64,000 nucleotides of DNA from positions 67,454 through 131,453 of the forward strand of contig PJMG01000022.1 of assembly GCA_003173895.1 (NCBI GenBank), read 5' to 3'. The stretch comes from Candidatus Levyibacteriota bacterium (GTDB lineage Bacteria; Patescibacteriota; Microgenomatia; Levybacterales; UBA12049). The notes beneath the pieces were generated by a model that saw nothing but the letters and a program-made list of their open reading frames with translations, made no database searches and had not been told where the DNA came from. This document shows, one piece after another, positions 1-64,000 of the stretch. The position numbers and the translations under genes were made by a program. The number at the start of each line of letters is the position of its first letter. The stretch's first letter is position 1.

Positions 1-380
1 CCAATAAAAATAATTTTTTCAGTATAACTTTTAGCAATTGTTTTAATCCGCTTAAGGTTTTCTTTAAATTTTCCCAAAGACACTTTGGTACTTTTATCAA
101 CATTGTAAACCTGAGAATCATTAATACCGATAGCAAAAATTAAAATTATATCTTTTATCTCTTCATAATTTGCTCTGGATTTTATCTCTGTTTCTAATCT
201 TTTAAGAAGTTTTGTGGTATTTTCTCCAGGAATTCCCAGCTGATAAACTTGATGGTAATAATTAAAATTAGAAGAAATTATTTTTTTAGTTATATCTTCA
301 CGAATTCTATTAACCCAACCTCCTTTTTCATCCCACGCACCAAAAGTAATACTATCACCAAAAAATAAAATATTAGCCAT
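1..380 (-). CDS. SGNH/GDSL-family lipase or acylhydrolase, N-terminal part; the gene runs off the window start
   Basis: Reverse-strand translation from the ATG at 378-380 gives MANILFFGDSITFGAWDEKGGWVNRIRED..., containing the GDS(I/L) catalytic block of SGNH hydrolases. Not in the ORF track because it is truncated. Confidence 0.6.
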   Translation of the reverse strand, partial: MANILFFGDSITFGAWDEKGGWVNRIREDITKKIISSNFNYYHQVYQLGIPGENTTKLLKRLETEIKSRANYEEIKDIILIFAIGINDSQVYNVDKSTKVSLGKFKENLKRIKTIAKSYTEKIIFI

Positions 381-420
381 ATGAGTATTTTACCAAAAAT
401 TATTCTGTTACAATATTTTT

Positions 421-753
421 ATGTCTAGAAAACAAAGATTTATATTTTTCGTGTCATCAATTATATCCTTAATAGGATTTATCATTTTAATTTTAAATTT
501 TTCACCATATTTTCAAATAAATTTAATAAAAGTTCAAATGCCCATTACTATTTTTTTCTTTGTTCTATTTTTTATCCTTATTTTTTCGATTTTCACTTTT
601 ATATTTAGAAGCAAAATTCAAGGTTTAATTTTTAGTTTTTTTTCAACAGGTTATTTATTACTTAATTTTTTTAATTTTAGACACTGGCTTTTTAGTGTTT
701 TAATCGTTTTACTTTTCTTCTTCTGTGAAATGTTAGTTTTAGAAAAAGAATAA
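421..753 (+). CDS. hypothetical small Phe/Ile-rich membrane protein; possibly spurious
   Basis: 110-aa ORF, extremely hydrophobic and low-complexity, lying in a divergent promoter region. No motifs. Confidence 0.25.
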   Translation: MSRKQRFIFFVSSIISLIGFIILILNFSPYFQINLIKVQMPITIFFFVLFFILIFSIFTFIFRSKIQGLIFSFFSTGYLLLNFFNFRHWLFSVLIVLLFFFCEMLVLEKE

Positions 754-792
754 AGAGATGACTTTGAGCCTAAAATGAACTACAATTAATTT

Positions 793-2211
793 ATGACTAA
801 ACATTTTTATATAACGACTACTCTTCCTTATGTAAATGCCGATCCACATATAGGTTTTGCTCTAGAAATTATTCAGGCAGATGTTTTAGCTCGCTTTCAT
901 AAATTAATGGACGATCAAGTTATTTTTAATACAGGTACTGATGAACATGGACAAAAAATTTATCAGAAAGCTCTGGAGCAAAGTTTAGATCCTAAAGAAT
1001 ATTGCGATATTTATGCTGCAAAATTTGAAAATTTAAAAAATGCACTTAATTTAAGTTATACCAATTTTATTCGTACTACAGATGAACAGCATATAAAAGC
1101 AGCTCAAAAATTCTGGTTAATATGTAAAGAAAACGGTGATATTTATAAAAAACTTTATAAAATAAAATATTGTGTTGGCTGTGAACTCGAAAAAACTGAT
1201 TCTGAACTAGAGAATGGACATTGTCTTTTACACCCTAATTTAGAATTAGAAATCAGAGAAGAAGAAAATTATTTTTTTAAATTTTCTAAATACCAAGATT
1301 CACTTTTAAAATTTTATGAAAAAAATCCAGATTTTGTAATTCCAGAAAGTCGTTTTAATGAAATTAAATCTTTTGTAAAAAATGGTTTAGAAGATTTTAG
1401 TATTTCCCGTCTAAAAGAAAAAATGCCATGGGGAATTGATGTCCCAGGTGATCCTAAACATGTAATGTATGTTTGGTTCGACGCCCTTATAAATTATATA
1501 TCCACCATTGACTGGCCTGAAGACATGAAAGAATTTGAAGAATATTGGCCAGTAGTTCAATTCGCAGGTAAAGATCAAGTTCGTCAACAAGCCGCTATGT
1601 GGCAATCTATGTTAATGTCTGCAAAAATATCTGGCTCCAAACAAATTTTTATTCATGGATTTATGACTATAGACGGTCAAAAAATCAGTAAAAGTTTAGG
1701 CAATGTTATAAACCCTATAGAAGTGGTAGAAAAATATGGAACAGATGCCTTACGTTATTATCTTTTAGCTAAAATACATCCAACTGAAGATAGTGATTTT
1801 TCATGGGAAAAATTCAAAGAAAGCTATAACGCCGATTTAGCAAATGGTTTAGGGAATCTCGTGGCTCGAGTAGCAAAACTTGCTGAAAAGATTGAATTGC
1901 ATGGAATAAATAAAAATTTACAAATTCATGAAAATGTTCCAACTTTATTAAAAGATTATAAATTCAATGAAATATTAGATTATATTTGGTCTGTGGAATT
2001 AAGAAAATTAGATCAAGAAATAAATGAAGTCCAACCCTGGAAAATTGAAGATCAAGAAAAACTTAAGGAATTTTTGGGAGAAATAATTTCTAATATTTTA
2101 GATTTAGCATATAATCTACAACCATTTTTACCAGAAACTGCTGAAAAAATTATAAAACAATTCACTGCTGAAAAAATTATTTTTCAAAAACCACTTTTTC
2201 CAAGAATTTAA
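793..2211 (+). CDS. metG: methionyl-tRNA synthetase, short form lacking the C-terminal tRNA-binding domain
   Basis: Class I aaRS signatures: PHIGF (HIGH-like), GTDEHGQKI and KISKS (KMSKS). Has a CxxC knuckle and a MetRS anticodon-binding-like C-terminus. 472 aa. Confidence 0.9.
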   Translation: MTKHFYITTTLPYVNADPHIGFALEIIQADVLARFHKLMDDQVIFNTGTDEHGQKIYQKALEQSLDPKEYCDIYAAKFENLKNALNLSYTNFIRTTDEQHIKAAQKFWLICKENGDIYKKLYKIKYCVGCELEKTDSELENGHCLLHPNLELEIREEENYFFKFSKYQDSLLKFYEKNPDFVIPESRFNEIKSFVKNGLEDFSISRLKEKMPWGIDVPGDPKHVMYVWFDALINYISTIDWPEDMKEFEEYWPVVQFAGKDQVRQQAAMWQSMLMSAKISGSKQIFIHGFMTIDGQKISKSLGNVINPIEVVEKYGTDALRYYLLAKIHPTEDSDFSWEKFKESYNADLANGLGNLVARVAKLAEKIELHGINKNLQIHENVPTLLKDYKFNEILDYIWSVELRKLDQEINEVQPWKIEDQEKLKEFLGEIISNILDLAYNLQPFLPETAEKIIKQFTAEKIIFQKPLFPRI

Positions 2212-2597
2212 TTATTTTTTATACCTTCAATTAATCCCGTTGCAATATGATTAGCTAGTTCCTCTTCTATTTCTTCTTTTAATTTGAGTTCTGATGGTTC
2301 TTCCAAAACTTTTTTTAAAAGTGAAATTGAAAGGCTAGCTAATGGTCCACCAGGAATAAACATAGTCATAAAATCTAACATCATTAAATCCTTTTTAACT
2401 TTACTTAATTTTTCTGCCCTCTCTTTTTCAGCTTCTTCATTTATTTCTTCAAGCGTCTTTGGAGGATCAGAACTGTTATTTTTAGTTTCTGATTTTTTAG
2501 TATTAGGGAATAAGAAGTAATCACGCCGAGTAGAATGACGTTTAAAATTAACTTGAGCCTCAAATTCTATAGTGTTTTTTGTAGTTTCAGAGCTCAT
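2208..2597 (-). CDS. hypothetical Lys/Glu-rich acidic protein
   Basis: 129-aa ORF convergent with metG, overlapping it by 4 nt. Charged, coiled-coil-like C-terminus. The antisense ORF 2284..2520 is S/F-rich low complexity, so this strand is the preferred one. Confidence 0.35.
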   Translation of the reverse strand: MSSETTKNTIEFEAQVNFKRHSTRRDYFLFPNTKKSETKNNSSDPPKTLEEINEEAEKERAEKLSKVKKDLMMLDFMTMFIPGGPLASLSISLLKKVLEEPSELKLKEEIEEELANHIATGLIEGIKNN

Positions 2598-2731
2598 AAG
2601 TGCTCCTTTCGAGTATAATATTAATTAAACTTAGCCAGATTAGCTTTATATTTACCTAACAAAATAATAACTAAAGATGCCTTTATTATTATAGGATTGT
2701 TTTATGCCCAAAACTCTGATATCATACTTCT

Positions 2732-3592
2732 ATGAGTAGAGAAGCTTTTGAAAGAGAAGAAGCAATTTTTACATCAATTGCACAAAATCATGCTAATCTT
2801 AAGTATCATTCTCCTATTGAAACTTTGATAAATAGATCTAATTTTATGTCTACAAACTCTGCTGATAATTTAGTTTATTCTGGTTCTTTATTAACAGTTT
2901 TAAATGAGCTAAATGCTTCACTTAAATTTCCTAATGAAGAAAATTCTCTTAAATATAAAATTTTTCACCCTGCGCGCGTAATAAGAGCATTAATTGATTT
3001 TAAAATTAATCATCCTGAAAATTTAGGAATACATCAATATATTTTAGATGCTATAAAAATTAACCTTGCTATTTTTCAAGATAATAGTAGTGCAACTAAA
3101 GATTTAGAAGATTTTACTAAAAAAATTTATAACAATGATAGCGATCTATTAAATATTCCTATCCAACAAAAGCAAGATATGGCTACTTGGTTAGGAACTG
3201 ATCCAGAACTATCATATAAAGCTGCACTTAATGTAGCATTTCAACTTTTAGGTGAAGATATATTTTTTATAGCATTAGCACATGGAGGTACAATAGCAGG
3301 TATGGATGTTTTTCTTAGATATTTAGAATTATCAGGTAATTCTAATTCAGATTTTTATGTAGCAAGATTTTCTCGTAATAAACATCAAGATAAACAATTA
3401 CAATTAGATGAGATTGAATTGGATTATATAAGAGAAAAAAGTAAGGGAAAACATATTGTAGTATTTGAAGAAGATAGTGTAAAACATCGAACTTATCAAG
3501 ATGCGAGTAATTATTTAAAAAGTATCTTCTCTGAAACAGATATAATCGCTATTTGTAATGCTGAATTAGGACATTTTACTCCAAATAATTAA
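2732..3592 (+). CDS. hypothetical protein
   Basis: 286-aa ORF with normal codon composition and no diagnostic motifs. A weak PRTase-like hhhhDD-type stretch (HIVVFEEDS) is not convincing. Confidence 0.45.
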   Translation: MSREAFEREEAIFTSIAQNHANLKYHSPIETLINRSNFMSTNSADNLVYSGSLLTVLNELNASLKFPNEENSLKYKIFHPARVIRALIDFKINHPENLGIHQYILDAIKINLAIFQDNSSATKDLEDFTKKIYNNDSDLLNIPIQQKQDMATWLGTDPELSYKAALNVAFQLLGEDIFFIALAHGGTIAGMDVFLRYLELSGNSNSDFYVARFSRNKHQDKQLQLDEIELDYIREKSKGKHIVVFEEDSVKHRTYQDASNYLKSIFSETDIIAICNAELGHFTPNN

Positions 3593-3642
3593 ATACTTTT
3601 TATTAGTTACTCTTAGATTTATAATCAATTTAATTCTAAATT

Positions 3643-4563
3643 ATGATTGACGTTCATTGTCATTTAAATTTTCACGCGTTTCATAAAGATTTTGACGAAG
3701 TAACTCAAAGAGCTTTCGAGTCTGGAGTTAAAACTATCATAAATGTGGGAACTAAATTAGATTCTAGTCAAAAAGCTGTTCAGTTAGCTGAAAAATATGA
3801 TAATTTTTACGCCATAGTCGGAATACATCCCCATCATGCAGATAAGAAAGACCTGAATCAGGAATTAGGAATCAAGAATAAAGCAGGGGTGACGCGAGAG
3901 GAAGGGATCCCAGCTCACGCAGCGAATGAAATGAGTCGAGTAAGTTGGGAGGGAAACTCGCGGCAGGACCCCGAAAACTGGTTCCAACAATTAGAAATTT
4001 TAGCCAAAAATCCTAAGGTAGTGGCTATTGGCGAAATAGGACTTGATTATTACTCATACCAATCAAATGGGATAGTAAACCCAAAACTTCAGAAAGAAAT
4101 CTTTGAAGCTCAAATTGAACTAGCATATAAGCTTAAATTGCCATTACAAATTCATGGAAGACACGCAGGGAAAGATATTTTAGAAATACTTAATCATCAT
4201 AAAAATCTGCTCCAAAATGTAACTGGTATGTTTCATTGCTTTGCAGGCGATTTAGAAATTTTAAAAGGAGCTTTAGATTTAGGATTTTATATTGGCTTTG
4301 ATGGTAATTTAACTTATTCAGGCTTAGCTCCTGGTGAAACTGTAACTTTATCTGAGATATGCCAACAAACCCCTTTAGATAAAATAGTTACTGAAACAGA
4401 TAGTCCATTTTTAACACCAATTCCTTTTAGAGGTAGTCGTAATGAGCCCAAAAATGTTATACTAGTAGGAGAAAAAATAGCCCAGATTAAGAATTTATCA
4501 ATTGAAAAGATAGATCAAATTACGACACAAAATGCTCAGAAATTATTTAGAATAAAATCCTGA
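3643..4563 (+). CDS. tatD: TatD-family metal-dependent hydrolase (DNase), carrying an in-frame insertion of about 40 aa
   Basis: N-terminal MIDVHCHLNF, then GIHPHH and VVAIGEIGLDY, HxH and D metal ligands, C-terminal ETDSPFL. The insertion lies between the HPH and GEIGLDY blocks when compared with canonical TatD. Confidence 0.85.
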   Translation: MIDVHCHLNFHAFHKDFDEVTQRAFESGVKTIINVGTKLDSSQKAVQLAEKYDNFYAIVGIHPHHADKKDLNQELGIKNKAGVTREEGIPAHAANEMSRVSWEGNSRQDPENWFQQLEILAKNPKVVAIGEIGLDYYSYQSNGIVNPKLQKEIFEAQIELAYKLKLPLQIHGRHAGKDILEILNHHKNLLQNVTGMFHCFAGDLEILKGALDLGFYIGFDGNLTYSGLAPGETVTLSEICQQTPLDKIVTETDSPFLTPIPFRGSRNEPKNVILVGEKIAQIKNLSIEKIDQITTQNAQKLFRIKS

Positions 4564-4577
4564 AAATAAAATAAATT

Positions 4578-6071
4578 ATGACCAGTTTTCTAGATAAAGT
4601 TTTTACCCGCTACCCCATAAAAACTAAAAGAAGTTTGGAAATTTTAATTGGCGTACTTTCCTGGAGTATCATTCTATCTCCTATTTGGGCATCTTTATTA
4701 TTTCCCTTAGCCCTAGCTTACTTTATTCTATTCTTTGATGTTTATTGGCTTTATAAATCATTCTGGTTGGTTATTACTTCTTATATCGCATCGAACAAAA
4801 TAAAAGTTTCAGAAAGAGAAAATTGGTTAGCTCACGCAGTTGAGCAAAAATCTTATGAAAAAACTAAACATATAGTGATTATTCCTAACTATAAAGAAAG
4901 TGCTGAAAAACTAAGAGAAACTATATTAACACTCGCTAAACAAACTTTACCCACCAATAAAATATTTGTAGTCTTAGGTATGGAAGAGAGAGAAGAAAAA
5001 GGTAAAGAAAAAGCTAATATCTTAATTAATGAATTTAAAAATAAATTTGCTGGAATTTATGCCACATTTCACCCAGATATAAAAGGAGAAGTAAAAGGTA
5101 AATCTTCCAATGAAGCTTTTGCTGCTAAAACTATTTATAAAAAACTTATAAAGGGGAAAAAAATTGACGAGATGTTTACTACTATATCTTCAGTCGATGC
5201 GGATAGTATTTTTGACTCACAATATTTCGCTTACTTAACTAATAGCTTTTTGTTAGATAAAAATAGATATAATAAATTCTGGCAATCAGCTAACGTTCAA
5301 TATAACAATATTTGGGAAGTTCCAGCCCCGGTTAGAATTGTTTCCTTTTTTGGTTCACTTTATAGAACTGCACTTTTAGTTCAGGGTGATCGTTTAGTTT
5401 CTAACTCTACTTATTCTTTATCATTAAAACTTTTGGTGGATATTGGATTTTGGGATACAGATGTAATTCCTGAAGATTATAGAATTTTCTTTAAAGCATT
5501 TTTTAAAAAGGGTGGAAATATATTTGTAGAGCCAATTTTTCTTAAGACATCACTTGATGCACCACAATCAACTTCTTTATGGAAAACATTAAGAAATAAA
5601 TATGATCAGGAACGACGTTGGAGTTGGGGAATTTCTGATGATCCTTTATTTATAAAGTGGTGGTTAACAGTTCCAAATGTTTCACTTATTAGAAAAACTA
5701 CGATACTTTTTCATGTAATTTTAGATCATTTACTTTGGCCTGTTAGTTGGTTCATTATAACATTAGCTGCAAATATAATTCCTTTTATCAATCCAGTTTT
5801 CAGTAGGACTACACTTGGGTATAGACTCCCCCAACTAGCAGGTATTATTCTAACTTGTTGTCTTTTTGGCACATTATCTATGATAGTTATTGATTTTAGA
5901 AATAGAGGAGATTATAAAAAAGTTTCTAAAGTTAGAAAATTTTTATTCCCTCTGGAATTTATTTATTTACCGATTGTGGGCTTTTTCTTATCTGCTTTAC
6001 CTGCCATTATTTCTCATACTCAACTTATTTTAGGAAAACGTATAGAATATAAAGTGACAGAAAAAGTTTAG
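4578..6071 (+). CDS. processive family-2 glycosyltransferase (cellulose/chitin-synthase-like), integral membrane
   Basis: N-terminal TM helices. DAD motif (SSVDADSIF) and QxxRW motif (DQERRWSWG). C-terminal TM bundle. Confidence 0.7.
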   Translation: MTSFLDKVFTRYPIKTKRSLEILIGVLSWSIILSPIWASLLFPLALAYFILFFDVYWLYKSFWLVITSYIASNKIKVSERENWLAHAVEQKSYEKTKHIVIIPNYKESAEKLRETILTLAKQTLPTNKIFVVLGMEEREEKGKEKANILINEFKNKFAGIYATFHPDIKGEVKGKSSNEAFAAKTIYKKLIKGKKIDEMFTTISSVDADSIFDSQYFAYLTNSFLLDKNRYNKFWQSANVQYNNIWEVPAPVRIVSFFGSLYRTALLVQGDRLVSNSTYSLSLKLLVDIGFWDTDVIPEDYRIFFKAFFKKGGNIFVEPIFLKTSLDAPQSTSLWKTLRNKYDQERRWSWGISDDPLFIKWWLTVPNVSLIRKTTILFHVILDHLLWPVSWFIITLAANIIPFINPVFSRTTLGYRLPQLAGIILTCCLFGTLSMIVIDFRNRGDYKKVSKVRKFLFPLEFIYLPIVGFFLSALPAIISHTQLILGKRIEYKVTEKV

Positions 6072-6078
6072 AATAAAC

Positions 6079-7566
6079 ATGAAAATTTTAAATTTTCTAG
6101 AAAATAAAAAAGAGACTTGGTTTCTCATATTTTTTGGTTTTTTATTCTTTATACTACGTTTACCTTCTATTTTTGAACCTTACTGGTATGGCGATGAAGG
6201 CATATATGAAGTACTAGGTTATGGAATAAGACACGGACGACTGTTATATAAAACTATTTGGGATAATAAACCACCTATTTTATATTGGATTTATGGGATT
6301 TTTGATGGCAATCAGTTAGAAGTTAAGGCTTTATCACTAGTTTTTGGCTTGCTGGCTCTTTTTGCATTTTTCTTTTTAATAAAACTTCTGTTCAAGCCTA
6401 AAACAAAAACTGTTTACTTAGTAGGACTTAGTTTATTCACTTTATTTTTTGCCACTCCTATTTTAGAAGGGAATATCGCTAATGCGGAAAATTTTATGTT
6501 ATTTCCAATCATTTTATCGGCATTTATTATTTTTTCAATTACTACTAATAACCACAGAGAATCAACTACTTACTATAAACTACTAATTTTAGCAGGAATA
6601 TTATTAGGATTTTCATTTTTAATTAAAGTTGTAGCAGTCTTTGATTTTGGTGCATTTTTCTTATTTTTATTCCTTATTCATTTTGAAAATATTAAGAAAA
6701 TAAGAAATCAAATTAGAGAACTTTTTTATTTCTCTGTTGGATTTTTTACCCCCATAGTTTTAATTTTTATTTATTTTTTACTACGAGGCACTTTAGCTGA
6801 TTTTATCAAATCAGCTTTTTTCAGTAATATTTCTTATGTAAATTATGGTAATCAATTCATAATCCCTCAAGGATTTTTAATTATAAAATTAGTTTTACTT
6901 TTAGTTCTTTGTACTTTTATTTTTATAAAAAGAAAAAGTATTTCTCAGAGAGATATTTTCATAATATTATGGTTTGCGTTTTCACTTTTCAGTGCATTTT
7001 TTTCACAACGACCATATACTCATTATCTTTTAGTTTTGCTTGCATCAAGTATTCTTTTTCTTTGTCTTATTTTAGAAACTAAATTAAATAAATGGCTTCT
7101 TATAGTTCCATTTCTTTTAGCTTTATTTATAGTAAATAATACATTTGATTCATTTAGTAATGTTTATAAACCCACTTTAGGCTATTATGTTAATTTTTTA
7201 AAATTTGAAACGGGTTGGGAAAATATGGATCAATATATTTCTTTTTTTGATCCAAATTCTCTTCGTGATTTTCAAATAGCTCAATACTTAAATTTAAATG
7301 CAGGCAAAAATCCATCTATTTTTGTTTGGGGTAATAGTGCTCAGATTTATAAAATGGCTAATACTCTTCCACCTGGACGTTTTACAGTAGAATATCATGT
7401 AACTATGTCTGCTCAAAATTTAAAAGAAACTCAAAGTATACTTATGAAAAATAAACCAAAATTTGTAGTTATTCTCCAAGATAAATCTCAATTTCCCCTA
7501 TCTCTTTTAAATTATTCAGAAAAAATTATCATTGGGAATAGCTATATTTATGAAAAAATCTTTTGA
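6079..7566 (+). CDS. polytopic GT-C-type glycosyltransferase-like membrane protein (ArnT/PMT-like)
   Basis: More than 10 predicted TM helices. YWYGDEGIYE (DE motif) in the first loop, as in GT-C family transferases. Confidence 0.5.
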   Translation: MKILNFLENKKETWFLIFFGFLFFILRLPSIFEPYWYGDEGIYEVLGYGIRHGRLLYKTIWDNKPPILYWIYGIFDGNQLEVKALSLVFGLLALFAFFFLIKLLFKPKTKTVYLVGLSLFTLFFATPILEGNIANAENFMLFPIILSAFIIFSITTNNHRESTTYYKLLILAGILLGFSFLIKVVAVFDFGAFFLFLFLIHFENIKKIRNQIRELFYFSVGFFTPIVLIFIYFLLRGTLADFIKSAFFSNISYVNYGNQFIIPQGFLIIKLVLLLVLCTFIFIKRKSISQRDIFIILWFAFSLFSAFFSQRPYTHYLLVLLASSILFLCLILETKLNKWLLIVPFLLALFIVNNTFDSFSNVYKPTLGYYVNFLKFETGWENMDQYISFFDPNSLRDFQIAQYLNLNAGKNPSIFVWGNSAQIYKMANTLPPGRFTVEYHVTMSAQNLKETQSILMKNKPKFVVILQDKSQFPLSLLNYSEKIIIGNSYIYEKIF

Positions 7567-7903
7567 AAATATTAGAAAAGGTAAGTTAGTTTATACTTGT
7601 TTTATTTTAAATATAATTTTATTAATCTTAGCATTACTAGTAGGAATTTTATTTATAGAAAATCTGCCTAAATTTATTCCTGTTTTTAATCAGATGCCTT
7701 GGGGATATGCTAGACTTGGTTTAAAATTAGAATTTTTTATTCCCATAATCCTTACTTTTTTAATTTTTATTGTAAACATCCGACTTGGATTTTTCTTAAA
7801 GAGTAAGAATTCCTTACTTTTTAGATTTTCTTTTTTAACCAGTATGCTAATTAGTTTTTTTAATTTAATATTTACTATAAGAATTATTTTTCTAATAAAG
7901 TAA
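7532..7903 (+). CDS. small hypothetical membrane protein
   Basis: 123-aa hydrophobic ORF overlapping the previous gene end by 35 nt. No motifs. Confidence 0.3.
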   Translation: MGIAIFMKKSFENIRKGKLVYTCFILNIILLILALLVGILFIENLPKFIPVFNQMPWGYARLGLKLEFFIPIILTFLIFIVNIRLGFFLKSKNSLLFRFSFLTSMLISFFNLIFTIRIIFLIK

Positions 7904-8974
7904 ATGCGTTTTGACTTAATACTACCGCCTTTGATTATTTCTTTTATAGTATCTGTTATTTTAACTCCTTTAACTATTTTTTTAGCTAAGTTCTTGAAAA
8001 TAGTAGATGATCCTAAAACTCATAAACATCCGGCTATCTTACATACTAAACCTATACCTAGAGCTGGTGGTATTCCTATATTTTTGGCTATTTTTACAGC
8101 TAGTCTTCTTTTTATGTATAAAAATACCGCTTATTTTGGTATGTTTTCTGGAGCCATGTTAGCATTAATAGTAGGTGTAATTGATGATAAATTTGATATT
8201 TCTCCTTATATCAGACTAACTACCAATTTGATTTGTGCAATTATTTTAGTGGCATGTGGAGTTACTATACCGTCTTTTATTACTAACCCATTTGGTGGAG
8301 TAATACATTTTAATTTTATATACTTTGCTTTTAATTTATTCGGACTAAAAATATTAATTCATTTAAGTGATTTAATAGCACTTTTTTGGATTATCTGGGT
8401 TATGAACATGCTTAATTGGAGCAAAGGTGTAGATGGACAAATGCCAGGAGTAATTGCTATTTCTGCGTTTATAATAGGAATTTTGAGTCTTCGTTTTCCA
8501 GTCTTAGATAGAAATTCTATATCTGCGGCTTATTTATCATTTGCTATAGCAGGAGCATCACTGGGATTTTTAATCTATAATTTCCACCCGGCTAAAATTT
8601 TCCCAGGATATGGAACTACTTCTGTTTATCTACTTTTAGCCGCAGCATCCATGCTATCTTCTGCTAAAATAGCCACAGGTTTTATAGTTTTAGCAGTACC
8701 TATGATTGATGGAACTTTTACTATTTTCAGACGAGTTCTATCAGGCAAATCTATGTTCTGGGGAGATAAAAAACATTTACATCATATGTTTTTAACCTTA
8801 GGTTATTCACAACGTCAAATTGCTATTTTTTACTGGCTTATGACTCTGATTTTAGGCATATTTGCGCTCAGTCTTACAGGTAACCTCAAGGTTTTTGCTA
8901 TAATCTTTCTAGTTTTTATATTTTTTGGTTTTTTATTATTCTTACACTTTTTAATTGATAAAAATGAAAGATAA
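7904..8974 (+). CDS. polyprenyl-phosphate phospho-sugar transferase, MraY/WecA family (GT4)
   Basis: DDxxD-like block (DDKFDISPY), NMLNWSKGVDGQ, FHPAKIFPGYGTTS and a KHLHHMF histidine motif. 10-11 TM helices. Confidence 0.75.
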   Translation: MRFDLILPPLIISFIVSVILTPLTIFLAKFLKIVDDPKTHKHPAILHTKPIPRAGGIPIFLAIFTASLLFMYKNTAYFGMFSGAMLALIVGVIDDKFDISPYIRLTTNLICAIILVACGVTIPSFITNPFGGVIHFNFIYFAFNLFGLKILIHLSDLIALFWIIWVMNMLNWSKGVDGQMPGVIAISAFIIGILSLRFPVLDRNSISAAYLSFAIAGASLGFLIYNFHPAKIFPGYGTTSVYLLLAAASMLSSAKIATGFIVLAVPMIDGTFTIFRRVLSGKSMFWGDKKHLHHMFLTLGYSQRQIAIFYWLMTLILGIFALSLTGNLKVFAIIFLVFIFFGFLLFLHFLIDKNER

Positions 8975-9899
8975 ATTATATTTATATTTAAAGTTACTTA
9001 GACCAAAACAGTGGATTAAAAATTTCGCTGTTTTTGCTTCTGTTATTTTCACAGGACAATTATTTAATCCTCAAGTACTTTTAGAATCTTTTTTTGCTTT
9101 TATATTATTTTGTTTATTATCATCTAGCATTTATGTAGTTAATGATATTTTTGATATAGAAAAAGATAAGCTTCATCCATTTAAAAAATTTAGACCTTTA
9201 GCTAGCGGTAAAATCACTAAAGGTGATGCTTCATATATTTTCTTTTTTATTTTTGTTGTTTCACTTATAGGAAGCTTCTTTTTAAGTAAAGGTTTCTTTT
9301 TACTAGCTATCGTTTATTTACTTTTACAATTTTTGTACTCCGTTAGACTAAAACACATCGAAATAGTGGATATCTTAACACTTGCTAGTGGATATATTTT
9401 AAGAGTGTATAGTGGAGAATTAGCTACGGGTTATCATATTTCAGTCTGGTTAGTATTAACCACTATTGCTCTTTCGTTATTTTTAGCTGTAGGAAAAAGA
9501 CGTGCAGAATTAACTTTAATCTCTAGACACCAAAATAATAATATTCCAGCGACCCGTAAAACTTTATCTCATTATTCAGAAAAGCTTTTAGACTTATATG
9601 TAGCTATTTTCGTTTCTGCTACATTTATTTTTTACTCTCTTTTTACTTTTCTTAATAATCCAAATAGTACTGTTTTACCTTTATTAAGTCTAGATTTTTC
9701 ATCATTCTTACAAAGAAAATGGCTTATGGTAACTATAGCTCCAGTAGTATATGCTCTTATGCGCTATTTGGAAGATGTATATCAAAAACATGAAGGCGAA
9801 AGTCCGGAAAAAGTTTTTTTATCAGATATTCCGCTTCTAGCAGATGTTTTTATTTGGGCTATTTTAGTTATCTTTATTATTTATTTTGTGAATACTTAA
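8955..9899 (+). CDS. UbiA-family prenyltransferase, resembling decaprenyl-phosphate phosphoribosyltransferase
   Basis: N-terminal LRPKQWIKN, Asp-rich motif VNDIFDIEKD and a second D-rich motif. Polytopic membrane protein. Confidence 0.7.
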   Translation: MIKMKDKLYLYLKLLRPKQWIKNFAVFASVIFTGQLFNPQVLLESFFAFILFCLLSSSIYVVNDIFDIEKDKLHPFKKFRPLASGKITKGDASYIFFFIFVVSLIGSFFLSKGFFLLAIVYLLLQFLYSVRLKHIEIVDILTLASGYILRVYSGELATGYHISVWLVLTTIALSLFLAVGKRRAELTLISRHQNNNIPATRKTLSHYSEKLLDLYVAIFVSATFIFYSLFTFLNNPNSTVLPLLSLDFSSFLQRKWLMVTIAPVVYALMRYLEDVYQKHEGESPEKVFLSDIPLLADVFIWAILVIFIIYFVNT

Positions 9900-9900
9900 A

Positions 9901-10740
9901 TTATTGTTTTTGAGCATAAGTGGATGAAATCCAACCTGATTTAGCTGATCCTGAAGACAATTTTATTTCATACCATCCTGATTGTTCAGATAGAAGTGGA
10001 TAAATTTCACCTGGATTAACTTCTCCTACCTCATTACCTCCTAGAGAAGGATTATCACGAACACGTAAAAATCCCGTAGGAGTTTCTAAAATTTTTACGC
10101 TTGATTGTGCTACAGTAGGTGATGGACTAGCAATAGGAGATGAGGATACTTTAGAACTTGAATCAGAAGTCGCTAGAAAGATTATCGCATCTAATTTATA
10201 TCCATCTACACTATGAATTTTTATATCCTTATTACTATATCCATCATGTGACACAGTAATATCATGATCAGAAGCTGTAACTGTCTGAGTAAGTGGGGCA
10301 GTACCTGTATTTTCTCCATCTATAGATACTTTAGCACTGTAAGGGAAGGATGCTATAAAAATCTGAGCTTTAGTATTATCCCCTAATTTATCCAGTGTAA
10401 TAACACTACCTGAAGACTTTCCCACAGGTCCAAAAGTACGATCTACTACTGTTAAAACCGAAGGATTTATATCTATTTTATAATCAAATTCCTCTAGTCC
10501 TGATTTCTCAGGAATTAATTTTAAATCATAGCTCTTAACTGGAAGTAAAGCATTAGTATCACAATCACACAAGGGAGTTTCACCTACATATTTTCCATCT
10601 AAATAAACCTTAGATTTAGGAATAGAAGTAACTTGTAGAGCACCTTTACCAGTACTTTTACTATAAAATAAGGCAATTATCAATAAAAATACTCCAATGG
10701 CAAAAATGATAGGAGATAAATAAAAAAGAAATCTTCGCAT
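9901..10740 (-). CDS. membrane-anchored PEGA-domain protein with a C-terminal SH3b-like domain
   Basis: N-terminal TM, two PEGA-like repeats (VYLDGKYVGETPL..., VSIDGENTGTAPL...) and a C-terminal GFLRVRDNPSLGGNEVGEV...GWY SH3_3-like segment. Confidence 0.5.
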   Translation of the reverse strand: MRRFLFYLSPIIFAIGVFLLIIALFYSKSTGKGALQVTSIPKSKVYLDGKYVGETPLCDCDTNALLPVKSYDLKLIPEKSGLEEFDYKIDINPSVLTVVDRTFGPVGKSSGSVITLDKLGDNTKAQIFIASFPYSAKVSIDGENTGTAPLTQTVTASDHDITVSHDGYSNKDIKIHSVDGYKLDAIIFLATSDSSSKVSSSPIASPSPTVAQSSVKILETPTGFLRVRDNPSLGGNEVGEVNPGEIYPLLSEQSGWYEIKLSSGSAKSGWISSTYAQKQ

Positions 10741-10785
10741 ATATCTATTTTAGCAAAGAAAGTAAATTAAAATGAAGGTGAATTT

Positions 10786-10809
10786 ATAAAAAATCCGCTT
10801 TCAAGCGGA
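10786..10809 (-). terminator. rho-independent terminator downstream of groEL
   Basis: Minus-strand hairpin tccgctt-GAAA-agcgga followed by a run of 7-8 T, about 45 nt after the groEL stop. Confidence 0.6.
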
Positions 10810-10851
10810 CTAAATTAGTTTTACCTTTTAAATTTTAATTTCTAAATTATG

Positions 10852-12824
<1,973 letters not shown>

Positions 12825-12894
12825 TTTTTGCTGTTTAATATATATCAAATTATCATTTTTCCTGTCAAGATCCTAAAAAATGAAATGATTAACA

Positions 12895-12924
12895 TTGACA
12901 CACTATCTTATCTTCTTCTACTAT
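12895..12924 (+). promoter_or_regulatory. sigma70-like promoter for the surface-protein gene
   Basis: TTGACA (12895-12900), an 18-nt spacer, then TACTAT (12919-12924), 20 nt upstream of the ATG at 12945. Confidence 0.35.
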
Positions 12925-12944
12925 TAGAATAGTACATTATTTTT

Positions 12945-14105
12945 ATGAAAACCAAACTCATTCTTATAGGTTTTTTAGTTTTAGTTTTGCTAGCTATTCC
13001 ATTAACTATTTTTATCTTACAACAACAAACTCAAACTGCTCAACATGCTGCACCTTCTACTAATATTTCTTTATCTACCACTCAACAGCAGCTAACAGTA
13101 GGACAAAATTTTCAAGTTAATGTAAATATAGATCCAGGAAGTAATCAAATTTCTTTTGTAAAATTAAATATTTCCTACGATAAAACTAAAATTGCTACTG
13201 CTGGCGCTGGAATAACTCCTAACCAAAGTTTAAATTTACAAACACTTGAAGGTCCTACATATACTAACTGTTCTGGTAATACTTGTTATATTAGTGTAGC
13301 TTATGGTATCGCTGCTAATAAGGCTAATGCTATTTCCTCAGCAGATACTTTAGCCACTATTAACTTTACAGCTGTTGCATCTACAACTGACACTGGTTCT
13401 ACTACTGTTGGTTTTGGTAATGGTAACCAAGCTTATTCACTCGCTCCAACAGATCAACCAACTCAAAATGCTATAGTAAATACTCAAAGCCTTCAACTTA
13501 CTATAAATGATGTAGCTAGTCCTACGCCCGCAGAAGCAACTGATACCCCTACACCTGCTACAGTTACTGATACACCAACTCCAGAACAGACAAGTGGTGG
13601 TGGCACCAATGGAGGAGGAGAAAATACTACTCCTACTACTGTAGCTTCTAATAGTTCACTTCTTTGTAATAGCTTAACCGCAGACAATACTAGCAGTCCA
13701 TCTGCACCTTTCACAGTTAATTTCACTGTAATAGGATCAGATACTACTTCTAACGTAAATCAAGTTACACTTAATTTTGGTGACGGAAGCACTCAGGATT
13801 TAACTAGTGGAGGAGGAATCGGAACAGGAAGTATAAATGCTCAAATATCTCACACTTATCCAAATACAGGTATATTTACTTCTTCTGCTATTTTAACTGA
13901 TGATACTGGTGCTACTAGCGATTCTTCATCATGTACTCAAGTCATTACTATTGGCACTAATCAACCAACTAATTCACCTACTCCCACGCTTTCAGGTACA
14001 CCGCTTACAGCTATGAATACAGGCCCTGGTAGCACTTTCTTAATATTGGGTGGAATCGGAAGCATTATAACTATAATTGGCGCTGCAATATTATTTGGGC
14101 TATAA
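12945..14105 (+). CDS. secreted Thr/Pro-rich cell-surface protein with a PKD-like domain and a C-terminal TM anchor
   Basis: Signal peptide, T/P-rich linkers, a PKD-like block (LNFGDGSTQDLTSGGG) and C-terminal NTGPGS followed by a hydrophobic helix. Confidence 0.5.
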   Translation: MKTKLILIGFLVLVLLAIPLTIFILQQQTQTAQHAAPSTNISLSTTQQQLTVGQNFQVNVNIDPGSNQISFVKLNISYDKTKIATAGAGITPNQSLNLQTLEGPTYTNCSGNTCYISVAYGIAANKANAISSADTLATINFTAVASTTDTGSTTVGFGNGNQAYSLAPTDQPTQNAIVNTQSLQLTINDVASPTPAEATDTPTPATVTDTPTPEQTSGGGTNGGGENTTPTTVASNSSLLCNSLTADNTSSPSAPFTVNFTVIGSDTTSNVNQVTLNFGDGSTQDLTSGGGIGTGSINAQISHTYPNTGIFTSSAILTDDTGATSDSSSCTQVITIGTNQPTNSPTPTLSGTPLTAMNTGPGSTFLILGGIGSIITIIGAAILFGL

Positions 14106-14120
14106 ACAAAGAGAGCTATA

Positions 14121-14290
14121 TGTATTTTTAAATAGCATTGAAAATTTGTTATGTTATATTTTGACATTAATAAAAGTTTAATGGCAAATTTTCACGAGTG
14201 AGAGAAGGATTAAAGTTTTAAATTACAAATAATGTTAGCGAACGCCTATTTAAAAATATATTCTGCGAGATTAGAAAAAGTTAGATAATT
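14121..14290. repeat. intergenic mosaic repeat element, copy A (segments P1, P2 and P3)
   Basis: Contains ttttaaatagcattgaaa (P1), cattaataaaagtttaatggcaaattttcacgag (P2) and ttagcgaacgcctatttaaaa-tata (P3). P1 and P3 recur at 57341-57445 and P2 recurs at 50180-50320. Confidence 0.5.
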
Positions 14291-14301
14291 TTTATAGAAT
14301 T

Positions 14302-16035
14302 TTAATTCTTAATCATCGAGAATAGTACATTTTGAGGAATTTCTACTTTAGAAATACCTAGCATTTTCTTTTTACCTTTTTTCTGCGCTTCAAGTAATTT
14401 ATCTTTTCTGGTTCTATCTCCACCACTCATTTTAGCCAAAACATCTTTTCTAAAAGGTGGGATTTCTTCTCTGGCTAAAATTCTAGCTCCAATAGCACAT
14501 TGAATAATTTGTCTAAACTGCTGGCGTGGTAAGAGTTCTTTTAATTTTTCTCCCTTTTCTCGTGCTACATATTCAGCTTCATCTCTATAAGTTTTTTCTG
14601 ATAAAACATCTATTACTTCTCCATTTATCATCACATCAATATCCACTAAATCCGCTGCTCTAAAATCAATCAATTCATAATCTATAGAAGCAAAACCAGA
14701 AGTTACAGATTTTAACTCATTAGAAACGCCTTTTAAAAATTTAGAAAGTGGCATATCATAACTGATAATTACATTATCATCTGAATAAGAAATATCCAGC
14801 ATTATGCCACGAGCTTTCTGGCAAACTGTCATTACAGATCCAACATATTCCTTAGGTGCATAAACGTTAAGTTGTATAAATGGTTCTAAATATTCATCAA
14901 TTTTTTTCTCATACTCTACATGCGGAACGGTAAATAAAGGATCTAAACCAAATTCTTGATTTAATCTTTCTTTAAAAATTTCAGCATGTAAAAGTCCTAA
15001 AAAACCTACTCTAAAGCCGCTACCTAAAAAATTAGAATATTCCTCAGAGAAACTTATAGAAGCATCTGTAAGAGATAATTTTTCAATAGCCATTCTTAAA
15101 TTCACTAAATCGTCAGTAGTTTTAGGATAGACGCCGAAAAAAACTAATGGTTTAGCAGGATTATAACCAGGAAGAGCCTGAATATTTTTACCGAACAACC
15201 CAACAGTTTCTCCGACTCTAACTAATCTAATATCTTTAACTCCTGTAACTATGTAACCAATTTCTCCACTTTCTAATTCGTTAGAAGAAATTAAATTAGG
15301 TTTAAAAATTCCTACTTCTATTACGTGAGCATTAGTATTAGTTTGAACAAATTTTAATTCGTCGTTTTTCTTAACTTTGCCATCTACTATTTTTACAAAG
15401 GCCACCACTCCTCGATGTTCATCATAAACTGCATCAAAAATAAGCGCTCGAAGATCATTAGTTAGCTCACCTAAAGGAGAAGGAATAATTTGAATTACTT
15501 TTTCTAGTAAATATTTTACATTTTCGCCAGTCCGAGCAGAAATAGAAATAATTTCATCTTTATTAAATCCTAAATTTTCTATTTGTCTTTTTACTTTTTC
15601 TACTTCTGCTAAAGGTGAGTCAATTTTATTAATTACAGGAATTATGACTAAATTTTGTTTCTGAGCCTCGCGAAGATGAGCGATAGTCTGAGCTTGTACT
15701 CCTTGAGTCGCATCAATTAATAGAACCGCTCCCTCACAAGCCGCCAAGGTTCTAGACACTTCATAAGAAAAATCTACATGCCCAGGAGTATCAATCAAAT
15801 TCAATACAAAAGTCGACTCTGAAATTTCTGGTTTGTATTCCATACGAACTGGTGCTAGTTTTATAGTAATTCCCCGTTCACGAGAAATGGGATTTTGGTC
15901 TAAAAATTGTTCTTGTTTAGCAATTTTAGTTTTATCAATAGTTCCAGTTAGTTCTAAAAACCTATCTGATAAAGTAGATTTTCCATGATCTACATGAGCA
16001 ATAATCGCGAAATTTCTAATATTAGTTTTATTCAT
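14302..16035 (-). CDS. lepA: elongation factor 4 (LepA)
   Basis: IRNFAIIAHVDHGKSTLSDR G1 motif, DTPGHVDF, NKID, and the LepA-specific C-terminal domain. Confidence 0.95.
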   Translation of the reverse strand: MNKTNIRNFAIIAHVDHGKSTLSDRFLELTGTIDKTKIAKQEQFLDQNPISRERGITIKLAPVRMEYKPEISESTFVLNLIDTPGHVDFSYEVSRTLAACEGAVLLIDATQGVQAQTIAHLREAQKQNLVIIPVINKIDSPLAEVEKVKRQIENLGFNKDEIISISARTGENVKYLLEKVIQIIPSPLGELTNDLRALIFDAVYDEHRGVVAFVKIVDGKVKKNDELKFVQTNTNAHVIEVGIFKPNLISSNELESGEIGYIVTGVKDIRLVRVGETVGLFGKNIQALPGYNPAKPLVFFGVYPKTTDDLVNLRMAIEKLSLTDASISFSEEYSNFLGSGFRVGFLGLLHAEIFKERLNQEFGLDPLFTVPHVEYEKKIDEYLEPFIQLNVYAPKEYVGSVMTVCQKARGIMLDISYSDDNVIISYDMPLSKFLKGVSNELKSVTSGFASIDYELIDFRAADLVDIDVMINGEVIDVLSEKTYRDEAEYVAREKGEKLKELLPRQQFRQIIQCAIGARILAREEIPPFRKDVLAKMSGGDRTRKDKLLEAQKKGKKKMLGISKVEIPQNVLFSMIKN

Positions 16036-16076
16036 AAGTGGAGTATACCAAAAGAAAGCCTGATAAGGCCAATTAA

Positions 16077-17735
16077 TTAAACTTTAACTCTAGCGGGGTC
16101 CGCGACTGCATCTGTTTTACGAAGAATATCTTTAGCATTACCAATTTTTTTGAAGAGTAAAATAAAAGTCGATGCTTCTTTTACATTTAAAAACCAAGTT
16201 AAAAATAAGTAAATAGCAAAACCACAAGCACTTGAAACTCCTGTTAACATAAGTAAATTTATAGTTTTAGTAGTATCAAAAACTAACTGATCTAAAAGTT
16301 TTATAGGAATATAGAGTGCTATTCCTAAACAGAAAGCGGCAAAGAAAATTTTCCACGAACTTTTCATGAATAAAAGATTTTTAAATCCGCCAACAGAATA
16401 ATTTAAACAAATTATAAGAATAATAAAATTAATTAAATTGGATAATGTATAAAACCAGGCTACTGTTTGAATATTTCCTTTAAAATAAAAGATAGTAATA
16501 AATGAACCTACTAGCATAACTACTGTAGCAATCATCCCTGCTATTAAGGGAGTCCGAGTGTCATGAAGTGCATAAAAAGCTTTAGAAATAAGATAAATTA
16601 AACTTTGAGCAAAAAGTGAAATAGAAAGAATTGCTAAAGTTTTACCCGTTAAAACAGTAGCTTCCCAATCAAATCGGTAAGCCCCATAAATCAATCTTAC
16701 AACTGGAATTCTTAGAACAATTAAAACTACTGAAAGAGGTAAAACTAAATATAACATTTGAGTAAAGCTAGAAGAAAAGGTAGCTTTAAACTCATCTAAT
16801 TTATTTCTCTCTCGAGAAAGAATTGGAAATGCGGCTTGGGATAAACTTTGACCAATTAAACCCACAGGAGCAAAAGCTAAAATTAATGCATAATCAAAAA
16901 TTGCATAGGAACGTCCAGCATCATGTAAAAAAGAAATTAAAAATAATGTAATAATTGTTCCTATTTGGGAAATAGCTAGATAAGTAGTTCTGGGCCACAT
17001 AAGATTAAATATTTGTTTAAAGCCAAAATTTTTAAAATCAAAATTAACATTTAACTTGAAACCTACTATTTTTACGAATGGAATTTGAAGTATTGCGAAT
17101 AATAAAGATCCTATTATTACACCAATAGCTGGAGCATAAATCCCAAAATTTTTATAAAAAAGTATTATTCCTAATATAATGCCTAAATTATAAAAAGAAG
17201 CCGCTATACCTGTAATAAAAAAATGATTGTAGCACTGAAGTATAGCGGAGAAAAAAGAAGCAAGCATAAAAATTATTTCACCCAGTATTATTATTCGCAT
17301 TAAATTCGACATTAAATTAAGATCAGTACTAGAAAACCCAGGAGCCACTATATAAACAAAGAATGGCGAAAAAATAAAAAGAATTATAGAAATGACTAAG
17401 AAAATTAAAATTCCAATTGTTATAAATGAAGAAGCGAATTTAAATCCTTCTTTTTCTTCATTTTTAGATAAAAAATCTGCAAAAATAGGGATGAAAGAAG
17501 AAGAAATCGCTCCTGCTATAATTACTTGAAATAAAAGATCAGGTAATCTGCTAGATGCTAGATAAACACCTAAAGAATTTGATGCTCCATAAATTCCGAC
17601 TAATAATCTCTGTCTAAAAAGTCCTAGAATTTGAGAGAAAATTACAGTTCCCATGAGGACAAAAGCCGCTGACAAAATATTGGTTTGCCGGCGAAGTAAA
17701 ATATTGAGCCCCTTTTTTAAAAGATCTGTTGGCAT
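16077..17735 (-). CDS. murJ: lipid II flippase MurJ (MviN family)
   Basis: 552 aa with about 14 TM helices and MurJ/MOP-family composition. Conserved R/E-containing central cavity helices. Confidence 0.8.
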   Translation of the reverse strand: MPTDLLKKGLNILLRRQTNILSAAFVLMGTVIFSQILGLFRQRLLVGIYGASNSLGVYLASSRLPDLLFQVIIAGAISSSFIPIFADFLSKNEEKEGFKFASSFITIGILIFLVISIILFIFSPFFVYIVAPGFSSTDLNLMSNLMRIIILGEIIFMLASFFSAILQCYNHFFITGIAASFYNLGIILGIILFYKNFGIYAPAIGVIIGSLLFAILQIPFVKIVGFKLNVNFDFKNFGFKQIFNLMWPRTTYLAISQIGTIITLFLISFLHDAGRSYAIFDYALILAFAPVGLIGQSLSQAAFPILSRERNKLDEFKATFSSSFTQMLYLVLPLSVVLIVLRIPVVRLIYGAYRFDWEATVLTGKTLAILSISLFAQSLIYLISKAFYALHDTRTPLIAGMIATVVMLVGSFITIFYFKGNIQTVAWFYTLSNLINFIILIICLNYSVGGFKNLLFMKSSWKIFFAAFCLGIALYIPIKLLDQLVFDTTKTINLLMLTGVSSACGFAIYLFLTWFLNVKEASTFILLFKKIGNAKDILRKTDAVADPARVKV

Positions 17736-17769
17736 TGTGATTTAAAGTATAACATGCTAAAATATCCAT

Positions 17770-18081
17770 ATGCCAGTAATTAAATCTGCTATTAAAAAAT
17801 TAAGAAAAGACATTAAGCGTGAGAAAGCTAATAGTAACTTTGAAAAAATGCTTAAAGATGCTATTAAGAAAACTAAAAAAAGTTTAACAGATAAAAATAT
17901 CGCTAATCTTTTTTCATTAGCTGATAAAGCTGCTAAAAAGCATATTATTCATAAAAACAAAGCATCTAGAATTAAATCTAGAATCTCTAAACTGTTAACA
18001 GTAAAAAGTCCAAAAACAGAAACTAAAGTAGTCGCTAAAAAAACAACTAAAAAGAAAACTTCAAAAACCGCTAAAAAATAA
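17770..18081 (+). CDS. rpsT: 30S ribosomal protein S20 with a Lys-rich C-terminal extension
   Basis: MPVIKSAIKKLRKDIKREKANS... matches the S20 N-terminal pattern. Basic helical protein. Confidence 0.8.
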   Translation: MPVIKSAIKKLRKDIKREKANSNFEKMLKDAIKKTKKSLTDKNIANLFSLADKAAKKHIIHKNKASRIKSRISKLLTVKSPKTETKVVAKKTTKKKTSKTAKK

Positions 18082-18123
18082 ATCTTCTTTGACAAAGTTA
18101 CTCAAACAAAATACACTAAAATT

Positions 18124-18675
18124 GTGCCGGGAAATGTTTCAATTAACCTCGCTAGGAAAAGAAAAAAAAACTATGTAGACCAATTTATAAGTTGGTCTTT
18201 AACCATAGGTCGTCTTATTGTAATTTTAACTGAAGTTTTAGCGCTTTCTGCTTTTATTTATAGATTTGGTTTAGACAGACAGTTAGTAAATCTACATGAC
18301 AGAATAGTCCAGGAACAAGCTATAGTATCTTTTTTAAAGAAAAATGAGACTACTTATCGTAATCTTCAAGATCGACTATCTCTAGCCCAAAAGGTAACAG
18401 CTGCTCAAGATAATAATATACAGATTTATGATGAGGTAAAAAGTCTTATACCTACTGATTTTGATGTCCAAAATTTCACTTTTTCACTGGATAGTATCAA
18501 AATTACAGCAGCTACAAGTTCCGTGGCATCTTTGGGTGATTTCGTGAATGCTGTTAAAAATAATTCTGAAGTTAGTAGTGTTAGTATAGATGATATAGAA
18601 AATAGAACTGGATATTCCACCATTCAAATATCTTTAACCATTTATTTAAAAACTAATCAAGCAAAAAATCTATGA
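18124..18675 (+). CDS. type IV pilus assembly protein PilN-like
   Basis: N-terminal VSINLARKRKK (INLLP-like), a single TM, then a coiled coil and a fimbrial-assembly-like periplasmic domain. Confidence 0.5.
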   Translation: MPGNVSINLARKRKKNYVDQFISWSLTIGRLIVILTEVLALSAFIYRFGLDRQLVNLHDRIVQEQAIVSFLKKNETTYRNLQDRLSLAQKVTAAQDNNIQIYDEVKSLIPTDFDVQNFTFSLDSIKITAATSSVASLGDFVNAVKNNSEVSSVSIDDIENRTGYSTIQISLTIYLKTNQAKNL

Positions 18676-19283
18676 CGTTAAAAAATAATTTAAATTTACA
18701 AATAGCAAAAAGTATAAATTTTAGTCAGATTTTTCCTAGAATTAAAGAGGAAAGAACCAGAAATTTTGCTACTATTAGTATGTCACTTTTAGCAGTAATG
18801 TTTTTTGGTATTTTTGCTATAAGTCCGACTTTTGGTACTATTTCTCAGATTAATAAACAAATACAAGACGATCAATTTTTAGATACACAATTAACTGCAA
18901 AAATTACTAATCTAACTCGTCTTCAAGAACAATATGTCCTTTTACAGAATTCAATTCCTATAATTGAAACTGCCATACCCACTACTGCGCAAACCACATT
19001 ATTCTTGGCTCAACTTCAAGCTGTAGCACAGGAAAGTAATGTTCAATTAAGTAGAGCTCAAATTTTACCAGTAGAAGTTTCTATAGGCAATTCTACTAAT
19101 TATAATTCTTTTGCTTTTTCTGTAGATGCTGTAGGATCAAAATCAACTATTGATGATTTTTTGAAAAATTTAAGTAATTTTAATAGGCTTATTCTTATAA
19201 CCGATTTTTCTATAGTTGAAGAATCTAGTGATATAAATCAATCTAGAATAGATATTAAAGGCAAAGCATTTTTTAAATCATAA
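18672..19283 (+). CDS. type IV pilus assembly protein PilO-like
   Basis: Short cytoplasmic N-terminus, TM, coiled coil and C-terminal domain. Translationally coupled to the PilN-like gene with a 4-nt overlap. Confidence 0.45.
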   Translation: MTLKNNLNLQIAKSINFSQIFPRIKEERTRNFATISMSLLAVMFFGIFAISPTFGTISQINKQIQDDQFLDTQLTAKITNLTRLQEQYVLLQNSIPIIETAIPTTAQTTLFLAQLQAVAQESNVQLSRAQILPVEVSIGNSTNYNSFAFSVDAVGSKSTIDDFLKNLSNFNRLILITDFSIVEESSDINQSRIDIKGKAFFKS

Positions 19284-19285
19284 AT

Positions 19286-19639
19286 ATGAAAAGAACTGAT
19301 TTTTTCTTGATACTAATTGGAGGAACTATTATAGTTATTGCTTGGATAGCATTTTCAGTGGTTCATAATTTACAAACATCTACATTATCAAATGAAAGCG
19401 TAAGCCAAACATTACCTATTGCACCAAATTTTGATACGAATACAATAAATAAAATAAAAGATAGAAATATGGTAACTCCTCAATTTAATTTAGGTAATGT
19501 TAGTGCTAGCCAAGCTGGCATTTTACCTACACCTACACCCACACCCACACCTGTTTTGACGCCACTACCGACTATAGTAATTAATCAAAGTTTGAATCCG
19601 CCGACTGAAGTATCAACAGAAGGAGGAACAACACAATGA
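19286..19639 (+). CDS. hypothetical membrane-anchored Thr/Pro-rich protein
   Basis: N-terminal TM, TPTPTPTP linker, and a 4-nt overlap with the next gene. Confidence 0.4.
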   Translation: MKRTDFFLILIGGTIIVIAWIAFSVVHNLQTSTLSNESVSQTLPIAPNFDTNTINKIKDRNMVTPQFNLGNVSASQAGILPTPTPTPTPVLTPLPTIVINQSLNPPTEVSTEGGTTQ

Positions 19640-21033
19640 CGCTAAAAAATTTTTGGGATAAAAAAATCCCAACTTTATTAGGAATTTTCTTAATTGCTGT
19701 TGCTGTAGGTTTAACCTCATATTTAGCACAAATTGGTGTATTACCATTTTTAAATGCAGCACCGAGCGAAACTCCTACAGATATAAGAATAACTAATATT
19801 AGTGATTTTGCTTTTACAGTAACTTATAAAACTGCTGATAGCGTAATTGGAACTATTTCATATGGAACAGATAAAAAATTAGGACAAATAGCTTTAGATG
19901 ATAGAGACCAAAAATCTGGTAATCCCCAAAATTATAATTTACACAGCATAACTGTTAGACAATTATCTGCATCTACCACTTATTATTTTTCTATTCTCTC
20001 AGGTAAAACTACCTTTTTAAATAATAATCAGGATTTTACAGTTACTACAGGACCTAAGGTAAATAGAACTCCTAGTGATGTACCACCTGTAAGTGGAAAA
20101 ATCATTTTACCCACTGGCGAAATTCCAACTGAAAGTTTAGTTTTTGTTAAAACTGCAGCTAGCCAATTATTATCCACTTTAACTAACTCAGCAGGAATTT
20201 ATATTCTACCCATAAATACTCTACGTACATCTGATTTAACAGATTATGCTGCTATAACCAGTGGTACTGCATTTTATATTTTAGCCAATGATAATACTTA
20301 TTCATCTACTGCACTTTGGAGTGGAGATACTTCATCTCCTGTACCACTATTAACATTAGGTAATAACTATGATTTTACCGCTAGTTCTACTGCTATAGCA
20401 TCTACAGCAGCTCTACCTATTGGTTTTCCACAGTTTAATTTAGATACTAGCCTTAATGCTACACCACTCGTGGAAAGTCCTACTGATAATGAAAGTTTTT
20501 CTGATCAACAACCACTTTTTGCTGGTAAAGCTCTACCTAATAGTACTGTAGAAATTACTATTCATTCAGATCAAGCTATAAAAACTCAAGTCACTTCAGA
20601 TAAAAATGGAAATTGGATTTATAGACCTACCACACCGCTTTCTCCAGGACAACATACTCTAACTATAACTACGACTAATCAAAATGGGATATTACAAACT
20701 ATTGAAAAAACATTTACTATTTTCTCATCAGGCACACAGGTAGCTCAAGCTGCTACTCCATCTGCTACTCCAACTTCTAAACCTACTCCCACACTAATAC
20801 CAACAGTAACTGTAGCACCCACTAATACTCCTACATTAACATCAGTCCCTACTCCAACTTTAACACTAATTCCTACAACAACTAATAATACTATTAGTTC
20901 ACCTACGCCTACTGTAGCTACAAAACTACCTCCTACTGGAAATAATTCCAGTATAACTATTGGTATAATAGGCCTCTTAGGAACTCTCGCTGGAATAGCT
21001 TTATTCTTAGCATCGAAAGGTTCCGCTTTATGA
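19636..21033 (+). CDS. LPXTG-anchored cell-surface protein with FN3/Ig-like repeats
   Basis: N-terminal TM/signal, FN3-like block (DIRITNISDFAFTVTYKT), and C-terminal LPPTGN plus hydrophobic helix plus SKGSAL tail, which is a sortase sorting signal. Confidence 0.55.
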   Translation: MTLKNFWDKKIPTLLGIFLIAVAVGLTSYLAQIGVLPFLNAAPSETPTDIRITNISDFAFTVTYKTADSVIGTISYGTDKKLGQIALDDRDQKSGNPQNYNLHSITVRQLSASTTYYFSILSGKTTFLNNNQDFTVTTGPKVNRTPSDVPPVSGKIILPTGEIPTESLVFVKTAASQLLSTLTNSAGIYILPINTLRTSDLTDYAAITSGTAFYILANDNTYSSTALWSGDTSSPVPLLTLGNNYDFTASSTAIASTAALPIGFPQFNLDTSLNATPLVESPTDNESFSDQQPLFAGKALPNSTVEITIHSDQAIKTQVTSDKNGNWIYRPTTPLSPGQHTLTITTTNQNGILQTIEKTFTIFSSGTQVAQAATPSATPTSKPTPTLIPTVTVAPTNTPTLTSVPTPTLTLIPTTTNNTISSPTPTVATKLPPTGNNSSITIGIIGLLGTLAGIALFLASKGSAL

Positions 21034-22283
21034 AAATAGGAATAATTGGTGCGGGTTTTACAGGGCTTTCTGCAGGCTATGAACTATTAAAGAAAGGTCA
21101 TGAAGTTTCGATTTTTGAAAGAGATTCTCATCCTGGAGGATTAGCTATTGGATATAAAGAAAACGGCTGGGATTGGACACTTGAGTCTTTTTATCACCAT
21201 TGGTTTACCAATGATTATGCAATATTAAATTTAGCAAAAGAGTTAAATTATAATGTGATTACTACCAGACCTAAAACCTCATCTTTAATTAAAAATAAAA
21301 TCTATCAACTAGACTCTCCTATTACACTTTTAAAATTTTCTAAATTATCTTTAGCTGAAAGGATCAGGATGGGAAGTGTTTTGGCATTTCTTCGATATAA
21401 TCCTTTCTGGAAACCTCTAGAGAGTAGAACGACGATGCAATTTTTATCTCATACTATTGGAAAAAGAGCATATAAAATACTTTGGGAACCATTATTAAAG
21501 GGTAAATTTGGTAATTATGCTGATGAAATATCTCTTGCTTGGTTTTGGGCACGAATAAGAAAACGAACCACACAACTTTCTTATCCAGAAGGTGGATTTT
21601 TAAAATTTGCAGAAACATTAACGAATAAAATAAAAACTATGAAAGGAAAAGTTTTCTTTAATGTTTCTATTGAAAGAGTAATGGAAGAAAATAATAAAGT
21701 GAATTTAGGTAAATTTGGTTTGTTTGATAAAGTTATTGTAACACTCCCTGGATTTATTTTTAGTAAAATTGCTCCACAACTTCCTGAAAATTATAAAGTA
21801 AAGCTCACAAATCTTAAAGGACTTGGCGCGTGTGTTTTAATTTTAAGATTAAAAAAACAATTTTTTTCAGATAATACCTATTGGCTTAATATTTGTAATT
21901 CAAATTCTCCTCTTCTAGCCATTGTTGAACATACAAATATGATAAGTAGTAAATACTATAATAATGAACATATTGTTTATTTAGGAAATTATTTACCACC
22001 AACTCATCCATATTTTTACATGCCGGAAAAGGAACTTTTAAAAACATTCGATCCCCTTTTAATAGAATTAAATTCAAATTATAAAAATAATATTATCGGT
22101 ATGAGAAAATTTACTACTCCTTTTGCTCAGCCTATTATTCCAGTCAATTATTCCAAAATGATTCCTCCTTTTGAGACACCATTGAAAAATGTTTATTTAG
22201 CAAACATGCAGCAAGTTTATCCTTGGGATAGAGGCACTAATTATGCTGTGGAATTGGGAGAAAAAGTAGCTAAACTAATTTAA
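21030..22283 (+). CDS. FAD-dependent oxidoreductase (amine-oxidase/phytoene-desaturase fold)
   Basis: N-terminal Rossmann MKIGIIGAGFTGLSAGYEL...FERDSHPGG dinucleotide-binding motif. Confidence 0.65.
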   Translation: MKIGIIGAGFTGLSAGYELLKKGHEVSIFERDSHPGGLAIGYKENGWDWTLESFYHHWFTNDYAILNLAKELNYNVITTRPKTSSLIKNKIYQLDSPITLLKFSKLSLAERIRMGSVLAFLRYNPFWKPLESRTTMQFLSHTIGKRAYKILWEPLLKGKFGNYADEISLAWFWARIRKRTTQLSYPEGGFLKFAETLTNKIKTMKGKVFFNVSIERVMEENNKVNLGKFGLFDKVIVTLPGFIFSKIAPQLPENYKVKLTNLKGLGACVLILRLKKQFFSDNTYWLNICNSNSPLLAIVEHTNMISSKYYNNEHIVYLGNYLPPTHPYFYMPEKELLKTFDPLLIELNSNYKNNIIGMRKFTTPFAQPIIPVNYSKMIPPFETPLKNVYLANMQQVYPWDRGTNYAVELGEKVAKLI

Positions 22284-22289
22284 TAAAAT

Positions 22290-23927
22290 ATGAAAATAAT
22301 AAAAAATATTTTTTTTATTTTACTTATTTCAATAGGTATATTTTTTAGATTTTATAATTTAAATTGGGGCTCTCCTTTTTATTTTCATCCTGATGAGAGA
22401 AATATAATTTATTCAGTATTACAATTATCATTTTCAAATTTTAACCCTAATTTTTTTGCTTATGGTAGTTTACCCATTTATAACATTTTCTTTTTAGATT
22501 CTTTATTGAATATTTTCAATCATTCTCCCATAAGTTTTAATCAAGCAATCTTAACTGGTAGATTTTTCAGTTTTTTATTATCTTGTTTTTCTTTATATTT
22601 AATTTATCAAATCACATTAAAAATAAAAAATAAAAATGCTGCTTTAATTGCTTTAATTTTATCTACATTTAGTGTAGGCTTTATTCAATTTTCACATTTT
22701 TTAACTTTCGAAACTTGGCTTATATTTTTAAACTTATTGTTTTTATTTTTATGTTTAAAACAATATCAAAAATCCGATTTAAAAAATTTTATTTTGGCAT
22801 CAGTTGTTTTTGGATTATTTATTTCTATAAAAATAATTGCTACTCCTTATTTATTAATTTATTTAATAATTCTTTTTGAAACAAATAGAAAAAATTTAAA
22901 GAAATTTTTTTCTTATTCTTTAAGTTTTATAACTATTTCAATTTTAATATTTATAGTTACAAACCCTTTTACTTTTTTAGACAGAGTAGATTTCTTAAAT
23001 AGTATAAATTACGAATCATCAGTAGCATTAGGTAATATAAATGTCTTTTACACCCAAGAATTTATAAATACTAAGCCTTTTATTTTTCAATTTCTACATA
23101 CTTTACCATTTTTACTTAATCCTATTGTAGAAATAATATTTATTATTTCTTTTTTGTACTTAATCTATTTAGTATTTATAAAAAGAGATTTTAAATATTT
23201 TATTATTTTACTTTTTATATTTTTAACAATTTTCCCCTCATTTATCTTTTTTGTTAAATGGACTAGATATACATTTTTAGTTTTACCTTTTGTGTATATT
23301 TGCATTGGAATATTTTTAGATGATTTAAGAAATTTATTTAGAAAGACTAATTTTGCTATAAAATATAGCTATGTAAGCTTCATATTAATTATATTTTTAT
23401 TTTCATTTATTTTTTCTTTTTCCTATTTTAAAACTGTTTATTTAACTACAGACTCTAGAATCCAAGCATTTAATTTTTTAGTCAAAAATACCAGTTCAAA
23501 TACTCATATTCTTTCAGAAAGTTATGATTTGGGAATCATTCCATTTAACAGCTATTTTAAAAACATTACGCTTTTTGATTTCTATGATTTGGAGAATAAT
23601 TCAGGATTAAAAACTAATCTACCTCAATTATTAGAATCTAACGATTTTATTATCTTACCAAGTCAAAGAATTATGAAAACTAGATTTTTAAATGCAAAAT
23701 ATTTTCCACTTGGAAATAAATTCTATGTAAATTTGTTTAATAACAAATTAGGTTATGTTCTAATATACCAAACTAATTGTGATAATTTTTGTAGAATTAT
23801 TTATATTAATAATCCAGTTTTTGCTTATGAAGAAACTGTTAATGTATTTGATCGGCCCCAAGTTTTTGTATTTAAAAAATATAAACAATTATCTTTAGAC
23901 CAATATAAAAATATTTTAAATCTATGA
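22290..23927 (+). CDS. large polytopic membrane protein, putative GT-C glycosyltransferase (paralog 1)
   Basis: More than 12 TM helices. N-terminal LNWGSPFYFHPDER motif, shared with the next gene. Confidence 0.45.
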   Translation: MKIIKNIFFILLISIGIFFRFYNLNWGSPFYFHPDERNIIYSVLQLSFSNFNPNFFAYGSLPIYNIFFLDSLLNIFNHSPISFNQAILTGRFFSFLLSCFSLYLIYQITLKIKNKNAALIALILSTFSVGFIQFSHFLTFETWLIFLNLLFLFLCLKQYQKSDLKNFILASVVFGLFISIKIIATPYLLIYLIILFETNRKNLKKFFSYSLSFITISILIFIVTNPFTFLDRVDFLNSINYESSVALGNINVFYTQEFINTKPFIFQFLHTLPFLLNPIVEIIFIISFLYLIYLVFIKRDFKYFIILLFIFLTIFPSFIFFVKWTRYTFLVLPFVYICIGIFLDDLRNLFRKTNFAIKYSYVSFILIIFLFSFIFSFSYFKTVYLTTDSRIQAFNFLVKNTSSNTHILSESYDLGIIPFNSYFKNITLFDFYDLENNSGLKTNLPQLLESNDFIILPSQRIMKTRFLNAKYFPLGNKFYVNLFNNKLGYVLIYQTNCDNFCRIIYINNPVFAYEETVNVFDRPQVFVFKKYKQLSLDQYKNILNL

Positions 23928-25669
23928 AATCCAAATTAATAAAATTATTTTTAATACTTTGTCTAATTTTAGGATTTTTTCTAAGAACTTATGATTTAAA
24001 TTGGGATCAGGGTTTTCATTTGCATCCTGATGAAAGAGCTATAGTACTTTATGCTTTACCACTTAAAGTGGTATCAAATTTTAAAGAATTTTTTTCTATA
24101 AATAGTAGTTTAAATCCTCATTTTTTTGCTTACGGCAGTTTTCCCATTTATTTATTAAAATTTGTTGCTCAAGCTTTATCTATTTTTAACTCTAATATCA
24201 CTCAATATGGAAATATTAATTTATTGGGAAGATTTATTTCTGCTCTGTTTGATAGTACAACTATCTTTATAATTTATTTAATTACTAAAAAAATTAGCTC
24301 TCGTAAAACAGCATTAATTGCTAGTTTTATCTATTCCATTAGTGTTTTACCAATACAACTTTCCCATTTTTATGCAGTAGACACATTACTTACTTTTTTT
24401 ATTACTTTAACTATTTACCAGCTTATACTTTTTTATGAAAATCCAAATGTTTATAATGCGCTTGTTACAGGAATTATTATTGGATTTTCTTTGGCAACCA
24501 AAACTAGTGCTATAGCTTTAGTTTCAGCAGTTGGGGCAACTAGTATAATAGATTTTATTTTACTTTTTTTTAAAAATCCTCATAAATTTCACATTTGGTT
24601 TCCACATGTATCTAAATATCTAAAAAAATTAATAATAGAATTATTTATCATTCTGTCTACTAGTTTTATAACTTTTATACTAATAGAACCTTACGCGTTA
24701 ATCGATTTTAATGAATTTTGGACACAGAATTTACAACAATCTCAGATGACTCATAATGCCTTTATTTTCCCCTATACACTTCAATATGTTGGAATTGTTC
24801 CTTATTTTTATGAAATTAAAAATATATTTCTTTGGGGAGAAGGATCAGTAATATCAATCTTATCTTTTATAGGAATTTTCTTTATAGTTAAGCACCTGTT
24901 AAAGGAGGATTATCAAAGGAAATCTCAAAAAATATTAATAATGTTAATTTTTGCTATTTCTTATTTTGCTGTAGTAGGTAAATTTGCAGTTGGATTTATG
25001 AGATATATGCTACCACTTTATCCAATTTTATCTATTTTAGCGAGTTTTACAATTTCATTTTTTGAGGAAAAGATAACTAGTAAAAAATTAAAGATCATTT
25101 TAAGTCTAATTTTAGCTACACTTATAGTTTCGTGGACTTTTACTTTTATGAAAATTTATACTCAACCTAATACTCGAGTATCTGCTACTAACTGGATTAA
25201 TAAAAATATACCTGTAGGATCTACCATAACTATCGAACATTGGGATGACAGTTTACCTTTAATTGGACAGGAAAATTATAATATGATTACTTTACCTCTT
25301 TATGACCCTGACACATTAGAGAAATGGGTTGCAATTAATCAAAATTTAAAAAAAACAGACTATATAATTTTAGCGTCTAACAGGCTTTATGTACCGTTAC
25401 AAAAATTAACTAATTGTAAAAATCTTCCAGAATTCAAGTGCTACCCCATAACTGCCAATTATTATAAAAATTTATTTGTGGGTAAAAATGTTTTACAACT
25501 GCTTAATCAAATTCATGTGACTAATGCAATTGCAAAATTTAAGTTAGTCGCCGTTTTTCAAAATAATCCTACTATCCCTCTTTTAAATTTTAAAATTAAT
25601 GATCAAGTAGCAGATGAATCCTTTACAGTTTATGATCATCCAACAGTTATGATATTTAAAAAAGAGTAA
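23924..25669 (+). CDS. large polytopic membrane protein, putative GT-C glycosyltransferase (paralog 2)
   Basis: LNWDQGFHLHPDER motif, same architecture as 22290..23927, with a 4-nt overlap. Confidence 0.45.
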   Translation: MKSKLIKLFLILCLILGFFLRTYDLNWDQGFHLHPDERAIVLYALPLKVVSNFKEFFSINSSLNPHFFAYGSFPIYLLKFVAQALSIFNSNITQYGNINLLGRFISALFDSTTIFIIYLITKKISSRKTALIASFIYSISVLPIQLSHFYAVDTLLTFFITLTIYQLILFYENPNVYNALVTGIIIGFSLATKTSAIALVSAVGATSIIDFILLFFKNPHKFHIWFPHVSKYLKKLIIELFIILSTSFITFILIEPYALIDFNEFWTQNLQQSQMTHNAFIFPYTLQYVGIVPYFYEIKNIFLWGEGSVISILSFIGIFFIVKHLLKEDYQRKSQKILIMLIFAISYFAVVGKFAVGFMRYMLPLYPILSILASFTISFFEEKITSKKLKIILSLILATLIVSWTFTFMKIYTQPNTRVSATNWINKNIPVGSTITIEHWDDSLPLIGQENYNMITLPLYDPDTLEKWVAINQNLKKTDYIILASNRLYVPLQKLTNCKNLPEFKCYPITANYYKNLFVGKNVLQLLNQIHVTNAIAKFKLVAVFQNNPTIPLLNFKINDQVADESFTVYDHPTVMIFKKE

Positions 25670-25702
25670 ACATAATATTTTAAATCTGTTAAAATTTATT
25701 CT

Positions 25703-26746
25703 ATGAAAAAGAAAAAAGTGTTAATTACTGGAGGAACTGGTTTTCTAGGTTGTCATTTAGCTCGGCAACTTTTGAAAGATAAATTTGAAGTTTATTTATA
25801 CGATCTATCTAACTTAGATGCTAAAGATTTAATTGGAAAAGTAAAATTTATTAAAGGTGATATTAGAAATTCTAAATTAATTGAAGATTCGTTAAAAACT
25901 GTTGATTTTGTAGTTCATGCCGCCGCTGCACTTCCCATTCAAAGAGATAAAAAAACTATTTATAGCGTAAATATAAGTGGTACAGAGACTATAATTAAAG
26001 CAGCTATTAAAAATAAAATTAAAAAACTTATTTTTATTTCTTCCACTGCTGTTTATGGTGTACCCAAAATTTTACCAGAGACAGAAGATGCTCCAATTCA
26101 TCCCATTGGTTATTACGGAGAATCAAAAGTAGCAGGAGAAAAATTATGTAAACAATATTCTAATGAGGGTTTAAATTATATAATTATTCGTCCTAAAACT
26201 TTTCTAGGAACGGAAAGGTTAGGAGTATTTCAAATTTGGTTTGAAGCAATTTATCAGAAAAAACCAATTTTCATACTAGGTAATGGAAGTAATAAATATC
26301 AACTTTTAGCAGTTACTGATTTAACCAATCTTATATCAAAATGCTTACTTAGTAATGAAACTAATATAATTATAAATGCTGGAGCTGAAGAATTTTTGAC
26401 TTGGAGAAAAGATTTAGGTAGTGTTATAAAATTTGCAAAATCAAACACTAAAATAATTTCTCTTCCAAATATTCCTTCTCAGGTTATACTTTGGATTTTA
26501 GATAAATTAAATCTTTCACCTATTAGCGCATGGCATTATAAAACATTACCAGTTAATTCCTATGTTTCTATAGATAAAGCTAAAAAAATATTAAATTGGA
26601 AACCTAAAAAATCAAATCAAAAATTGCTAGTAGAAACATATGACTGGTATCAAAAAAATAGAAATCAATTTATATATAAACAAGGTAAAACTCATAGAGT
26701 AGGCTGGAATTTTGGAGTGTTAAATATTTTTGAAAAATTCTTTTAA
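25703..26746 (+). CDS. NAD-dependent nucleotide-sugar epimerase/dehydratase (extended SDR)
   Basis: VLITGGTGFLG Rossmann motif and a YxxxK catalytic dyad (YGESK). Confidence 0.85.
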   Translation: MKKKKVLITGGTGFLGCHLARQLLKDKFEVYLYDLSNLDAKDLIGKVKFIKGDIRNSKLIEDSLKTVDFVVHAAAALPIQRDKKTIYSVNISGTETIIKAAIKNKIKKLIFISSTAVYGVPKILPETEDAPIHPIGYYGESKVAGEKLCKQYSNEGLNYIIIRPKTFLGTERLGVFQIWFEAIYQKKPIFILGNGSNKYQLLAVTDLTNLISKCLLSNETNIIINAGAEEFLTWRKDLGSVIKFAKSNTKIISLPNIPSQVILWILDKLNLSPISAWHYKTLPVNSYVSIDKAKKILNWKPKKSNQKLLVETYDWYQKNRNQFIYKQGKTHRVGWNFGVLNIFEKFF

Positions 26747-26749
26747 ATT

Positions 26750-27295
26750 ATGAGAATTGGTTTTGATTTAGATAAAGTTTTTATCAATTATCCACCATTT
26801 ATTCCAGCTTTTATTTTTGATAAATTTTATAAAGAAAAAGACAATGGAGAATTAAAATATAGAATTCCAGGGAAAATTGACCAACAGATCAGAAAATTAA
26901 TCCATTTCCCATTTCTTAGACCACCAATTAAAGAAAATATTAATTTCCTTAAAGAATTAAGTAAGAATTCAGACTATGAACTATATTTAATTACCAGTAG
27001 ATATAATTTTTTAGAAAAAAGGACTCTTCAACTTTTGAAAAAATATAAATTTGATAAATTATTTAAAAAAATATTTATCAATATTAAAAATGAACAACCA
27101 CATTTTTTTAAAGATAGAATTATAAAAGAAGAAAATATAGAAGTTTATTTCGATGATGACTTATCTCTTTTAAAACATTTGCATAAAGAAAATCCAAATT
27201 TAATATTATTCTGGCTTTCTCATAATAAAAATATAAAAGCTCAATCACCTATAAAAACAATTGGGAAATTAAGTGATTCACTTAATTATAGATGA
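26750..27295 (+). CDS. HAD-superfamily hydrolase-like protein
   Basis: Motif I FDLDKV, motif II LITSR and motif IV YFDDD. Confidence 0.45.
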   Translation: MRIGFDLDKVFINYPPFIPAFIFDKFYKEKDNGELKYRIPGKIDQQIRKLIHFPFLRPPIKENINFLKELSKNSDYELYLITSRYNFLEKRTLQLLKKYKFDKLFKKIFINIKNEQPHFFKDRIIKEENIEVYFDDDLSLLKHLHKENPNLILFWLSHNKNIKAQSPIKTIGKLSDSLNYR

Positions 27296-27345
27296 ATTCC
27301 AAAGTTGGAATCTTAAATAATCTGAGTATATAAAATTTATTTTAT

Positions 27346-29517
27346 ATGTATTTAATTGATTTATCATATATTTTGAGATGGTGGTTTATTTATTTAGTAA
27401 TAGGTGTTATTTTTTTACCTTTTACTATTTTTATTTTTAAGAACTTTTTTGATCGAGGATATATTTTCTCTAAAATATTAGGAAGTGCTGTTATAACTTA
27501 CTTAATTTTTATTACTTCAGAACTACATCTATTTACTTTTGAAAGTCAAAACATTTATTTTATTTCAATAATATTGATATTTATTTCTGTAGTTTTTGCC
27601 AAGAAAACTAATTTTAATATTCGAGACTTACCAATTAGATTTTTAATCTTTGAAGAATTTTTATTTCTAATAACACTTTTTTTCTGGTCTTCTATAAGAA
27701 ATTTTCAACCAGACATTCATGGACTAGAAAAATTTATGGATTTTGGCTTTATAAATTCTATTCTAAGAACTAAATATTTACCTCCAATCGATATTTGGTA
27801 TCCACCTTTTTCAATCAATTATTATTATTTTGGTCATTTAACTACAGCTGTTTTAACTAAAATGGTAAGTATAGATTCCAAAATTACTTTTAATTTAATG
27901 GTAGCGACAATTTTTGCTTTTTGCTTTACAGCTATTTTTTCTATTTCTGCAAATTTAATTTATTTATTTAATTTTTTACAAGAAAAAAAGTTATTACTAA
28001 GTCGAAAATTAAAATTTATTATGCTTTTTACAGGAATATTATCTGCACTTCTAATTTCTTTTGGTGGTAATCTTCATACAATTTATGCATTCTTTAAAGC
28101 ATACGATGTGAATAATCCTATACCATTTTGGCAGTTAAAATTTTTACCACTAACTTTTCCTAATCAATATTGGTACCCAAATGCTACTCGCTTTATTTAT
28201 CATACAATTCATGAATTTCCCATTTATTCCTTTGTAGTTTCAGATTTACATGGACACGTTTTAGATATACCAAATGTATTATTAGCAATTGCTATCTTAC
28301 TAGCAATTTTTATTAGATTTAAAAATTATGATAATAACAAAATAAAAATCGCTTCTAAAAGTTGGCGAATGGATACTGGAATTTTACTATTAGTAGGATT
28401 TTTATTAGCAATACTTTATATGACTAATGCCTGGGATAGTTTAATTTATTTATCTGTTTTTGCACTTTTTATATTTTGTTTTTCTAAAGAAATTTTGATA
28501 AAAAAAATAATTTTAATTTTACTTACATTTCTATCTTTTCTATTATTTTCTCTCCCTTTTTCCATATTTTTTCAACCTTTAGCTATAGCTAATCAAGTGG
28601 GTTTGGTTTGTAGCCCTAATTTTTTAATACATATCGGTCATATTGGCCCATTAGTTTTTGAGCCAAATCAGTGTGATCATTCTTATTGGTGGGAACTACT
28701 CATTCTTTATGGATTCTTTATTTTTAATTTTTTAAGCTTTATATTTTTTATTACTAAGAAAAAACAAAATCCTATCGATGAATTTATTGTTTTTTTATCA
28801 ATGATGGGGTTTTTATTAATTATTATCCCTGAATTTTTTTATTTAAAAGATATTTATACCACTTATTACCGAGCTAATACCATGTTTAAATTAGTCTATC
28901 AAGCATTTATAATCCTTTCTTTATCCTCTGGTTATATGATCATTAGAATTATTACTAGTTTTAAAGACTATTCTAATATTAAAAAAATCTTCTCTTTAAT
29001 TTTTATTTTATTCGAAATAGCATTATTAACTCTGGTTTTTTTATATTCTTTTTTTGCAATTAATGGATACTACGGTAATTTAGAAACTCCTAAAGGATTA
29101 AATGGACAAAAATATTTAGATATACTTTATCCTGATGACTATAAAGCAATCAATTGGATAAATCAAAATATTAAAGGGCAACCCATTATGTTAGAAGCCC
29201 AAGGAGACTCATATACTGATTATGAAAGAATCTCTACTAATACTGGCTTACCTACCATTCTCGGCTGGACAGTTCATGAGTGGTTATGGCGAGGAAGTTA
29301 CGATATATTAGTTCCTAGAATTAATGATATTAAAACTATCTATGAAACATCCAATATCAACTTAACTAAAGAACTGCTTCAGCAGTATAACGTCAAATAT
29401 GTTTATATAGGAAATTTAGAAAAACAAAAATATCCAAATTTAAATGAAGAAAAATTTAATGAAATTGGAACCTTAATTTATCAAAGCTCTACTGTGAAAA
29501 TATTTGAATTAAATTAA
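27346..29517 (+). CDS. large (723 aa) polytopic membrane protein with a C-terminal extracytoplasmic domain, putative GT-C-like transferase
   Basis: About 13 TM helices, then a roughly 170-aa soluble C-terminal domain. No catalytic motif identified with confidence. Confidence 0.45.
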   Translation: MYLIDLSYILRWWFIYLVIGVIFLPFTIFIFKNFFDRGYIFSKILGSAVITYLIFITSELHLFTFESQNIYFISIILIFISVVFAKKTNFNIRDLPIRFLIFEEFLFLITLFFWSSIRNFQPDIHGLEKFMDFGFINSILRTKYLPPIDIWYPPFSINYYYFGHLTTAVLTKMVSIDSKITFNLMVATIFAFCFTAIFSISANLIYLFNFLQEKKLLLSRKLKFIMLFTGILSALLISFGGNLHTIYAFFKAYDVNNPIPFWQLKFLPLTFPNQYWYPNATRFIYHTIHEFPIYSFVVSDLHGHVLDIPNVLLAIAILLAIFIRFKNYDNNKIKIASKSWRMDTGILLLVGFLLAILYMTNAWDSLIYLSVFALFIFCFSKEILIKKIILILLTFLSFLLFSLPFSIFFQPLAIANQVGLVCSPNFLIHIGHIGPLVFEPNQCDHSYWWELLILYGFFIFNFLSFIFFITKKKQNPIDEFIVFLSMMGFLLIIIPEFFYLKDIYTTYYRANTMFKLVYQAFIILSLSSGYMIIRIITSFKDYSNIKKIFSLIFILFEIALLTLVFLYSFFAINGYYGNLETPKGLNGQKYLDILYPDDYKAINWINQNIKGQPIMLEAQGDSYTDYERISTNTGLPTILGWTVHEWLWRGSYDILVPRINDIKTIYETSNINLTKELLQQYNVKYVYIGNLEKQKYPNLNEEKFNEIGTLIYQSSTVKIFELN

Positions 29518-30056
29518 ATATAAAATCTATAATGAATTATATCTAATTTTCTTCCATCAGAAGTTGTAACTTTTTCTACTTCATTTGAAATCTCTCCACC
29601 TAATTTTTCAATCAAATTTATACTTGCTGAATTATTTCCATCAACTGGATAATCTAAATAATCAAAATCTAAATTCTCAGTTGCCCATTTAATTAAACCT
29701 TTTACAGCTTCTCTCCCAAAACCATGACCACTAGCAGATGATTTAATCCACAAACCTATTTCAGGTTTTCTGCTATTGGTATTATGTAATGCACAAATCC
29801 CTAAAAATTCATTAGTATTTTTGTGTATTACTATCATTACCAAACCTTCTTTTGAAGTAAGTCGTCTAACTCTTTCATTAATATAATTTTCAACAGATTC
29901 TAAATTTGGATGAACCTCAAGGGTCATATATTTTACAACCTTTGGCGTCAATTGAGTAAAAATATCTTGTGTGTAGTTTAAAGAAATAGGAAATAATTTT
30001 AATCTATCTGTTTCTATTTGTACATTTAAAAAATTTGTGAGTTTGCTATTGTCCAT
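29514..30056 (-). CDS. GNAT-family N-acetyltransferase (RimJ/RimL-like)
   Basis: Acetyl-CoA binding block GLWIKSSASGHGFGREAVKGLIKWA. Confidence 0.7.
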   Translation of the reverse strand: MDNSKLTNFLNVQIETDRLKLFPISLNYTQDIFTQLTPKVVKYMTLEVHPNLESVENYINERVRRLTSKEGLVMIVIHKNTNEFLGICALHNTNSRKPEIGLWIKSSASGHGFGREAVKGLIKWATENLDFDYLDYPVDGNNSASINLIEKLGGEISNEVEKVTTSDGRKLDIIHYRFYI

Positions 30057-31164
30057 TTGTATTTATTTCTGGTGTAGGAGTAGTTAGTGGTTTAACTGTA
30101 CAATTTCCAATAGTTATTTCACATATTACATATTTATTAATTTCACTAAAATTTCCATTTCCTACCCTAGGAATTAAGATATAAGCATACCCAAAATCTG
30201 CAGAGATTGGCCCATTTTCTAATAAACCTACTCTTCCTGTAGATAAATCGCCATAATCTATAACTGCATTTCTTATTTTTGCATCTTTCATTTTACTAAA
30301 AGTAGAAACAAAGGTAGGAATATCCGATTCTTTAATATTCGTATCAATACTGTCTTTAAAAACATTAAAAAGTTGAACCATTTTAACAGGATTTAGTAGA
30401 GTACCTGCTGAAAAAACTTTAGATTTTATAGCAGAAATAACTATTTGTTGACGGCGAGAACGTGCAAAATCAGTTCCTTCCACACCATCAGCGTGGCGTG
30501 AACGCACATATTCTAAAGCTTCCTGACCGTCCATATGTTGCTCTCCCTTTGCTACGTGTAAATGTTTATAACGACAATTAAAAAATTCCCAATTATCTAA
30601 TTCTGCTGAATCTGTAGATGTAAATTGTTTAATTTCTTGGGTAGAATGCCCACAATTAGCATCTTCCATTCCCTCAATTGGATAGAAATAATCATCTAAA
30701 GTATTAGGAGCATTTACATCAATTCCACCTAGTAAATCTACAGCTTTTTCAAATCCTTGAAAATCAATTCTAAAAGCATATTGAATCGGTTGTCCTGTAA
30801 CTTTACTTATTACCTTAGTTGGTTCTTCTAAATCATTAGAAGGATTATTATCTATACCTATTTGGTATGCTGTATTAACTTTACCTTGAAGTTCTGGAAT
30901 CCATAAATCACGAGGAATAGAAACCAAAGTTACTGTATCTTTTTTAGGATTAAGACTGGCTAAGATTATAGTATCTGTAAGGTTAGGCCCATCATGTGTA
31001 CCTCCTCCAATACCTAAAAGTAAAATATTGGTTACTCCATTTACATTTTTCAGCACAGGTAAAGGCTGAGGAATAATAGCCAGAGGTGATTTATGTGTAA
31101 ATCGACTCCATATAAAAACAATAATAACAAACACAACTAGCCAAAAAATTATTTTTCTAAGCAT
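30046..31164 (-). CDS. LytR-CpsA-Psr (LCP) family cell-envelope phosphotransferase
   Basis: N-terminal TM, then NILLLGIGGGTHDGPNLTDTIILASLNP...LVSIPRD, which is the LCP signature. Confidence 0.85.
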   Translation of the reverse strand: MLRKIIFWLVVFVIIVFIWSRFTHKSPLAIIPQPLPVLKNVNGVTNILLLGIGGGTHDGPNLTDTIILASLNPKKDTVTLVSIPRDLWIPELQGKVNTAYQIGIDNNPSNDLEEPTKVISKVTGQPIQYAFRIDFQGFEKAVDLLGGIDVNAPNTLDDYFYPIEGMEDANCGHSTQEIKQFTSTDSAELDNWEFFNCRYKHLHVAKGEQHMDGQEALEYVRSRHADGVEGTDFARSRRQQIVISAIKSKVFSAGTLLNPVKMVQLFNVFKDSIDTNIKESDIPTFVSTFSKMKDAKIRNAVIDYGDLSTGRVGLLENGPISADFGYAYILIPRVGNGNFSEINKYVICEITIGNCTVKPLTTPTPEINTNGQ

Positions 31165-31819
31165 TTTTAATTATTTGATAAAAAAGTTGGGGATCTAAAC
31201 TAGCTCCACCTACTAAAACTCCATCTATGTTATTTTTTGAGGTAAAACCATTAACATTATCAGGAGTTACACTTCCCCCGTATAATGTATATTTTACATG
31301 TATATTTTTATTTTTCAATTCTTGACAAATTCTGTTTGCATCCTCAGGAGTATCAGGCTTTCCTGTTCCAATAGCAAAAAGAGGTTCGTAAGCTACTATA
31401 TGAATATTTTCCGGAATTTCCTGATCTACTGATGAAACACAGTAAATGATTTCTAAATTGGAGGCAATAGCTTGTTTTACTTTTTGATCTAAACTGACTT
31501 GATCTTCTTTTAAATATTCTCTAGCTTCGCTATGCCCAATTAAAACCATACTACAAAACTCTTTTATTTGTTTACCATTAATCATACTTGTATATGCACC
31601 TTCTCCAAAGGAGGAAATATCTTGAGCGCCAATTTCAATAATCGATTTAAGAGTTAAAAGATAAAACTGAACTGAAAAAAACAAGGTAAAAGAGGGGAAA
31701 ATAATAATCTTTTTATTAATAAAATTAAAATCAAAACTGGTAAATTTGTCTAACCATTCTTTAGTCTCAGAAGTAGTTTTATTTGACTTCCAATTTCCAG
31801 CAATTATTAAATCTTTCAT
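31157..31819 (-). CDS. tpiA: triosephosphate isomerase
   Basis: IAGNWKSNKT, IGAQD, AYEPLFAIGTGK, GGSV. Confidence 0.85.
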   Translation of the reverse strand: MKDLIIAGNWKSNKTTSETKEWLDKFTSFDFNFINKKIIIFPSFTLFFSVQFYLLTLKSIIEIGAQDISSFGEGAYTSMINGKQIKEFCSMVLIGHSEAREYLKEDQVSLDQKVKQAIASNLEIIYCVSSVDQEIPENIHIVAYEPLFAIGTGKPDTPEDANRICQELKNKNIHVKYTLYGGSVTPDNVNGFTSKNNIDGVLVGGASLDPQLFYQIIKNA

Positions 31820-31839
31820 GTGATAAAATCATTATACCT

Positions 31840-33705
31840 ATGGACTTAGATTTACTCAATGGCTTGAATAAAGATCAAGTAGAAGCAGTTAAATATTCCG
31901 ATGGACCCCAAATTATTTTAGCCGGAGCAGGCTCTGGTAAAACCAGAGTATTAATGCATAAAATTTTATATTTAATTTGCCAGAAGAATATTTACCCTGA
32001 AGAAATTTTAGCTGTTACATTTACTAATAAAGCAGCTAATGAAATGAAAGAAAGAATTATTAAATTACTTTCAGTCCAAAAGATTTATGGTAAACCACTT
32101 ATAGCGACTTTCCACTCTCTTTGTGGCCAAATTTTAAGACGAGAAGCAATTAAAATTGGTTTTAATTCTAATTTTGTAATTTATGATACTAATGATCAAT
32201 TAGACATAGTTAAAAAAGCTTTAGACTTTTTGGGATTTTCTCCTAAAGAATATAAACCTCAGGCTATTTTAGCTCAAATTTCTGGAGCTAAAAATGAAAT
32301 AATCACACCTTCTGAATATCAAGCTATGTTTAAAGGCCATTTTCAAGAAGTAGTTGGCGTAGTTTATAGTTCATACGAAAGAATGTTAAAAGAAAATAAT
32401 GCTTTAGATTTTGATGATTTGATTAATAAAACTATTTTACTTTTTAAACAAGACACGATAACTTTAAATAAATATCAAGAAAAATTTAAATATATTTTAA
32501 TTGACGAATATCAAGATACTAATAAAGCTCAATATGAATTGACTACCCTTTTATCTGCTAAGCATAAAAACATTTGCGTGGTTGGAGACTTTTCCCAAAG
32601 TATTTATTCCTGGCGCGGTGCTGATTATACAAATCTTTCCAAGTTTGAAAAGGATTTTAAAAATACAAAAATTTTTAAACTTTCTCAAAATTATAGATCG
32701 ACTCAAAAAATTTTAGATACTGCCACTCATGTAATTAAAAAAAATACTTCGCATCCTATACTTTCCTTATGGACTGAAAATGATGGTGGTGAAAGAATCA
32801 CTTTCTATGAAGCCAGAAATGAACAGCAAGAAGGAGAATTTATAGTAAAAAAAATCAATGAATATTTAAATAATGGCTATGAATATTCTGATTTTGCTGT
32901 ACTTTATCGTATGAATGCGCAATCTAGAAGTATTGAAGAAGTTTTCCTTCATTTGGCAATTCCTTACGCCCTAGTAGGTGGTACTAAATTCTATGAGAGA
33001 AAAGAAATTAAAGATGTTTTATCTTATTTAAGACTTTTCTTAAATCCCAGTGATAGTGTTTCTAAAGAAAGACTTGAAAAAGTTGGTAAAAGTCGTTTTA
33101 AAAAATTTTTAGAATATATGGGAAAAATTGAAATGTCTATGTTAGAAAAAATTAGACAAGGAGTAGAATTAGCAAATTATACTACACTTTATTTACTGGA
33201 TGAAATTTTAAAAGTTACGAATTATTTAGAACTCTATGATGAGAAAGTAGAAGAAGAAAGAGCGCGTTTAGAAAATATAAAAGAACTTAGATCTGTGGCT
33301 ACAGTTTTCCCTAATCTATCTCAATTTTTACAAAATATAGCATTAGTTCAGGATAAAGAAATGCCAGAGAAAGAAAATAATGAGAAATCAAAAAATGTAG
33401 TAACTCTAATGACTCTACATGCCGCAAAAGGATTAGAATTTAAAGTAGTTTTTATAATTGGAATGGAAGAAGGTATTTTCCCTCACGCTAGATCATTAAT
33501 GGATCGTTCAGAGTTAGAAGAAGAAAGAAGATTAGCTTATGTAGGAATAACACGTGCACGTGAAAAATTATTTTTAACTTATGCTAAAAGAAGATTATTT
33601 TTCGGTCAAAGGAATACTACCACAGTATCTCGTTTTTTATTTGACATCCCGGAGAATTTAATAGATCGCGAAGAATCAGAATTTGAAATTTATTATGAAT
33701 ACTAA
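31840..33705 (+). CDS. pcrA: ATP-dependent DNA helicase UvrD/PcrA family
   Basis: AGAGSGKT Walker A, DEYQDTN, and helicase motifs through to the C-terminus. The start is moved to MDLDLLNGL (31840) because the track start at 31783 overlaps tpiA. Confidence 0.9.
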   Translation: MDLDLLNGLNKDQVEAVKYSDGPQIILAGAGSGKTRVLMHKILYLICQKNIYPEEILAVTFTNKAANEMKERIIKLLSVQKIYGKPLIATFHSLCGQILRREAIKIGFNSNFVIYDTNDQLDIVKKALDFLGFSPKEYKPQAILAQISGAKNEIITPSEYQAMFKGHFQEVVGVVYSSYERMLKENNALDFDDLINKTILLFKQDTITLNKYQEKFKYILIDEYQDTNKAQYELTTLLSAKHKNICVVGDFSQSIYSWRGADYTNLSKFEKDFKNTKIFKLSQNYRSTQKILDTATHVIKKNTSHPILSLWTENDGGERITFYEARNEQQEGEFIVKKINEYLNNGYEYSDFAVLYRMNAQSRSIEEVFLHLAIPYALVGGTKFYERKEIKDVLSYLRLFLNPSDSVSKERLEKVGKSRFKKFLEYMGKIEMSMLEKIRQGVELANYTTLYLLDEILKVTNYLELYDEKVEEERARLENIKELRSVATVFPNLSQFLQNIALVQDKEMPEKENNEKSKNVVTLMTLHAAKGLEFKVVFIIGMEEGIFPHARSLMDRSELEEERRLAYVGITRAREKLFLTYAKRRLFFGQRNTTTVSRFLFDIPENLIDREESEFEIYYEY

Positions 33706-34816
33706 AAAAATGAATATTTTTCAAGATATTTTAGAAAATCAAAAACAAGATTTCAATAAACTTTCCATTCATCCTTTACAGACATGGGAATGGGGAGAAT
33801 TTAGAAAAAAAACTGGAATAAAAGTTATAAGAAGGGGCAGAGTAGAAAATAAAAAATTAGTAGAGAGCTATCAATTGACACTACATAAAATACCGCATAC
33901 AAAATTTAATATTGGATATTTACCAAAAGGAAATATTCCAAGCGAAAATATGCTGAATGATTTAGATCAAATTGGAAAAGAAAATAATTGTATTTTTATA
34001 CAGCTAGAACCAAATATTGAAAAATTACAAATGTTAAATGACCAATATCAAATTAACCAAAATTTAGAATTAATCATTGGTCACTGGTCACTACCACAGT
34101 CTACTCATCCTTTATTTACTAAACATACTCTAGTTTTAGATTTAAATAAAACTGAAGAAGAATTTTTAAAAAGTTTTTCTCAAAAAACTAGATATAATAT
34201 AAAATTGGCTGCTAAACATGGTATTTATATAAAAGAAGAACTAAATCAAAACTCATTTAATATTTATTGGGAAATAATGCAAAAAACTACGACCCGTCAA
34301 AAATTTTATGCACATACTAAAAAATATCATGACTTAATGTTTCAAACATTAAGTGCAGAAAATGAAAGATTTGATAGAAATGAACTCCAGGCACATTTAT
34401 TTATCGGATACTATAATCCTTCCAAAGATCCCATTTTACAAGCTAATCAAGCAAAAGATAATCAACCACTCCCCTTAGTTGCTTGGATTTTATTTACTTT
34501 TAAAGATACTCTTTATTATCCATATGGTTCATCTAGTAGTGAATATAAAAATCTAATGGCTTCTAATTTAATGATGTGGGAAGCGATAAAATTTGGTAAA
34601 AAACTAAATTTAAAAAGTTTTGATATGTGGGGAAGTCTAGGAGAAAATCCTGATCCGGGAGATCCTTGGTATGGATTTCATAAGTTTAAATTAGGTTATA
34701 ATCCCAAATTAGTAGAATTTATAGGCAGTTATGATTTAGTAATTAATAAAAATTTATACCAAATTTATAAAATAGCTGATAAACTAAGAAAAGTTTATTT
34801 AAAAATAAAAAAATAA
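33683..34816 (+). CDS. FemAB-family peptidyl-transferase (peptidoglycan interpeptide bridge formation)
   Basis: FemAB-like block KTRYNIKLAAKHGIYIKEE and an overall two-GNAT-like-domain architecture. The start may be an internal Met (MNTKK or MNIFQ). Confidence 0.65.
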   Translation: MKFIMNTKKMNIFQDILENQKQDFNKLSIHPLQTWEWGEFRKKTGIKVIRRGRVENKKLVESYQLTLHKIPHTKFNIGYLPKGNIPSENMLNDLDQIGKENNCIFIQLEPNIEKLQMLNDQYQINQNLELIIGHWSLPQSTHPLFTKHTLVLDLNKTEEEFLKSFSQKTRYNIKLAAKHGIYIKEELNQNSFNIYWEIMQKTTTRQKFYAHTKKYHDLMFQTLSAENERFDRNELQAHLFIGYYNPSKDPILQANQAKDNQPLPLVAWILFTFKDTLYYPYGSSSSEYKNLMASNLMMWEAIKFGKKLNLKSFDMWGSLGENPDPGDPWYGFHKFKLGYNPKLVEFIGSYDLVINKNLYQIYKIADKLRKVYLKIKK

Positions 34817-34817
34817 T

Positions 34818-35840
34818 TCATCCAATTTTTTTTATTTTATAAACTGCAGCTTTTTGACCAGAGACTAAAGTATTATATTTTTTTAACAAGCTTAATTTAC
34901 TATCAAAATTTTTTAAAATATTTTCAAACAATTCTTTTTTTGCTAATAACAAAATTATTAAACCATTAGGCTTTAAAATTCTCATAAACTCACTTAACAT
35001 ATCTGAATAAAATATTTCTAAATTCAATTCTTTACCGATTTCTAATCCCCATGGGGGATCAGTAACAATTCTATCTATATAATTATTTTTAATTTCTGCT
35101 AAATTTAATGCATCCCATTTTTGAACTAAAATTTTATGTTTTGTTTTATTAGCTTTAGATCTAGTTCTACTAACAAACATCTTTTCTATATCTGAAGCTA
35201 TAATTTCTTTATAAGCAAAATTAGTCCTGGCCATAGGAATTGATCCACTTCCACAAAATGGATCTAAAAAAATATCATTTTTAGACGGTTCTGATATTAA
35301 ACACAAAATATTAGCCAGCTCTGGATAAAGCTCACCTTTATCTAAAATTTTCTCATAAGATGCATGTCTAGTTATACGAAATCCTAAAAATCCATATCCT
35401 TCACGTCTAGAAATAAAAGTGAATTCTATCTCTGGATTAGTTCGATCAAGAAAGAAATTTTTATTTTGCAAAATGTTTCTTTCTATTTTTTCTCTAAGAA
35501 ATGGATTCATTGCAACAAATTGATTTTCTATAGTTGCCATAATTCTGAATTTAGTTTTTTTATTTAAATAGGGAATAGTTAAAAATAATTTTTTATCATT
35601 AATTACCTGTTTCATCATAAAAGGTATTGGATCTTTAGTTAATTTAGGAAAATATTTAAGTAGTAAAAAAGTATTATTTAGAAATTTAAGTTGTTTTATA
35701 GCATCAACGCTTTTATTAGTCTCATAAAGAATGATTCCATCTTCAAGTAAATTTATTTTTATATCTGGAATTTTCTTTTTAATTTCATCTTTAATTATTT
35801 CATTAAAACCAGTTATAAATGTAGAAAAATAAATTTGCAT
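34818..35840 (-). CDS. THUMP-domain RNA (guanine-N2)-methyltransferase (RlmL/Trm14-like)
   Basis: SAM motif I DPFCGSGSI and motif IV DPPWG. N-terminal THUMP-like region. Confidence 0.7.
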   Translation of the reverse strand: MQIYFSTFITGFNEIIKDEIKKKIPDIKINLLEDGIILYETNKSVDAIKQLKFLNNTFLLLKYFPKLTKDPIPFMMKQVINDKKLFLTIPYLNKKTKFRIMATIENQFVAMNPFLREKIERNILQNKNFFLDRTNPEIEFTFISRREGYGFLGFRITRHASYEKILDKGELYPELANILCLISEPSKNDIFLDPFCGSGSIPMARTNFAYKEIIASDIEKMFVSRTRSKANKTKHKILVQKWDALNLAEIKNNYIDRIVTDPPWGLEIGKELNLEIFYSDMLSEFMRILKPNGLIILLLAKKELFENILKNFDSKLSLLKKYNTLVSGQKAAVYKIKKIG

Positions 35841-36389
35841 TTAAGAAAATTTGTATAAATAAAGTCTATTTTTATGATCTATTTCCATTAATTTCAACCG
35901 CTTGGGATAATATTCCATTGGAATAGGGTAGGTGTATGAAATTAGCAGACTCCCCGACCTTGCTTCTTTTAAGAATTTAGGCGCCAGCCTGATCAATGCA
36001 TTTGGAATAAGATAGATGAAGAAAACATTAGCATCAGAAAAATTTACTTTAAAGAAATTTTTTCTTAATAATTTTACTTTATTCCCTACTCTATATCTAA
36101 AATTCACGTTAAACCAAGCGTTAAAAAATCTTATGGGATCAATCTCTATACCTAGAGAATGTGCATTAAATTCTGAAGCTGCTATACATATAGCATTCCC
36201 TGTTCCACAACCTAAATCATAAATTAAAGTTTTGTCAGAAACCTTAGCCATTTGGCACATTCTTCGAGCTATATGAGGTTTAGTAGTCCACCAAGGTGCC
36301 CATGGACTATCAGGTGGCCAAAGCATAGAAATAATTAAAATAATACAAAAAAGAGCTAAAAGTAAAATTAAATTAATTAAAAAAAACAT
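35841..36389 (-). CDS. small class I SAM-dependent methyltransferase with an N-terminal TM
   Basis: LIYDLGCGTGNA motif I and an N-terminal hydrophobic helix. Confidence 0.55.
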   Translation of the reverse strand: MFFLINLILLLALFCIILIISMLWPPDSPWAPWWTTKPHIARRMCQMAKVSDKTLIYDLGCGTGNAICIAASEFNAHSLGIEIDPIRFFNAWFNVNFRYRVGNKVKLLRKNFFKVNFSDANVFFIYLIPNALIRLAPKFLKEARSGSLLISYTYPIPMEYYPKRLKLMEIDHKNRLYLYKFS

Positions 36390-36390
36390 A

Positions 36391-36702
36391 TTAAAATTTA
36401 TAAATTATTTTCGCAAGAATATTTTTTTTATTAACCAAACCAAATGTTCTACTATCGGTACTTTTATTTTTATTATCACCTACTAAAAAATATCTATTAT
36501 TAATAATTTTTGTAACTCTTTTAATTATAACTTTATCATTTACTTTTGCCACTACTATATCCCCTATTTTTAGCCCAATTAACCAATCTTTAACTGCCAA
36601 TATTTTATCCCCACTTTTAAGAAATGGATACATACTTTGACCTTCTACCTTAACCATAAACAATGGAGATATTTTAAGAAGTAATTTATTAAATGCAGTC
36701 AA
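36391..36702 (-). CDS. sodX: S26/S24-family peptidase, NiSOD maturation protease SodX-like
   Basis: GQSMYPFL (Ser nucleophile), GDNKNKSTDSRTFG (GDN...DSR box), and a position immediately upstream of sodN. Confidence 0.75.
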   Translation of the reverse strand: MTAFNKLLLKISPLFMVKVEGQSMYPFLKSGDKILAVKDWLIGLKIGDIVVAKVNDKVIIKRVTKIINNRYFLVGDNKNKSTDSRTFGLVNKKNILAKIIYKF

Positions 36703-36703
36703 T

Positions 36704-37150
36704 TTATTTACTAGCGGCTTTTTTAGCTTCTTCTGCTTTATTAAACATTTCTGCTATTTCATCCACAGCAGATACTAATTTTTCAGCAGATTCTTTAGAT
36801 ACATGTTGCTTATTTTCTGAAACTAATTTAACAGCATTCCAAAACTTCTCATGTAAATCAGGAAACATTTTTAAATGTTCTGGTTTAAAATAATCAGCCC
36901 ACAGTGTAAATAATTCTTCCTTACATTTTCTGGCATGTTCTTCTTTAGTCCAAACACAACGTACAAATTTAGCCTTATCATCAACAGACTGACTATCTGT
37001 AGGTAAAGTCTCTATCAAAGAAACCATTTTTAAAACTGTTTTAGCAGCAATTTGTGCAGGTTTTGGATCATAAATACCACAAGGAACATCACAATGTGCA
37101 GAAGCAGTGATAGAAGGTAAAATAAAATGTAATACACTACTGATTTTCAT
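36704..37150 (-). CDS. sodN: nickel-containing superoxide dismutase precursor
   Basis: Pro-peptide then the HCDVPCGIYDP Ni-hook, plus LWADYFKP. Confidence 0.92.
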   Translation of the reverse strand: MKISSVLHFILPSITASAHCDVPCGIYDPKPAQIAAKTVLKMVSLIETLPTDSQSVDDKAKFVRCVWTKEEHARKCKEELFTLWADYFKPEHLKMFPDLHEKFWNAVKLVSENKQHVSKESAEKLVSAVDEIAEMFNKAEEAKKAASK

Positions 37151-37199
37151 ATCTCTAGATTAGAAAAATTAATGTATTTTGTCAAGCGGAAGGATAAAT

Positions 37200-38198
37200 T
37201 TAATATCGGAAATTTAGAATTTGTTTTACTTCTTTTAATGTTTTTATGGACTCTTCTCTTACTTTTTCTGTTCCCTCTTTTAATATCTTTAAAAGTTTTT
37301 CCTCATCATTATATTCTTTTCTTTTTTCTCTAATAGGAGAGAGAAAATTTTCTAATATAGTAATTAAATATCTTTTAACTTCTACATCTCCTACTTTACC
37401 TTCTCTATATTTATTTTTATAGTTTTCAATTTGCTCCTTATCTTGATCTTTACTAAAAGCATCTAAATAAATGAAAACTGGATTTCCTTCTACATGACCG
37501 GGATCTGTGGAATGCAAACGAGTTGGATCAGTATACATACTCATTACTTTTTCTTTTACTTCTTCTATAGTTGCGGATAAATAAATAGTATTTCCTAAAG
37601 ATTTACTCATTTTAGGATTACCATCTGTTCCGATTAATTTTCCTACTCTCCCAATTAATGTTTTAATATATGGAAAAATATTCTGCCCTGCCATTTTATT
37701 AAATGTTTCAGAGATCTCACGAGCTTGCTCTAGATGGGCTTCTTGATCTTTACCCACTGGTACTAATTCACCTTTAACACACATTATGTCCGCTGCTTGA
37801 TACATAGGATAATTTATGAATCCTAAACTAAATTGATCACCTAAACCTTTCATTTTTATTTCATCCTTAATAGTAGGATTTCTAAGCGCTCTATTATGAC
37901 TTACATACATACTAAAGAGAGATGCTAATTCATAAATTTCAGGTATATCTGATTCTACATAATAGCTAACTTCATTTTCTGATAATCCAACTGATAAAAG
38001 ATCTAATAAATTATCTAAAGCATATCCTCTAACATCTTTATAATTAAAATTTTTGGCTCCAAGTGCATGAGTATCAGCTAAAAGTAAATATTCATCATAT
38101 TCACTTTTTAGTTTTAATAAATTCTCTAAATTTCCTACGTAATGACCTAGATGTAGTTTTCCTGTTGGAGTAAATCCAGTCATTAGTCTCTTTTTCAT
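37200..38198 (-). CDS. trpS: tryptophanyl-tRNA synthetase
   Basis: TGKLHLGHYVG (HIGH) and KMSKS motifs. 332 aa. Confidence 0.85.
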   Translation of the reverse strand: MKKRLMTGFTPTGKLHLGHYVGNLENLLKLKSEYDEYLLLADTHALGAKNFNYKDVRGYALDNLLDLLSVGLSENEVSYYVESDIPEIYELASLFSMYVSHNRALRNPTIKDEIKMKGLGDQFSLGFINYPMYQAADIMCVKGELVPVGKDQEAHLEQAREISETFNKMAGQNIFPYIKTLIGRVGKLIGTDGNPKMSKSLGNTIYLSATIEEVKEKVMSMYTDPTRLHSTDPGHVEGNPVFIYLDAFSKDQDKEQIENYKNKYREGKVGDVEVKRYLITILENFLSPIREKRKEYNDEEKLLKILKEGTEKVREESIKTLKEVKQILNFRY

Positions 38199-38199
38199 A

Positions 38200-38583
38200 T
38201 TAATGTAATTTCATTCCAGGTTTTACCTGTCTTTCTGGAACTAGTAAAATTATTCCATTTTCATCATCTGTCGCCATAATCATTCCCTGAGATTCATAAC
38301 CTCTAAATGTACGAGGCTCTAAGTTAGTAATAACTGGAATTTGTTTACCTATTAAAACTAAGGGATCTGGATAAAATCCAGCTATGGCCGACATAATCTG
38401 TCTAACATGTTTATTTGGATATTTTTCAGCTAATTCTGGCAAAATAGTAATTTCACCAATATTCTCTAGCTCACCAAAATCAAAAATAAGTTTAATTAAC
38501 TTATCTGCATCAGGAACTTTTTCAGCACTCAAAACTGTCCCAATTCTTATTTCAATTTTAGAAAAATCATTAATATTTATCAT
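38200..38583 (-). CDS. stand-alone tRNA-binding domain protein (CsaA/Myf/EMAP-like)
   Basis: IEIRIGTVLSAEKVPDADKLIKLIFDFG OB-fold tRNA-binding domain, as normally found at the MetRS or PheT C-terminus. Confidence 0.8.
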   Translation of the reverse strand: MININDFSKIEIRIGTVLSAEKVPDADKLIKLIFDFGELENIGEITILPELAEKYPNKHVRQIMSAIAGFYPDPLVLIGKQIPVITNLEPRTFRGYESQGMIMATDDENGIILLVPERQVKPGMKLH

Positions 38584-38612
38584 AAGTGTATTCTAGCATG
38601 TTTACAAATTGT

Positions 38613-39497
38613 TTACTTAATTTCTTCTTTAAATCTTAATACAGAACCATTAATACAATCTCTATCTGGAAATAAAAATAAGTTTTCAATACCAATATTA
38701 TTAATATCTATATTTGTCTTTTCAAATCCAATATTTACTCCTCTTAAGTAAAAAGGAATTCCATGTTTATTTATATATGAAGAAATTTTATCTTGCGTAT
38801 AATCTTCTAATCTATAAAGTTCAAATTCAGAAATATTTTCTGTCTTTATTATAGAATCAGTTCCTTCGTCTACCAGATATAATCCTCCAGTATAAATATA
38901 TGCATGACCCTTATTTCGTAAAATAGAATAGATATCTTTAATAATCTCAAATACAGGATATTCTACATGCATTAGTACAAATGAAGATACTACTGCATCT
39001 ACGGAATTTTCACCTAACTCATCTTTTATATTACAAATATTCCCATCAATTATCTTTATTTCTCTTTCCTCCAAAAGATTTATTTCATCTACGGAGGGAT
39101 CTATATATTTATCTCCGTAACCTATCAGTTCTATTTCTTTAGAATTCCACCTTTCTCTACATCCAAGTAAAAATCCTCCAGCTCCAAAACCTACATCCAC
39201 GATTCTTAATTTTCTAAAATATCCTGTTTCTTTAGCTTCAATTCTTCTTTTTTCTAATTCTTCTTCTACCCACACTTCAAATTTCTGACCATTTAATCTA
39301 GGTAATAAATCAGCTACTTCATAAAAGCTCCTGTCTGTTCCTCCAGCTGGACCATTTCCATGTTTAGCTCTAAAAAATTTTACTCCAGCCAAATGCTTTA
39401 AAATAGGATAATCATAGCTGCTGATAGCCCTAGCTTGCATTTGAGTAAAATCTTCAAAAACTTCTTGACCATTTGGTAATTGATAAAATTCTTGCAT
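38613..39497 (-). CDS. class I SAM-dependent methyltransferase
   Basis: IVDVGFGAGGF motif I and an acidic motif II. Confidence 0.6.
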   Translation of the reverse strand: MQEFYQLPNGQEVFEDFTQMQARAISSYDYPILKHLAGVKFFRAKHGNGPAGGTDRSFYEVADLLPRLNGQKFEVWVEEELEKRRIEAKETGYFRKLRIVDVGFGAGGFLLGCRERWNSKEIELIGYGDKYIDPSVDEINLLEEREIKIIDGNICNIKDELGENSVDAVVSSFVLMHVEYPVFEIIKDIYSILRNKGHAYIYTGGLYLVDEGTDSIIKTENISEFELYRLEDYTQDKISSYINKHGIPFYLRGVNIGFEKTNIDINNIGIENLFLFPDRDCINGSVLRFKEEIK

Positions 39498-39503
39498 AAT
39501 AAT

Positions 39504-39920
39504 TTAAATTTCTTTTAGCCCTATGACATACTCATATAAAAATAAACAACTATATTTTTTACCTTTATTATCTCCATCCATAGCTACTATGATACTTTTA
39601 GAAGCAGCAAAATCAATTGCTGAATCTCCATTAAATATCTCAATACCATATCCAACTCCTTCACCATCTAACTTAAATATTTCAACACAATCCTTATTTT
39701 CATATTTTGCATAAGATTCTTGATTACTTAATAATAATTCAATTGATATATCTTCAAATGTATCATTCTGATTATAGAATCGTAGATATTGCACTGCTTT
39801 TGGATTTTTATGTTCTTTTTCTAGAGATAATTTATTTGCTAAAATATCTGTTGCACTAATTAACGGTGAAATATCTAAGCCTGACAGATATAAATTATTT
39901 TCTAGTGACATGTTTTTCAC
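39504..39920 (-). CDS. hypothetical protein
   Basis: 138-aa ORF with no motifs. Confidence 0.35.
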   Translation of the reverse strand: MKNMSLENNLYLSGLDISPLISATDILANKLSLEKEHKNPKAVQYLRFYNQNDTFEDISIELLLSNQESYAKYENKDCVEIFKLDGEGVGYGIEIFNGDSAIDFAASKSIIVAMDGDNKGKKYSCLFLYEYVIGLKEI

Positions 39921-40719
39921 CTCCTTTCAGATCTATAAATTTAAAATAATCCTTTATTGCTTTTATAGAAGTTTTAGAATCATGTCCACTTTGATAAGTT
40001 TTAAATACAAATTGATTCTTTTTGTCTGGAAAAGTTTCCTGAATTTTATTAAAGTAATCTTTTGATTGGTTGTAATTTATATTTTTATCTTTTATACCAT
40101 GCCCTATAAATATTTTAGTGTTTTTTAAATACTTAATATTTTCTATAGGAGACAATCCATCTAAACCAGAGAATTGTTTAATCCATACTTTATTTAAGAT
40201 TCCTCTATAAAGGTATTTATATCCATCTTTATTAATAGCATCATAGAAATTTTTAACAGTTTCTTCTTCAGGTATTTTTCCCACAATACTCCAATTAGTA
40301 ATTGGAAATATACTACAAATATTTTTTATTTCATTATTAAATTTAGGAAGAAGTAAAGCATAACTTGCGCCAAAACTTCTTCCGATAATATAGATATTTT
40401 TATATCTTAGATATTTTTTTAAATTTAAATAGCTACACTTTGCTTGTGTACCTAGTTTAAAACAATCATATAGCGTTAAAAACGTATTTATCACATTTGT
40501 TGGAGAAAATTCTCCATCGCTTCTACCATATCCAATGTAATCAGGAACAAATAAGTCCGTATCATGATTTAAAATAGTTTTTGCTTCGTCCAATGTGCCA
40601 TTATCAGGAAGTCTTGGGACTCCTATACCAAAAATAGCGATATTATCTGTTAACCTATTAGGTACTTCATAAAAAGTACCTGCGATATTTTTTATTTTAA
40701 GAAATTTACTTTGATACAT
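39895..40719 (-). CDS. alpha/beta-fold hydrolase
   Basis: GxSxG nucleophile elbow (IIGRSFGASYALL) and a C-terminal His region. Confidence 0.55.
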   Translation of the reverse strand: MYQSKFLKIKNIAGTFYEVPNRLTDNIAIFGIGVPRLPDNGTLDEAKTILNHDTDLFVPDYIGYGRSDGEFSPTNVINTFLTLYDCFKLGTQAKCSYLNLKKYLRYKNIYIIGRSFGASYALLLPKFNNEIKNICSIFPITNWSIVGKIPEEETVKNFYDAINKDGYKYLYRGILNKVWIKQFSGLDGLSPIENIKYLKNTKIFIGHGIKDKNINYNQSKDYFNKIQETFPDKKNQFVFKTYQSGHDSKTSIKAIKDYFKFIDLKGGEKHVTRK

Positions 40720-40721
40720 AA

Positions 40722-41567
40722 TTAATTAGGAATAAACATAGCTAAATTTTTTCCTTTACCCTCTAAAAAGCTAAAATACATGCCATGTCTATAATTTTCA
40801 GGAGTACCTGATGGATCTAAAGATATTAGTATATCTGACTTAGAGGATAAATTGGCTAATCCCTTTCCAGCTAAACCATAATTAAGCATAAAACCTATAA
40901 GCTCTAAGTACGATTTTCTTTCTGCAGATGAACCTCGTCTAAATTTTGTCTTTATTTGGTTTGCGTGATGATCTATCAAACGAATAATATCATTATTTAT
41001 ATTTAAATCTGATAAGTTTTTCAAATTAATACCAGAATTGTTAACTATATTTAATTTTTCAGCACTTTCATATAAATCAAGCTCTGTTGAAGACAATTTG
41101 TCATTTAGTTCTGTTATATTACTAAATTCTAGCTTTACATTACTTAAATTAAATTCATGTTTATGATCTAAAAAATAAGTTCTATATAAATTATTTTGCT
41201 TTCTTAGATAATTTCTTAATTGTGTATCAGTACTTAAATTTAATTGAGATTTAATCATCTGGGCATTGATAACTCCTGCATCGCCGAAGTATATTCTCCC
41301 TTTTGTAACTATCCCTCTAGTCGATAAGTACTCATTCACGACTTGAAGAGTCTTTAAATATCTAATAAATTTATTTTTATATCTCTCTACTTGATCTAAC
41401 TTATTAATATCAGATTTAATGCCAACTATACCTGCAAATTCTGATCCTTCCCGATTAGAATCCAAATCATATAGTGGACATACAATAGTATCAACATAAA
41501 ATGTGGGCGTAATTCCTTCTGATTGTTCTTTCTGACATCTTTCAATTGAAGAAACAAGTTGTTGCAT
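40722..41567 (-). CDS. hypothetical protein
   Basis: 281-aa ORF with no motifs. Confidence 0.4.
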   Translation of the reverse strand: MQQLVSSIERCQKEQSEGITPTFYVDTIVCPLYDLDSNREGSEFAGIVGIKSDINKLDQVERYKNKFIRYLKTLQVVNEYLSTRGIVTKGRIYFGDAGVINAQMIKSQLNLSTDTQLRNYLRKQNNLYRTYFLDHKHEFNLSNVKLEFSNITELNDKLSSTELDLYESAEKLNIVNNSGINLKNLSDLNINNDIIRLIDHHANQIKTKFRRGSSAERKSYLELIGFMLNYGLAGKGLANLSSKSDILISLDPSGTPENYRHGMYFSFLEGKGKNLAMFIPN

Positions 41568-41693
41568 GAAGAATTCATGAGTTTTACCTGGTACATTTCC
41601 TACTAATCTTAATCTTTTCTCAAGATCTGAAGCAATTTTAGAAGGTTTGTTTTGTCGCTCAATTCTTAGGATAGAATCATCAAATCCAAAGAT

Positions 41694-41727
41694 ACCCCTG
41701 AGGCTCTGAAGTTAAAGCCTGAGGGGT
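41694..41727 (-). terminator. strong hairpin, a terminator-like or leader structure between the trpR-like gene and the downstream gene
   Basis: 12-bp stem acccctgagGct/agcCtgaggggt with one mismatch and a 10-nt loop. The flanks are T-rich but there is no clean U-tract. Confidence 0.35.
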
Positions 41728-41764
41728 CACCTCTCCGATATTATTTTTAAATTCTTCTGTCATA

Positions 41765-42019
41765 TTAATTTATTGTTATAAAATTACCTAATTTTATTTC
41801 TTTCGCTCCTCGTGAAACTGTGGCCACTCCAACTCCTAATTTTTCAGCAATTTCATGCTGTGGGGTGCCTTTTTTGAGCATTTTTACTATTTGTATTCTT
41901 TGCTCAAATTCCGCTATTTCACTTGGCGTAAAAAGTCCTTTTGCTAAGTTCTTCATTTCTTTTTCATCCTTAGCTTTTAGTAAACTTTTAATCAAGCTGT
42001 TCATGAATTTAAATATCAT
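41765..42019 (-). CDS. TrpR/YerC/YecD-family HTH DNA-binding protein
   Basis: C-terminal HTH GTPQHEIAEKLGVGVATVSRGAK, typical of the Trp-repressor-like family. Confidence 0.7.
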   Translation of the reverse strand: MIFKFMNSLIKSLLKAKDEKEMKNLAKGLFTPSEIAEFEQRIQIVKMLKKGTPQHEIAEKLGVGVATVSRGAKEIKLGNFITIN

Positions 42020-42022
42020 TAT

Positions 42023-42035
42023 ACTAGTACACTAG
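42023..42035. promoter_or_regulatory. candidate TrpR-like operator (CTAG half-sites 8 bp apart) in a divergent promoter region
   Basis: aCTAGtacaCTAG in the 58-nt intergenic region between the trpR-like gene and the peptidase gene. Spacing matches the E. coli trp operator CTAG repeats. Confidence 0.3.
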
Positions 42036-42077
42036 AATAATGTCAAGTGCTAATTTTATTTTTGATATAATCAACAA

Positions 42078-43145
42078 ATGCCAGATAATATTTTAAATAC
42101 TTTTTTAGAACTTTTAGCTATTGGTGCTCCTTCTACACAAGAAGGAAAAATTGGTAACTATATTTTAAACAAACTTAATATGTTAGGTTTTAAAACAGAA
42201 AAAGATGAAATAGGAAATATTTTAGGATTTTTAGAGGGAAATGGTGAAGCATTATTTTTATCTGCGCATTTAGATCGAGTTCCACTGGGATTAGGAAATA
42301 AACCAATTATTAATGGAGATATTATAAAAAGTGATGGGACTACTAATTTAGGGGCTGATGATGCAGCAGGTATAGCAATAATTTTAGAGGCTTTAAAAGA
42401 AATTGTTGAAAATAAAATTGCTCATCCATCTATTTTAGTAACCTTTACAGTTCAAGAAGAAATTGGTTTAAAAGGGGCAAGAAACATAAATTTATCTAAA
42501 TATAATATTAAGTATGGAATTGCTTATGATAATGCAGGCAAAGTCGGAACATTAATAAATAAAGCTTCTTCATATACCGCATTTGATTTAGAAATCATAG
42601 GAAAAAGTGTTCATCCAGGAAAAGAATTAAATCAAACGATTAATACTTTTAAAATTACTCAAGAAATTGATTTCATGATTGGAGAATCAGAAGACAAGCA
42701 AACTAGAATTAATGTCGGATTAGCTGAAATTGGTAAAGCAAGAAATATTACTCCAGGTGTGGGAAAAATAAGTGGTGAAATTAGAAGCTTTTTAGGTGAA
42801 GAAAAATTAAAAGAAATAATTTCTAAATTAAAAAATAATATAAAAACTATTTGTGATAAATATCACGCAAAATATAAATTAACTTTTACTAAACATGCAA
42901 ATGCATATTCAATAGATGAAAATGAAACTTTAGCTCAGAAGTACAAAAAAGTTCGCGCAAATAATTTTCAAGCAAACTCTACGTTTATTGCCAGCGATAC
43001 GAGTGTTTTTCGTGGAGAAAAAGAATTAAAAGTATTTACTATTTCTACAGGCGTAGAAAATGAACATACTGTAGATGAATTTATAAGATTTAGTAATTTA
43101 ATAAAGTTAAAAAATGATTTAGTAAATTTGATAAAATCACTTTAA
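42078..43145 (+). CDS. M20/M42-family metallopeptidase (aminopeptidase-like)
   Basis: SAHLDRVPLG, GADDAAGIAIILEA metal-ligand blocks. 355 aa. Confidence 0.6.
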   Translation: MPDNILNTFLELLAIGAPSTQEGKIGNYILNKLNMLGFKTEKDEIGNILGFLEGNGEALFLSAHLDRVPLGLGNKPIINGDIIKSDGTTNLGADDAAGIAIILEALKEIVENKIAHPSILVTFTVQEEIGLKGARNINLSKYNIKYGIAYDNAGKVGTLINKASSYTAFDLEIIGKSVHPGKELNQTINTFKITQEIDFMIGESEDKQTRINVGLAEIGKARNITPGVGKISGEIRSFLGEEKLKEIISKLKNNIKTICDKYHAKYKLTFTKHANAYSIDENETLAQKYKKVRANNFQANSTFIASDTSVFRGEKELKVFTISTGVENEHTVDEFIRFSNLIKLKNDLVNLIKSL

Positions 43146-43150
43146 TAATT

Positions 43151-43771
43151 ATGTGGAAACCAACCCTATCACCATTTAGAAAATATAAAAAAGAAGTTTT
43201 TAAAAAAGATGCTCTGGTAGCTGATTTTATTTATCAAATTGGGGAGTATGAAAAATTAAGAGAAGTCTCTAAAGAAATTTCAGTAAATAAAATTACATCT
43301 AAAGAATATCAAAAAAAATTTAAATATATTAAAACTTGTCTTTTAAAATATAGAAAATTAACTGGAACTGGTCGCGGTATTACTGGAGTTCAATTAGGAA
43401 TACCAGAACGATTTTCTGTAATTTACACACGTGAAGAATTAAAAATTATAGTTAATCCAATCGTAACTAAGGTTTCTAATAAACAATTTATTTATCCTGA
43501 AATGTGTATGAGTGCAAATCCAATAATAGCACCCACAATCAGACCTGCTTGGATAGAGTTCACATATTATGATGAAAAAGGTGAGAAACAAATGTGGATT
43601 ACTAAAGATAATACTGATCAAGGTAAAATTTTAAATCGAGTTTTTCAACACGAAATAGATCACATGGAAGGAATAATAAATATAGATCTTTGTAAATCTC
43701 GCGATTTAATTTTAGAATCAGATCCTAAATTCTACGACAACGCTAAATTCAAAGAAGTTAAAAATGTTTAA
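43151..43771 (+). CDS. def: peptide deformylase
   Basis: GVQLGIPERF (motif 1), EMCMS (EGCLS-like) and QHEIDHMEG (HExxH). Confidence 0.85.
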   Translation: MWKPTLSPFRKYKKEVFKKDALVADFIYQIGEYEKLREVSKEISVNKITSKEYQKKFKYIKTCLLKYRKLTGTGRGITGVQLGIPERFSVIYTREELKIIVNPIVTKVSNKQFIYPEMCMSANPIIAPTIRPAWIEFTYYDEKGEKQMWITKDNTDQGKILNRVFQHEIDHMEGIINIDLCKSRDLILESDPKFYDNAKFKEVKNV

Positions 43772-44327
43772 TCTCCAAAAATTAGTAGATAAAATTATTT
43801 TCTTAAAAAAAGAAAACCAAAATCTCTTGATTGCCATTGATGGTCGGGGAGGTTCTGGTAAAACTACATTTGCGAAAATACTACAAAACAAACTATCTAA
43901 CTCCATTATTTTCCATTTAGATGAATTTAATTATCCACTTATCAAGGAGGATTATCAAAAATTAGTAAAACAGATAATTACTCCTTTAAAGAATAATCAA
44001 AAAGCAATTTTTCAAGTCTATAATTATAAAAATAAAATATATAAAGATTTTAAAAAAATTGATTCAAATAAAATTATAATTTTTGAAGGAGTAACTACAC
44101 TAAGTCTAAATTTAGAAAAATATTTTGACTATAAAATTTGGATTCAGTGTCCAATAAAAATTGGAAATAAAAGAGGAATTCAGAGAGAATTGAAATTAAC
44201 TGGCAATGATATTACAAATATTTGGAATAATTTTAAAATTTCTGAAGAAAAATATATTAATGATGAAAAACCAGAAAATAATGCAAACTTAATTATCGAT
44301 TATAAAGATTTAGAAAATCTATCTTAA
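43764..44327 (+). CDS. P-loop nucleoside/nucleotide kinase (uridine-kinase-like)
   Basis: IAIDGRGGSGKTT Walker A. Confidence 0.55.
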   Translation: MFNLQKLVDKIIFLKKENQNLLIAIDGRGGSGKTTFAKILQNKLSNSIIFHLDEFNYPLIKEDYQKLVKQIITPLKNNQKAIFQVYNYKNKIYKDFKKIDSNKIIIFEGVTTLSLNLEKYFDYKIWIQCPIKIGNKRGIQRELKLTGNDITNIWNNFKISEEKYINDEKPENNANLIIDYKDLENLS

Positions 44328-45509
44328 CCATTTTTTCTTATATTCTAAAAATCTATTTTCATTTATTGCATCTCTTATTTCTTCCATTAATTTATTTAAA
44401 AAATAAACATTATGGTAGCTAGCTAATTTATAGCCTAAAAGTTCATGAGCTCTAAACAAATGGTGAATATATGCAGTCGTATAATTTCTACACACTTTAC
44501 AGTCACATTTGTTATTTAATGATCCTTTTTCTTTTTCAAATTCTCGTTTGGTAATATCAATTCTAAATTTATTTTTTTCATTACCTATAGGTGGATGTAC
44601 AAAAATATTTCCTACCCTACCCATACGAGTCGGAATAACACAATCAAAAGTATCTACTCCTCGTTCTACCGCATTTAAGATATCATCTACTTCGCCAATA
44701 CCTAATAAATGCTTAGGCTTTACCTCATCAACATTCTCCACAGTCCACGAAATTACATCATATAGATTTTCTTTACTTTCGTGTGCTCCTCCTAATGCGA
44801 TAGCATTAAAATGTTTATCATTAAATTTAGCCGATTCTATTCTAAGATCTTTAAATTTTCCCCCATGAGTTACTCCATAAAGCAATTGACTTTTCTTTTT
44901 ATGCGCTTTTACAGATCTAATTAACCAACGTGCTGTTAAATCTAAGGATTTTTTAGTTTCTTCATAGGAGTATTTAGGACTTTCTAAATCGTCAAATCCT
45001 ACGATTAAATCTGCACCTAATTTTTCTTGGATTTTAATAGAAATTTCAGGAGATAAAAATTTTTTAGCCCCATCTATATGTGACTGAAAAGTTACTCCCT
45101 TTTCTGAAATTTTATTTAGCCTAGGTTTAGAAACTCCAACTTCATCTTTTAAGAGCTTCCCTACACCTTGTTCTAAACTAACACCGAGTGAGAAAACTTG
45201 AAATCCACCACTATCTGTCATAACTGGACCATGCCAATTCATGAATTCTGAAACTCCACCAAATTTAGAGATTAAATTTTCACCCGGCTGTAAAAATAAA
45301 TGATAAGTATTAGCTAAAACCCCCTGAACACCAATTTCTAATAAATCATATGGATCTAAACTTTTAACTGTCGCTTTAGTACCTACCGGGAAAATATATG
45401 GAGTCTCTATACTACCTCTAGTAGTTTTAATAACACCAGTTCTGGCTTTAGTTTTAGTATCTTTATGAGTTATTTCAAAAGTAGGAGTTTTATTAAAAAT
45501 ATCTAACAT
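44319..45509 (-). CDS. tgt: queuine tRNA-ribosyltransferase
   Basis: DSGGFQVFSLG, catalytic Asp context and the zinc site CDCKVCRNYTTAYIHHL. Confidence 0.9.
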   Translation of the reverse strand: MLDIFNKTPTFEITHKDTKTKARTGVIKTTRGSIETPYIFPVGTKATVKSLDPYDLLEIGVQGVLANTYHLFLQPGENLISKFGGVSEFMNWHGPVMTDSGGFQVFSLGVSLEQGVGKLLKDEVGVSKPRLNKISEKGVTFQSHIDGAKKFLSPEISIKIQEKLGADLIVGFDDLESPKYSYEETKKSLDLTARWLIRSVKAHKKKSQLLYGVTHGGKFKDLRIESAKFNDKHFNAIALGGAHESKENLYDVISWTVENVDEVKPKHLLGIGEVDDILNAVERGVDTFDCVIPTRMGRVGNIFVHPPIGNEKNKFRIDITKREFEKEKGSLNNKCDCKVCRNYTTAYIHHLFRAHELLGYKLASYHNVYFLNKLMEEIRDAINENRFLEYKKKWLR

Positions 45510-45549
45510 TAATTCTGAATTATAAATTACGCATTCTAAATTATCTAAG

Positions 45550-45622
45550 TACCAGGGATGAGAGTCGAACTCATGACCGCAGCGTTATGAATGCTGTGCT
45601 CTAACCACTGAGCTACCCTGGC
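45550..45622 (-). tRNA. tRNA-Met (anticodon CAU; elongator-type or Ile2/lysidine type)
   Basis: Minus strand gccaggg-ta-gctc-agtggtta-gagc-a-cagca-ttCATaa-cgctg-cggtc-atgag-ttcgact-ctcat-ccctggt-a. Cloverleaf with a G1·U72 pair. Confidence 0.85.
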
Positions 45623-45695
45623 AAAATCATATTCAGAGTATATCAATTTACGGCTTCCTAAATCAATAAAATCTTGGTATAATTTATTTCTAATG

Positions 45696-45764
45696 CGCGG
45701 GGTAGTGTACGGTGCACATGAGGCTCATAATCTTATAGGCTGGGTTCAACTCCTAGCCCCGCAA
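45696..45764 (+). tRNA. tRNA-Met(CAU), initiator-like with a C1·A72 mismatch, reduced and unusual cloverleaf
   Basis: CGCGGGG...CCCCGCA-A ends nearly identical to E. coli tRNA-fMet. Anticodon loop CTCATAA, T-arm CTGGG-TTCAACT-CCTAG. Only a 3-bp D-stem and a weak anticodon stem (TGAGG/TCTTA with two G·U pairs). About 69 nt with no encoded CCA. Confidence 0.6.
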
Positions 45765-45866
45765 CACAGTTGATTTTAGACTGATTTAACAGGTTAAATT
45801 AACATCCACACATTCTCCATATAAAATACTTGCTAATTTTTATAGGACGAATTATAATCTCAGGAT

Positions 45867-46691
45867 ATGGCACAACAAAAATTAGAAATAGGTCAACAAG
45901 TACCAGCTACAGGAAGAACAATAAATCAAATATTACCATCCCTACCTCTTACTCCCGCATTCGGGAGTTTATTATGGACTTTAAGTGGACTTGCTCATAA
46001 AGATTTCGGGCAAGTAGCAGAAGGATTAGCAGGTTTAACCACTTCAATTGCAGTTGAATTTCCTATTGTTCGTAATGTTTCACGAAGAGGAAAGAGATTG
46101 ACAGAAATTTCCGTCTCAGAAAGAGTTGCAAATACACCCCTAGTTCAAGCAGAATCTCTAGCAATTCATATGGGGGCTGTAGATCTGTTATCCGATATGT
46201 TTCATTTGTCAGAAAAAACTAGATTTTCTTCAAATCAAATGGAATATTTACAGTTTGGAATTACTAAAAATCTTCTTAAACAACGCATTGATATAACAGA
46301 AGCAGCGCGTGTGGAAAAAGGTGATAAGACGCCGAAAAGCTCTTTACAGTTAACCGTAGAGAAAGCATATCTTACTCTTAATTCCCTCCAAACCCTATAC
46401 CTGCAACAACATCAAGAAAGCGAAATTAAATCTATTTCTATTAATAGAATGGCGGATGAGCTAGGAACTATCTTTGGTAATTTTCTCACAGATGCAGGAA
46501 CAAACTTAGCACTTGACTCTAAAGAGCTTATTTCTGCACAAGCAGAAGAATCCGATAGCATTCAAAACGAAGAAATAAAACAGCGATTGGCTTTGTTAAA
46601 AGGACATTTGCAAAAAAATGATAATATTGATTACGAAAAATTACATGCTGTTGATGATGCTATTAATACTGTTGTAGAGAGATATAAATAA
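45867..46691 (+). CDS. hypothetical protein (ORFan, higher GC than neighbours)
   Basis: 274-aa ORF with about 37% GC versus about 30% background and no recognisable motif. A perfect TATAAT lies 9 nt upstream of the ATG. Confidence 0.45.
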   Translation: MAQQKLEIGQQVPATGRTINQILPSLPLTPAFGSLLWTLSGLAHKDFGQVAEGLAGLTTSIAVEFPIVRNVSRRGKRLTEISVSERVANTPLVQAESLAIHMGAVDLLSDMFHLSEKTRFSSNQMEYLQFGITKNLLKQRIDITEAARVEKGDKTPKSSLQLTVEKAYLTLNSLQTLYLQQHQESEIKSISINRMADELGTIFGNFLTDAGTNLALDSKELISAQAEESDSIQNEEIKQRLALLKGHLQKNDNIDYEKLHAVDDAINTVVERYK

Positions 46692-46775
46692 CCTTCCACA
46701 AGATGTTTTTAACATTGGTTAAACCGAGTTCTAATTTACTCTAATCTTTACAACAGAACTTGTGGATATTAGAGA

Positions 46776-49001
46776 CTAACTGAGGTGTATTTCTTTATAT
46801 CTTTTAATAATAGCTATCTCAGATAAATAATCATTCATACTAACATAGTTCCCATTTCTTATAGCAAAATTTCCATAACCTCCAACCTGTGAATCGTACT
46901 CAAATAATGGTGTAGCTAAATCTCCTAAATCAATCCAGTCCTTTTTTAATCCAGTAGTTCCAATTTTATCCGTAGATGCATCTTCAGCACCAGCTATCCA
47001 AACCTCACCATTAGCTGTTTTACAGAATAAATAATCTAACTTACCATCTTTAGAAGGATATACTTCAATAGTAATTTCTCCATAAAGTTCTGTCTCTTGT
47101 TGCCAAGTCATTTTAGGTGCTTTATTTATATCTGGCTCATCATTTTCAGATGCAAAGATTAAATCTTCTGGCTTTGTTTTAGTTCCAGGCATAGTAAAAT
47201 GATTACTAATTCCTCCTATTACTCTAGCCCTTTCATTAACTTGTTCAAAGTAAGAAATATCTTCATGTCTTTCTGTAACAATTTTTCTTGCAGTACCCGC
47301 GAAAATTAATTCTGCATCGGAAATAGATCTTATTGGCATTCCTTTTTCAGAAATAGCTGCCAATGTTTTCTGCAGCTTAATAGGTAATGTTATGCTTACT
47401 TCATCTCTTCCCTTTCCATACCATACTACTCTACCTCCACGTTCTCTATATTGAGGTAAATATCTCCAAACACCTGTCGAATTACTTCTATAATAGGTTC
47501 TAGCGATAAACTTACCGTTAGTATCTTCCACATAAGCTAACACAGCAATTCTTCCATTATGTTTAGTATCATATGGTTGGGAAAACCATATAGTTTTTCC
47601 ACCAATCTCAGTCTTATATTCTGGTTGTAAACCTTCTCTTTTTATTATGTCTGAGTTTAATGCAGATCCATTAAAACTATCAGCATGAAATTCAGTATTT
47701 TTTAAAACCTTAATCCCTTCTGTATCTTCAGGTAATTCTATTTTAGGAGCTCTTAAGACATCTATATTGGTGGTTAATTGATCTACAAAATCTTTGATAT
47801 TAATATCATTAATATTAATTGGAATTTTTATATCAGAATTTACAGGTAATAAAACAATATTATTAATCCCAGATGCTAATGAGGGTGTTTTCTCTGGTGT
47901 AGGCCATAAATCTCTTCTATTTAAAATCCATCTAGTATCAAATATATTTCTTAAATTATGAGGAGTAATAAGTCCATCTTGGTAGCCGTCTCTAGATGCT
48001 GATTTAGTTCTTACTAGTAACACTTCTCCGCCATGACCAAATTCGTCTTTATTTTTATTTCTAACAAAAAATGTAAGTTCATTTGGGTCGGTTAATGTTT
48101 TTATAGATCTTCCATTTTGGGAATCTACAAATTTTACAGTGTAATTCTTAGGATCGTAAATTATTTCGTATATATTATTTCTAGCAGATGTAAATTGTAA
48201 TCTTACTAGATTCTCTGATTCCCTAGCTTTAGCGATATATTTAGCTAGAGCCAATACTTCTACCATAGTTCCAGACTTATGAATACTTTCTCCTGTTAAC
48301 ACTGTCATAGGATGAGAAAAATCTTTTACAGTTGAAAGATCTCTTACTCCAGATGGTGGAGCTTCCACTTGCTCTGATTTAGAATCTACCATGGAAAATC
48401 CAAATCCATATTTATCAGAAGTAAAATTAGGTTGTAAATGAAGTTTTTCTAATTGTTGAGTTTCTGCGTTAATAAATGTTATTTGTATCTCAGATTTATC
48501 ATCTCCTATTCTAATAGGAGTAACTGAAGAAACTGTTCCATATATATCTATATAATCATAAGTGTTTTTATCTAGGTATCTTAGTCCAACTTCCCAATTA
48601 TTATTTTCCAACCTAAGTGATATATTTGATGCTAATCCTTTTTTACTTTTTATTCCATCTTCTCTATTTATTTGTTTAATAGGAATAGTTATTTCAGAAA
48701 TTTTAACAGGAGCTTGATTAGAAACGTTAAGTTCAGAAATATCTTCTAAATTAATTACTGCTCCAGTCGGAAAGTCCGTTAGAGTATCATAGTATCTAAT
48801 AAGACCATGATCCTTACTTACTCCTAATCCACGCTTATTTCTAGTTGCCTTATTTAGCACCATAAGAGCTCTTTCTGCGCTGGGGTTAAATAGGGCAGCT
48901 AACTCTTGATCATTATCAAAAGATATGGGGCCTAAACCTGATTCTTGCTGTGCAAGTATACTCTTAAGAGAACCTAATTCTGTTTGTCTACCCATAAACA
49001 A
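46776..49001 (-). CDS. large hypothetical protein (741 aa, ORFan)
   Basis: Long uninterrupted ORF with elevated GC, no signal peptide or TM, and no Walker, nuclease or other motif I can recognise. Confidence 0.5.
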   Translation of the reverse strand: MFMGRQTELGSLKSILAQQESGLGPISFDNDQELAALFNPSAERALMVLNKATRNKRGLGVSKDHGLIRYYDTLTDFPTGAVINLEDISELNVSNQAPVKISEITIPIKQINREDGIKSKKGLASNISLRLENNNWEVGLRYLDKNTYDYIDIYGTVSSVTPIRIGDDKSEIQITFINAETQQLEKLHLQPNFTSDKYGFGFSMVDSKSEQVEAPPSGVRDLSTVKDFSHPMTVLTGESIHKSGTMVEVLALAKYIAKARESENLVRLQFTSARNNIYEIIYDPKNYTVKFVDSQNGRSIKTLTDPNELTFFVRNKNKDEFGHGGEVLLVRTKSASRDGYQDGLITPHNLRNIFDTRWILNRRDLWPTPEKTPSLASGINNIVLLPVNSDIKIPININDINIKDFVDQLTTNIDVLRAPKIELPEDTEGIKVLKNTEFHADSFNGSALNSDIIKREGLQPEYKTEIGGKTIWFSQPYDTKHNGRIAVLAYVEDTNGKFIARTYYRSNSTGVWRYLPQYRERGGRVVWYGKGRDEVSITLPIKLQKTLAAISEKGMPIRSISDAELIFAGTARKIVTERHEDISYFEQVNERARVIGGISNHFTMPGTKTKPEDLIFASENDEPDINKAPKMTWQQETELYGEITIEVYPSKDGKLDYLFCKTANGEVWIAGAEDASTDKIGTTGLKKDWIDLGDLATPLFEYDSQVGGYGNFAIRNGNYVSMNDYLSEIAIIKRYKEIHLS

Positions 49002-49083
49002 TATCTTATATTATTGCATCCCTACTGTCAATCTTGGAACCTCATACTTGTAAAAAGATTAATTATTCAAGGATAAATTAATT

Positions 49084-49542
49084 TTATCTATAAAGTGGAA
49101 TCATTTCTATAAGCTGAAGAGGTAAACCTTTTTTTAATTTTTCTACTACTTTTTCCGCACTACTGCCTGCGCGGAGATTACTTTGACTATTCTCTAAAAC
49201 TCTAGGACCAAAAATATTATCCAGGTCTTCTGGTCCTTCATAAATTATAACTGGTGATGGAGGCATTAGAGTTGGTGCTTCTGGAAGTAATCTTAGTGTA
49301 GCTACCCATGCTATTTGATCTCCATATTTTAATCCCATTTTAAAAGTTTCAATATTATTACCCCTAGCATTTTTAGTATAACTAAAAAGAATATCATCTT
49401 TATCTTTGTAAACTGCTTCTGTATCATCTGGAACTTCACCAAAAATAGTTCTCAATTCAGCAATTAAACTTAAATAATCTTCTACCCTGATTCTATCTTG
49501 ATTCCTAATTCTAGCTTCTGTCCTACTTGCATCTTCTAACAT
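49084..49542 (-). CDS. hypothetical protein (152 aa, ORFan)
   Basis: Same strand and composition as the 741-aa gene, which lies 82 nt upstream of it. Confidence 0.45.
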   Translation of the reverse strand: MLEDASRTEARIRNQDRIRVEDYLSLIAELRTIFGEVPDDTEAVYKDKDDILFSYTKNARGNNIETFKMGLKYGDQIAWVATLRLLPEAPTLMPPSPVIIYEGPEDLDNIFGPRVLENSQSNLRAGSSAEKVVEKLKKGLPLQLIEMIPLYR

Positions 49543-49618
49543 AGAAGAAGTATATCAAACAATTTAAGCCTGATCAATATTTTATAGGATACAATCTAAA
49601 TGTGTCTGAAATTAATTT

Positions 49619-49888
49619 TCAGTCAAATAAATCTTTAAGAGGTATTTTAAGTGCGCGAGCTACTTTTAGAAGTGTCATAAGAGTAGGATTTTTCTCTCCC
49701 CTCTCTACAAATCCCATATAACTTCTATCTACACCCACTTTAAAGGCTAAATCTTCTTGGCTCATATTTAAATCTATCCTCAAAGATTTAATCTTCTGAC
49801 CCAGTTTAATATGAGTTGATGAAAGTGCTTGCATGTTTTTATAGACTAAGCTAACGGAACTTAAGAGACCAGCTTCTGCTTGTAGCAT
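49619..49888 (-). CDS. XRE-family (Cro/CI-type) HTH transcriptional regulator
   Basis: LNMSQEDLAFKVGVDRSYMGFVERGEKNPTLMTLLKVARALKIP is an HTH_3 motif. Confidence 0.75.
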   Translation of the reverse strand: MLQAEAGLLSSVSLVYKNMQALSSTHIKLGQKIKSLRIDLNMSQEDLAFKVGVDRSYMGFVERGEKNPTLMTLLKVARALKIPLKDLFD

Positions 49889-49893
49889 TTAAA

Positions 49894-50163
49894 ATGAGAC
49901 TGTACTATAATGGGACTATAGGTAGCAATATGTATTCAAAAACATCTACATCTAACTCATTTTATGATTACGCTATTCATTTAGAAAATTACTTCCATTT
50001 ATTAGCTTTGCTTAGTCAAGTACTTCCAGAAGTAAAAACTGATAAAAAAGAAGCGTTGGAAAAAGAATTAGAAAATTTGTTTTTTTATTCCTTATATGCA
50101 GGCAATAGAATTGAAAAATTATTACAAGAATTTAAATCAAAATCAAATGATGACAAATCATAA
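49894..50163 (+). CDS. small hypothetical protein divergent from the XRE regulator
   Basis: 89-aa ORF. The true start may be the internal MYSK, giving a 40-nt divergent region. Confidence 0.3.
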   Translation: MRLYYNGTIGSNMYSKTSTSNSFYDYAIHLENYFHLLALLSQVLPEVKTDKKEALEKELENLFFYSLYAGNRIEKLLQEFKSKSNDDKS

Positions 50164-50470
50164 AAACAAGCAGAAGTGTGTTTTTTAATAACATTAAAAG
50201 TTTACTCTTTTATTATTTAGAGATGCTTGTCTTTTCAATTTTTGGTGAATTGGAATTTTCTCTTTAAAGAAATTTAGAAATTAAATTAAGTTTGGTGAGA
50301 AAATTCCACGAGCGAAGTCTGATGTTTTATTTTAAGTTAGATCAAACTTCCCTGAGCGCCACCAAAAATTGTGAAAGCAAACAACTCCCTAATGCTCGGG
50401 TAAATGTCTCTTTAAAAATACCTTCTGCGGGATTAATAGAAAAACAAATCTTTAAGCACAATCTATATTT

Positions 50471-51160
50471 TTATATAGAAAATGTTTTATTTTCCGCAAA
50501 AGAAAAATACGAAGATTTACAGATAATTAAATGCTCTAAAAGTTTTATTCCCATGATCTCCCCTGCTTCCTGAAGTTTTTTAGTAAAAATAATATCAGCA
50601 TCAGATGGATCTGGATCTTGAGATGGATGATTATGAGCCATAATTATAGAAATAGCTGGATTAGTAAGTGCAGGACTTAAAATCTCTTTTAGTTCTATAT
50701 GCATAGCGTTTATATTCCCTATCGCTATAGTTTCTTTTTTTATTAATTCATCTCGTGCATTGAGATATAACACTACTAGATTTTCCTGTCTTTTATCCGC
50801 TATCTCACGCAGTTGAGAAAGCATATCTAAAGTCGAGCGAATATAGGTTTTATTTACTGTTTCTTTACTAAAAATCCGCTGTCCTAATTCTATAGCAGCT
50901 AAAACTCTAGCTGCTTTAACACGACCAATACCAGGAATCTTAATCAAATTCTCCAAGGGAACTAAAGATATTTTCTCTATTGGAAATTGTTTTAAAATTT
51001 GTTCAGCTAAAGAAATTACATTTTGCTTCCTTCTACCAGTACCTAAAATAATTGCTAAAAGTTCTGCATTAGTTAGATTACTGCTACCCTTCTGTAGTAA
51101 TTTTTCTTGTGGTCTATCTGACTTGGGTAAATCTAATATTCTTTTTGTAGTTTTAAGCAT
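50471..51160 (-). CDS. radC: RadC-like JAB/MPN-domain protein
   Basis: N-terminal HhH-like region and the JAMM-like motif HNHPSQDPDPSDADI. Confidence 0.8.
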   Translation of the reverse strand: MLKTTKRILDLPKSDRPQEKLLQKGSSNLTNAELLAIILGTGRRKQNVISLAEQILKQFPIEKISLVPLENLIKIPGIGRVKAARVLAAIELGQRIFSKETVNKTYIRSTLDMLSQLREIADKRQENLVVLYLNARDELIKKETIAIGNINAMHIELKEILSPALTNPAISIIMAHNHPSQDPDPSDADIIFTKKLQEAGEIMGIKLLEHLIICKSSYFSFAENKTFSI

Positions 51161-51185
51161 ACATATAGTATACTAAGCCTAGTTT

Positions 51186-51503
51186 ATGAGTAAAAGAGTA
51201 TCTGCAACTATTCTTAATGAACTTTCAAAACGTATAAAAAAAGCACGTGAAGAATCTAATTTATCACAAAAAGAATTAGGCCAGAGCCTTGGTCTTTCTG
51301 ATAAAACTATATCATCATATGAAAAAGGTCGTAGTCTACCTTCTCTAAATCAATTAAAAAAGATTGCTCAAAAAACTGACTATCCACTTAGTTTTTTTAC
51401 TGAAGAAAAAAAATCTACTAATGATGTTCTGGAAAAGAAAATTAAAACTATTGAAAAAGAATTAACTGAGATAAAAAGATTACTAAAATACAAAGGTAAA
51501 TAA
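51186..51503 (+). CDS. XRE-family HTH regulator
   Basis: LSQKELGQSLGLSDKTISSYEKGRSLPSLNQLKKIA is an HTH_3 motif. Divergent from radC. Confidence 0.75.
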   Translation: MSKRVSATILNELSKRIKKAREESNLSQKELGQSLGLSDKTISSYEKGRSLPSLNQLKKIAQKTDYPLSFFTEEKKSTNDVLEKKIKTIEKELTEIKRLLKYKGK

Positions 51504-51556
51504 TCATCAAATTATTCCTCTTGACATCTTAGAATTAACTCTATTATTATGAGAAT

Positions 51557-51922
51557 ATGGAGGCTAAATTAGGATTTATTCTACTAGATAGAAATGAGAT
51601 TATTATTTATGTTTACCAAAAGGTTTTTGATAAGAAATGGGCACAAGCATGTTCTCACACTTATGAATTAGTTCCTTATTACTACAAAGAAATAATTTCA
51701 TCATTTGAAATAAGAGATTTTTTAATTAAAATTATACTTTCTCATCAATCAATTCCTAATATCGAATGGCATCTTTTTGGCAGACAAATTGAAGAACGTA
51801 TGTTTAATGAAGTAACTTTAGGTTTTAATTTCCCTTGTCTGCTTTTAAATTTATCTGAAGAACAGAAATTACTTTGCAAAGGCCTATTATTTGAGACAAT
51901 AAAACTTTTTTCTGAATCTTAG
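51557..51922 (+). CDS. hypothetical protein
   Basis: 121-aa ORF downstream of the XRE gene with no motifs. Confidence 0.4.
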   Translation: MEAKLGFILLDRNEIIIYVYQKVFDKKWAQACSHTYELVPYYYKEIISSFEIRDFLIKIILSHQSIPNIEWHLFGRQIEERMFNEVTLGFNFPCLLLNLSEEQKLLCKGLLFETIKLFSES

Positions 51923-52710
51923 AGAATTATATCTCCAGGGTTGAGATTGAAGTGAGTTGCAGCAGATTTTCCTTGAACTACTATTTCTAAAAATCTTTTA
52001 TCTTTTAAACCAGAACTCCCTACTATTAAACCAGGTTTATCATTTGGAACGTCTTTAAGTCTATCAAAACATTCAATTTCGCCTACTTTAGTTTTTAAAA
52101 CTTTACCGTGCTTATGTCCTACTTCCTCAGGTAGAATAGTAGTTTTACAGTTTCCAAAATTATCCACCCACCATACACTAGGAGCTAAATCATCCACTTT
52201 AGAAAATGAATATTCCTCTGTAGGAAAATCTTCCTTATCATAAGCCCATTTCGCGAGTCTTGGCATGTAATCGTAGCTTCTAAATTGACTATGGACTATT
52301 CTATCTCTGGGTTCTTTATCTAGTTTTCCCTTCTCAATCATGTAATCAATAACTGCTGCTACATCTGTAAGCTTTAAAGATTCTGCTATTCCAAATTTCT
52401 TAACTAAAGAGAGCATTTGTTCTGCAATAGTAGAAACAATCAGGGTTTTTCCATGGTAAAAATAGCCAAAAGGCGTTCCATTAGGCCATTTTTTACCTCT
52501 ACCGTGACGAGGCGCTACATTAGCTAAGATAATACCGTCTTCACCGTTTGAAGCATCTAAAATATCAATTAAATTACCAGCTCCTTCTACCTCGCTCCAA
52601 CCAATACCTACTGTAACTATAGATGTTTGTGGAAAAAGAATGGCTAATCTGGTAGCCTGCCTACCCATTGCACTTTGATCATTGCAATCATTAATTACTG
52701 TTACAAACAT
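51919..52710 (-). CDS. DUF62-family SAM hydroxide adenosyltransferase-like (fluorinase/chlorinase fold)
   Basis: N-terminal VTVINDCNDQSAMGRQA (hhTDFG-like), DNFGNCKTTI (D-FGN block) and a C-terminal GSSG...GDIIL beta-barrel domain. Confidence 0.5.
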   Translation of the reverse strand: MFVTVINDCNDQSAMGRQATRLAILFPQTSIVTVGIGWSEVEGAGNLIDILDASNGEDGIILANVAPRHGRGKKWPNGTPFGYFYHGKTLIVSTIAEQMLSLVKKFGIAESLKLTDVAAVIDYMIEKGKLDKEPRDRIVHSQFRSYDYMPRLAKWAYDKEDFPTEEYSFSKVDDLAPSVWWVDNFGNCKTTILPEEVGHKHGKVLKTKVGEIECFDRLKDVPNDKPGLIVGSSGLKDKRFLEIVVQGKSAATHFNLNPGDIIL

Positions 52711-52792
52711 AACACTGAGTATAAAGATATTGCTTGCTTAATGTCAATTCTGTAATTTTTTTAAAAAAATTGGTATAATAATAAATTAGAAT

Positions 52793-53125
52793 CTAAAAGA
52801 ATAGTTCCCACCATTTTTGCCAATTAGGTAAAGAGTTAATTTTTTCCGCTTTGGTTTGACTTTTACCTATCTCCATTAAAGCCACATTTTCACCCTTTTT
52901 ACTCATAAAAAGCTTATTACGAGCTGTCTCTTCTATATAAAAAGGTGAAGAAGCATTTTGAAGCTGATTTTTAATATTTTTATTCTCCATTTGCTCTTTT
53001 AAGAGTCTGGCTTTCTCTGTTTTTAAGATATCACGCTTTTGCCAAAGGCTATAAATAGAGCTTATTGACGAATAAATAGAAATCAGGCAAACTATTGTAA
53101 TTACTATAAAAATTATTTTTTTCAT
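52793..53125 (-). CDS. FtsB/DivIC-like septum-formation initiator
   Basis: N-terminal TM, coiled coil, and the C-terminal motif IEETARNKLFMSKKGE. Confidence 0.5.
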   Translation of the reverse strand: MKKIIFIVITIVCLISIYSSISSIYSLWQKRDILKTEKARLLKEQMENKNIKNQLQNASSPFYIEETARNKLFMSKKGENVALMEIGKSQTKAEKINSLPNWQKWWELFF

Positions 53126-53176
53126 TGACCTAAAGCCAAAAATCTGATATTATAGGTTCTCTAATAGTTAAAATTT

Positions 53177-54043
53177 ATGGCTAGTCTTAAACTTCGTGAA
53201 GCACACGAGAAATTTAAAAACTATTTAAAAGATAAAAATAAATCTAACTCTACTATTTTAGCATATGGGAAGGATTTAGATCAGTTGATATCTTTCTTAG
53301 AAATGCTCAAAAAAGAGCATTTACATGATGTGAAAAAGGAAGATATTGAAGCTTTTGTAGCTAAAATGAAGGGCAAGGGATATAGTGTTAAGTCTGTATC
53401 TCGTAAACTTAATTCTACTAGAACCTTTTATAACTTTTTAAAAATTAACGAATATTATACGGATGATCCATCTATTTTAGTAGAACCTCCTAGATATGCT
53501 CTAGATGAACCTAGAGTTTTAACTCCTACTGAATATCGAGCCCTTCGTGATGCTGCCAGAAAAGATCCTAGAATCTATGCTATTATCGAAGTTCTACTTC
53601 AAACTGGACTTAGGATTGCAGAACTAGCTGAACTTAGACTTTCTGATGTCTCCAAACATGAGCTTAAAATCAGAGCATTTGAAAAGCATGAAGAAAGAAC
53701 TGTACCTTTAAATAAATCTGCTAAAGAAGCCCTAGAAGGTTATTTAAAAATTAGAAAGGAAGTAAATGATGATCATGTATTTATTACTAAAACAGGCAAA
53801 CCATTTTTAATCAGAAATATTAGAACTTCTGTAGAAAGATTCTTTAAAATGGCAGAAATTAAAAATGTAACTATTAATGATCTTAGGAATACTTTTATAG
53901 CTCACCATTTAAAACATGGTGTTTCTTTAATTGTACTATCTAAAATAGTCGGTCATAAAAGACTATCCACTACTGAAAGATATTTAAAATATATTAAAGA
54001 TGGTCAAAAGAAAAATAGTACTAACCACTTAACAGAATTATAA
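53177..54043 (+). CDS. xerC: tyrosine site-specific recombinase XerC/XerD family
   Basis: Core-binding N-domain plus catalytic R (LLQTGLRIAEL), HxxR (HHLKH...), and RY at the C-terminus (TTERYLKY). Confidence 0.85.
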   Translation: MASLKLREAHEKFKNYLKDKNKSNSTILAYGKDLDQLISFLEMLKKEHLHDVKKEDIEAFVAKMKGKGYSVKSVSRKLNSTRTFYNFLKINEYYTDDPSILVEPPRYALDEPRVLTPTEYRALRDAARKDPRIYAIIEVLLQTGLRIAELAELRLSDVSKHELKIRAFEKHEERTVPLNKSAKEALEGYLKIRKEVNDDHVFITKTGKPFLIRNIRTSVERFFKMAEIKNVTINDLRNTFIAHHLKHGVSLIVLSKIVGHKRLSTTERYLKYIKDGQKKNSTNHLTEL

Positions 54044-54114
54044 TTTCTTCAAATTGCTCCTAATTTTATAACGAATAACTTGTTTTTAAGTGTCTCTTCT
54101 AGTACACTTTTTTA

Positions 54115-54393
54115 ATGACTCCTGAAACAGAGAGTTGGCTTACACAACAACAATTATCTGATTTGCTGGATATATCTTTACATAAAATTAGACCAGTAGT
54201 TAAATCTTTAGCTAATTTAGCTGAAGATCATAGAAGAACGACTGGAGAAGAAGGTTGTTATATCTCCGAAGGAACAGGAGAAAAAGTTATATTTCTAGCA
54301 AAAGAAGATCCACAGGATAATCGTTTTATGTTAGTTAATAGTCGTTCTATACCTACTTTAAGGAGAGCTTTTGGCATTCCGATAGAAAATTAA
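54115..54393 (+). CDS. small hypothetical protein
   Basis: 92-aa ORF downstream of the recombinase. Confidence 0.35.
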   Translation: MTPETESWLTQQQLSDLLDISLHKIRPVVKSLANLAEDHRRTTGEEGCYISEGTGEKVIFLAKEDPQDNRFMLVNSRSIPTLRRAFGIPIEN

Positions 54394-54406
54394 TTTTTGA
54401 GACGTG

Positions 54407-54478
54407 TGCGCCCAGCTGGACTCGAACCAACGACACGGTGTGTATAAGACACCTGCTCTACCACTGAGCTATGGGCGC
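54407..54478 (-). tRNA. tRNA-Ile with anticodon TAT (UAU), which would decode AUA
   Basis: Minus strand GCGCCCA-TA-GCTC-AGTGGTA-GAGC-A-GGTGT-CTTATAC-ACACC-GTGTC-GTTGG-TTCGAGT-CCAGC-TGGGCGC-A. Perfect cloverleaf. Confidence 0.8.
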
Positions 54479-54499
54479 GTGCTTGATATTATATCAAAA

Positions 54500-56860
54500 T
54501 TAGAGCTTTGCGCGGACTGCTATTTCTGCTTCTACTTGTTCTTTACTTTTAGCATATTTTAAACGTGATAATTCTTTTATAATTTGTGCTACTTTCATAC
54601 TCTCTTTTGCTTTTTCTTCAGCCATATTTTTTACCATATCTACTGAAAATGGTGTAACTGGTTCACCACCTACAATAGTTTTAACATAAGCATTATATTT
54701 ATCTACATTAATTAAATCTGCTTCATTAAAAACAGGTTGAAATTCGTGCTGGAGATAATTGGCATCTTGAACTCCTACTCTAAAAGAGACCAAAGTTCCT
54801 ACGTTACCAAAAACAGCATTTTTAACTTCTTCTTGCATTTGACCTATAAATTGATTAGCTACAATTAAGTTCAAACGGTATTTACGAGCCTCAGATAGAA
54901 TAGTGGCAAAATCTTGAGAAGCGAAGTTTTGGAACTCATCAACATATAAGAAGAAATCTTTTCTTTGATCCATAGGCATATTTTGTCTACTCATAGCAGC
55001 TACCACTATTTTAGGAATTAAAATAAGTCCTAAGAAATTAGAATTTTCCTCACCAATTATTCCTTTAGATAAATTTATTAAGAGAATTTTTTGGTTATCC
55101 ATTATGTCACGTAGATCAAAAGAACTTTTTGATTGACCTATGATATTTCTCATTAGTTTATTTGTAATGAAACGACCGAATTTAGAAACTGTATAATCTA
55201 ATACTTCTGACTTATGAAAATCGTTAGTTTGAGCTATTTGATCGGTCCAATAACGCCTAACTATAGGATCGGTAACTTTAGGTAAAAGTTCTTGAACAAA
55301 TGAAGAATCTGTCAAAACGCGTTGGACTTCCACGAAAGTACTACCAGGTTCATACATACAAGTTAACATAGCGTTTCTGATTCCATGTTCAAGACGGGGT
55401 CCTACAATACCTGTTTGATTAGGATCAAAAAGCTTATAGAAAAGACCAATCGTAGATGAAACCACATAATGTTTCTGTTCTTCAGAATAGGCTTCCATAA
55501 TGTTAAGTCCCATAGGACGAGCTGTATCCGAAGGATCAAATAAAACCACATCTTCTGCTCGTTTGGCTGGAATACGAGGAAGTACGGATTCTATTAAATC
55601 TCCATGAGGATCAATGACACAAACACCCTGACCATTTTCAATATCCTGAATAATCATATCTTTAAGGAATTCAGATTTTCCAGTTCCGGTCTTTCCAATG
55701 ATATACATATGACGCCTGCGATCTTCAAGCCCCATATAAACTGATTTAGCAATGCCGCGAAAGAGACTTCGTCCGATATAGAGTCCTTCTGAAGCAATTT
55801 GTGTAGGTGCTGGAGCACGTTTAGAAGTTAACCAATAAATATGAGGAGTGGTAATTCCTTTATTTGGGAAGTGAAAAATAGTGGCTAATTCTTCACTAGT
55901 CATAATGGAGGTTTGATCGCGCAGGGGCCAAAATCTATAAACAAAATCTTTAACAGATAAATTTTTAAACCAAGGTTTACATTTTTCAAAACTATTTCCA
56001 CCTGAAAATTGTGCAAAGGCTCCCTCTATATTACCCAAATGTGCTTCAGCTTTTTCTTTATCATGGGAAGAAACTACTAATCTTACTACTACGTTAAAAC
56101 CGGGTTTACTGATTTTATTTTCAATTCCTTCCAATTCTTTAGGATCGCTAGAATATTTAGCAGTTTCCGGATTAGATTCTTTTTTCTTAGTTTCAGCTAT
56201 AAATTTACGTCCTAATTTTTTCCATTTCGCCGCTGCTGGACTTACCATAATTTGGATAGCTGCACCTTCACCTTCACTCATTTTGGCTAAAACAGAAGTT
56301 AGAAGAGATAGACCATCGGTTGGTAATTCTTTAAAAATTTTAATGGGCTTATATGCTGATTCTTCTAATTTTAAAGATGCAAAAGCTACTTTTCCGTTTT
56401 TAGAAAAAATGTTGTAATCATTACCAATAATATTTTTTTGTTTAGGATCTGATTCTGTAACTTCTGAAATTTCTGCATCGGGATAAGCACCATTAATAAG
56501 CTTTTCTAATTGATCTCTAAATTTATTAGGAGTATGAATATAAAATCTGATATCAGCTGGCTGCCCTACAATTTCAAATGAAACATGAGAAGCAGGAGTA
56601 AATCTTCCACCTTTACTTAGAGTGGAAAGTCCTGAAAACAATTGCTCTGCAGCATCAATCTTAATTTCATTTTCGCGAGGTACAGCTACTTGAAGTAGTA
56701 CTGAATCCAAAGATGCTTTTTCTCTATTTCGATATTTATATAAAAGAAAAAGTAAATATCCACCAAAACCTACTCCAGCTACTATAGCTGCTAAAACAGC
56801 CAGAACTAAAACTATAAGAATGAAAAGCAGTAAAAAATTCTGAGAAGATAAAAGTTCCAT
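54500..56860 (-). CDS. membrane-anchored VirB4/TraC-like (AAA_10/DUF87/HerA-FtsK class) ATPase
   Basis: N-terminal TM helices, Walker A YIIGKTGTGKSEF, Walker B LYVDEFQNF, and VIDPHGDL. 786 aa. Confidence 0.5.
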   Translation of the reverse strand: MELLSSQNFLLLFILIVLVLAVLAAIVAGVGFGGYLLFLLYKYRNREKASLDSVLLQVAVPRENEIKIDAAEQLFSGLSTLSKGGRFTPASHVSFEIVGQPADIRFYIHTPNKFRDQLEKLINGAYPDAEISEVTESDPKQKNIIGNDYNIFSKNGKVAFASLKLEESAYKPIKIFKELPTDGLSLLTSVLAKMSEGEGAAIQIMVSPAAAKWKKLGRKFIAETKKKESNPETAKYSSDPKELEGIENKISKPGFNVVVRLVVSSHDKEKAEAHLGNIEGAFAQFSGGNSFEKCKPWFKNLSVKDFVYRFWPLRDQTSIMTSEELATIFHFPNKGITTPHIYWLTSKRAPAPTQIASEGLYIGRSLFRGIAKSVYMGLEDRRRHMYIIGKTGTGKSEFLKDMIIQDIENGQGVCVIDPHGDLIESVLPRIPAKRAEDVVLFDPSDTARPMGLNIMEAYSEEQKHYVVSSTIGLFYKLFDPNQTGIVGPRLEHGIRNAMLTCMYEPGSTFVEVQRVLTDSSFVQELLPKVTDPIVRRYWTDQIAQTNDFHKSEVLDYTVSKFGRFITNKLMRNIIGQSKSSFDLRDIMDNQKILLINLSKGIIGEENSNFLGLILIPKIVVAAMSRQNMPMDQRKDFFLYVDEFQNFASQDFATILSEARKYRLNLIVANQFIGQMQEEVKNAVFGNVGTLVSFRVGVQDANYLQHEFQPVFNEADLINVDKYNAYVKTIVGGEPVTPFSVDMVKNMAEEKAKESMKVAQIIKELSRLKYAKSKEQVEAEIAVRAKL

Positions 56861-56863
56861 AAA

Positions 56864-57283
56864 TTACTTTTTGTTTATTTGATCATAATTTTTTATAACT
56901 AAAAATGAAAGCCATAGCAAAGGATCTGAAGAGTCGTTAAAAAGAGAAAATCCATGAGTTAGTTTTATAGCATCGCTTAAAGAAATAGGTAAATTTAGCT
57001 TTGAATTATTAGCCAAATTTGTATTATTAGTTGACACTGGAGTATTTACTGGAACAGGATTTTGATTTTGAGCTAAATTAGAAGTAGTATTTTTTTCTAT
57101 TTTTTCAATTTGACTTTCATTTTTAGGTGTAGTTTCTTGTATTGGAGCAGTTTCTATAGATACACCTGAATTTTCTATTGGATCTAACTTAACGGCAGCA
57201 CCTTCTTTTCCTACAGTAGGAACACTTACGGGAGTTGATTGATTTTGGAGATTACTATTTTGAGTATTTTGATCGTCTTGCAT
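56864..57283 (-). CDS. hypothetical Asn/Thr/Pro-rich low-complexity protein
   Basis: 139-aa ORF, 4 nt upstream of the ATPase gene on the same strand. Confidence 0.4.
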   Translation of the reverse strand: MQDDQNTQNSNLQNQSTPVSVPTVGKEGAAVKLDPIENSGVSIETAPIQETTPKNESQIEKIEKNTTSNLAQNQNPVPVNTPVSTNNTNLANNSKLNLPISLSDAIKLTHGFSLFNDSSDPLLWLSFLVIKNYDQINKK

Positions 57284-57340
57284 AATGTTATGATACCATT
57301 TGAAGCGTATATATTCAATTAAATTAAGTACTTCTTATTA

Positions 57341-57445
57341 AAGTGAGTAGCAATGCTTTTAAATAGCATTGAAATTCGCTATTTTACAAATATTAAAATA
57401 AAATAAACTTACTATTAGCGAACGCCTATTTAAAAGTATATGCTA
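57341..57445. repeat. intergenic mosaic repeat element, copy B (segments P1 and P3)
   Basis: ttttaaatagcattgaaa and ttagcgaacgcctatttaaaa-gtata match copy A at 14121-14265. P1 lies inside the hairpin caatgct/agcattg. Confidence 0.5.
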
Positions 57446-57471
57446 CAAGCTTAATTATAAAAAATTTAATT

Positions 57472-58035
57472 TTATTTCTTCCAAATATTTTCCTTAATTT
57501 TTTTACCAAAGTTTACATAGCGAGCTAGCGTGAAAAACAAATCCGAAAGTCTGTTTAAATAAATTAAATTTTCTTTTTGTACAAATTCATCTTTGGATAA
57601 TTTAACCATTATTCGCTCAGCCCTACGACTAATAGTTCTAGCTAAATGTAAATTAGCAGATATTAAATCTCCTCCTGGGAGAATAAAATTTTTAAGAGGA
57701 GGCATTTTTTCTGTTAACTTATCAATTAATTTTTCAAACTCCAAAACAGTTTTATCTAAATATGAACTTTCTTCTTTAGAATATTTAGCATTCGGACTAG
57801 AGATATTAGACTCAATTAAAAATAAATCCTTTTGAATAGTTTTTAATAAGTTTTCAATATCCAAATTGTGAAATATTAACTCTGAACTGTAAATTAATGC
57901 AATTATAATTCCAATTACAGAATTTAACTCATCTAAACTTCCATATGTTTCTACTCGTATATCATCTTTATAAACTCTCACACCACCCATTAAAGAAGTA
58001 GTACCGCGATCACCTGTTTTAGTATAAATTTTCAT
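57472..58035 (-). CDS. pduO: ATP:cob(I)alamin adenosyltransferase, PduO type
   Basis: MKIYTKTGDRGTTSL...ETYGSLDELNS N-terminal signature. Confidence 0.85.
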   Translation of the reverse strand: MKIYTKTGDRGTTSLMGGVRVYKDDIRVETYGSLDELNSVIGIIIALIYSSELIFHNLDIENLLKTIQKDLFLIESNISSPNAKYSKEESSYLDKTVLEFEKLIDKLTEKMPPLKNFILPGGDLISANLHLARTISRRAERIMVKLSKDEFVQKENLIYLNRLSDLFFTLARYVNFGKKIKENIWKK

Positions 58036-58559
58036 ATTAATTTCTCAATTAGTGTTAATGCTTTTAAATAAGTTTTATGTGTTATTAATTTTTTAGCATT
58101 ATTTAAGCTTACCCATTTTACATCATTAAATTCTCTATAATCTACATTAAGATTTTCCTGAGTTTTTATTAAATACCAAGTATCAAAATGCGCTTTGCAA
58201 ATTTGTCCATCATTTTTAATCTGCATTACAGAAAGTAAGAAGGGTTTATCTAATTTATTAATTTTTAATCCTAATTCTTCGTTTGCTTCCCTTTTAACTG
58301 CATCTTCTAAAGTTTCACCGCTTTCAATGTGTCCACCATTAACTATCCACTGTTTGGCTTTTTTATGGTTAACAATAAGAATTTCTTTTTTTTCTGGATT
58401 AAATGGTATAAAAAATACACAGCAATGATTTTCTGGACTTTCTGATTTAACTAATTTTTTTGTTTTTAATAAATCAGAAAACTCTTTAAACTCATTATTA
58501 TTTAAAAACATTTCTTCAGTAGCAAGATTGATAAGTTCTCTAATTAAGCTTGTTTCCAT
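58032..58559 (-). CDS. NUDIX hydrolase
   Basis: Nudix box GGHIESGETLEDAVKREANEELGL. Confidence 0.8.
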   Translation of the reverse strand: METSLIRELINLATEEMFLNNNEFKEFSDLLKTKKLVKSESPENHCCVFFIPFNPEKKEILIVNHKKAKQWIVNGGHIESGETLEDAVKREANEELGLKINKLDKPFLLSVMQIKNDGQICKAHFDTWYLIKTQENLNVDYREFNDVKWVSLNNAKKLITHKTYLKALTLIEKLI

Positions 58560-58601
58560 ATAACCAATTGGATTTTATATGAATTTAATTTTTGAGGCAA
58601 T

Positions 58602-61040
58602 TTAACATTCTGAATAGCCACAACTATAACATTTTTTACAACCTTCTTCGTATGCGAAACTGGTTACTCCACATTCAGGACAAATATCATACAAATGAGT
58701 TTTTGGTGCTTCATCAACTAGAGCTAGTGGCTGTTGAGTGTTTGAAACTTCTACAGTATTTTCCATTTTAGCAGCAGATGGTACTTCTCCATGGTTTATT
58801 ACTTCATCAATAATTTTTTTATCTTCTACTTTTCCATTAACCATGAAATTGAAATGTTGTGATAAAACTTTAGCTATAGCATCAGGAAGTGAACGAACAC
58901 GATTTACACCAAAACCTACACTTCTGGCTCCCCCAATTCCAGTCAATTGGGCGACTATTTGTTTTACTCGATCACGTGGAGTTAAACTTCCGTTAAGTCT
59001 AAGATTTAGAGAGATAAGACGGCCTAAACCTTCTGCCATAGCACCTACATCAGATCCAGATTTACCAATAGTGATAAATACCTCAAAAGGTTCTTTATTT
59101 TCTGTGTGATTAATCGTTATAAACGTATCACCTACTGGCGTTTTAACTTCATAAGTGGCTCCTTCTATTCTCGAAGGTCTAGTAATTACAGGCATAATAG
59201 GAAGCGCTTGTTGAACCGTTTCTGGTTTAACTTCGTCTTTTTTCTTCTCATCAATTCGTTCTAAAACACCCTGCCTAGAACCATCTCTCATATATGTAAC
59301 GCCTTTTAGATTGTAGTCGTATGCTGCCATATAAAGTGTTTTTACATCATCTACAGTATGTGTATTGGGAGCATTAACTGTTTTAGAGATAGATGAATCG
59401 ATATATTTTTGAGCAATTGCCTGAACTTTAACATGCTCCATAGGAGTCAAATCATTAGCTGAAACAAAATATGAAGGGCGTTCTTCATCAGGATGAGCTT
59501 TTCTCCATTGGCCAAATAATTCATGATAAACCAAATCTTCTCCACCTCTCCATTTACGTATGAATGAGAACTCATAAACTGGCTCCACTCCAGAGGAAGT
59601 TCCAGAAACAGTAGAAGTAGTACCAGTAGGAGCAATAGTTAAAAGTACAGCATTTCTAATGCCATTTTTAGCTATTCTGTCTCTTATTTCTTTTGGCAAA
59701 TTTTGAATATGGTAACCTTTTAAATATTTAGATTTAATAAATTTAGGGAATGAACCTTTTTCGCGAGCGATATCTGAGGATGCAATATATGCATTATCGC
59801 GTAGCGTTTTAAATATTTTCTCAATAACTGGGAGTGATTCTTCTCTTCCATAACCAAGTTTCATTTTTATAAGTGCATCTCCTAATCCCATTATTCCTAA
59901 ACCTGTTCTTCTAATATCTTTAGCGCATTTTTCGTTTTCTGGGAAAAAGTAATAGGTTTTATCAATCACATCATCTAAAAATCTCATGGCAACTTGGACA
60001 TCTTTTCCAAATGACTCAAAATCAAATTCTCCTGCTTTATCATGAGATAAATCATCACCTTTCACATAGGCAGATAAATTCATAGCACCTAGATTACAAA
60101 CAGCCCATGGACCTAAAGGTTGTTCACCACAAGGATTGGTAGCTACTAATCGCTCAAAATAATAAGTGTTTGACTGTTTATTAGAACGATCTAAGAAATG
60201 AAGTCCTGGTTCCGCAGATCTCCAAGCTGCTGTACAAATAAGATCCCATAGATATCTAGCTTTTAGAGTTTTATACACTTTAACTTTTTTACCGAGTGCT
60301 TTCCAATGATCTATTTCTCCATCCCATTTTTCATCATATTCAGGATCTTCTACATCTGGAAAGACTAAATCCCAATCCTTATCATTTTTAACAGCCTGCA
60401 TAAATGCATCTGAGATACAAACAGATAAATTAGCTCCATTAATTTTAGTTAAATCTTGCTTTACAGTAATAAATTCTTCTACATCAGGATGCCAATCCCA
60501 GAGCATAAGCATAGTAGCACCACGTCTAGTTCCACCTTGCTGAACTACATCATGAGTCGCAAATGAAAACATTCCAGCCCAAGTTACAGGACCAGATGAA
60601 GTCCCATTAACTTTTTTAACACGTGCCCCTCTCGGACGAAGAGAGGATAAATTAAGACCAACTCCACCTGAACGAGATTGAATCTCTACTAATTGTTTTA
60701 AACTATCTAATATTCCATCTCGTGAATCATGAGGAGAAGGAATAACAAAACAGTTAAAGTATGTAACTTGATAATTTGTACCTGCTCCGGATAAAATTCT
60801 TCCACCTGGAACAAATTTGAAATCTTCTAAAACATCGTAAAATTTTTTCTCCCAAATTTTTCTTAAAGCTGGTTTTTCATTTTGAGCGATACCCCAAGCA
60901 ACACGTGCCCATGTCTCCTCAGGTGTTGATTCTGCTAGTGATCCATCTGGATTTTTAAGAGCATAACGATCTAAAAACACTTTCTCTCTTAAAGTCCCTA
61001 TAAAATTTTTTTGTTTTGTTTGTTTTTTATTATCAGCCAT
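58602..61040 (-). CDS. nrdJ: adenosylcobalamin-dependent (class II) ribonucleotide reductase
   Basis: 812 aa. N-terminal B12-RNR signature (FLDRYALK..., WARVAW), catalytic Cys regions, and a C-terminal CxxC...CxxC zinc ribbon. Confidence 0.9.
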   Translation of the reverse strand: MADNKKQTKQKNFIGTLREKVFLDRYALKNPDGSLAESTPEETWARVAWGIAQNEKPALRKIWEKKFYDVLEDFKFVPGGRILSGAGTNYQVTYFNCFVIPSPHDSRDGILDSLKQLVEIQSRSGGVGLNLSSLRPRGARVKKVNGTSSGPVTWAGMFSFATHDVVQQGGTRRGATMLMLWDWHPDVEEFITVKQDLTKINGANLSVCISDAFMQAVKNDKDWDLVFPDVEDPEYDEKWDGEIDHWKALGKKVKVYKTLKARYLWDLICTAAWRSAEPGLHFLDRSNKQSNTYYFERLVATNPCGEQPLGPWAVCNLGAMNLSAYVKGDDLSHDKAGEFDFESFGKDVQVAMRFLDDVIDKTYYFFPENEKCAKDIRRTGLGIMGLGDALIKMKLGYGREESLPVIEKIFKTLRDNAYIASSDIAREKGSFPKFIKSKYLKGYHIQNLPKEIRDRIAKNGIRNAVLLTIAPTGTTSTVSGTSSGVEPVYEFSFIRKWRGGEDLVYHELFGQWRKAHPDEERPSYFVSANDLTPMEHVKVQAIAQKYIDSSISKTVNAPNTHTVDDVKTLYMAAYDYNLKGVTYMRDGSRQGVLERIDEKKKDEVKPETVQQALPIMPVITRPSRIEGATYEVKTPVGDTFITINHTENKEPFEVFITIGKSGSDVGAMAEGLGRLISLNLRLNGSLTPRDRVKQIVAQLTGIGGARSVGFGVNRVRSLPDAIAKVLSQHFNFMVNGKVEDKKIIDEVINHGEVPSAAKMENTVEVSNTQQPLALVDEAPKTHLYDICPECGVTSFAYEEGCKKCYSCGYSEC

Positions 61041-61044
61041 AAAT

Positions 61045-61494
61045 TTATTTTGTTAACTTCCTAACTTCCTTTTCAAAATCTTCTATATCTACAAATCGTT
61101 TAAAAACACTTGAAAACCTAATATATGCCACTTGATCTAACTTTTTAAGCCGTTTCGCTACCATATCTCCTATTTCTTTACTCTTAACTTCACTATTATC
61201 TCGGCTTAAAACATCTTTTTCTACATCAGTTACTATTTTTTCTATTTGTTCCAGACTAACTTTAGTTTTATCGCAAGAAGTTAAGATACCTTTTTTTAGT
61301 TTCTCACGATCAAACTGTTCCCGCCTTCCGTCTCTTTTTATAACAAATAGATTTACATTTTCTACTCTTTCGTAGGTCGTAAATCTTTTACCGCATGATA
61401 AGCAAGATCTTCGTCTTCTTATAGTACCTAAGTCCTCGTTATCTCGCGTTTCAATTACTTCTGATTGAGTACTTTTACAATATGGACACTTCAT
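61045..61494 (-). CDS. nrdR: transcriptional repressor NrdR
   Basis: MKCPYCKSTQSEVIETR...CLSCGKRFTTYE zinc ribbon plus an ATP-cone. Confidence 0.9.
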   Translation of the reverse strand: MKCPYCKSTQSEVIETRDNEDLGTIRRRRSCLSCGKRFTTYERVENVNLFVIKRDGRREQFDREKLKKGILTSCDKTKVSLEQIEKIVTDVEKDVLSRDNSEVKSKEIGDMVAKRLKKLDQVAYIRFSSVFKRFVDIEDFEKEVRKLTK

Positions 61495-61511
61495 AAGTTT
61501 ATTTTATCCTG

Positions 61512-61527
61512 CCTCTATATGTAGTGT
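61512..61527. promoter_or_regulatory. candidate NrdR box upstream of nrdR-nrdJ
   Basis: cctctatatgtagtgt matches the NrdR palindrome consensus acaCtATATaTAGtgt at 13 of 16 positions, 18 nt upstream of the nrdR start. Confidence 0.4.
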
Positions 61528-61677
61528 CAACATCATAATAGAACCACCAGTAATAGTGCGTCAACTAGGAATTTATATATCAAAATATAACAGCACTTGT
61601 TTTTAGCTTCAAAATTATTTTGAGCAAAAAAATCAAATTTTACTGAATAATTTTGTTGTTCAACATAAGATAATAGA

Positions 61678-62214
61678 CTATTTTAGTAGTTTATTTAATT
61701 GGGCCTCAAATCCTACTGACCTTTTTAATTCACTATTAAATCGTGCCTGTAAAGTAGAATTCGCATAGGTCACCATATTTGAAAGCATATACTCTCTAAG
61801 CTTATTACTATTGCTCATATTATTTACATCACCTACGATAAACTCTCCTTGCTTTTTTGCTAAATTTATTTGTTCAATTGCTTGATTAAAATAATTTTGT
61901 GCTTTTGAAATAGTATCTAATGCTAAAGCCTGATTACCAGAATCATAAAGCATTTGAGCTGCTTCAGTTCGTTTATCAGTTAAACTTAAATCATACTCTG
62001 CTTTTTTAAGAGGATCAGAAATAAAAAAACCTACTAACATATCGCGAGCTACTTTAATTTTATATAAAGGATTATTGGGTAAGATTCCAGGATAAGGTAA
62101 AGTATAATTAACAGGAGGGAATTTAGTAGCAGAACTAGGAGCTTGAGCAAATGCGGAAAAATTAAAGATTAAAAATACAAAAATAAAAATAACCAGGGTA
62201 AAAAATACTCTCAT
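61678..62214 (-). CDS. secreted hypothetical protein
   Basis: N-terminal signal peptide (MRVFFTLVIFIFVFLIFNFSAFA) and a helical body. Confidence 0.4.
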   Translation of the reverse strand: MRVFFTLVIFIFVFLIFNFSAFAQAPSSATKFPPVNYTLPYPGILPNNPLYKIKVARDMLVGFFISDPLKKAEYDLSLTDKRTEAAQMLYDSGNQALALDTISKAQNYFNQAIEQINLAKKQGEFIVGDVNNMSNSNKLREYMLSNMVTYANSTLQARFNSELKRSVGFEAQLNKLLK

Positions 62215-62217
62215 AAA

Positions 62218-62799
62218 TTATTTAGAATTTAAACTTTGAAGGACTTTTTGAAGAGCAGCATCTGGATCTAAAATAAAAGTGTTAATGACCAAATCATAAT
62301 ATTTTTCTTCCCAATAAGTCCAATTTTCATCATTCTCCGGAGCATAAAGTCGTCTCCATTTTTCTATATCACTCTTTTCCCGATGTAAAACTTCTTCTTT
62401 AGCCTCAGAGACAGAAATATGTTCTCTATTTACTAAACGGTCAATTCTGATTTGGGTTTGATCTGCTCCATTTTCTTCACATAAAACCAAAACTTTAAAA
62501 ATACCATCAATTCCTTGAGCATTAAAACCTGCTAATTTAGTTTCTAAAACAATATCTTTATCTTCATTTAAAATTTTTTTAAGTTGTGCGTCAAATAATT
62601 CATCTTCATTATCGGGTCTTAAATTAGTATCTTTTTCAGCTAGACCCATTTTATTACGTAGCGCCTCCCAGAAAATTTCTCCCCCTTCTATATGTCGCCA
62701 ATGTAAATGATGAGCTAGTTTTTTAGCTAAAGTGGTAGAACCAGATGCAATTCTTCCAGAAATAGTAATAATACGAATAGAAGGATCAATATTTTGCAT
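62218..62799 (-). CDS. cmk: cytidylate kinase (archaeal-type, short)
   Basis: IITISGRIASGSTTLAKKLA P-loop and an LID region. The start is moved to MQNID (62799) because the track start overlaps the gap gene. Confidence 0.6.
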   Translation of the reverse strand: MQNIDPSIRIITISGRIASGSTTLAKKLAHHLHWRHIEGGEIFWEALRNKMGLAEKDTNLRPDNEDELFDAQLKKILNEDKDIVLETKLAGFNAQGIDGIFKVLVLCEENGADQTQIRIDRLVNREHISVSEAKEEVLHREKSDIEKWRRLYAPENDENWTYWEEKYYDLVINTFILDPDAALQKVLQSLNSK

Positions 62800-62807
62800 A
62801 AAATTTA

Positions 62808-63848
62808 TTATTTTGGAGCTACTAATACAGCTTCTTCTACTAGTCGAGTAGCATACCCCCACTCATTATCATACCAAGCAATTATTTTTACCAAATTTCC
62901 CCCGACTACTTGAGTTAAAGATAAATCAACTATAGAAGAATGAGAATTACCTTTAATATCTGAGGATACAATAGGTTCTGTAGTAACCTCAACTAAATTT
63001 TTAAAAGCTTCCGAGTTAGCTGCATCAGTTAAAACTTTATTCACTTCTTCAATAGAAGTATTACGTTTCAATAGGAATGTAAAATCAGAGAGAGATCCAG
63101 TTATAACTGGCACACGAATAGAAAGTCCTGTAAAAAGTCCTTCTAATTCTGGAACTGCTTTAGTAGCCGCTATAGTCGCTCCAGTAGTAGTAGGAACTAT
63201 ATTATCAGCTGCTGCGCGTGCACGTCTGTAATCCTTATGACCATCATCCTGAAGTTTTTGATCAGAAGTAAAAGCATGAATAGTAGTCATCATAGCTTTT
63301 TCTACTCCAAAATTATCTACCATGATTTTAGCTACTGGTGAAATACAATTAGTAGTACAAGAAGCATTACTTACTATTTCTTCATTATTATATTTATCGC
63401 TATTAACTCCAATTACGTAGGTAGGAGTTTCATCTTTAGCCGGCGCTGACATAATAACTCGCTTAGCACCCGCTTTTATATGATCTTCAGCTTTAACTTC
63501 AGCTAAGAAATGTCCTGTACATTCCAGAACTACATCTATGTTTAACGCCCCCCAAGGAAGAAGTGTAGCATCTTTTTGAGAATAAACTTTTATTTCCTTA
63601 TCATCAATTAAAAGCGCCCCTAAAAAATCTGGGTTGGTATCTGAAGGATCTTTTTCTTTTATAGAAATTTTATTTGCTAAATTTCCGTATGAAGTATCAT
63701 ATTTTAGAAGATACATCCAACCTTTAAGATCTGTAGAAGAACCTGTATTTATAGCAACTACATTTATTTTATCCAAGAAACTTTTAAGAATTATTCTGTG
63801 AGCTACTCTCCCTATTCGACCATAACCATTAATGGCTATATTAATCAT
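62808..63848 (-). CDS. gap: glyceraldehyde-3-phosphate dehydrogenase (type I)
   Basis: INGYGRIGR NAD motif and the ASCTTNC active site. Confidence 0.95.
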   Translation of the reverse strand: MINIAINGYGRIGRVAHRIILKSFLDKINVVAINTGSSTDLKGWMYLLKYDTSYGNLANKISIKEKDPSDTNPDFLGALLIDDKEIKVYSQKDATLLPWGALNIDVVLECTGHFLAEVKAEDHIKAGAKRVIMSAPAKDETPTYVIGVNSDKYNNEEIVSNASCTTNCISPVAKIMVDNFGVEKAMMTTIHAFTSDQKLQDDGHKDYRRARAAADNIVPTTTGATIAATKAVPELEGLFTGLSIRVPVITGSLSDFTFLLKRNTSIEEVNKVLTDAANSEAFKNLVEVTTEPIVSSDIKGNSHSSIVDLSLTQVVGGNLVKIIAWYDNEWGYATRLVEEAVLVAPK

Positions 63849-64000
63849 GCATTAATATTAATTCATTCAAAAAATTCTTGCAAGCAAAGAAAGAATTTAT
63901 ATTTTTCTCTGCATCTCACGTTCTAAATCTTTTTTCTTAAGTAATTCTTTTTTCTCGTATTGTTTTCTACCCTTTCCTAAAGCAATCTCTAACTTTATGT

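What the first reader, a model, noticed from the sequence alone, without database searches (positions are those of the whole stretch)
45550..57283. Roughly 12 kb accessory, mobile-element-like segment bounded by tRNA genes
The stretch from the tRNA-Met pair (45550-45764) to the tRNA-Ile(TAT) at 54407-54478 and the adjacent VirB4/TraC-like membrane ATPase contains the ORFan cassette, two XRE regulators, RadC, a DUF62 protein, a XerC-like tyrosine recombinase and several small ORFans. One copy of the intergenic repeat family lies inside this segment at 50180-50320 (copy C) and another flanks its right end at 57341-57445 (copy B). This gene content (integrase, RadC, Cro/CI regulators, conjugation-type ATPase, tRNA boundaries) is characteristic of integrative elements or degraded ICEs. 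I could not find a duplicated tRNA 3' end (att site) by eye.
Basis: inference. Interest (0 to 1): 0.55.

Follow-up and report, generated by a model that had tools for sequence, protein, structure and literature searches.

The report
Core gene neighbourhood with small tRNA-side insert
The proposed 12 kb "mobile island" is mostly an ordinary, conserved stretch of chromosome of an uncultivated Levyibacteria-like (CPR) bacterium; only a 3.85 kb three-gene insert beside the initiator-type tRNA-Met gene is truly accessory, and it lies in a slot whose contents differ from one relative to the next.

Summary
In related metagenome contigs (ATPase 58-77% identical) the order nrdR-RNR-cobAT-ATPase-tRNA-Ile(UAU)-Xer-DivIC-(DUF62-orf121-XRE-RadC-XRE)-tRNA-fMet/tRNA-Met-tgt recurs. 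The "integrase", RadC, both XRE regulators, DUF62, the "conjugation" ATPase and all three tRNAs are therefore vertically inherited core synteny. The ATPase is a VirD4/TraD-like coupling-protein homologue of a kind reported to be common on Patescibacteria chromosomes away from virB4.

Only 45766-49618 (orf274, orf741, orf152) is window-specific. In relative L167 the orthologue of xre89 ends 4 nt from the tRNA-fMet 3' end. In the window 3,853 bp lie between them. This interval ranges from 8 bp to 7 kb among relatives, with unrelated cargo. Three relatives carry direct repeats of the tRNA-fMet 3' end plus flank, so the site is an integration hotspot.

The window itself has no att repeat, no integrase of its own, no relaxase or VirB4, and normal codon usage.

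orf741 is not a pure ORFan. Its C-terminal 320 aa belong to an uncharacterised family of 823 clusters, with a confident model that matches no PDB fold.

Verdict: ordinary flexible islet in a core neighbourhood; low to moderate interest.

The parts
45549..45622 (-). tRNA-Met(CAU), elongator-type (MetA). It is half of a divergent tRNA-Met pair that is conserved in relatives.
   Evidence: ARAGORN and Rfam, 65 bits. The same pair is present in L093, L096, L098, L102, L147 and L165.
45696..45765 (+). Initiator-like tRNA-Met(CAU) (MetB, with a C1xA72 mismatch). Its 3' end faces the variable slot.
   Evidence: sequence. Orthologues with near-identical sequence occur in 13 loci. The initiator identity is inferred from the C1/A72 mismatch.
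45766..49618 (.). Window-specific 3,853-bp cassette, the only truly accessory part. It lies between the tRNA-fMet 3' end and the stop codon of xre89.
   Evidence: In L167 the xre89 orthologue (71% identical) ends 4 nt from the tRNA-fMet 3' end. None of its three genes has a homologue in any of the syntenic related loci.
45867..46691 (+). orf274, hypothetical protein, no detectable homologue.
   Evidence: No Pfam, NCBIfam, PHROG or PADLOC hit. Singleton cluster. No hit in the fetched loci.
46776..49001 (-). orf741. The N-terminal ~400 aa are unique. The C-terminal ~320 aa (DNA 46779-47789) are a widespread uncharacterised domain.
   Evidence: The word-based search finds only itself. Full HMMER finds 823 cluster representatives matching residues ~420-738 at 35-49% identity. 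AF2 model: pLDDT 89, pTM 0.89. No PDB fold or sequence match. No Pfam in it or in 8 homologues.
49084..49542 (-). orf152, hypothetical protein, co-directional between xre89 and orf741.
49619..49888 (-). XRE/HTH_3 regulator (xre89). Conserved core gene, not part of the insert.
   Evidence: Pfam HTH_3 at 1e-14. 71% identical to the syntenic L167 gene.
50169..50431 (.). Palindromic intergenic element (repeat copy C) between the convergent orf89 and RadC.
   Evidence: Fold z-score -5.7 on the minus strand and -5.4 on the plus strand. Shares the 19-nt motif TTTAAAAATANNTTCTGCG with copy A. No Rfam match. Not conserved in L167 or L168.
50471..51160 (-). Full-length RadC (UPF0758_N plus RadC JAB domain). 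Conserved core gene.
   Evidence: NCBIfam NF000642, 218 bits against a cut-off of 180. 54% identical in syntenic L167 and L168. The module orf121-like/XRE/RadC is also present in L173.
51186..51922 (+). XRE regulator xre105 (51186-51503) and conserved hypothetical orf121 (51557-51922), divergent from RadC.
   Evidence: 53% and 32-36% identity to the syntenic genes in L167 and L168.
51919..52710 (-). DUF62 / SAM hydroxide adenosyltransferase-family protein.
   Evidence: Pfam SAM_HAT_C at 4e-8. 1,208 homologues. Follows DivIC in L083, L085, L165, L167 and L168.
52793..53125 (-). FtsB/DivIC septum-formation initiator (core cell-division gene).
   Evidence: Pfam DivIC at 1.6e-12. Syntenic in at least 14 related loci.
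53177..54043 (+). Xer-type tyrosine recombinase, conserved chromosomal copy rather than an island integrase.
   Evidence: Phage_int_SAM_1 plus Phage_integrase domains. XerD, XerC and XerA models at 1e-45 to 1e-48, but below the equivalog cut-offs. 65-68% identical at the same position in L083-L102, L165 and L167.
54115..54393 (+). orf92, small hypothetical protein in a second variable gap between Xer and tRNA-Ile.
   Evidence: No Pfam, NCBIfam or PHROG hit; only a weak PADLOC match to a 29-residue stretch. In relatives this gap holds other genes: PBP2 in L093 and an M20 peptidase in L168.
54406..54478 (-). tRNA-Ile(UAU), a conserved downstream partner of the ATPase gene.
   Evidence: Present downstream of the ATPase in 55 of 71 related loci that have at least 300 bp of flank.
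54500..57283 (-). orf139 (56864-57283) and a VirD4/TraD-like membrane ATPase (54500-56860), likely one operon. Conserved CPR chromosomal genes.
   Evidence: 416 relatives were found and the best 80 are 58-77% identical over the full length. The family is annotated DUF8128+DUF87+TrwB in relatives. Literature: PMC12102498.

Best explanation
The span 45.5-57.3 kb is a conserved chromosomal neighbourhood of a Levyibacteria-like (Microgenomates/CPR) bacterium. It is not a mobile element. The ancestral order in the clade is nrdR-RNR-cobAT-(small ORFs)-coupling-protein-like ATPase-tRNA-Ile(UAU)-Xer-FtsB/DivIC-DUF62-orf121-XRE-RadC-XRE-tRNA-fMet/tRNA-Met-(mur genes)-tgt.

One position in this order is a flexible slot: the few bases just 3' of the initiator-type tRNA-Met. 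In the window the slot holds a 3,853-bp three-gene cassette (orf152 and orf741 co-directional with the conserved xre89, plus the convergent orf274).

Shown: the synteny, the empty site in a relative, the variability of the slot, and the absence of att repeats, an integrase or a composition shift in the window.

Inferred: the cassette arrived by insertion at the tRNA-fMet 3' end, the way att-like duplications in relatives suggest, and has since lost its distal repeat, or it came in by illegitimate recombination. It has been resident long enough, or came from a similar enough donor, to show native codon usage.

Its function is unknown. orf741 carries a widespread, autonomously folding C-terminal domain that in other genomes often ends giant proteins. 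My best guess (weak) is a lineage-specific interaction or effector protein, not mobility machinery.
For: - Synteny. tblastn of window proteins on 80 related loci shows the same order. tRNA-Ile(UAU) lies downstream of the ATPase in 55 of 71 loci. Xer and DivIC lie downstream in 7 of 10 loci with ATPase identity of at least 65% and at least 3 kb of flank.
- L167 carries every gene from RNR to xre89 in window order. Identities: RNR 73%, ATPase 75%, Xer 66%, DUF62 62.5%, xre105 53%, RadC 54%, xre89 71%. Its xre89 orthologue stops 4 nt before tRNA-fMet.
- L165 and L168 show the same backbone with different cargo.
- The DivIC-to-tRNA-fMet distance is 8 bp to 7,027 bp in 10 genomes. The cargo is unrelated: PIN and Phd toxin-antitoxin genes, NUDIX, an epimerase and hypotheticals, with no integrase among those scanned.
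- Relatives carry att-like direct repeats of the tRNA-fMet 3' end: L121 19 nt exact; L158 44 nt at 91% (E 4e-14); L165 40 nt at 82.5% (0 of 60 shuffles reach the score).
- The window has no such repeat, and its codon usage and GC3 are unremarkable.
- Cassette genes are absent from all the syntenic related loci fetched via the ATPase, DUF62 and RadC, from IMG/VR, and from phage and plasmid records.
- VirD4-like coupling-protein homologues are reported in 2,918 Patescibacteria genomes, mostly far from virB4 and without relaxases (PMC12102498).
Against: - The nearest comparators are only 60-77% identical at protein level, so the time and direction of the event (gain here versus loss elsewhere) cannot be fixed.
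- No congeneric genome was available. The contigs of the closest relatives (L083, L085) end inside DUF62.
- The cassette has no mobility signature of its own, so insertion at the tRNA is inferred from relatives only.
- The window comes from a metagenome-derived contig. I could not check read support for the two junctions.
Confidence: 0.8

Rival explanations
1. One reading: the whole ~12 kb is an integrative element or degraded ICE bounded by tRNA genes, with Xer as its integrase and the ATPase as a conjugation remnant.
For: The gene names look right: a tyrosine recombinase next to a tRNA 3' end, RadC, two XRE regulators and a TraD-like ATPase. The 3' ends of tRNA-fMet and tRNA-Ile both face inward.
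Against: All these genes and both tRNA boundaries are syntenic in relatives that lack the cassette. Their identities to L167 are in the same range as the flanking housekeeping genes. There is no att repeat. There is no relaxase or VirB4 hit in the 45 largest ORFs of the window, apart from one far-sub-threshold VirB4-model match of the ATPase itself. There is no composition shift. A core cell-division gene, DivIC, sits in the middle.
Confidence: 0.03
2. The 3.85-kb cassette is ancestral or locally evolved (fast-evolving or de novo genes) and was lost in the compared relatives. On this view it was not inserted.
For: Native codon usage. No att repeat and no integrase. orf152 and orf741 continue the xre89 transcription direction. 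Small neighbouring ORFs such as orf139 and orf92 are also unalignable between relatives.
Against: The orf741 C-terminal domain is 35-49% identical to proteins scattered singly in other CPR genomes, once beside a serine recombinase. That pattern fits transfer rather than local origin. The slot carries unrelated cargo and att-like scars in other relatives. L167 has a clean 4-nt junction.
Confidence: 0.12
3. The cassette junctions are an assembly or binning chimera in a metagenome-assembled contig.
For: The source is a 152.6-kb metagenome-type contig. The independent Logan assembly of SRR490139 recovers only 51.85-54.4 kb as one piece and none of the cassette proteins.
Against: Codon usage and GC3 of the cassette match the rest of the contig. 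Both junctions fall in normal intergenic spacers with intact flanking genes. Logan contigs are fragmentary throughout.
Confidence: 0.03

Closest known systems
tRNA-adjacent genomic islets and flexible-genome hotspots (integration at the 3' end of a tRNA gene)
   Same: The accessory DNA lies immediately 3' of a tRNA gene between conserved core genes. Its content differs between relatives. Relatives show direct repeats of the tRNA 3' end.
   Different: No integrase is encoded in the window's insert, nor among the slot ORFs scanned in relatives. There is no att repeat in the window. The insert is very small (3.85 kb, 3 genes). In L158 the repeat also includes a downstream terminator-like hairpin.
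Integrative and conjugative elements (ICEs)
   Same: A tyrosine recombinase, XRE regulators, RadC and a TraD/VirD4-like ATPase occur within 8 kb of one another.
   Different: These genes are conserved chromosomal synteny. There is no relaxase, no VirB4, no att site, and no presence/absence of the block as a unit.
Chromosomal VirD4-like coupling-protein homologues of Patescibacteria (PMC12102498)
   Same: A membrane-anchored P-loop ATPase with TrwB and TraG-D_C similarity. It is widespread in CPR and, within this 64-kb window, has no virB4 or relaxase nearby.
   Different: The tight linkage seen here to tRNA-Ile(UAU) and to the RNR-cobAT block came up in my own analysis; I did not check whether that paper describes it. 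Function is unknown.
XerC/XerD/XerA chromosome-dimer-resolution recombinases
   Same: Two-domain architecture, full-length alignment to the XerD, XerC and XerA models, and vertical conservation.
   Different: Scores (161-165 bits) are far below the equivalog cut-offs (330-335). Asn replaces the first His of the HxxR box (read by eye). No dif site was identified.

Membership tests
Integrative conjugative element (ICE) | An element-encoded integrase that comes and goes with the element | tested here: not met
   The only recombinase (53177-54043) is present at the same position, 65-68% identical, in relatives lacking the cassette.
Integrative conjugative element (ICE) | Flanking direct repeats (attL/attR), usually a duplicated tRNA 3' end | tested here: not met
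   No tRNA-derived repeat in 64 kb at four stringencies, and no second copy of the 9-nt core.
Integrative conjugative element (ICE) | Conjugation module: relaxase, VirB4-type ATPase and coupling protein | tested here: not met
   Only a coupling-protein-like ATPase is present. No relaxase or VirB4 family hit in any ORF of 42-61.5 kb or in the 20 largest ORFs of 1-34 kb, other than a far-sub-threshold VirB4-model match of that ATPase (18.7 bits against a 590-bit cut-off).
Integrative conjugative element (ICE) | Presence or absence of the whole block between related genomes | tested here: not met
   49619-57283 is syntenic in L165, L167, L168 and in L083-L102. Only 45766-49618 varies.
tRNA-targeted genomic island or islet | Located directly at the 3' end of a tRNA gene, with an empty site in a relative | tested here: met
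   The cassette starts 1 nt after the tRNA-fMet 3' end. In L167 the xre89 orthologue is 4 nt from the same tRNA end.
tRNA-targeted genomic island or islet | Duplicated tRNA 3' segment at the distal end | tested here: not met
   Absent in the window. Present in relatives L121, L158 and L165.
tRNA-targeted genomic island or islet | Atypical composition relative to the host genome | tested here: not met
   Cassette GC is 0.323 against 0.295 for the window. GC3 (0.13-0.20) and codon distance (0.095-0.166) fall within the range of other genes of similar length.
XerC/XerD-type housekeeping recombinase | N-terminal SAM-like domain plus C-terminal catalytic domain, with a full-length match to Xer models | tested here: met
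   Phage_int_SAM_1 at 7e-17 and Phage_integrase at 5e-28. XerD, XerC and XerA models are aligned over residues 11-278.
XerC/XerD-type housekeeping recombinase | Score above the NCBIfam equivalog cut-off for XerC or XerD | tested here: not met
   165 bits against 330 (XerD), 161 against 335 (XerC), 154 against 220 (XerA). It is therefore filed only as Xer-like.
XerC/XerD-type housekeeping recombinase | Acts at a chromosomal dif site | not testable with these tools
   No dif consensus is known for this lineage and the window covers only 64 kb of the genome.
Type IV coupling protein (VirD4/TraD/TrwB) | N-terminal membrane anchor, P-loop NTPase core, and matches to the TrwB and TraG-D_C domains | tested here: met
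   TrwB_AAD_bind scores 32.8 bits (cut-off 20.5) and TraG-D_C 23.1 (cut-off 22). A hydrophobic N-terminus is visible in the sequence. The matches cover only short stretches, and the NCBIfam TraD models score far below their cut-offs.
Type IV coupling protein (VirD4/TraD/TrwB) | Genomic association with a relaxase or T4SS | tested here: not met
   None in the window. The literature reports the same for most Patescibacteria homologues.
RadC (UPF0758) | Full-length N-terminal HhH domain plus JAB domain, above the equivalog cut-off | tested here: met
   NF000642 scores 218 bits against a cut-off of 180. Pfam RadC at 2e-36 and UPF0758_N at 3e-24.
Integron-like capture platform | IntI-type integrase with attI and an array of attC-flanked cassettes | tested here: inconclusive
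   The integron-integrase models match only weakly (64 bits against 265; 24.6 against 435). Repeat-flanked ~1-kb modules exist in L158 and L165 but not in the window. No attC structure was tested.

The most novel reading that the evidence does not exclude
The interval just 3' of tRNA-fMet in Levyibacteria-like CPR genomes may be an integrase-less, site-specific gene-capture site. On this reading, short one- or two-gene modules flanked by copies of the tRNA-fMet 3' end plus its downstream hairpin (seen in L121, L158 and L165) are inserted by a host enzyme, most plausibly the conserved Xer recombinase encoded 3-7 kb away. That would make it an IMEX- or integron-like platform in an ultra-small genome. 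The window's cassette would be an older capture whose distal repeat has decayed, and orf741 would carry a new-fold cargo domain that travels this way.
Probability: 0.07. Interest if true: 0.65.

Novelty: new member of a known kind. Interest (0 to 1): 0.27.

Why it matters
As posed, the finding is mostly a false alarm. In CPR genomes an "integrase", RadC, XRE regulators and a TraD-like ATPase close together do not indicate an ICE, because they form a conserved chromosomal block. That is a useful caution for annotating mobile elements in Patescibacteria.

What remains is modest but real:
- A small flexible slot at tRNA-fMet, with att-like scars in relatives and no resident integrase.
- A large uncharacterised protein-domain family (823 clusters) with a confident predicted structure that matches nothing in the PDB.
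- A conserved linkage of the coupling-protein-like ATPase to tRNA-Ile(UAU). This could help in working out what that widespread CPR ATPase does.

Tried and rejected
- att search. tRNA-derived repeats were sought at several lengths and mismatch levels, as a 9-nt core, and by BLAST of the tRNA end plus 60-nt flank. Nothing turned up in the window.
- Composition. GC, GC3 and codon-usage distance per gene show no outliers.
- Genome collection scan with tgt. Only one close hit (L001, Levyibacteriota, 67%), on an 8-kb contig with different local order, so it was too distant to be useful.
- Exact-protein look-ups of orf741 gave nothing. The Logan contig covers only 51.85-54.4 kb.
- Defence-system models (PADLOC) gave only generic HTH hits and a weak DruB match (E 4e-4). 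I rejected these.
- PHROGs gave only generic regulator and integrase families, plus phrog_5156 (function unknown) for the ATPase.
- Phage or plasmid origin of orf741: no hits in IMG/VR, INPHARED or PLSDB.
- ADP-ribosyltransferase idea for the orf741 domain (invariant R...SxS...E). I rejected it because Foldseek finds no PDB fold match (best E 0.066, TM 0.13).
- Promoter and terminator scan of the cassette: counts equal chance.
- Rfam on the RadC-xre89 spacer gave nothing. The spacer is not conserved in L167 or L168.
- The intergenic repeats as element boundaries. I rejected this: they are palindromic elements just downstream of gene stops, and copy A lies 31 kb away.

Full report
**1. What is in the sequence**

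The window is AT-rich (GC about 0.29). ARAGORN and Rfam agree on three tRNAs:
- tRNA-Met(CAU) at 45549-45622 (-).
- A second tRNA-Met(CAU) at 45696-45765 (+). Its acceptor stem has a C1xA72 mismatch, so I call it initiator-like (inference from the sequence).
- tRNA-Ile(UAU) at 54406-54478 (-).

Between and beside them lie these genes:

| Gene | Coordinates (strand) | Assignment |
|---|---|---|
| orf274 | 45867-46691 (+) | no family hit |
| orf741 | 46776-49001 (-) | no family hit |
| orf152 | 49084-49542 (-) | no family hit |
| xre89 | 49619-49888 (-) | XRE/HTH_3 regulator |
| orf89 | 49894-50163 (+) | doubtful ORF |
| RadC | 50471-51160 (-) | full length; NF000642 218 bits vs cut-off 180 |
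| xre105 | 51186-51503 (+) | XRE/HTH_3 regulator |
| orf121 | 51557-51922 (+) | conserved hypothetical |
| DUF62 | 51919-52710 (-) | SAM_HAT_C family |
| Xer | 53177-54043 (+) | Xer-type tyrosine recombinase |
| orf92 | 54115-54393 (+) | no Pfam, NCBIfam or PHROG hit |
| ATPase | 54500-56860 (-) | 786-aa membrane ATPase |
| orf139 | 56864-57283 (-) | no family hit |

The ATPase's meaningful matches are to coupling-protein models (TrwB_AAD_bind, TraG-D_C, SXT_TraD, CD1115) and DUF87, so VirD4/TraD-like is the better label. The only VirB4 model that matches does so at 18.7 bits against a 590-bit cut-off.

The flanks are housekeeping genes. On the left are an M20 peptidase, deformylase, a kinase and tgt. 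On the right are cobalamin adenosyltransferase, a NUDIX protein, ribonucleotide reductase and NrdR. The 20 largest ORFs of 1-34 kb are also housekeeping or envelope genes: MetRS, TatD, GroEL, LepA, MurJ, glycosyltransferases and UvrD. None is a relaxase, VirB4 or transposase.

**2.

*att duplication.* No part of any of the three tRNAs recurs in the 64 kb at 12 nt exact, 16 nt with 2 mismatches, 20 with 3 or 25 with 5. The only exception is the generic D-arm 12-mer shared by MetA and tRNA-Ile. The 9-nt core CCCCGCAAC has no second copy even with one mismatch. The tRNA end plus 60-nt flank has no BLAST match between it and DivIC.

*Composition.* GC3 of the segment's genes ranges 0.09-0.28 (cassette genes 0.13-0.20), close to the 0.08-0.25 seen in the window's other genes; only the short DivIC (0.28) and xre89 (0.26) sit slightly above. 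Codon-usage distance behaves the same way. For example orf741 scores 0.095, as do other genes of 700-800 codons.

**3. Comparison with relatives**

The genome has no close relative in the searchable collections. Most of its proteins are singleton clusters from one 152.6-kb NCBI contig. The best species-representative hit is a Levyibacteriota MAG with tgt 67% identical.

A metagenome scan with the ATPase was far more informative. It found 416 relatives, and the best 80 are 58-77% identical over the full length. Mapping the window's proteins and tRNAs on these loci gave:
- tRNA-Ile(UAU) downstream of the ATPase in 55 of 71 loci with at least 300 bp of flank (27 of them within 300 bp).
- cobAT and RNR upstream in 18 of 29 loci with at least 5 kb of upstream flank.
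- In the closer subset (ATPase at least 65% identical, at least 3 kb of flank), tRNA-Ile, Xer (-) and DivIC (+) downstream in 7 of 10 loci.
- A divergent tRNA-fMet/tRNA-Met pair and then tgt following these genes in L093, L096, L098, L102, L147 and L165.

Contexts of DUF62 and RadC homologues filled in the middle.
- L165 (275-kb contig): ATPase-tRNA-Ile-113aa-Xer-DivIC-DUF62-[4.7 kb of unrelated small ORFs]-tRNA-fMet/tRNA-Met-MurL-MurD-tgt.
- L167 (52-kb contig): every window gene in order. The order is RNR, cobAT, ATPase, tRNA-Ile, Xer, DivIC, DUF62, an orf121-like gene, XRE, RadC, XRE, then tRNA-fMet, tRNA-Met, murI, murD and tgt.
- L168 has the same backbone with extra genes inserted.
- L173 shows that orf121-like/XRE/RadC is a conserved three-gene module.

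Identities between the window and L167:

| Protein | Identity to L167 |
|---|---|
| RNR | 73% |
| cobAT | 52% |
| ATPase | 75% |
| Xer | 66% |
| DivIC | 46% |
| DUF62 | 62.5% |
| orf121 | 33-36% |
| xre105 | 53% |
| RadC | 54% |
| xre89 | 71% |
| tgt | 49% |

There is no discontinuity between the supposed island genes and the housekeeping flanks.

**4. Where the real accessory DNA is**

In L167 the xre89 orthologue ends at 11238 and the 3' end of tRNA-fMet is at 11243, a gap of 4 nt. In the window, the xre89 stop (49619) and the tRNA-fMet 3' end (45765) are separated by 3,853 bp carrying orf152, orf741 and orf274. None of these three genes has a homologue in any of the syntenic related loci.

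The accessory segment is therefore 45766-49618, one third of the span proposed. It contains none of the hallmark genes.

Two smaller differences also exist. The window lacks murI/murD between the tRNA-Met pair and tgt. It also lacks the 470-600-aa gene that relatives have between cobAT and the ATPase.

**5. The slot is a hotspot**

The distance from DivIC to the tRNA-fMet 3' end varies widely:

| Genome | DivIC to tRNA-fMet 3' end (bp) |
|---|---|
| L090 | 8 |
| L102 | 407 |
| L096 | 927 |
| L121 | 1,176 |
| L095 | 1,754 |
| L167 | 2,784 |
| L158 | 4,141 |
| L093 | 4,293 |
| L165 | 5,590 |
| window | 7,027 |

The extra genes are unrelated between genomes. They include Phd and PIN toxin-antitoxin genes, a NUDIX protein, an epimerase fragment, an HTH protein, a GIY-YIG protein and many hypotheticals. 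No integrase or transposase is among those scanned.

Three relatives carry direct repeats of the tRNA-fMet 3' end inside the slot:
- L121: 19 nt exact, 145 nt from the tRNA.
- L158: 44 nt at 91% (E 4e-14), made of about 10 nt of tRNA end plus a hairpin. The copies are 1.0 kb apart and bracket a NUDIX gene and a 94-aa gene.
- L165: 40 nt at 82.5% (0 of 60 shuffles reach the score), plus a weaker third copy.

About 33 nt of the tRNA-proximal flank are also conserved between the window and L165, giving 83% over 106 nt with the tRNA included.

This is good evidence that the tRNA-fMet 3' end is a recombination target in the clade. In the window itself no distal copy survives. Site-specific insertion of its cassette is therefore an inference.

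**6. What the cassette encodes**

The word-indexed search found only orf741 itself. An exhaustive HMMER search found 823 cluster representatives (293 with E below 1e-30). All match residues ~420-738 at 35-49% identity. The matches fall in proteins of 300 to over 5,000 aa, frequently at the extreme C-terminus.
- Neither orf741 nor eight homologues have any Pfam domain.
- An AlphaFold model built on a 25-sequence alignment is confident (pLDDT 89, pTM 0.89).
- The model has no PDB sequence match and no PDB fold match (best E 0.066, TM 0.13).
- Its only structural match is an uncharacterised Hokovirus protein (E 5e-9, TMq 0.60).
- Homologues sit singly among housekeeping genes of CPR-type contigs, once next to a large serine recombinase.
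- None occur in IMG/VR, phage or plasmid collections.

orf274 and orf152 remain without any detectable relative. Function is unknown. The only positive statement is that orf741 is a real gene carrying a widespread autonomous domain.

**7. The hallmark genes reconsidered**

*Recombinase.* It aligns over its full length to the XerD, XerC and XerA models but well below their equivalog cut-offs. It is conserved at one position in relatives. I file it as a Xer-like chromosomal recombinase, not as XerC or XerD and not as an island integrase.

*ATPase.* It belongs to a family annotated DUF8128+DUF87+TrwB in relatives. A 2025 survey reports 5,713 VirD4-like coupling-protein homologues in 2,918 Patescibacteria genomes. 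Only 148 of them are near virB4 and relaxases are rare. The authors suggest possible exaptation for other functions (PMC12102498).

*RadC.* This is the full-length chromosomal type, in a conserved module with an XRE regulator and a small protein.

**8. The intergenic repeats**

Copies A (~14110-14270), B (~57345-57440) and C (~50169-50431) are palindromic elements with similar inverted termini.
- A and B share 55 nt at 80% and 31 nt at 87%.
- A and C share an exact 19-nt motif, with 0.08 matches expected by chance.
- Fold z-scores are -5.7 and -5.4 for C (two strands), -2.8 for B and -1.5 for A.
- Each lies 20-30 nt past the stop codon of a minus-strand gene.
- They are absent from all related loci.
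- They do not bound the cassette.

**9. Verdict**

The interpretation as a 12-kb integrative element or degraded ICE is not supported. What exists is a conserved core neighbourhood containing a 3.85-kb lineage-specific islet in a tRNA-fMet-adjacent hotspot. This is a new member of a well-known kind. Interest is low to moderate. It is raised slightly by three things: the integrase-less att-like repeats in relatives, the unknown-fold domain family, and the conserved ATPase-tRNA-Ile(UAU) linkage.

Noticed in passing
window 14110-14270, 50169-50431, 57345-57440: A family of palindromic intergenic elements with similar inverted termini (roughly ..TAT(A/T)TTTTAAATAG..). Each lies 20-30 nt downstream of a minus-strand gene's stop codon. 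Copy C folds with z = -5.7. There is no Rfam match, and the family is absent from 172 related loci. They could be MITE/REP-like elements or bidirectional terminators.
   Followed up: partly
L167 11243-11515 (intron 11291-11493, minus strand); probably also L121 around 8013-8100: The initiator-type tRNA-Met of relatives is interrupted in the anticodon loop by a group I intron (Rfam RF00028, 64 bits). The window's copy has no intron.
   Followed up: partly
L121 7850-7868; L158 9083-9126; L165 13151-13202 and 14299-14338: Direct repeats of the tRNA-fMet 3' end plus its downstream flank inside the variable slot. They bracket modules of about 0.15-1.2 kb that encode no integrase (att-like scars).
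   Followed up: partly
window 46779-47789 (orf741 residues ~405-741): An uncharacterised ~320-aa domain family: 823 clusters at 50% identity, often at the C-terminus of giant proteins. It has no Pfam entry. The AF2 model is confident and has no PDB fold match; its only structural hit is an uncharacterised protein of the giant virus Hokovirus HKV1.
   Followed up: partly
window 54406-56860 and 55 of 71 related loci: The coupling-protein-like ATPase gene is followed by tRNA-Ile(UAU) across a wide range of relatives, often within 300 bp. The reason for this linkage is unknown.
   Followed up: partly
window 53177-54043: In the conserved Xer-like recombinase the first His of the HxxR box reads Asn (..NDLRN..). 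The L093 orthologue also has Asn at that position (..NDLRH..). Read by eye only.
   Followed up: no
L165 2369-2448; L165 and L167 RNR genes: Relatives have an AdoCbl-II riboswitch upstream of cobAT (L165) and intein/LAGLIDADG insertions in RNR (1,206-1,606 aa). The window's RNR is 812 aa, and no riboswitch reached the Rfam threshold in the window.
   Followed up: no
window 45510-45548 and 57284-57471: The window lacks murI/murL-murD between the tRNA-Met pair and tgt. It also lacks the 470-600-aa gene between cobAT and the ATPase operon. Relatives L165 and L167 have both.
   Followed up: partly
L081/L082 (Logan SRR490139 contig, equal to window ~51854-54406): The only independent assembly of this sequence breaks exactly at the 3' boundary of tRNA-Ile and inside orf121. 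This could reflect low coverage or strain variation at those points.
   Followed up: no
L001 378-1067 and L158 6079-6768: A 229-aa HTH_23-containing protein sits next to the elongator tRNA-Met in two relatives. It may be a homing-endonuclease-like gene. It is absent from the window.
   Followed up: no
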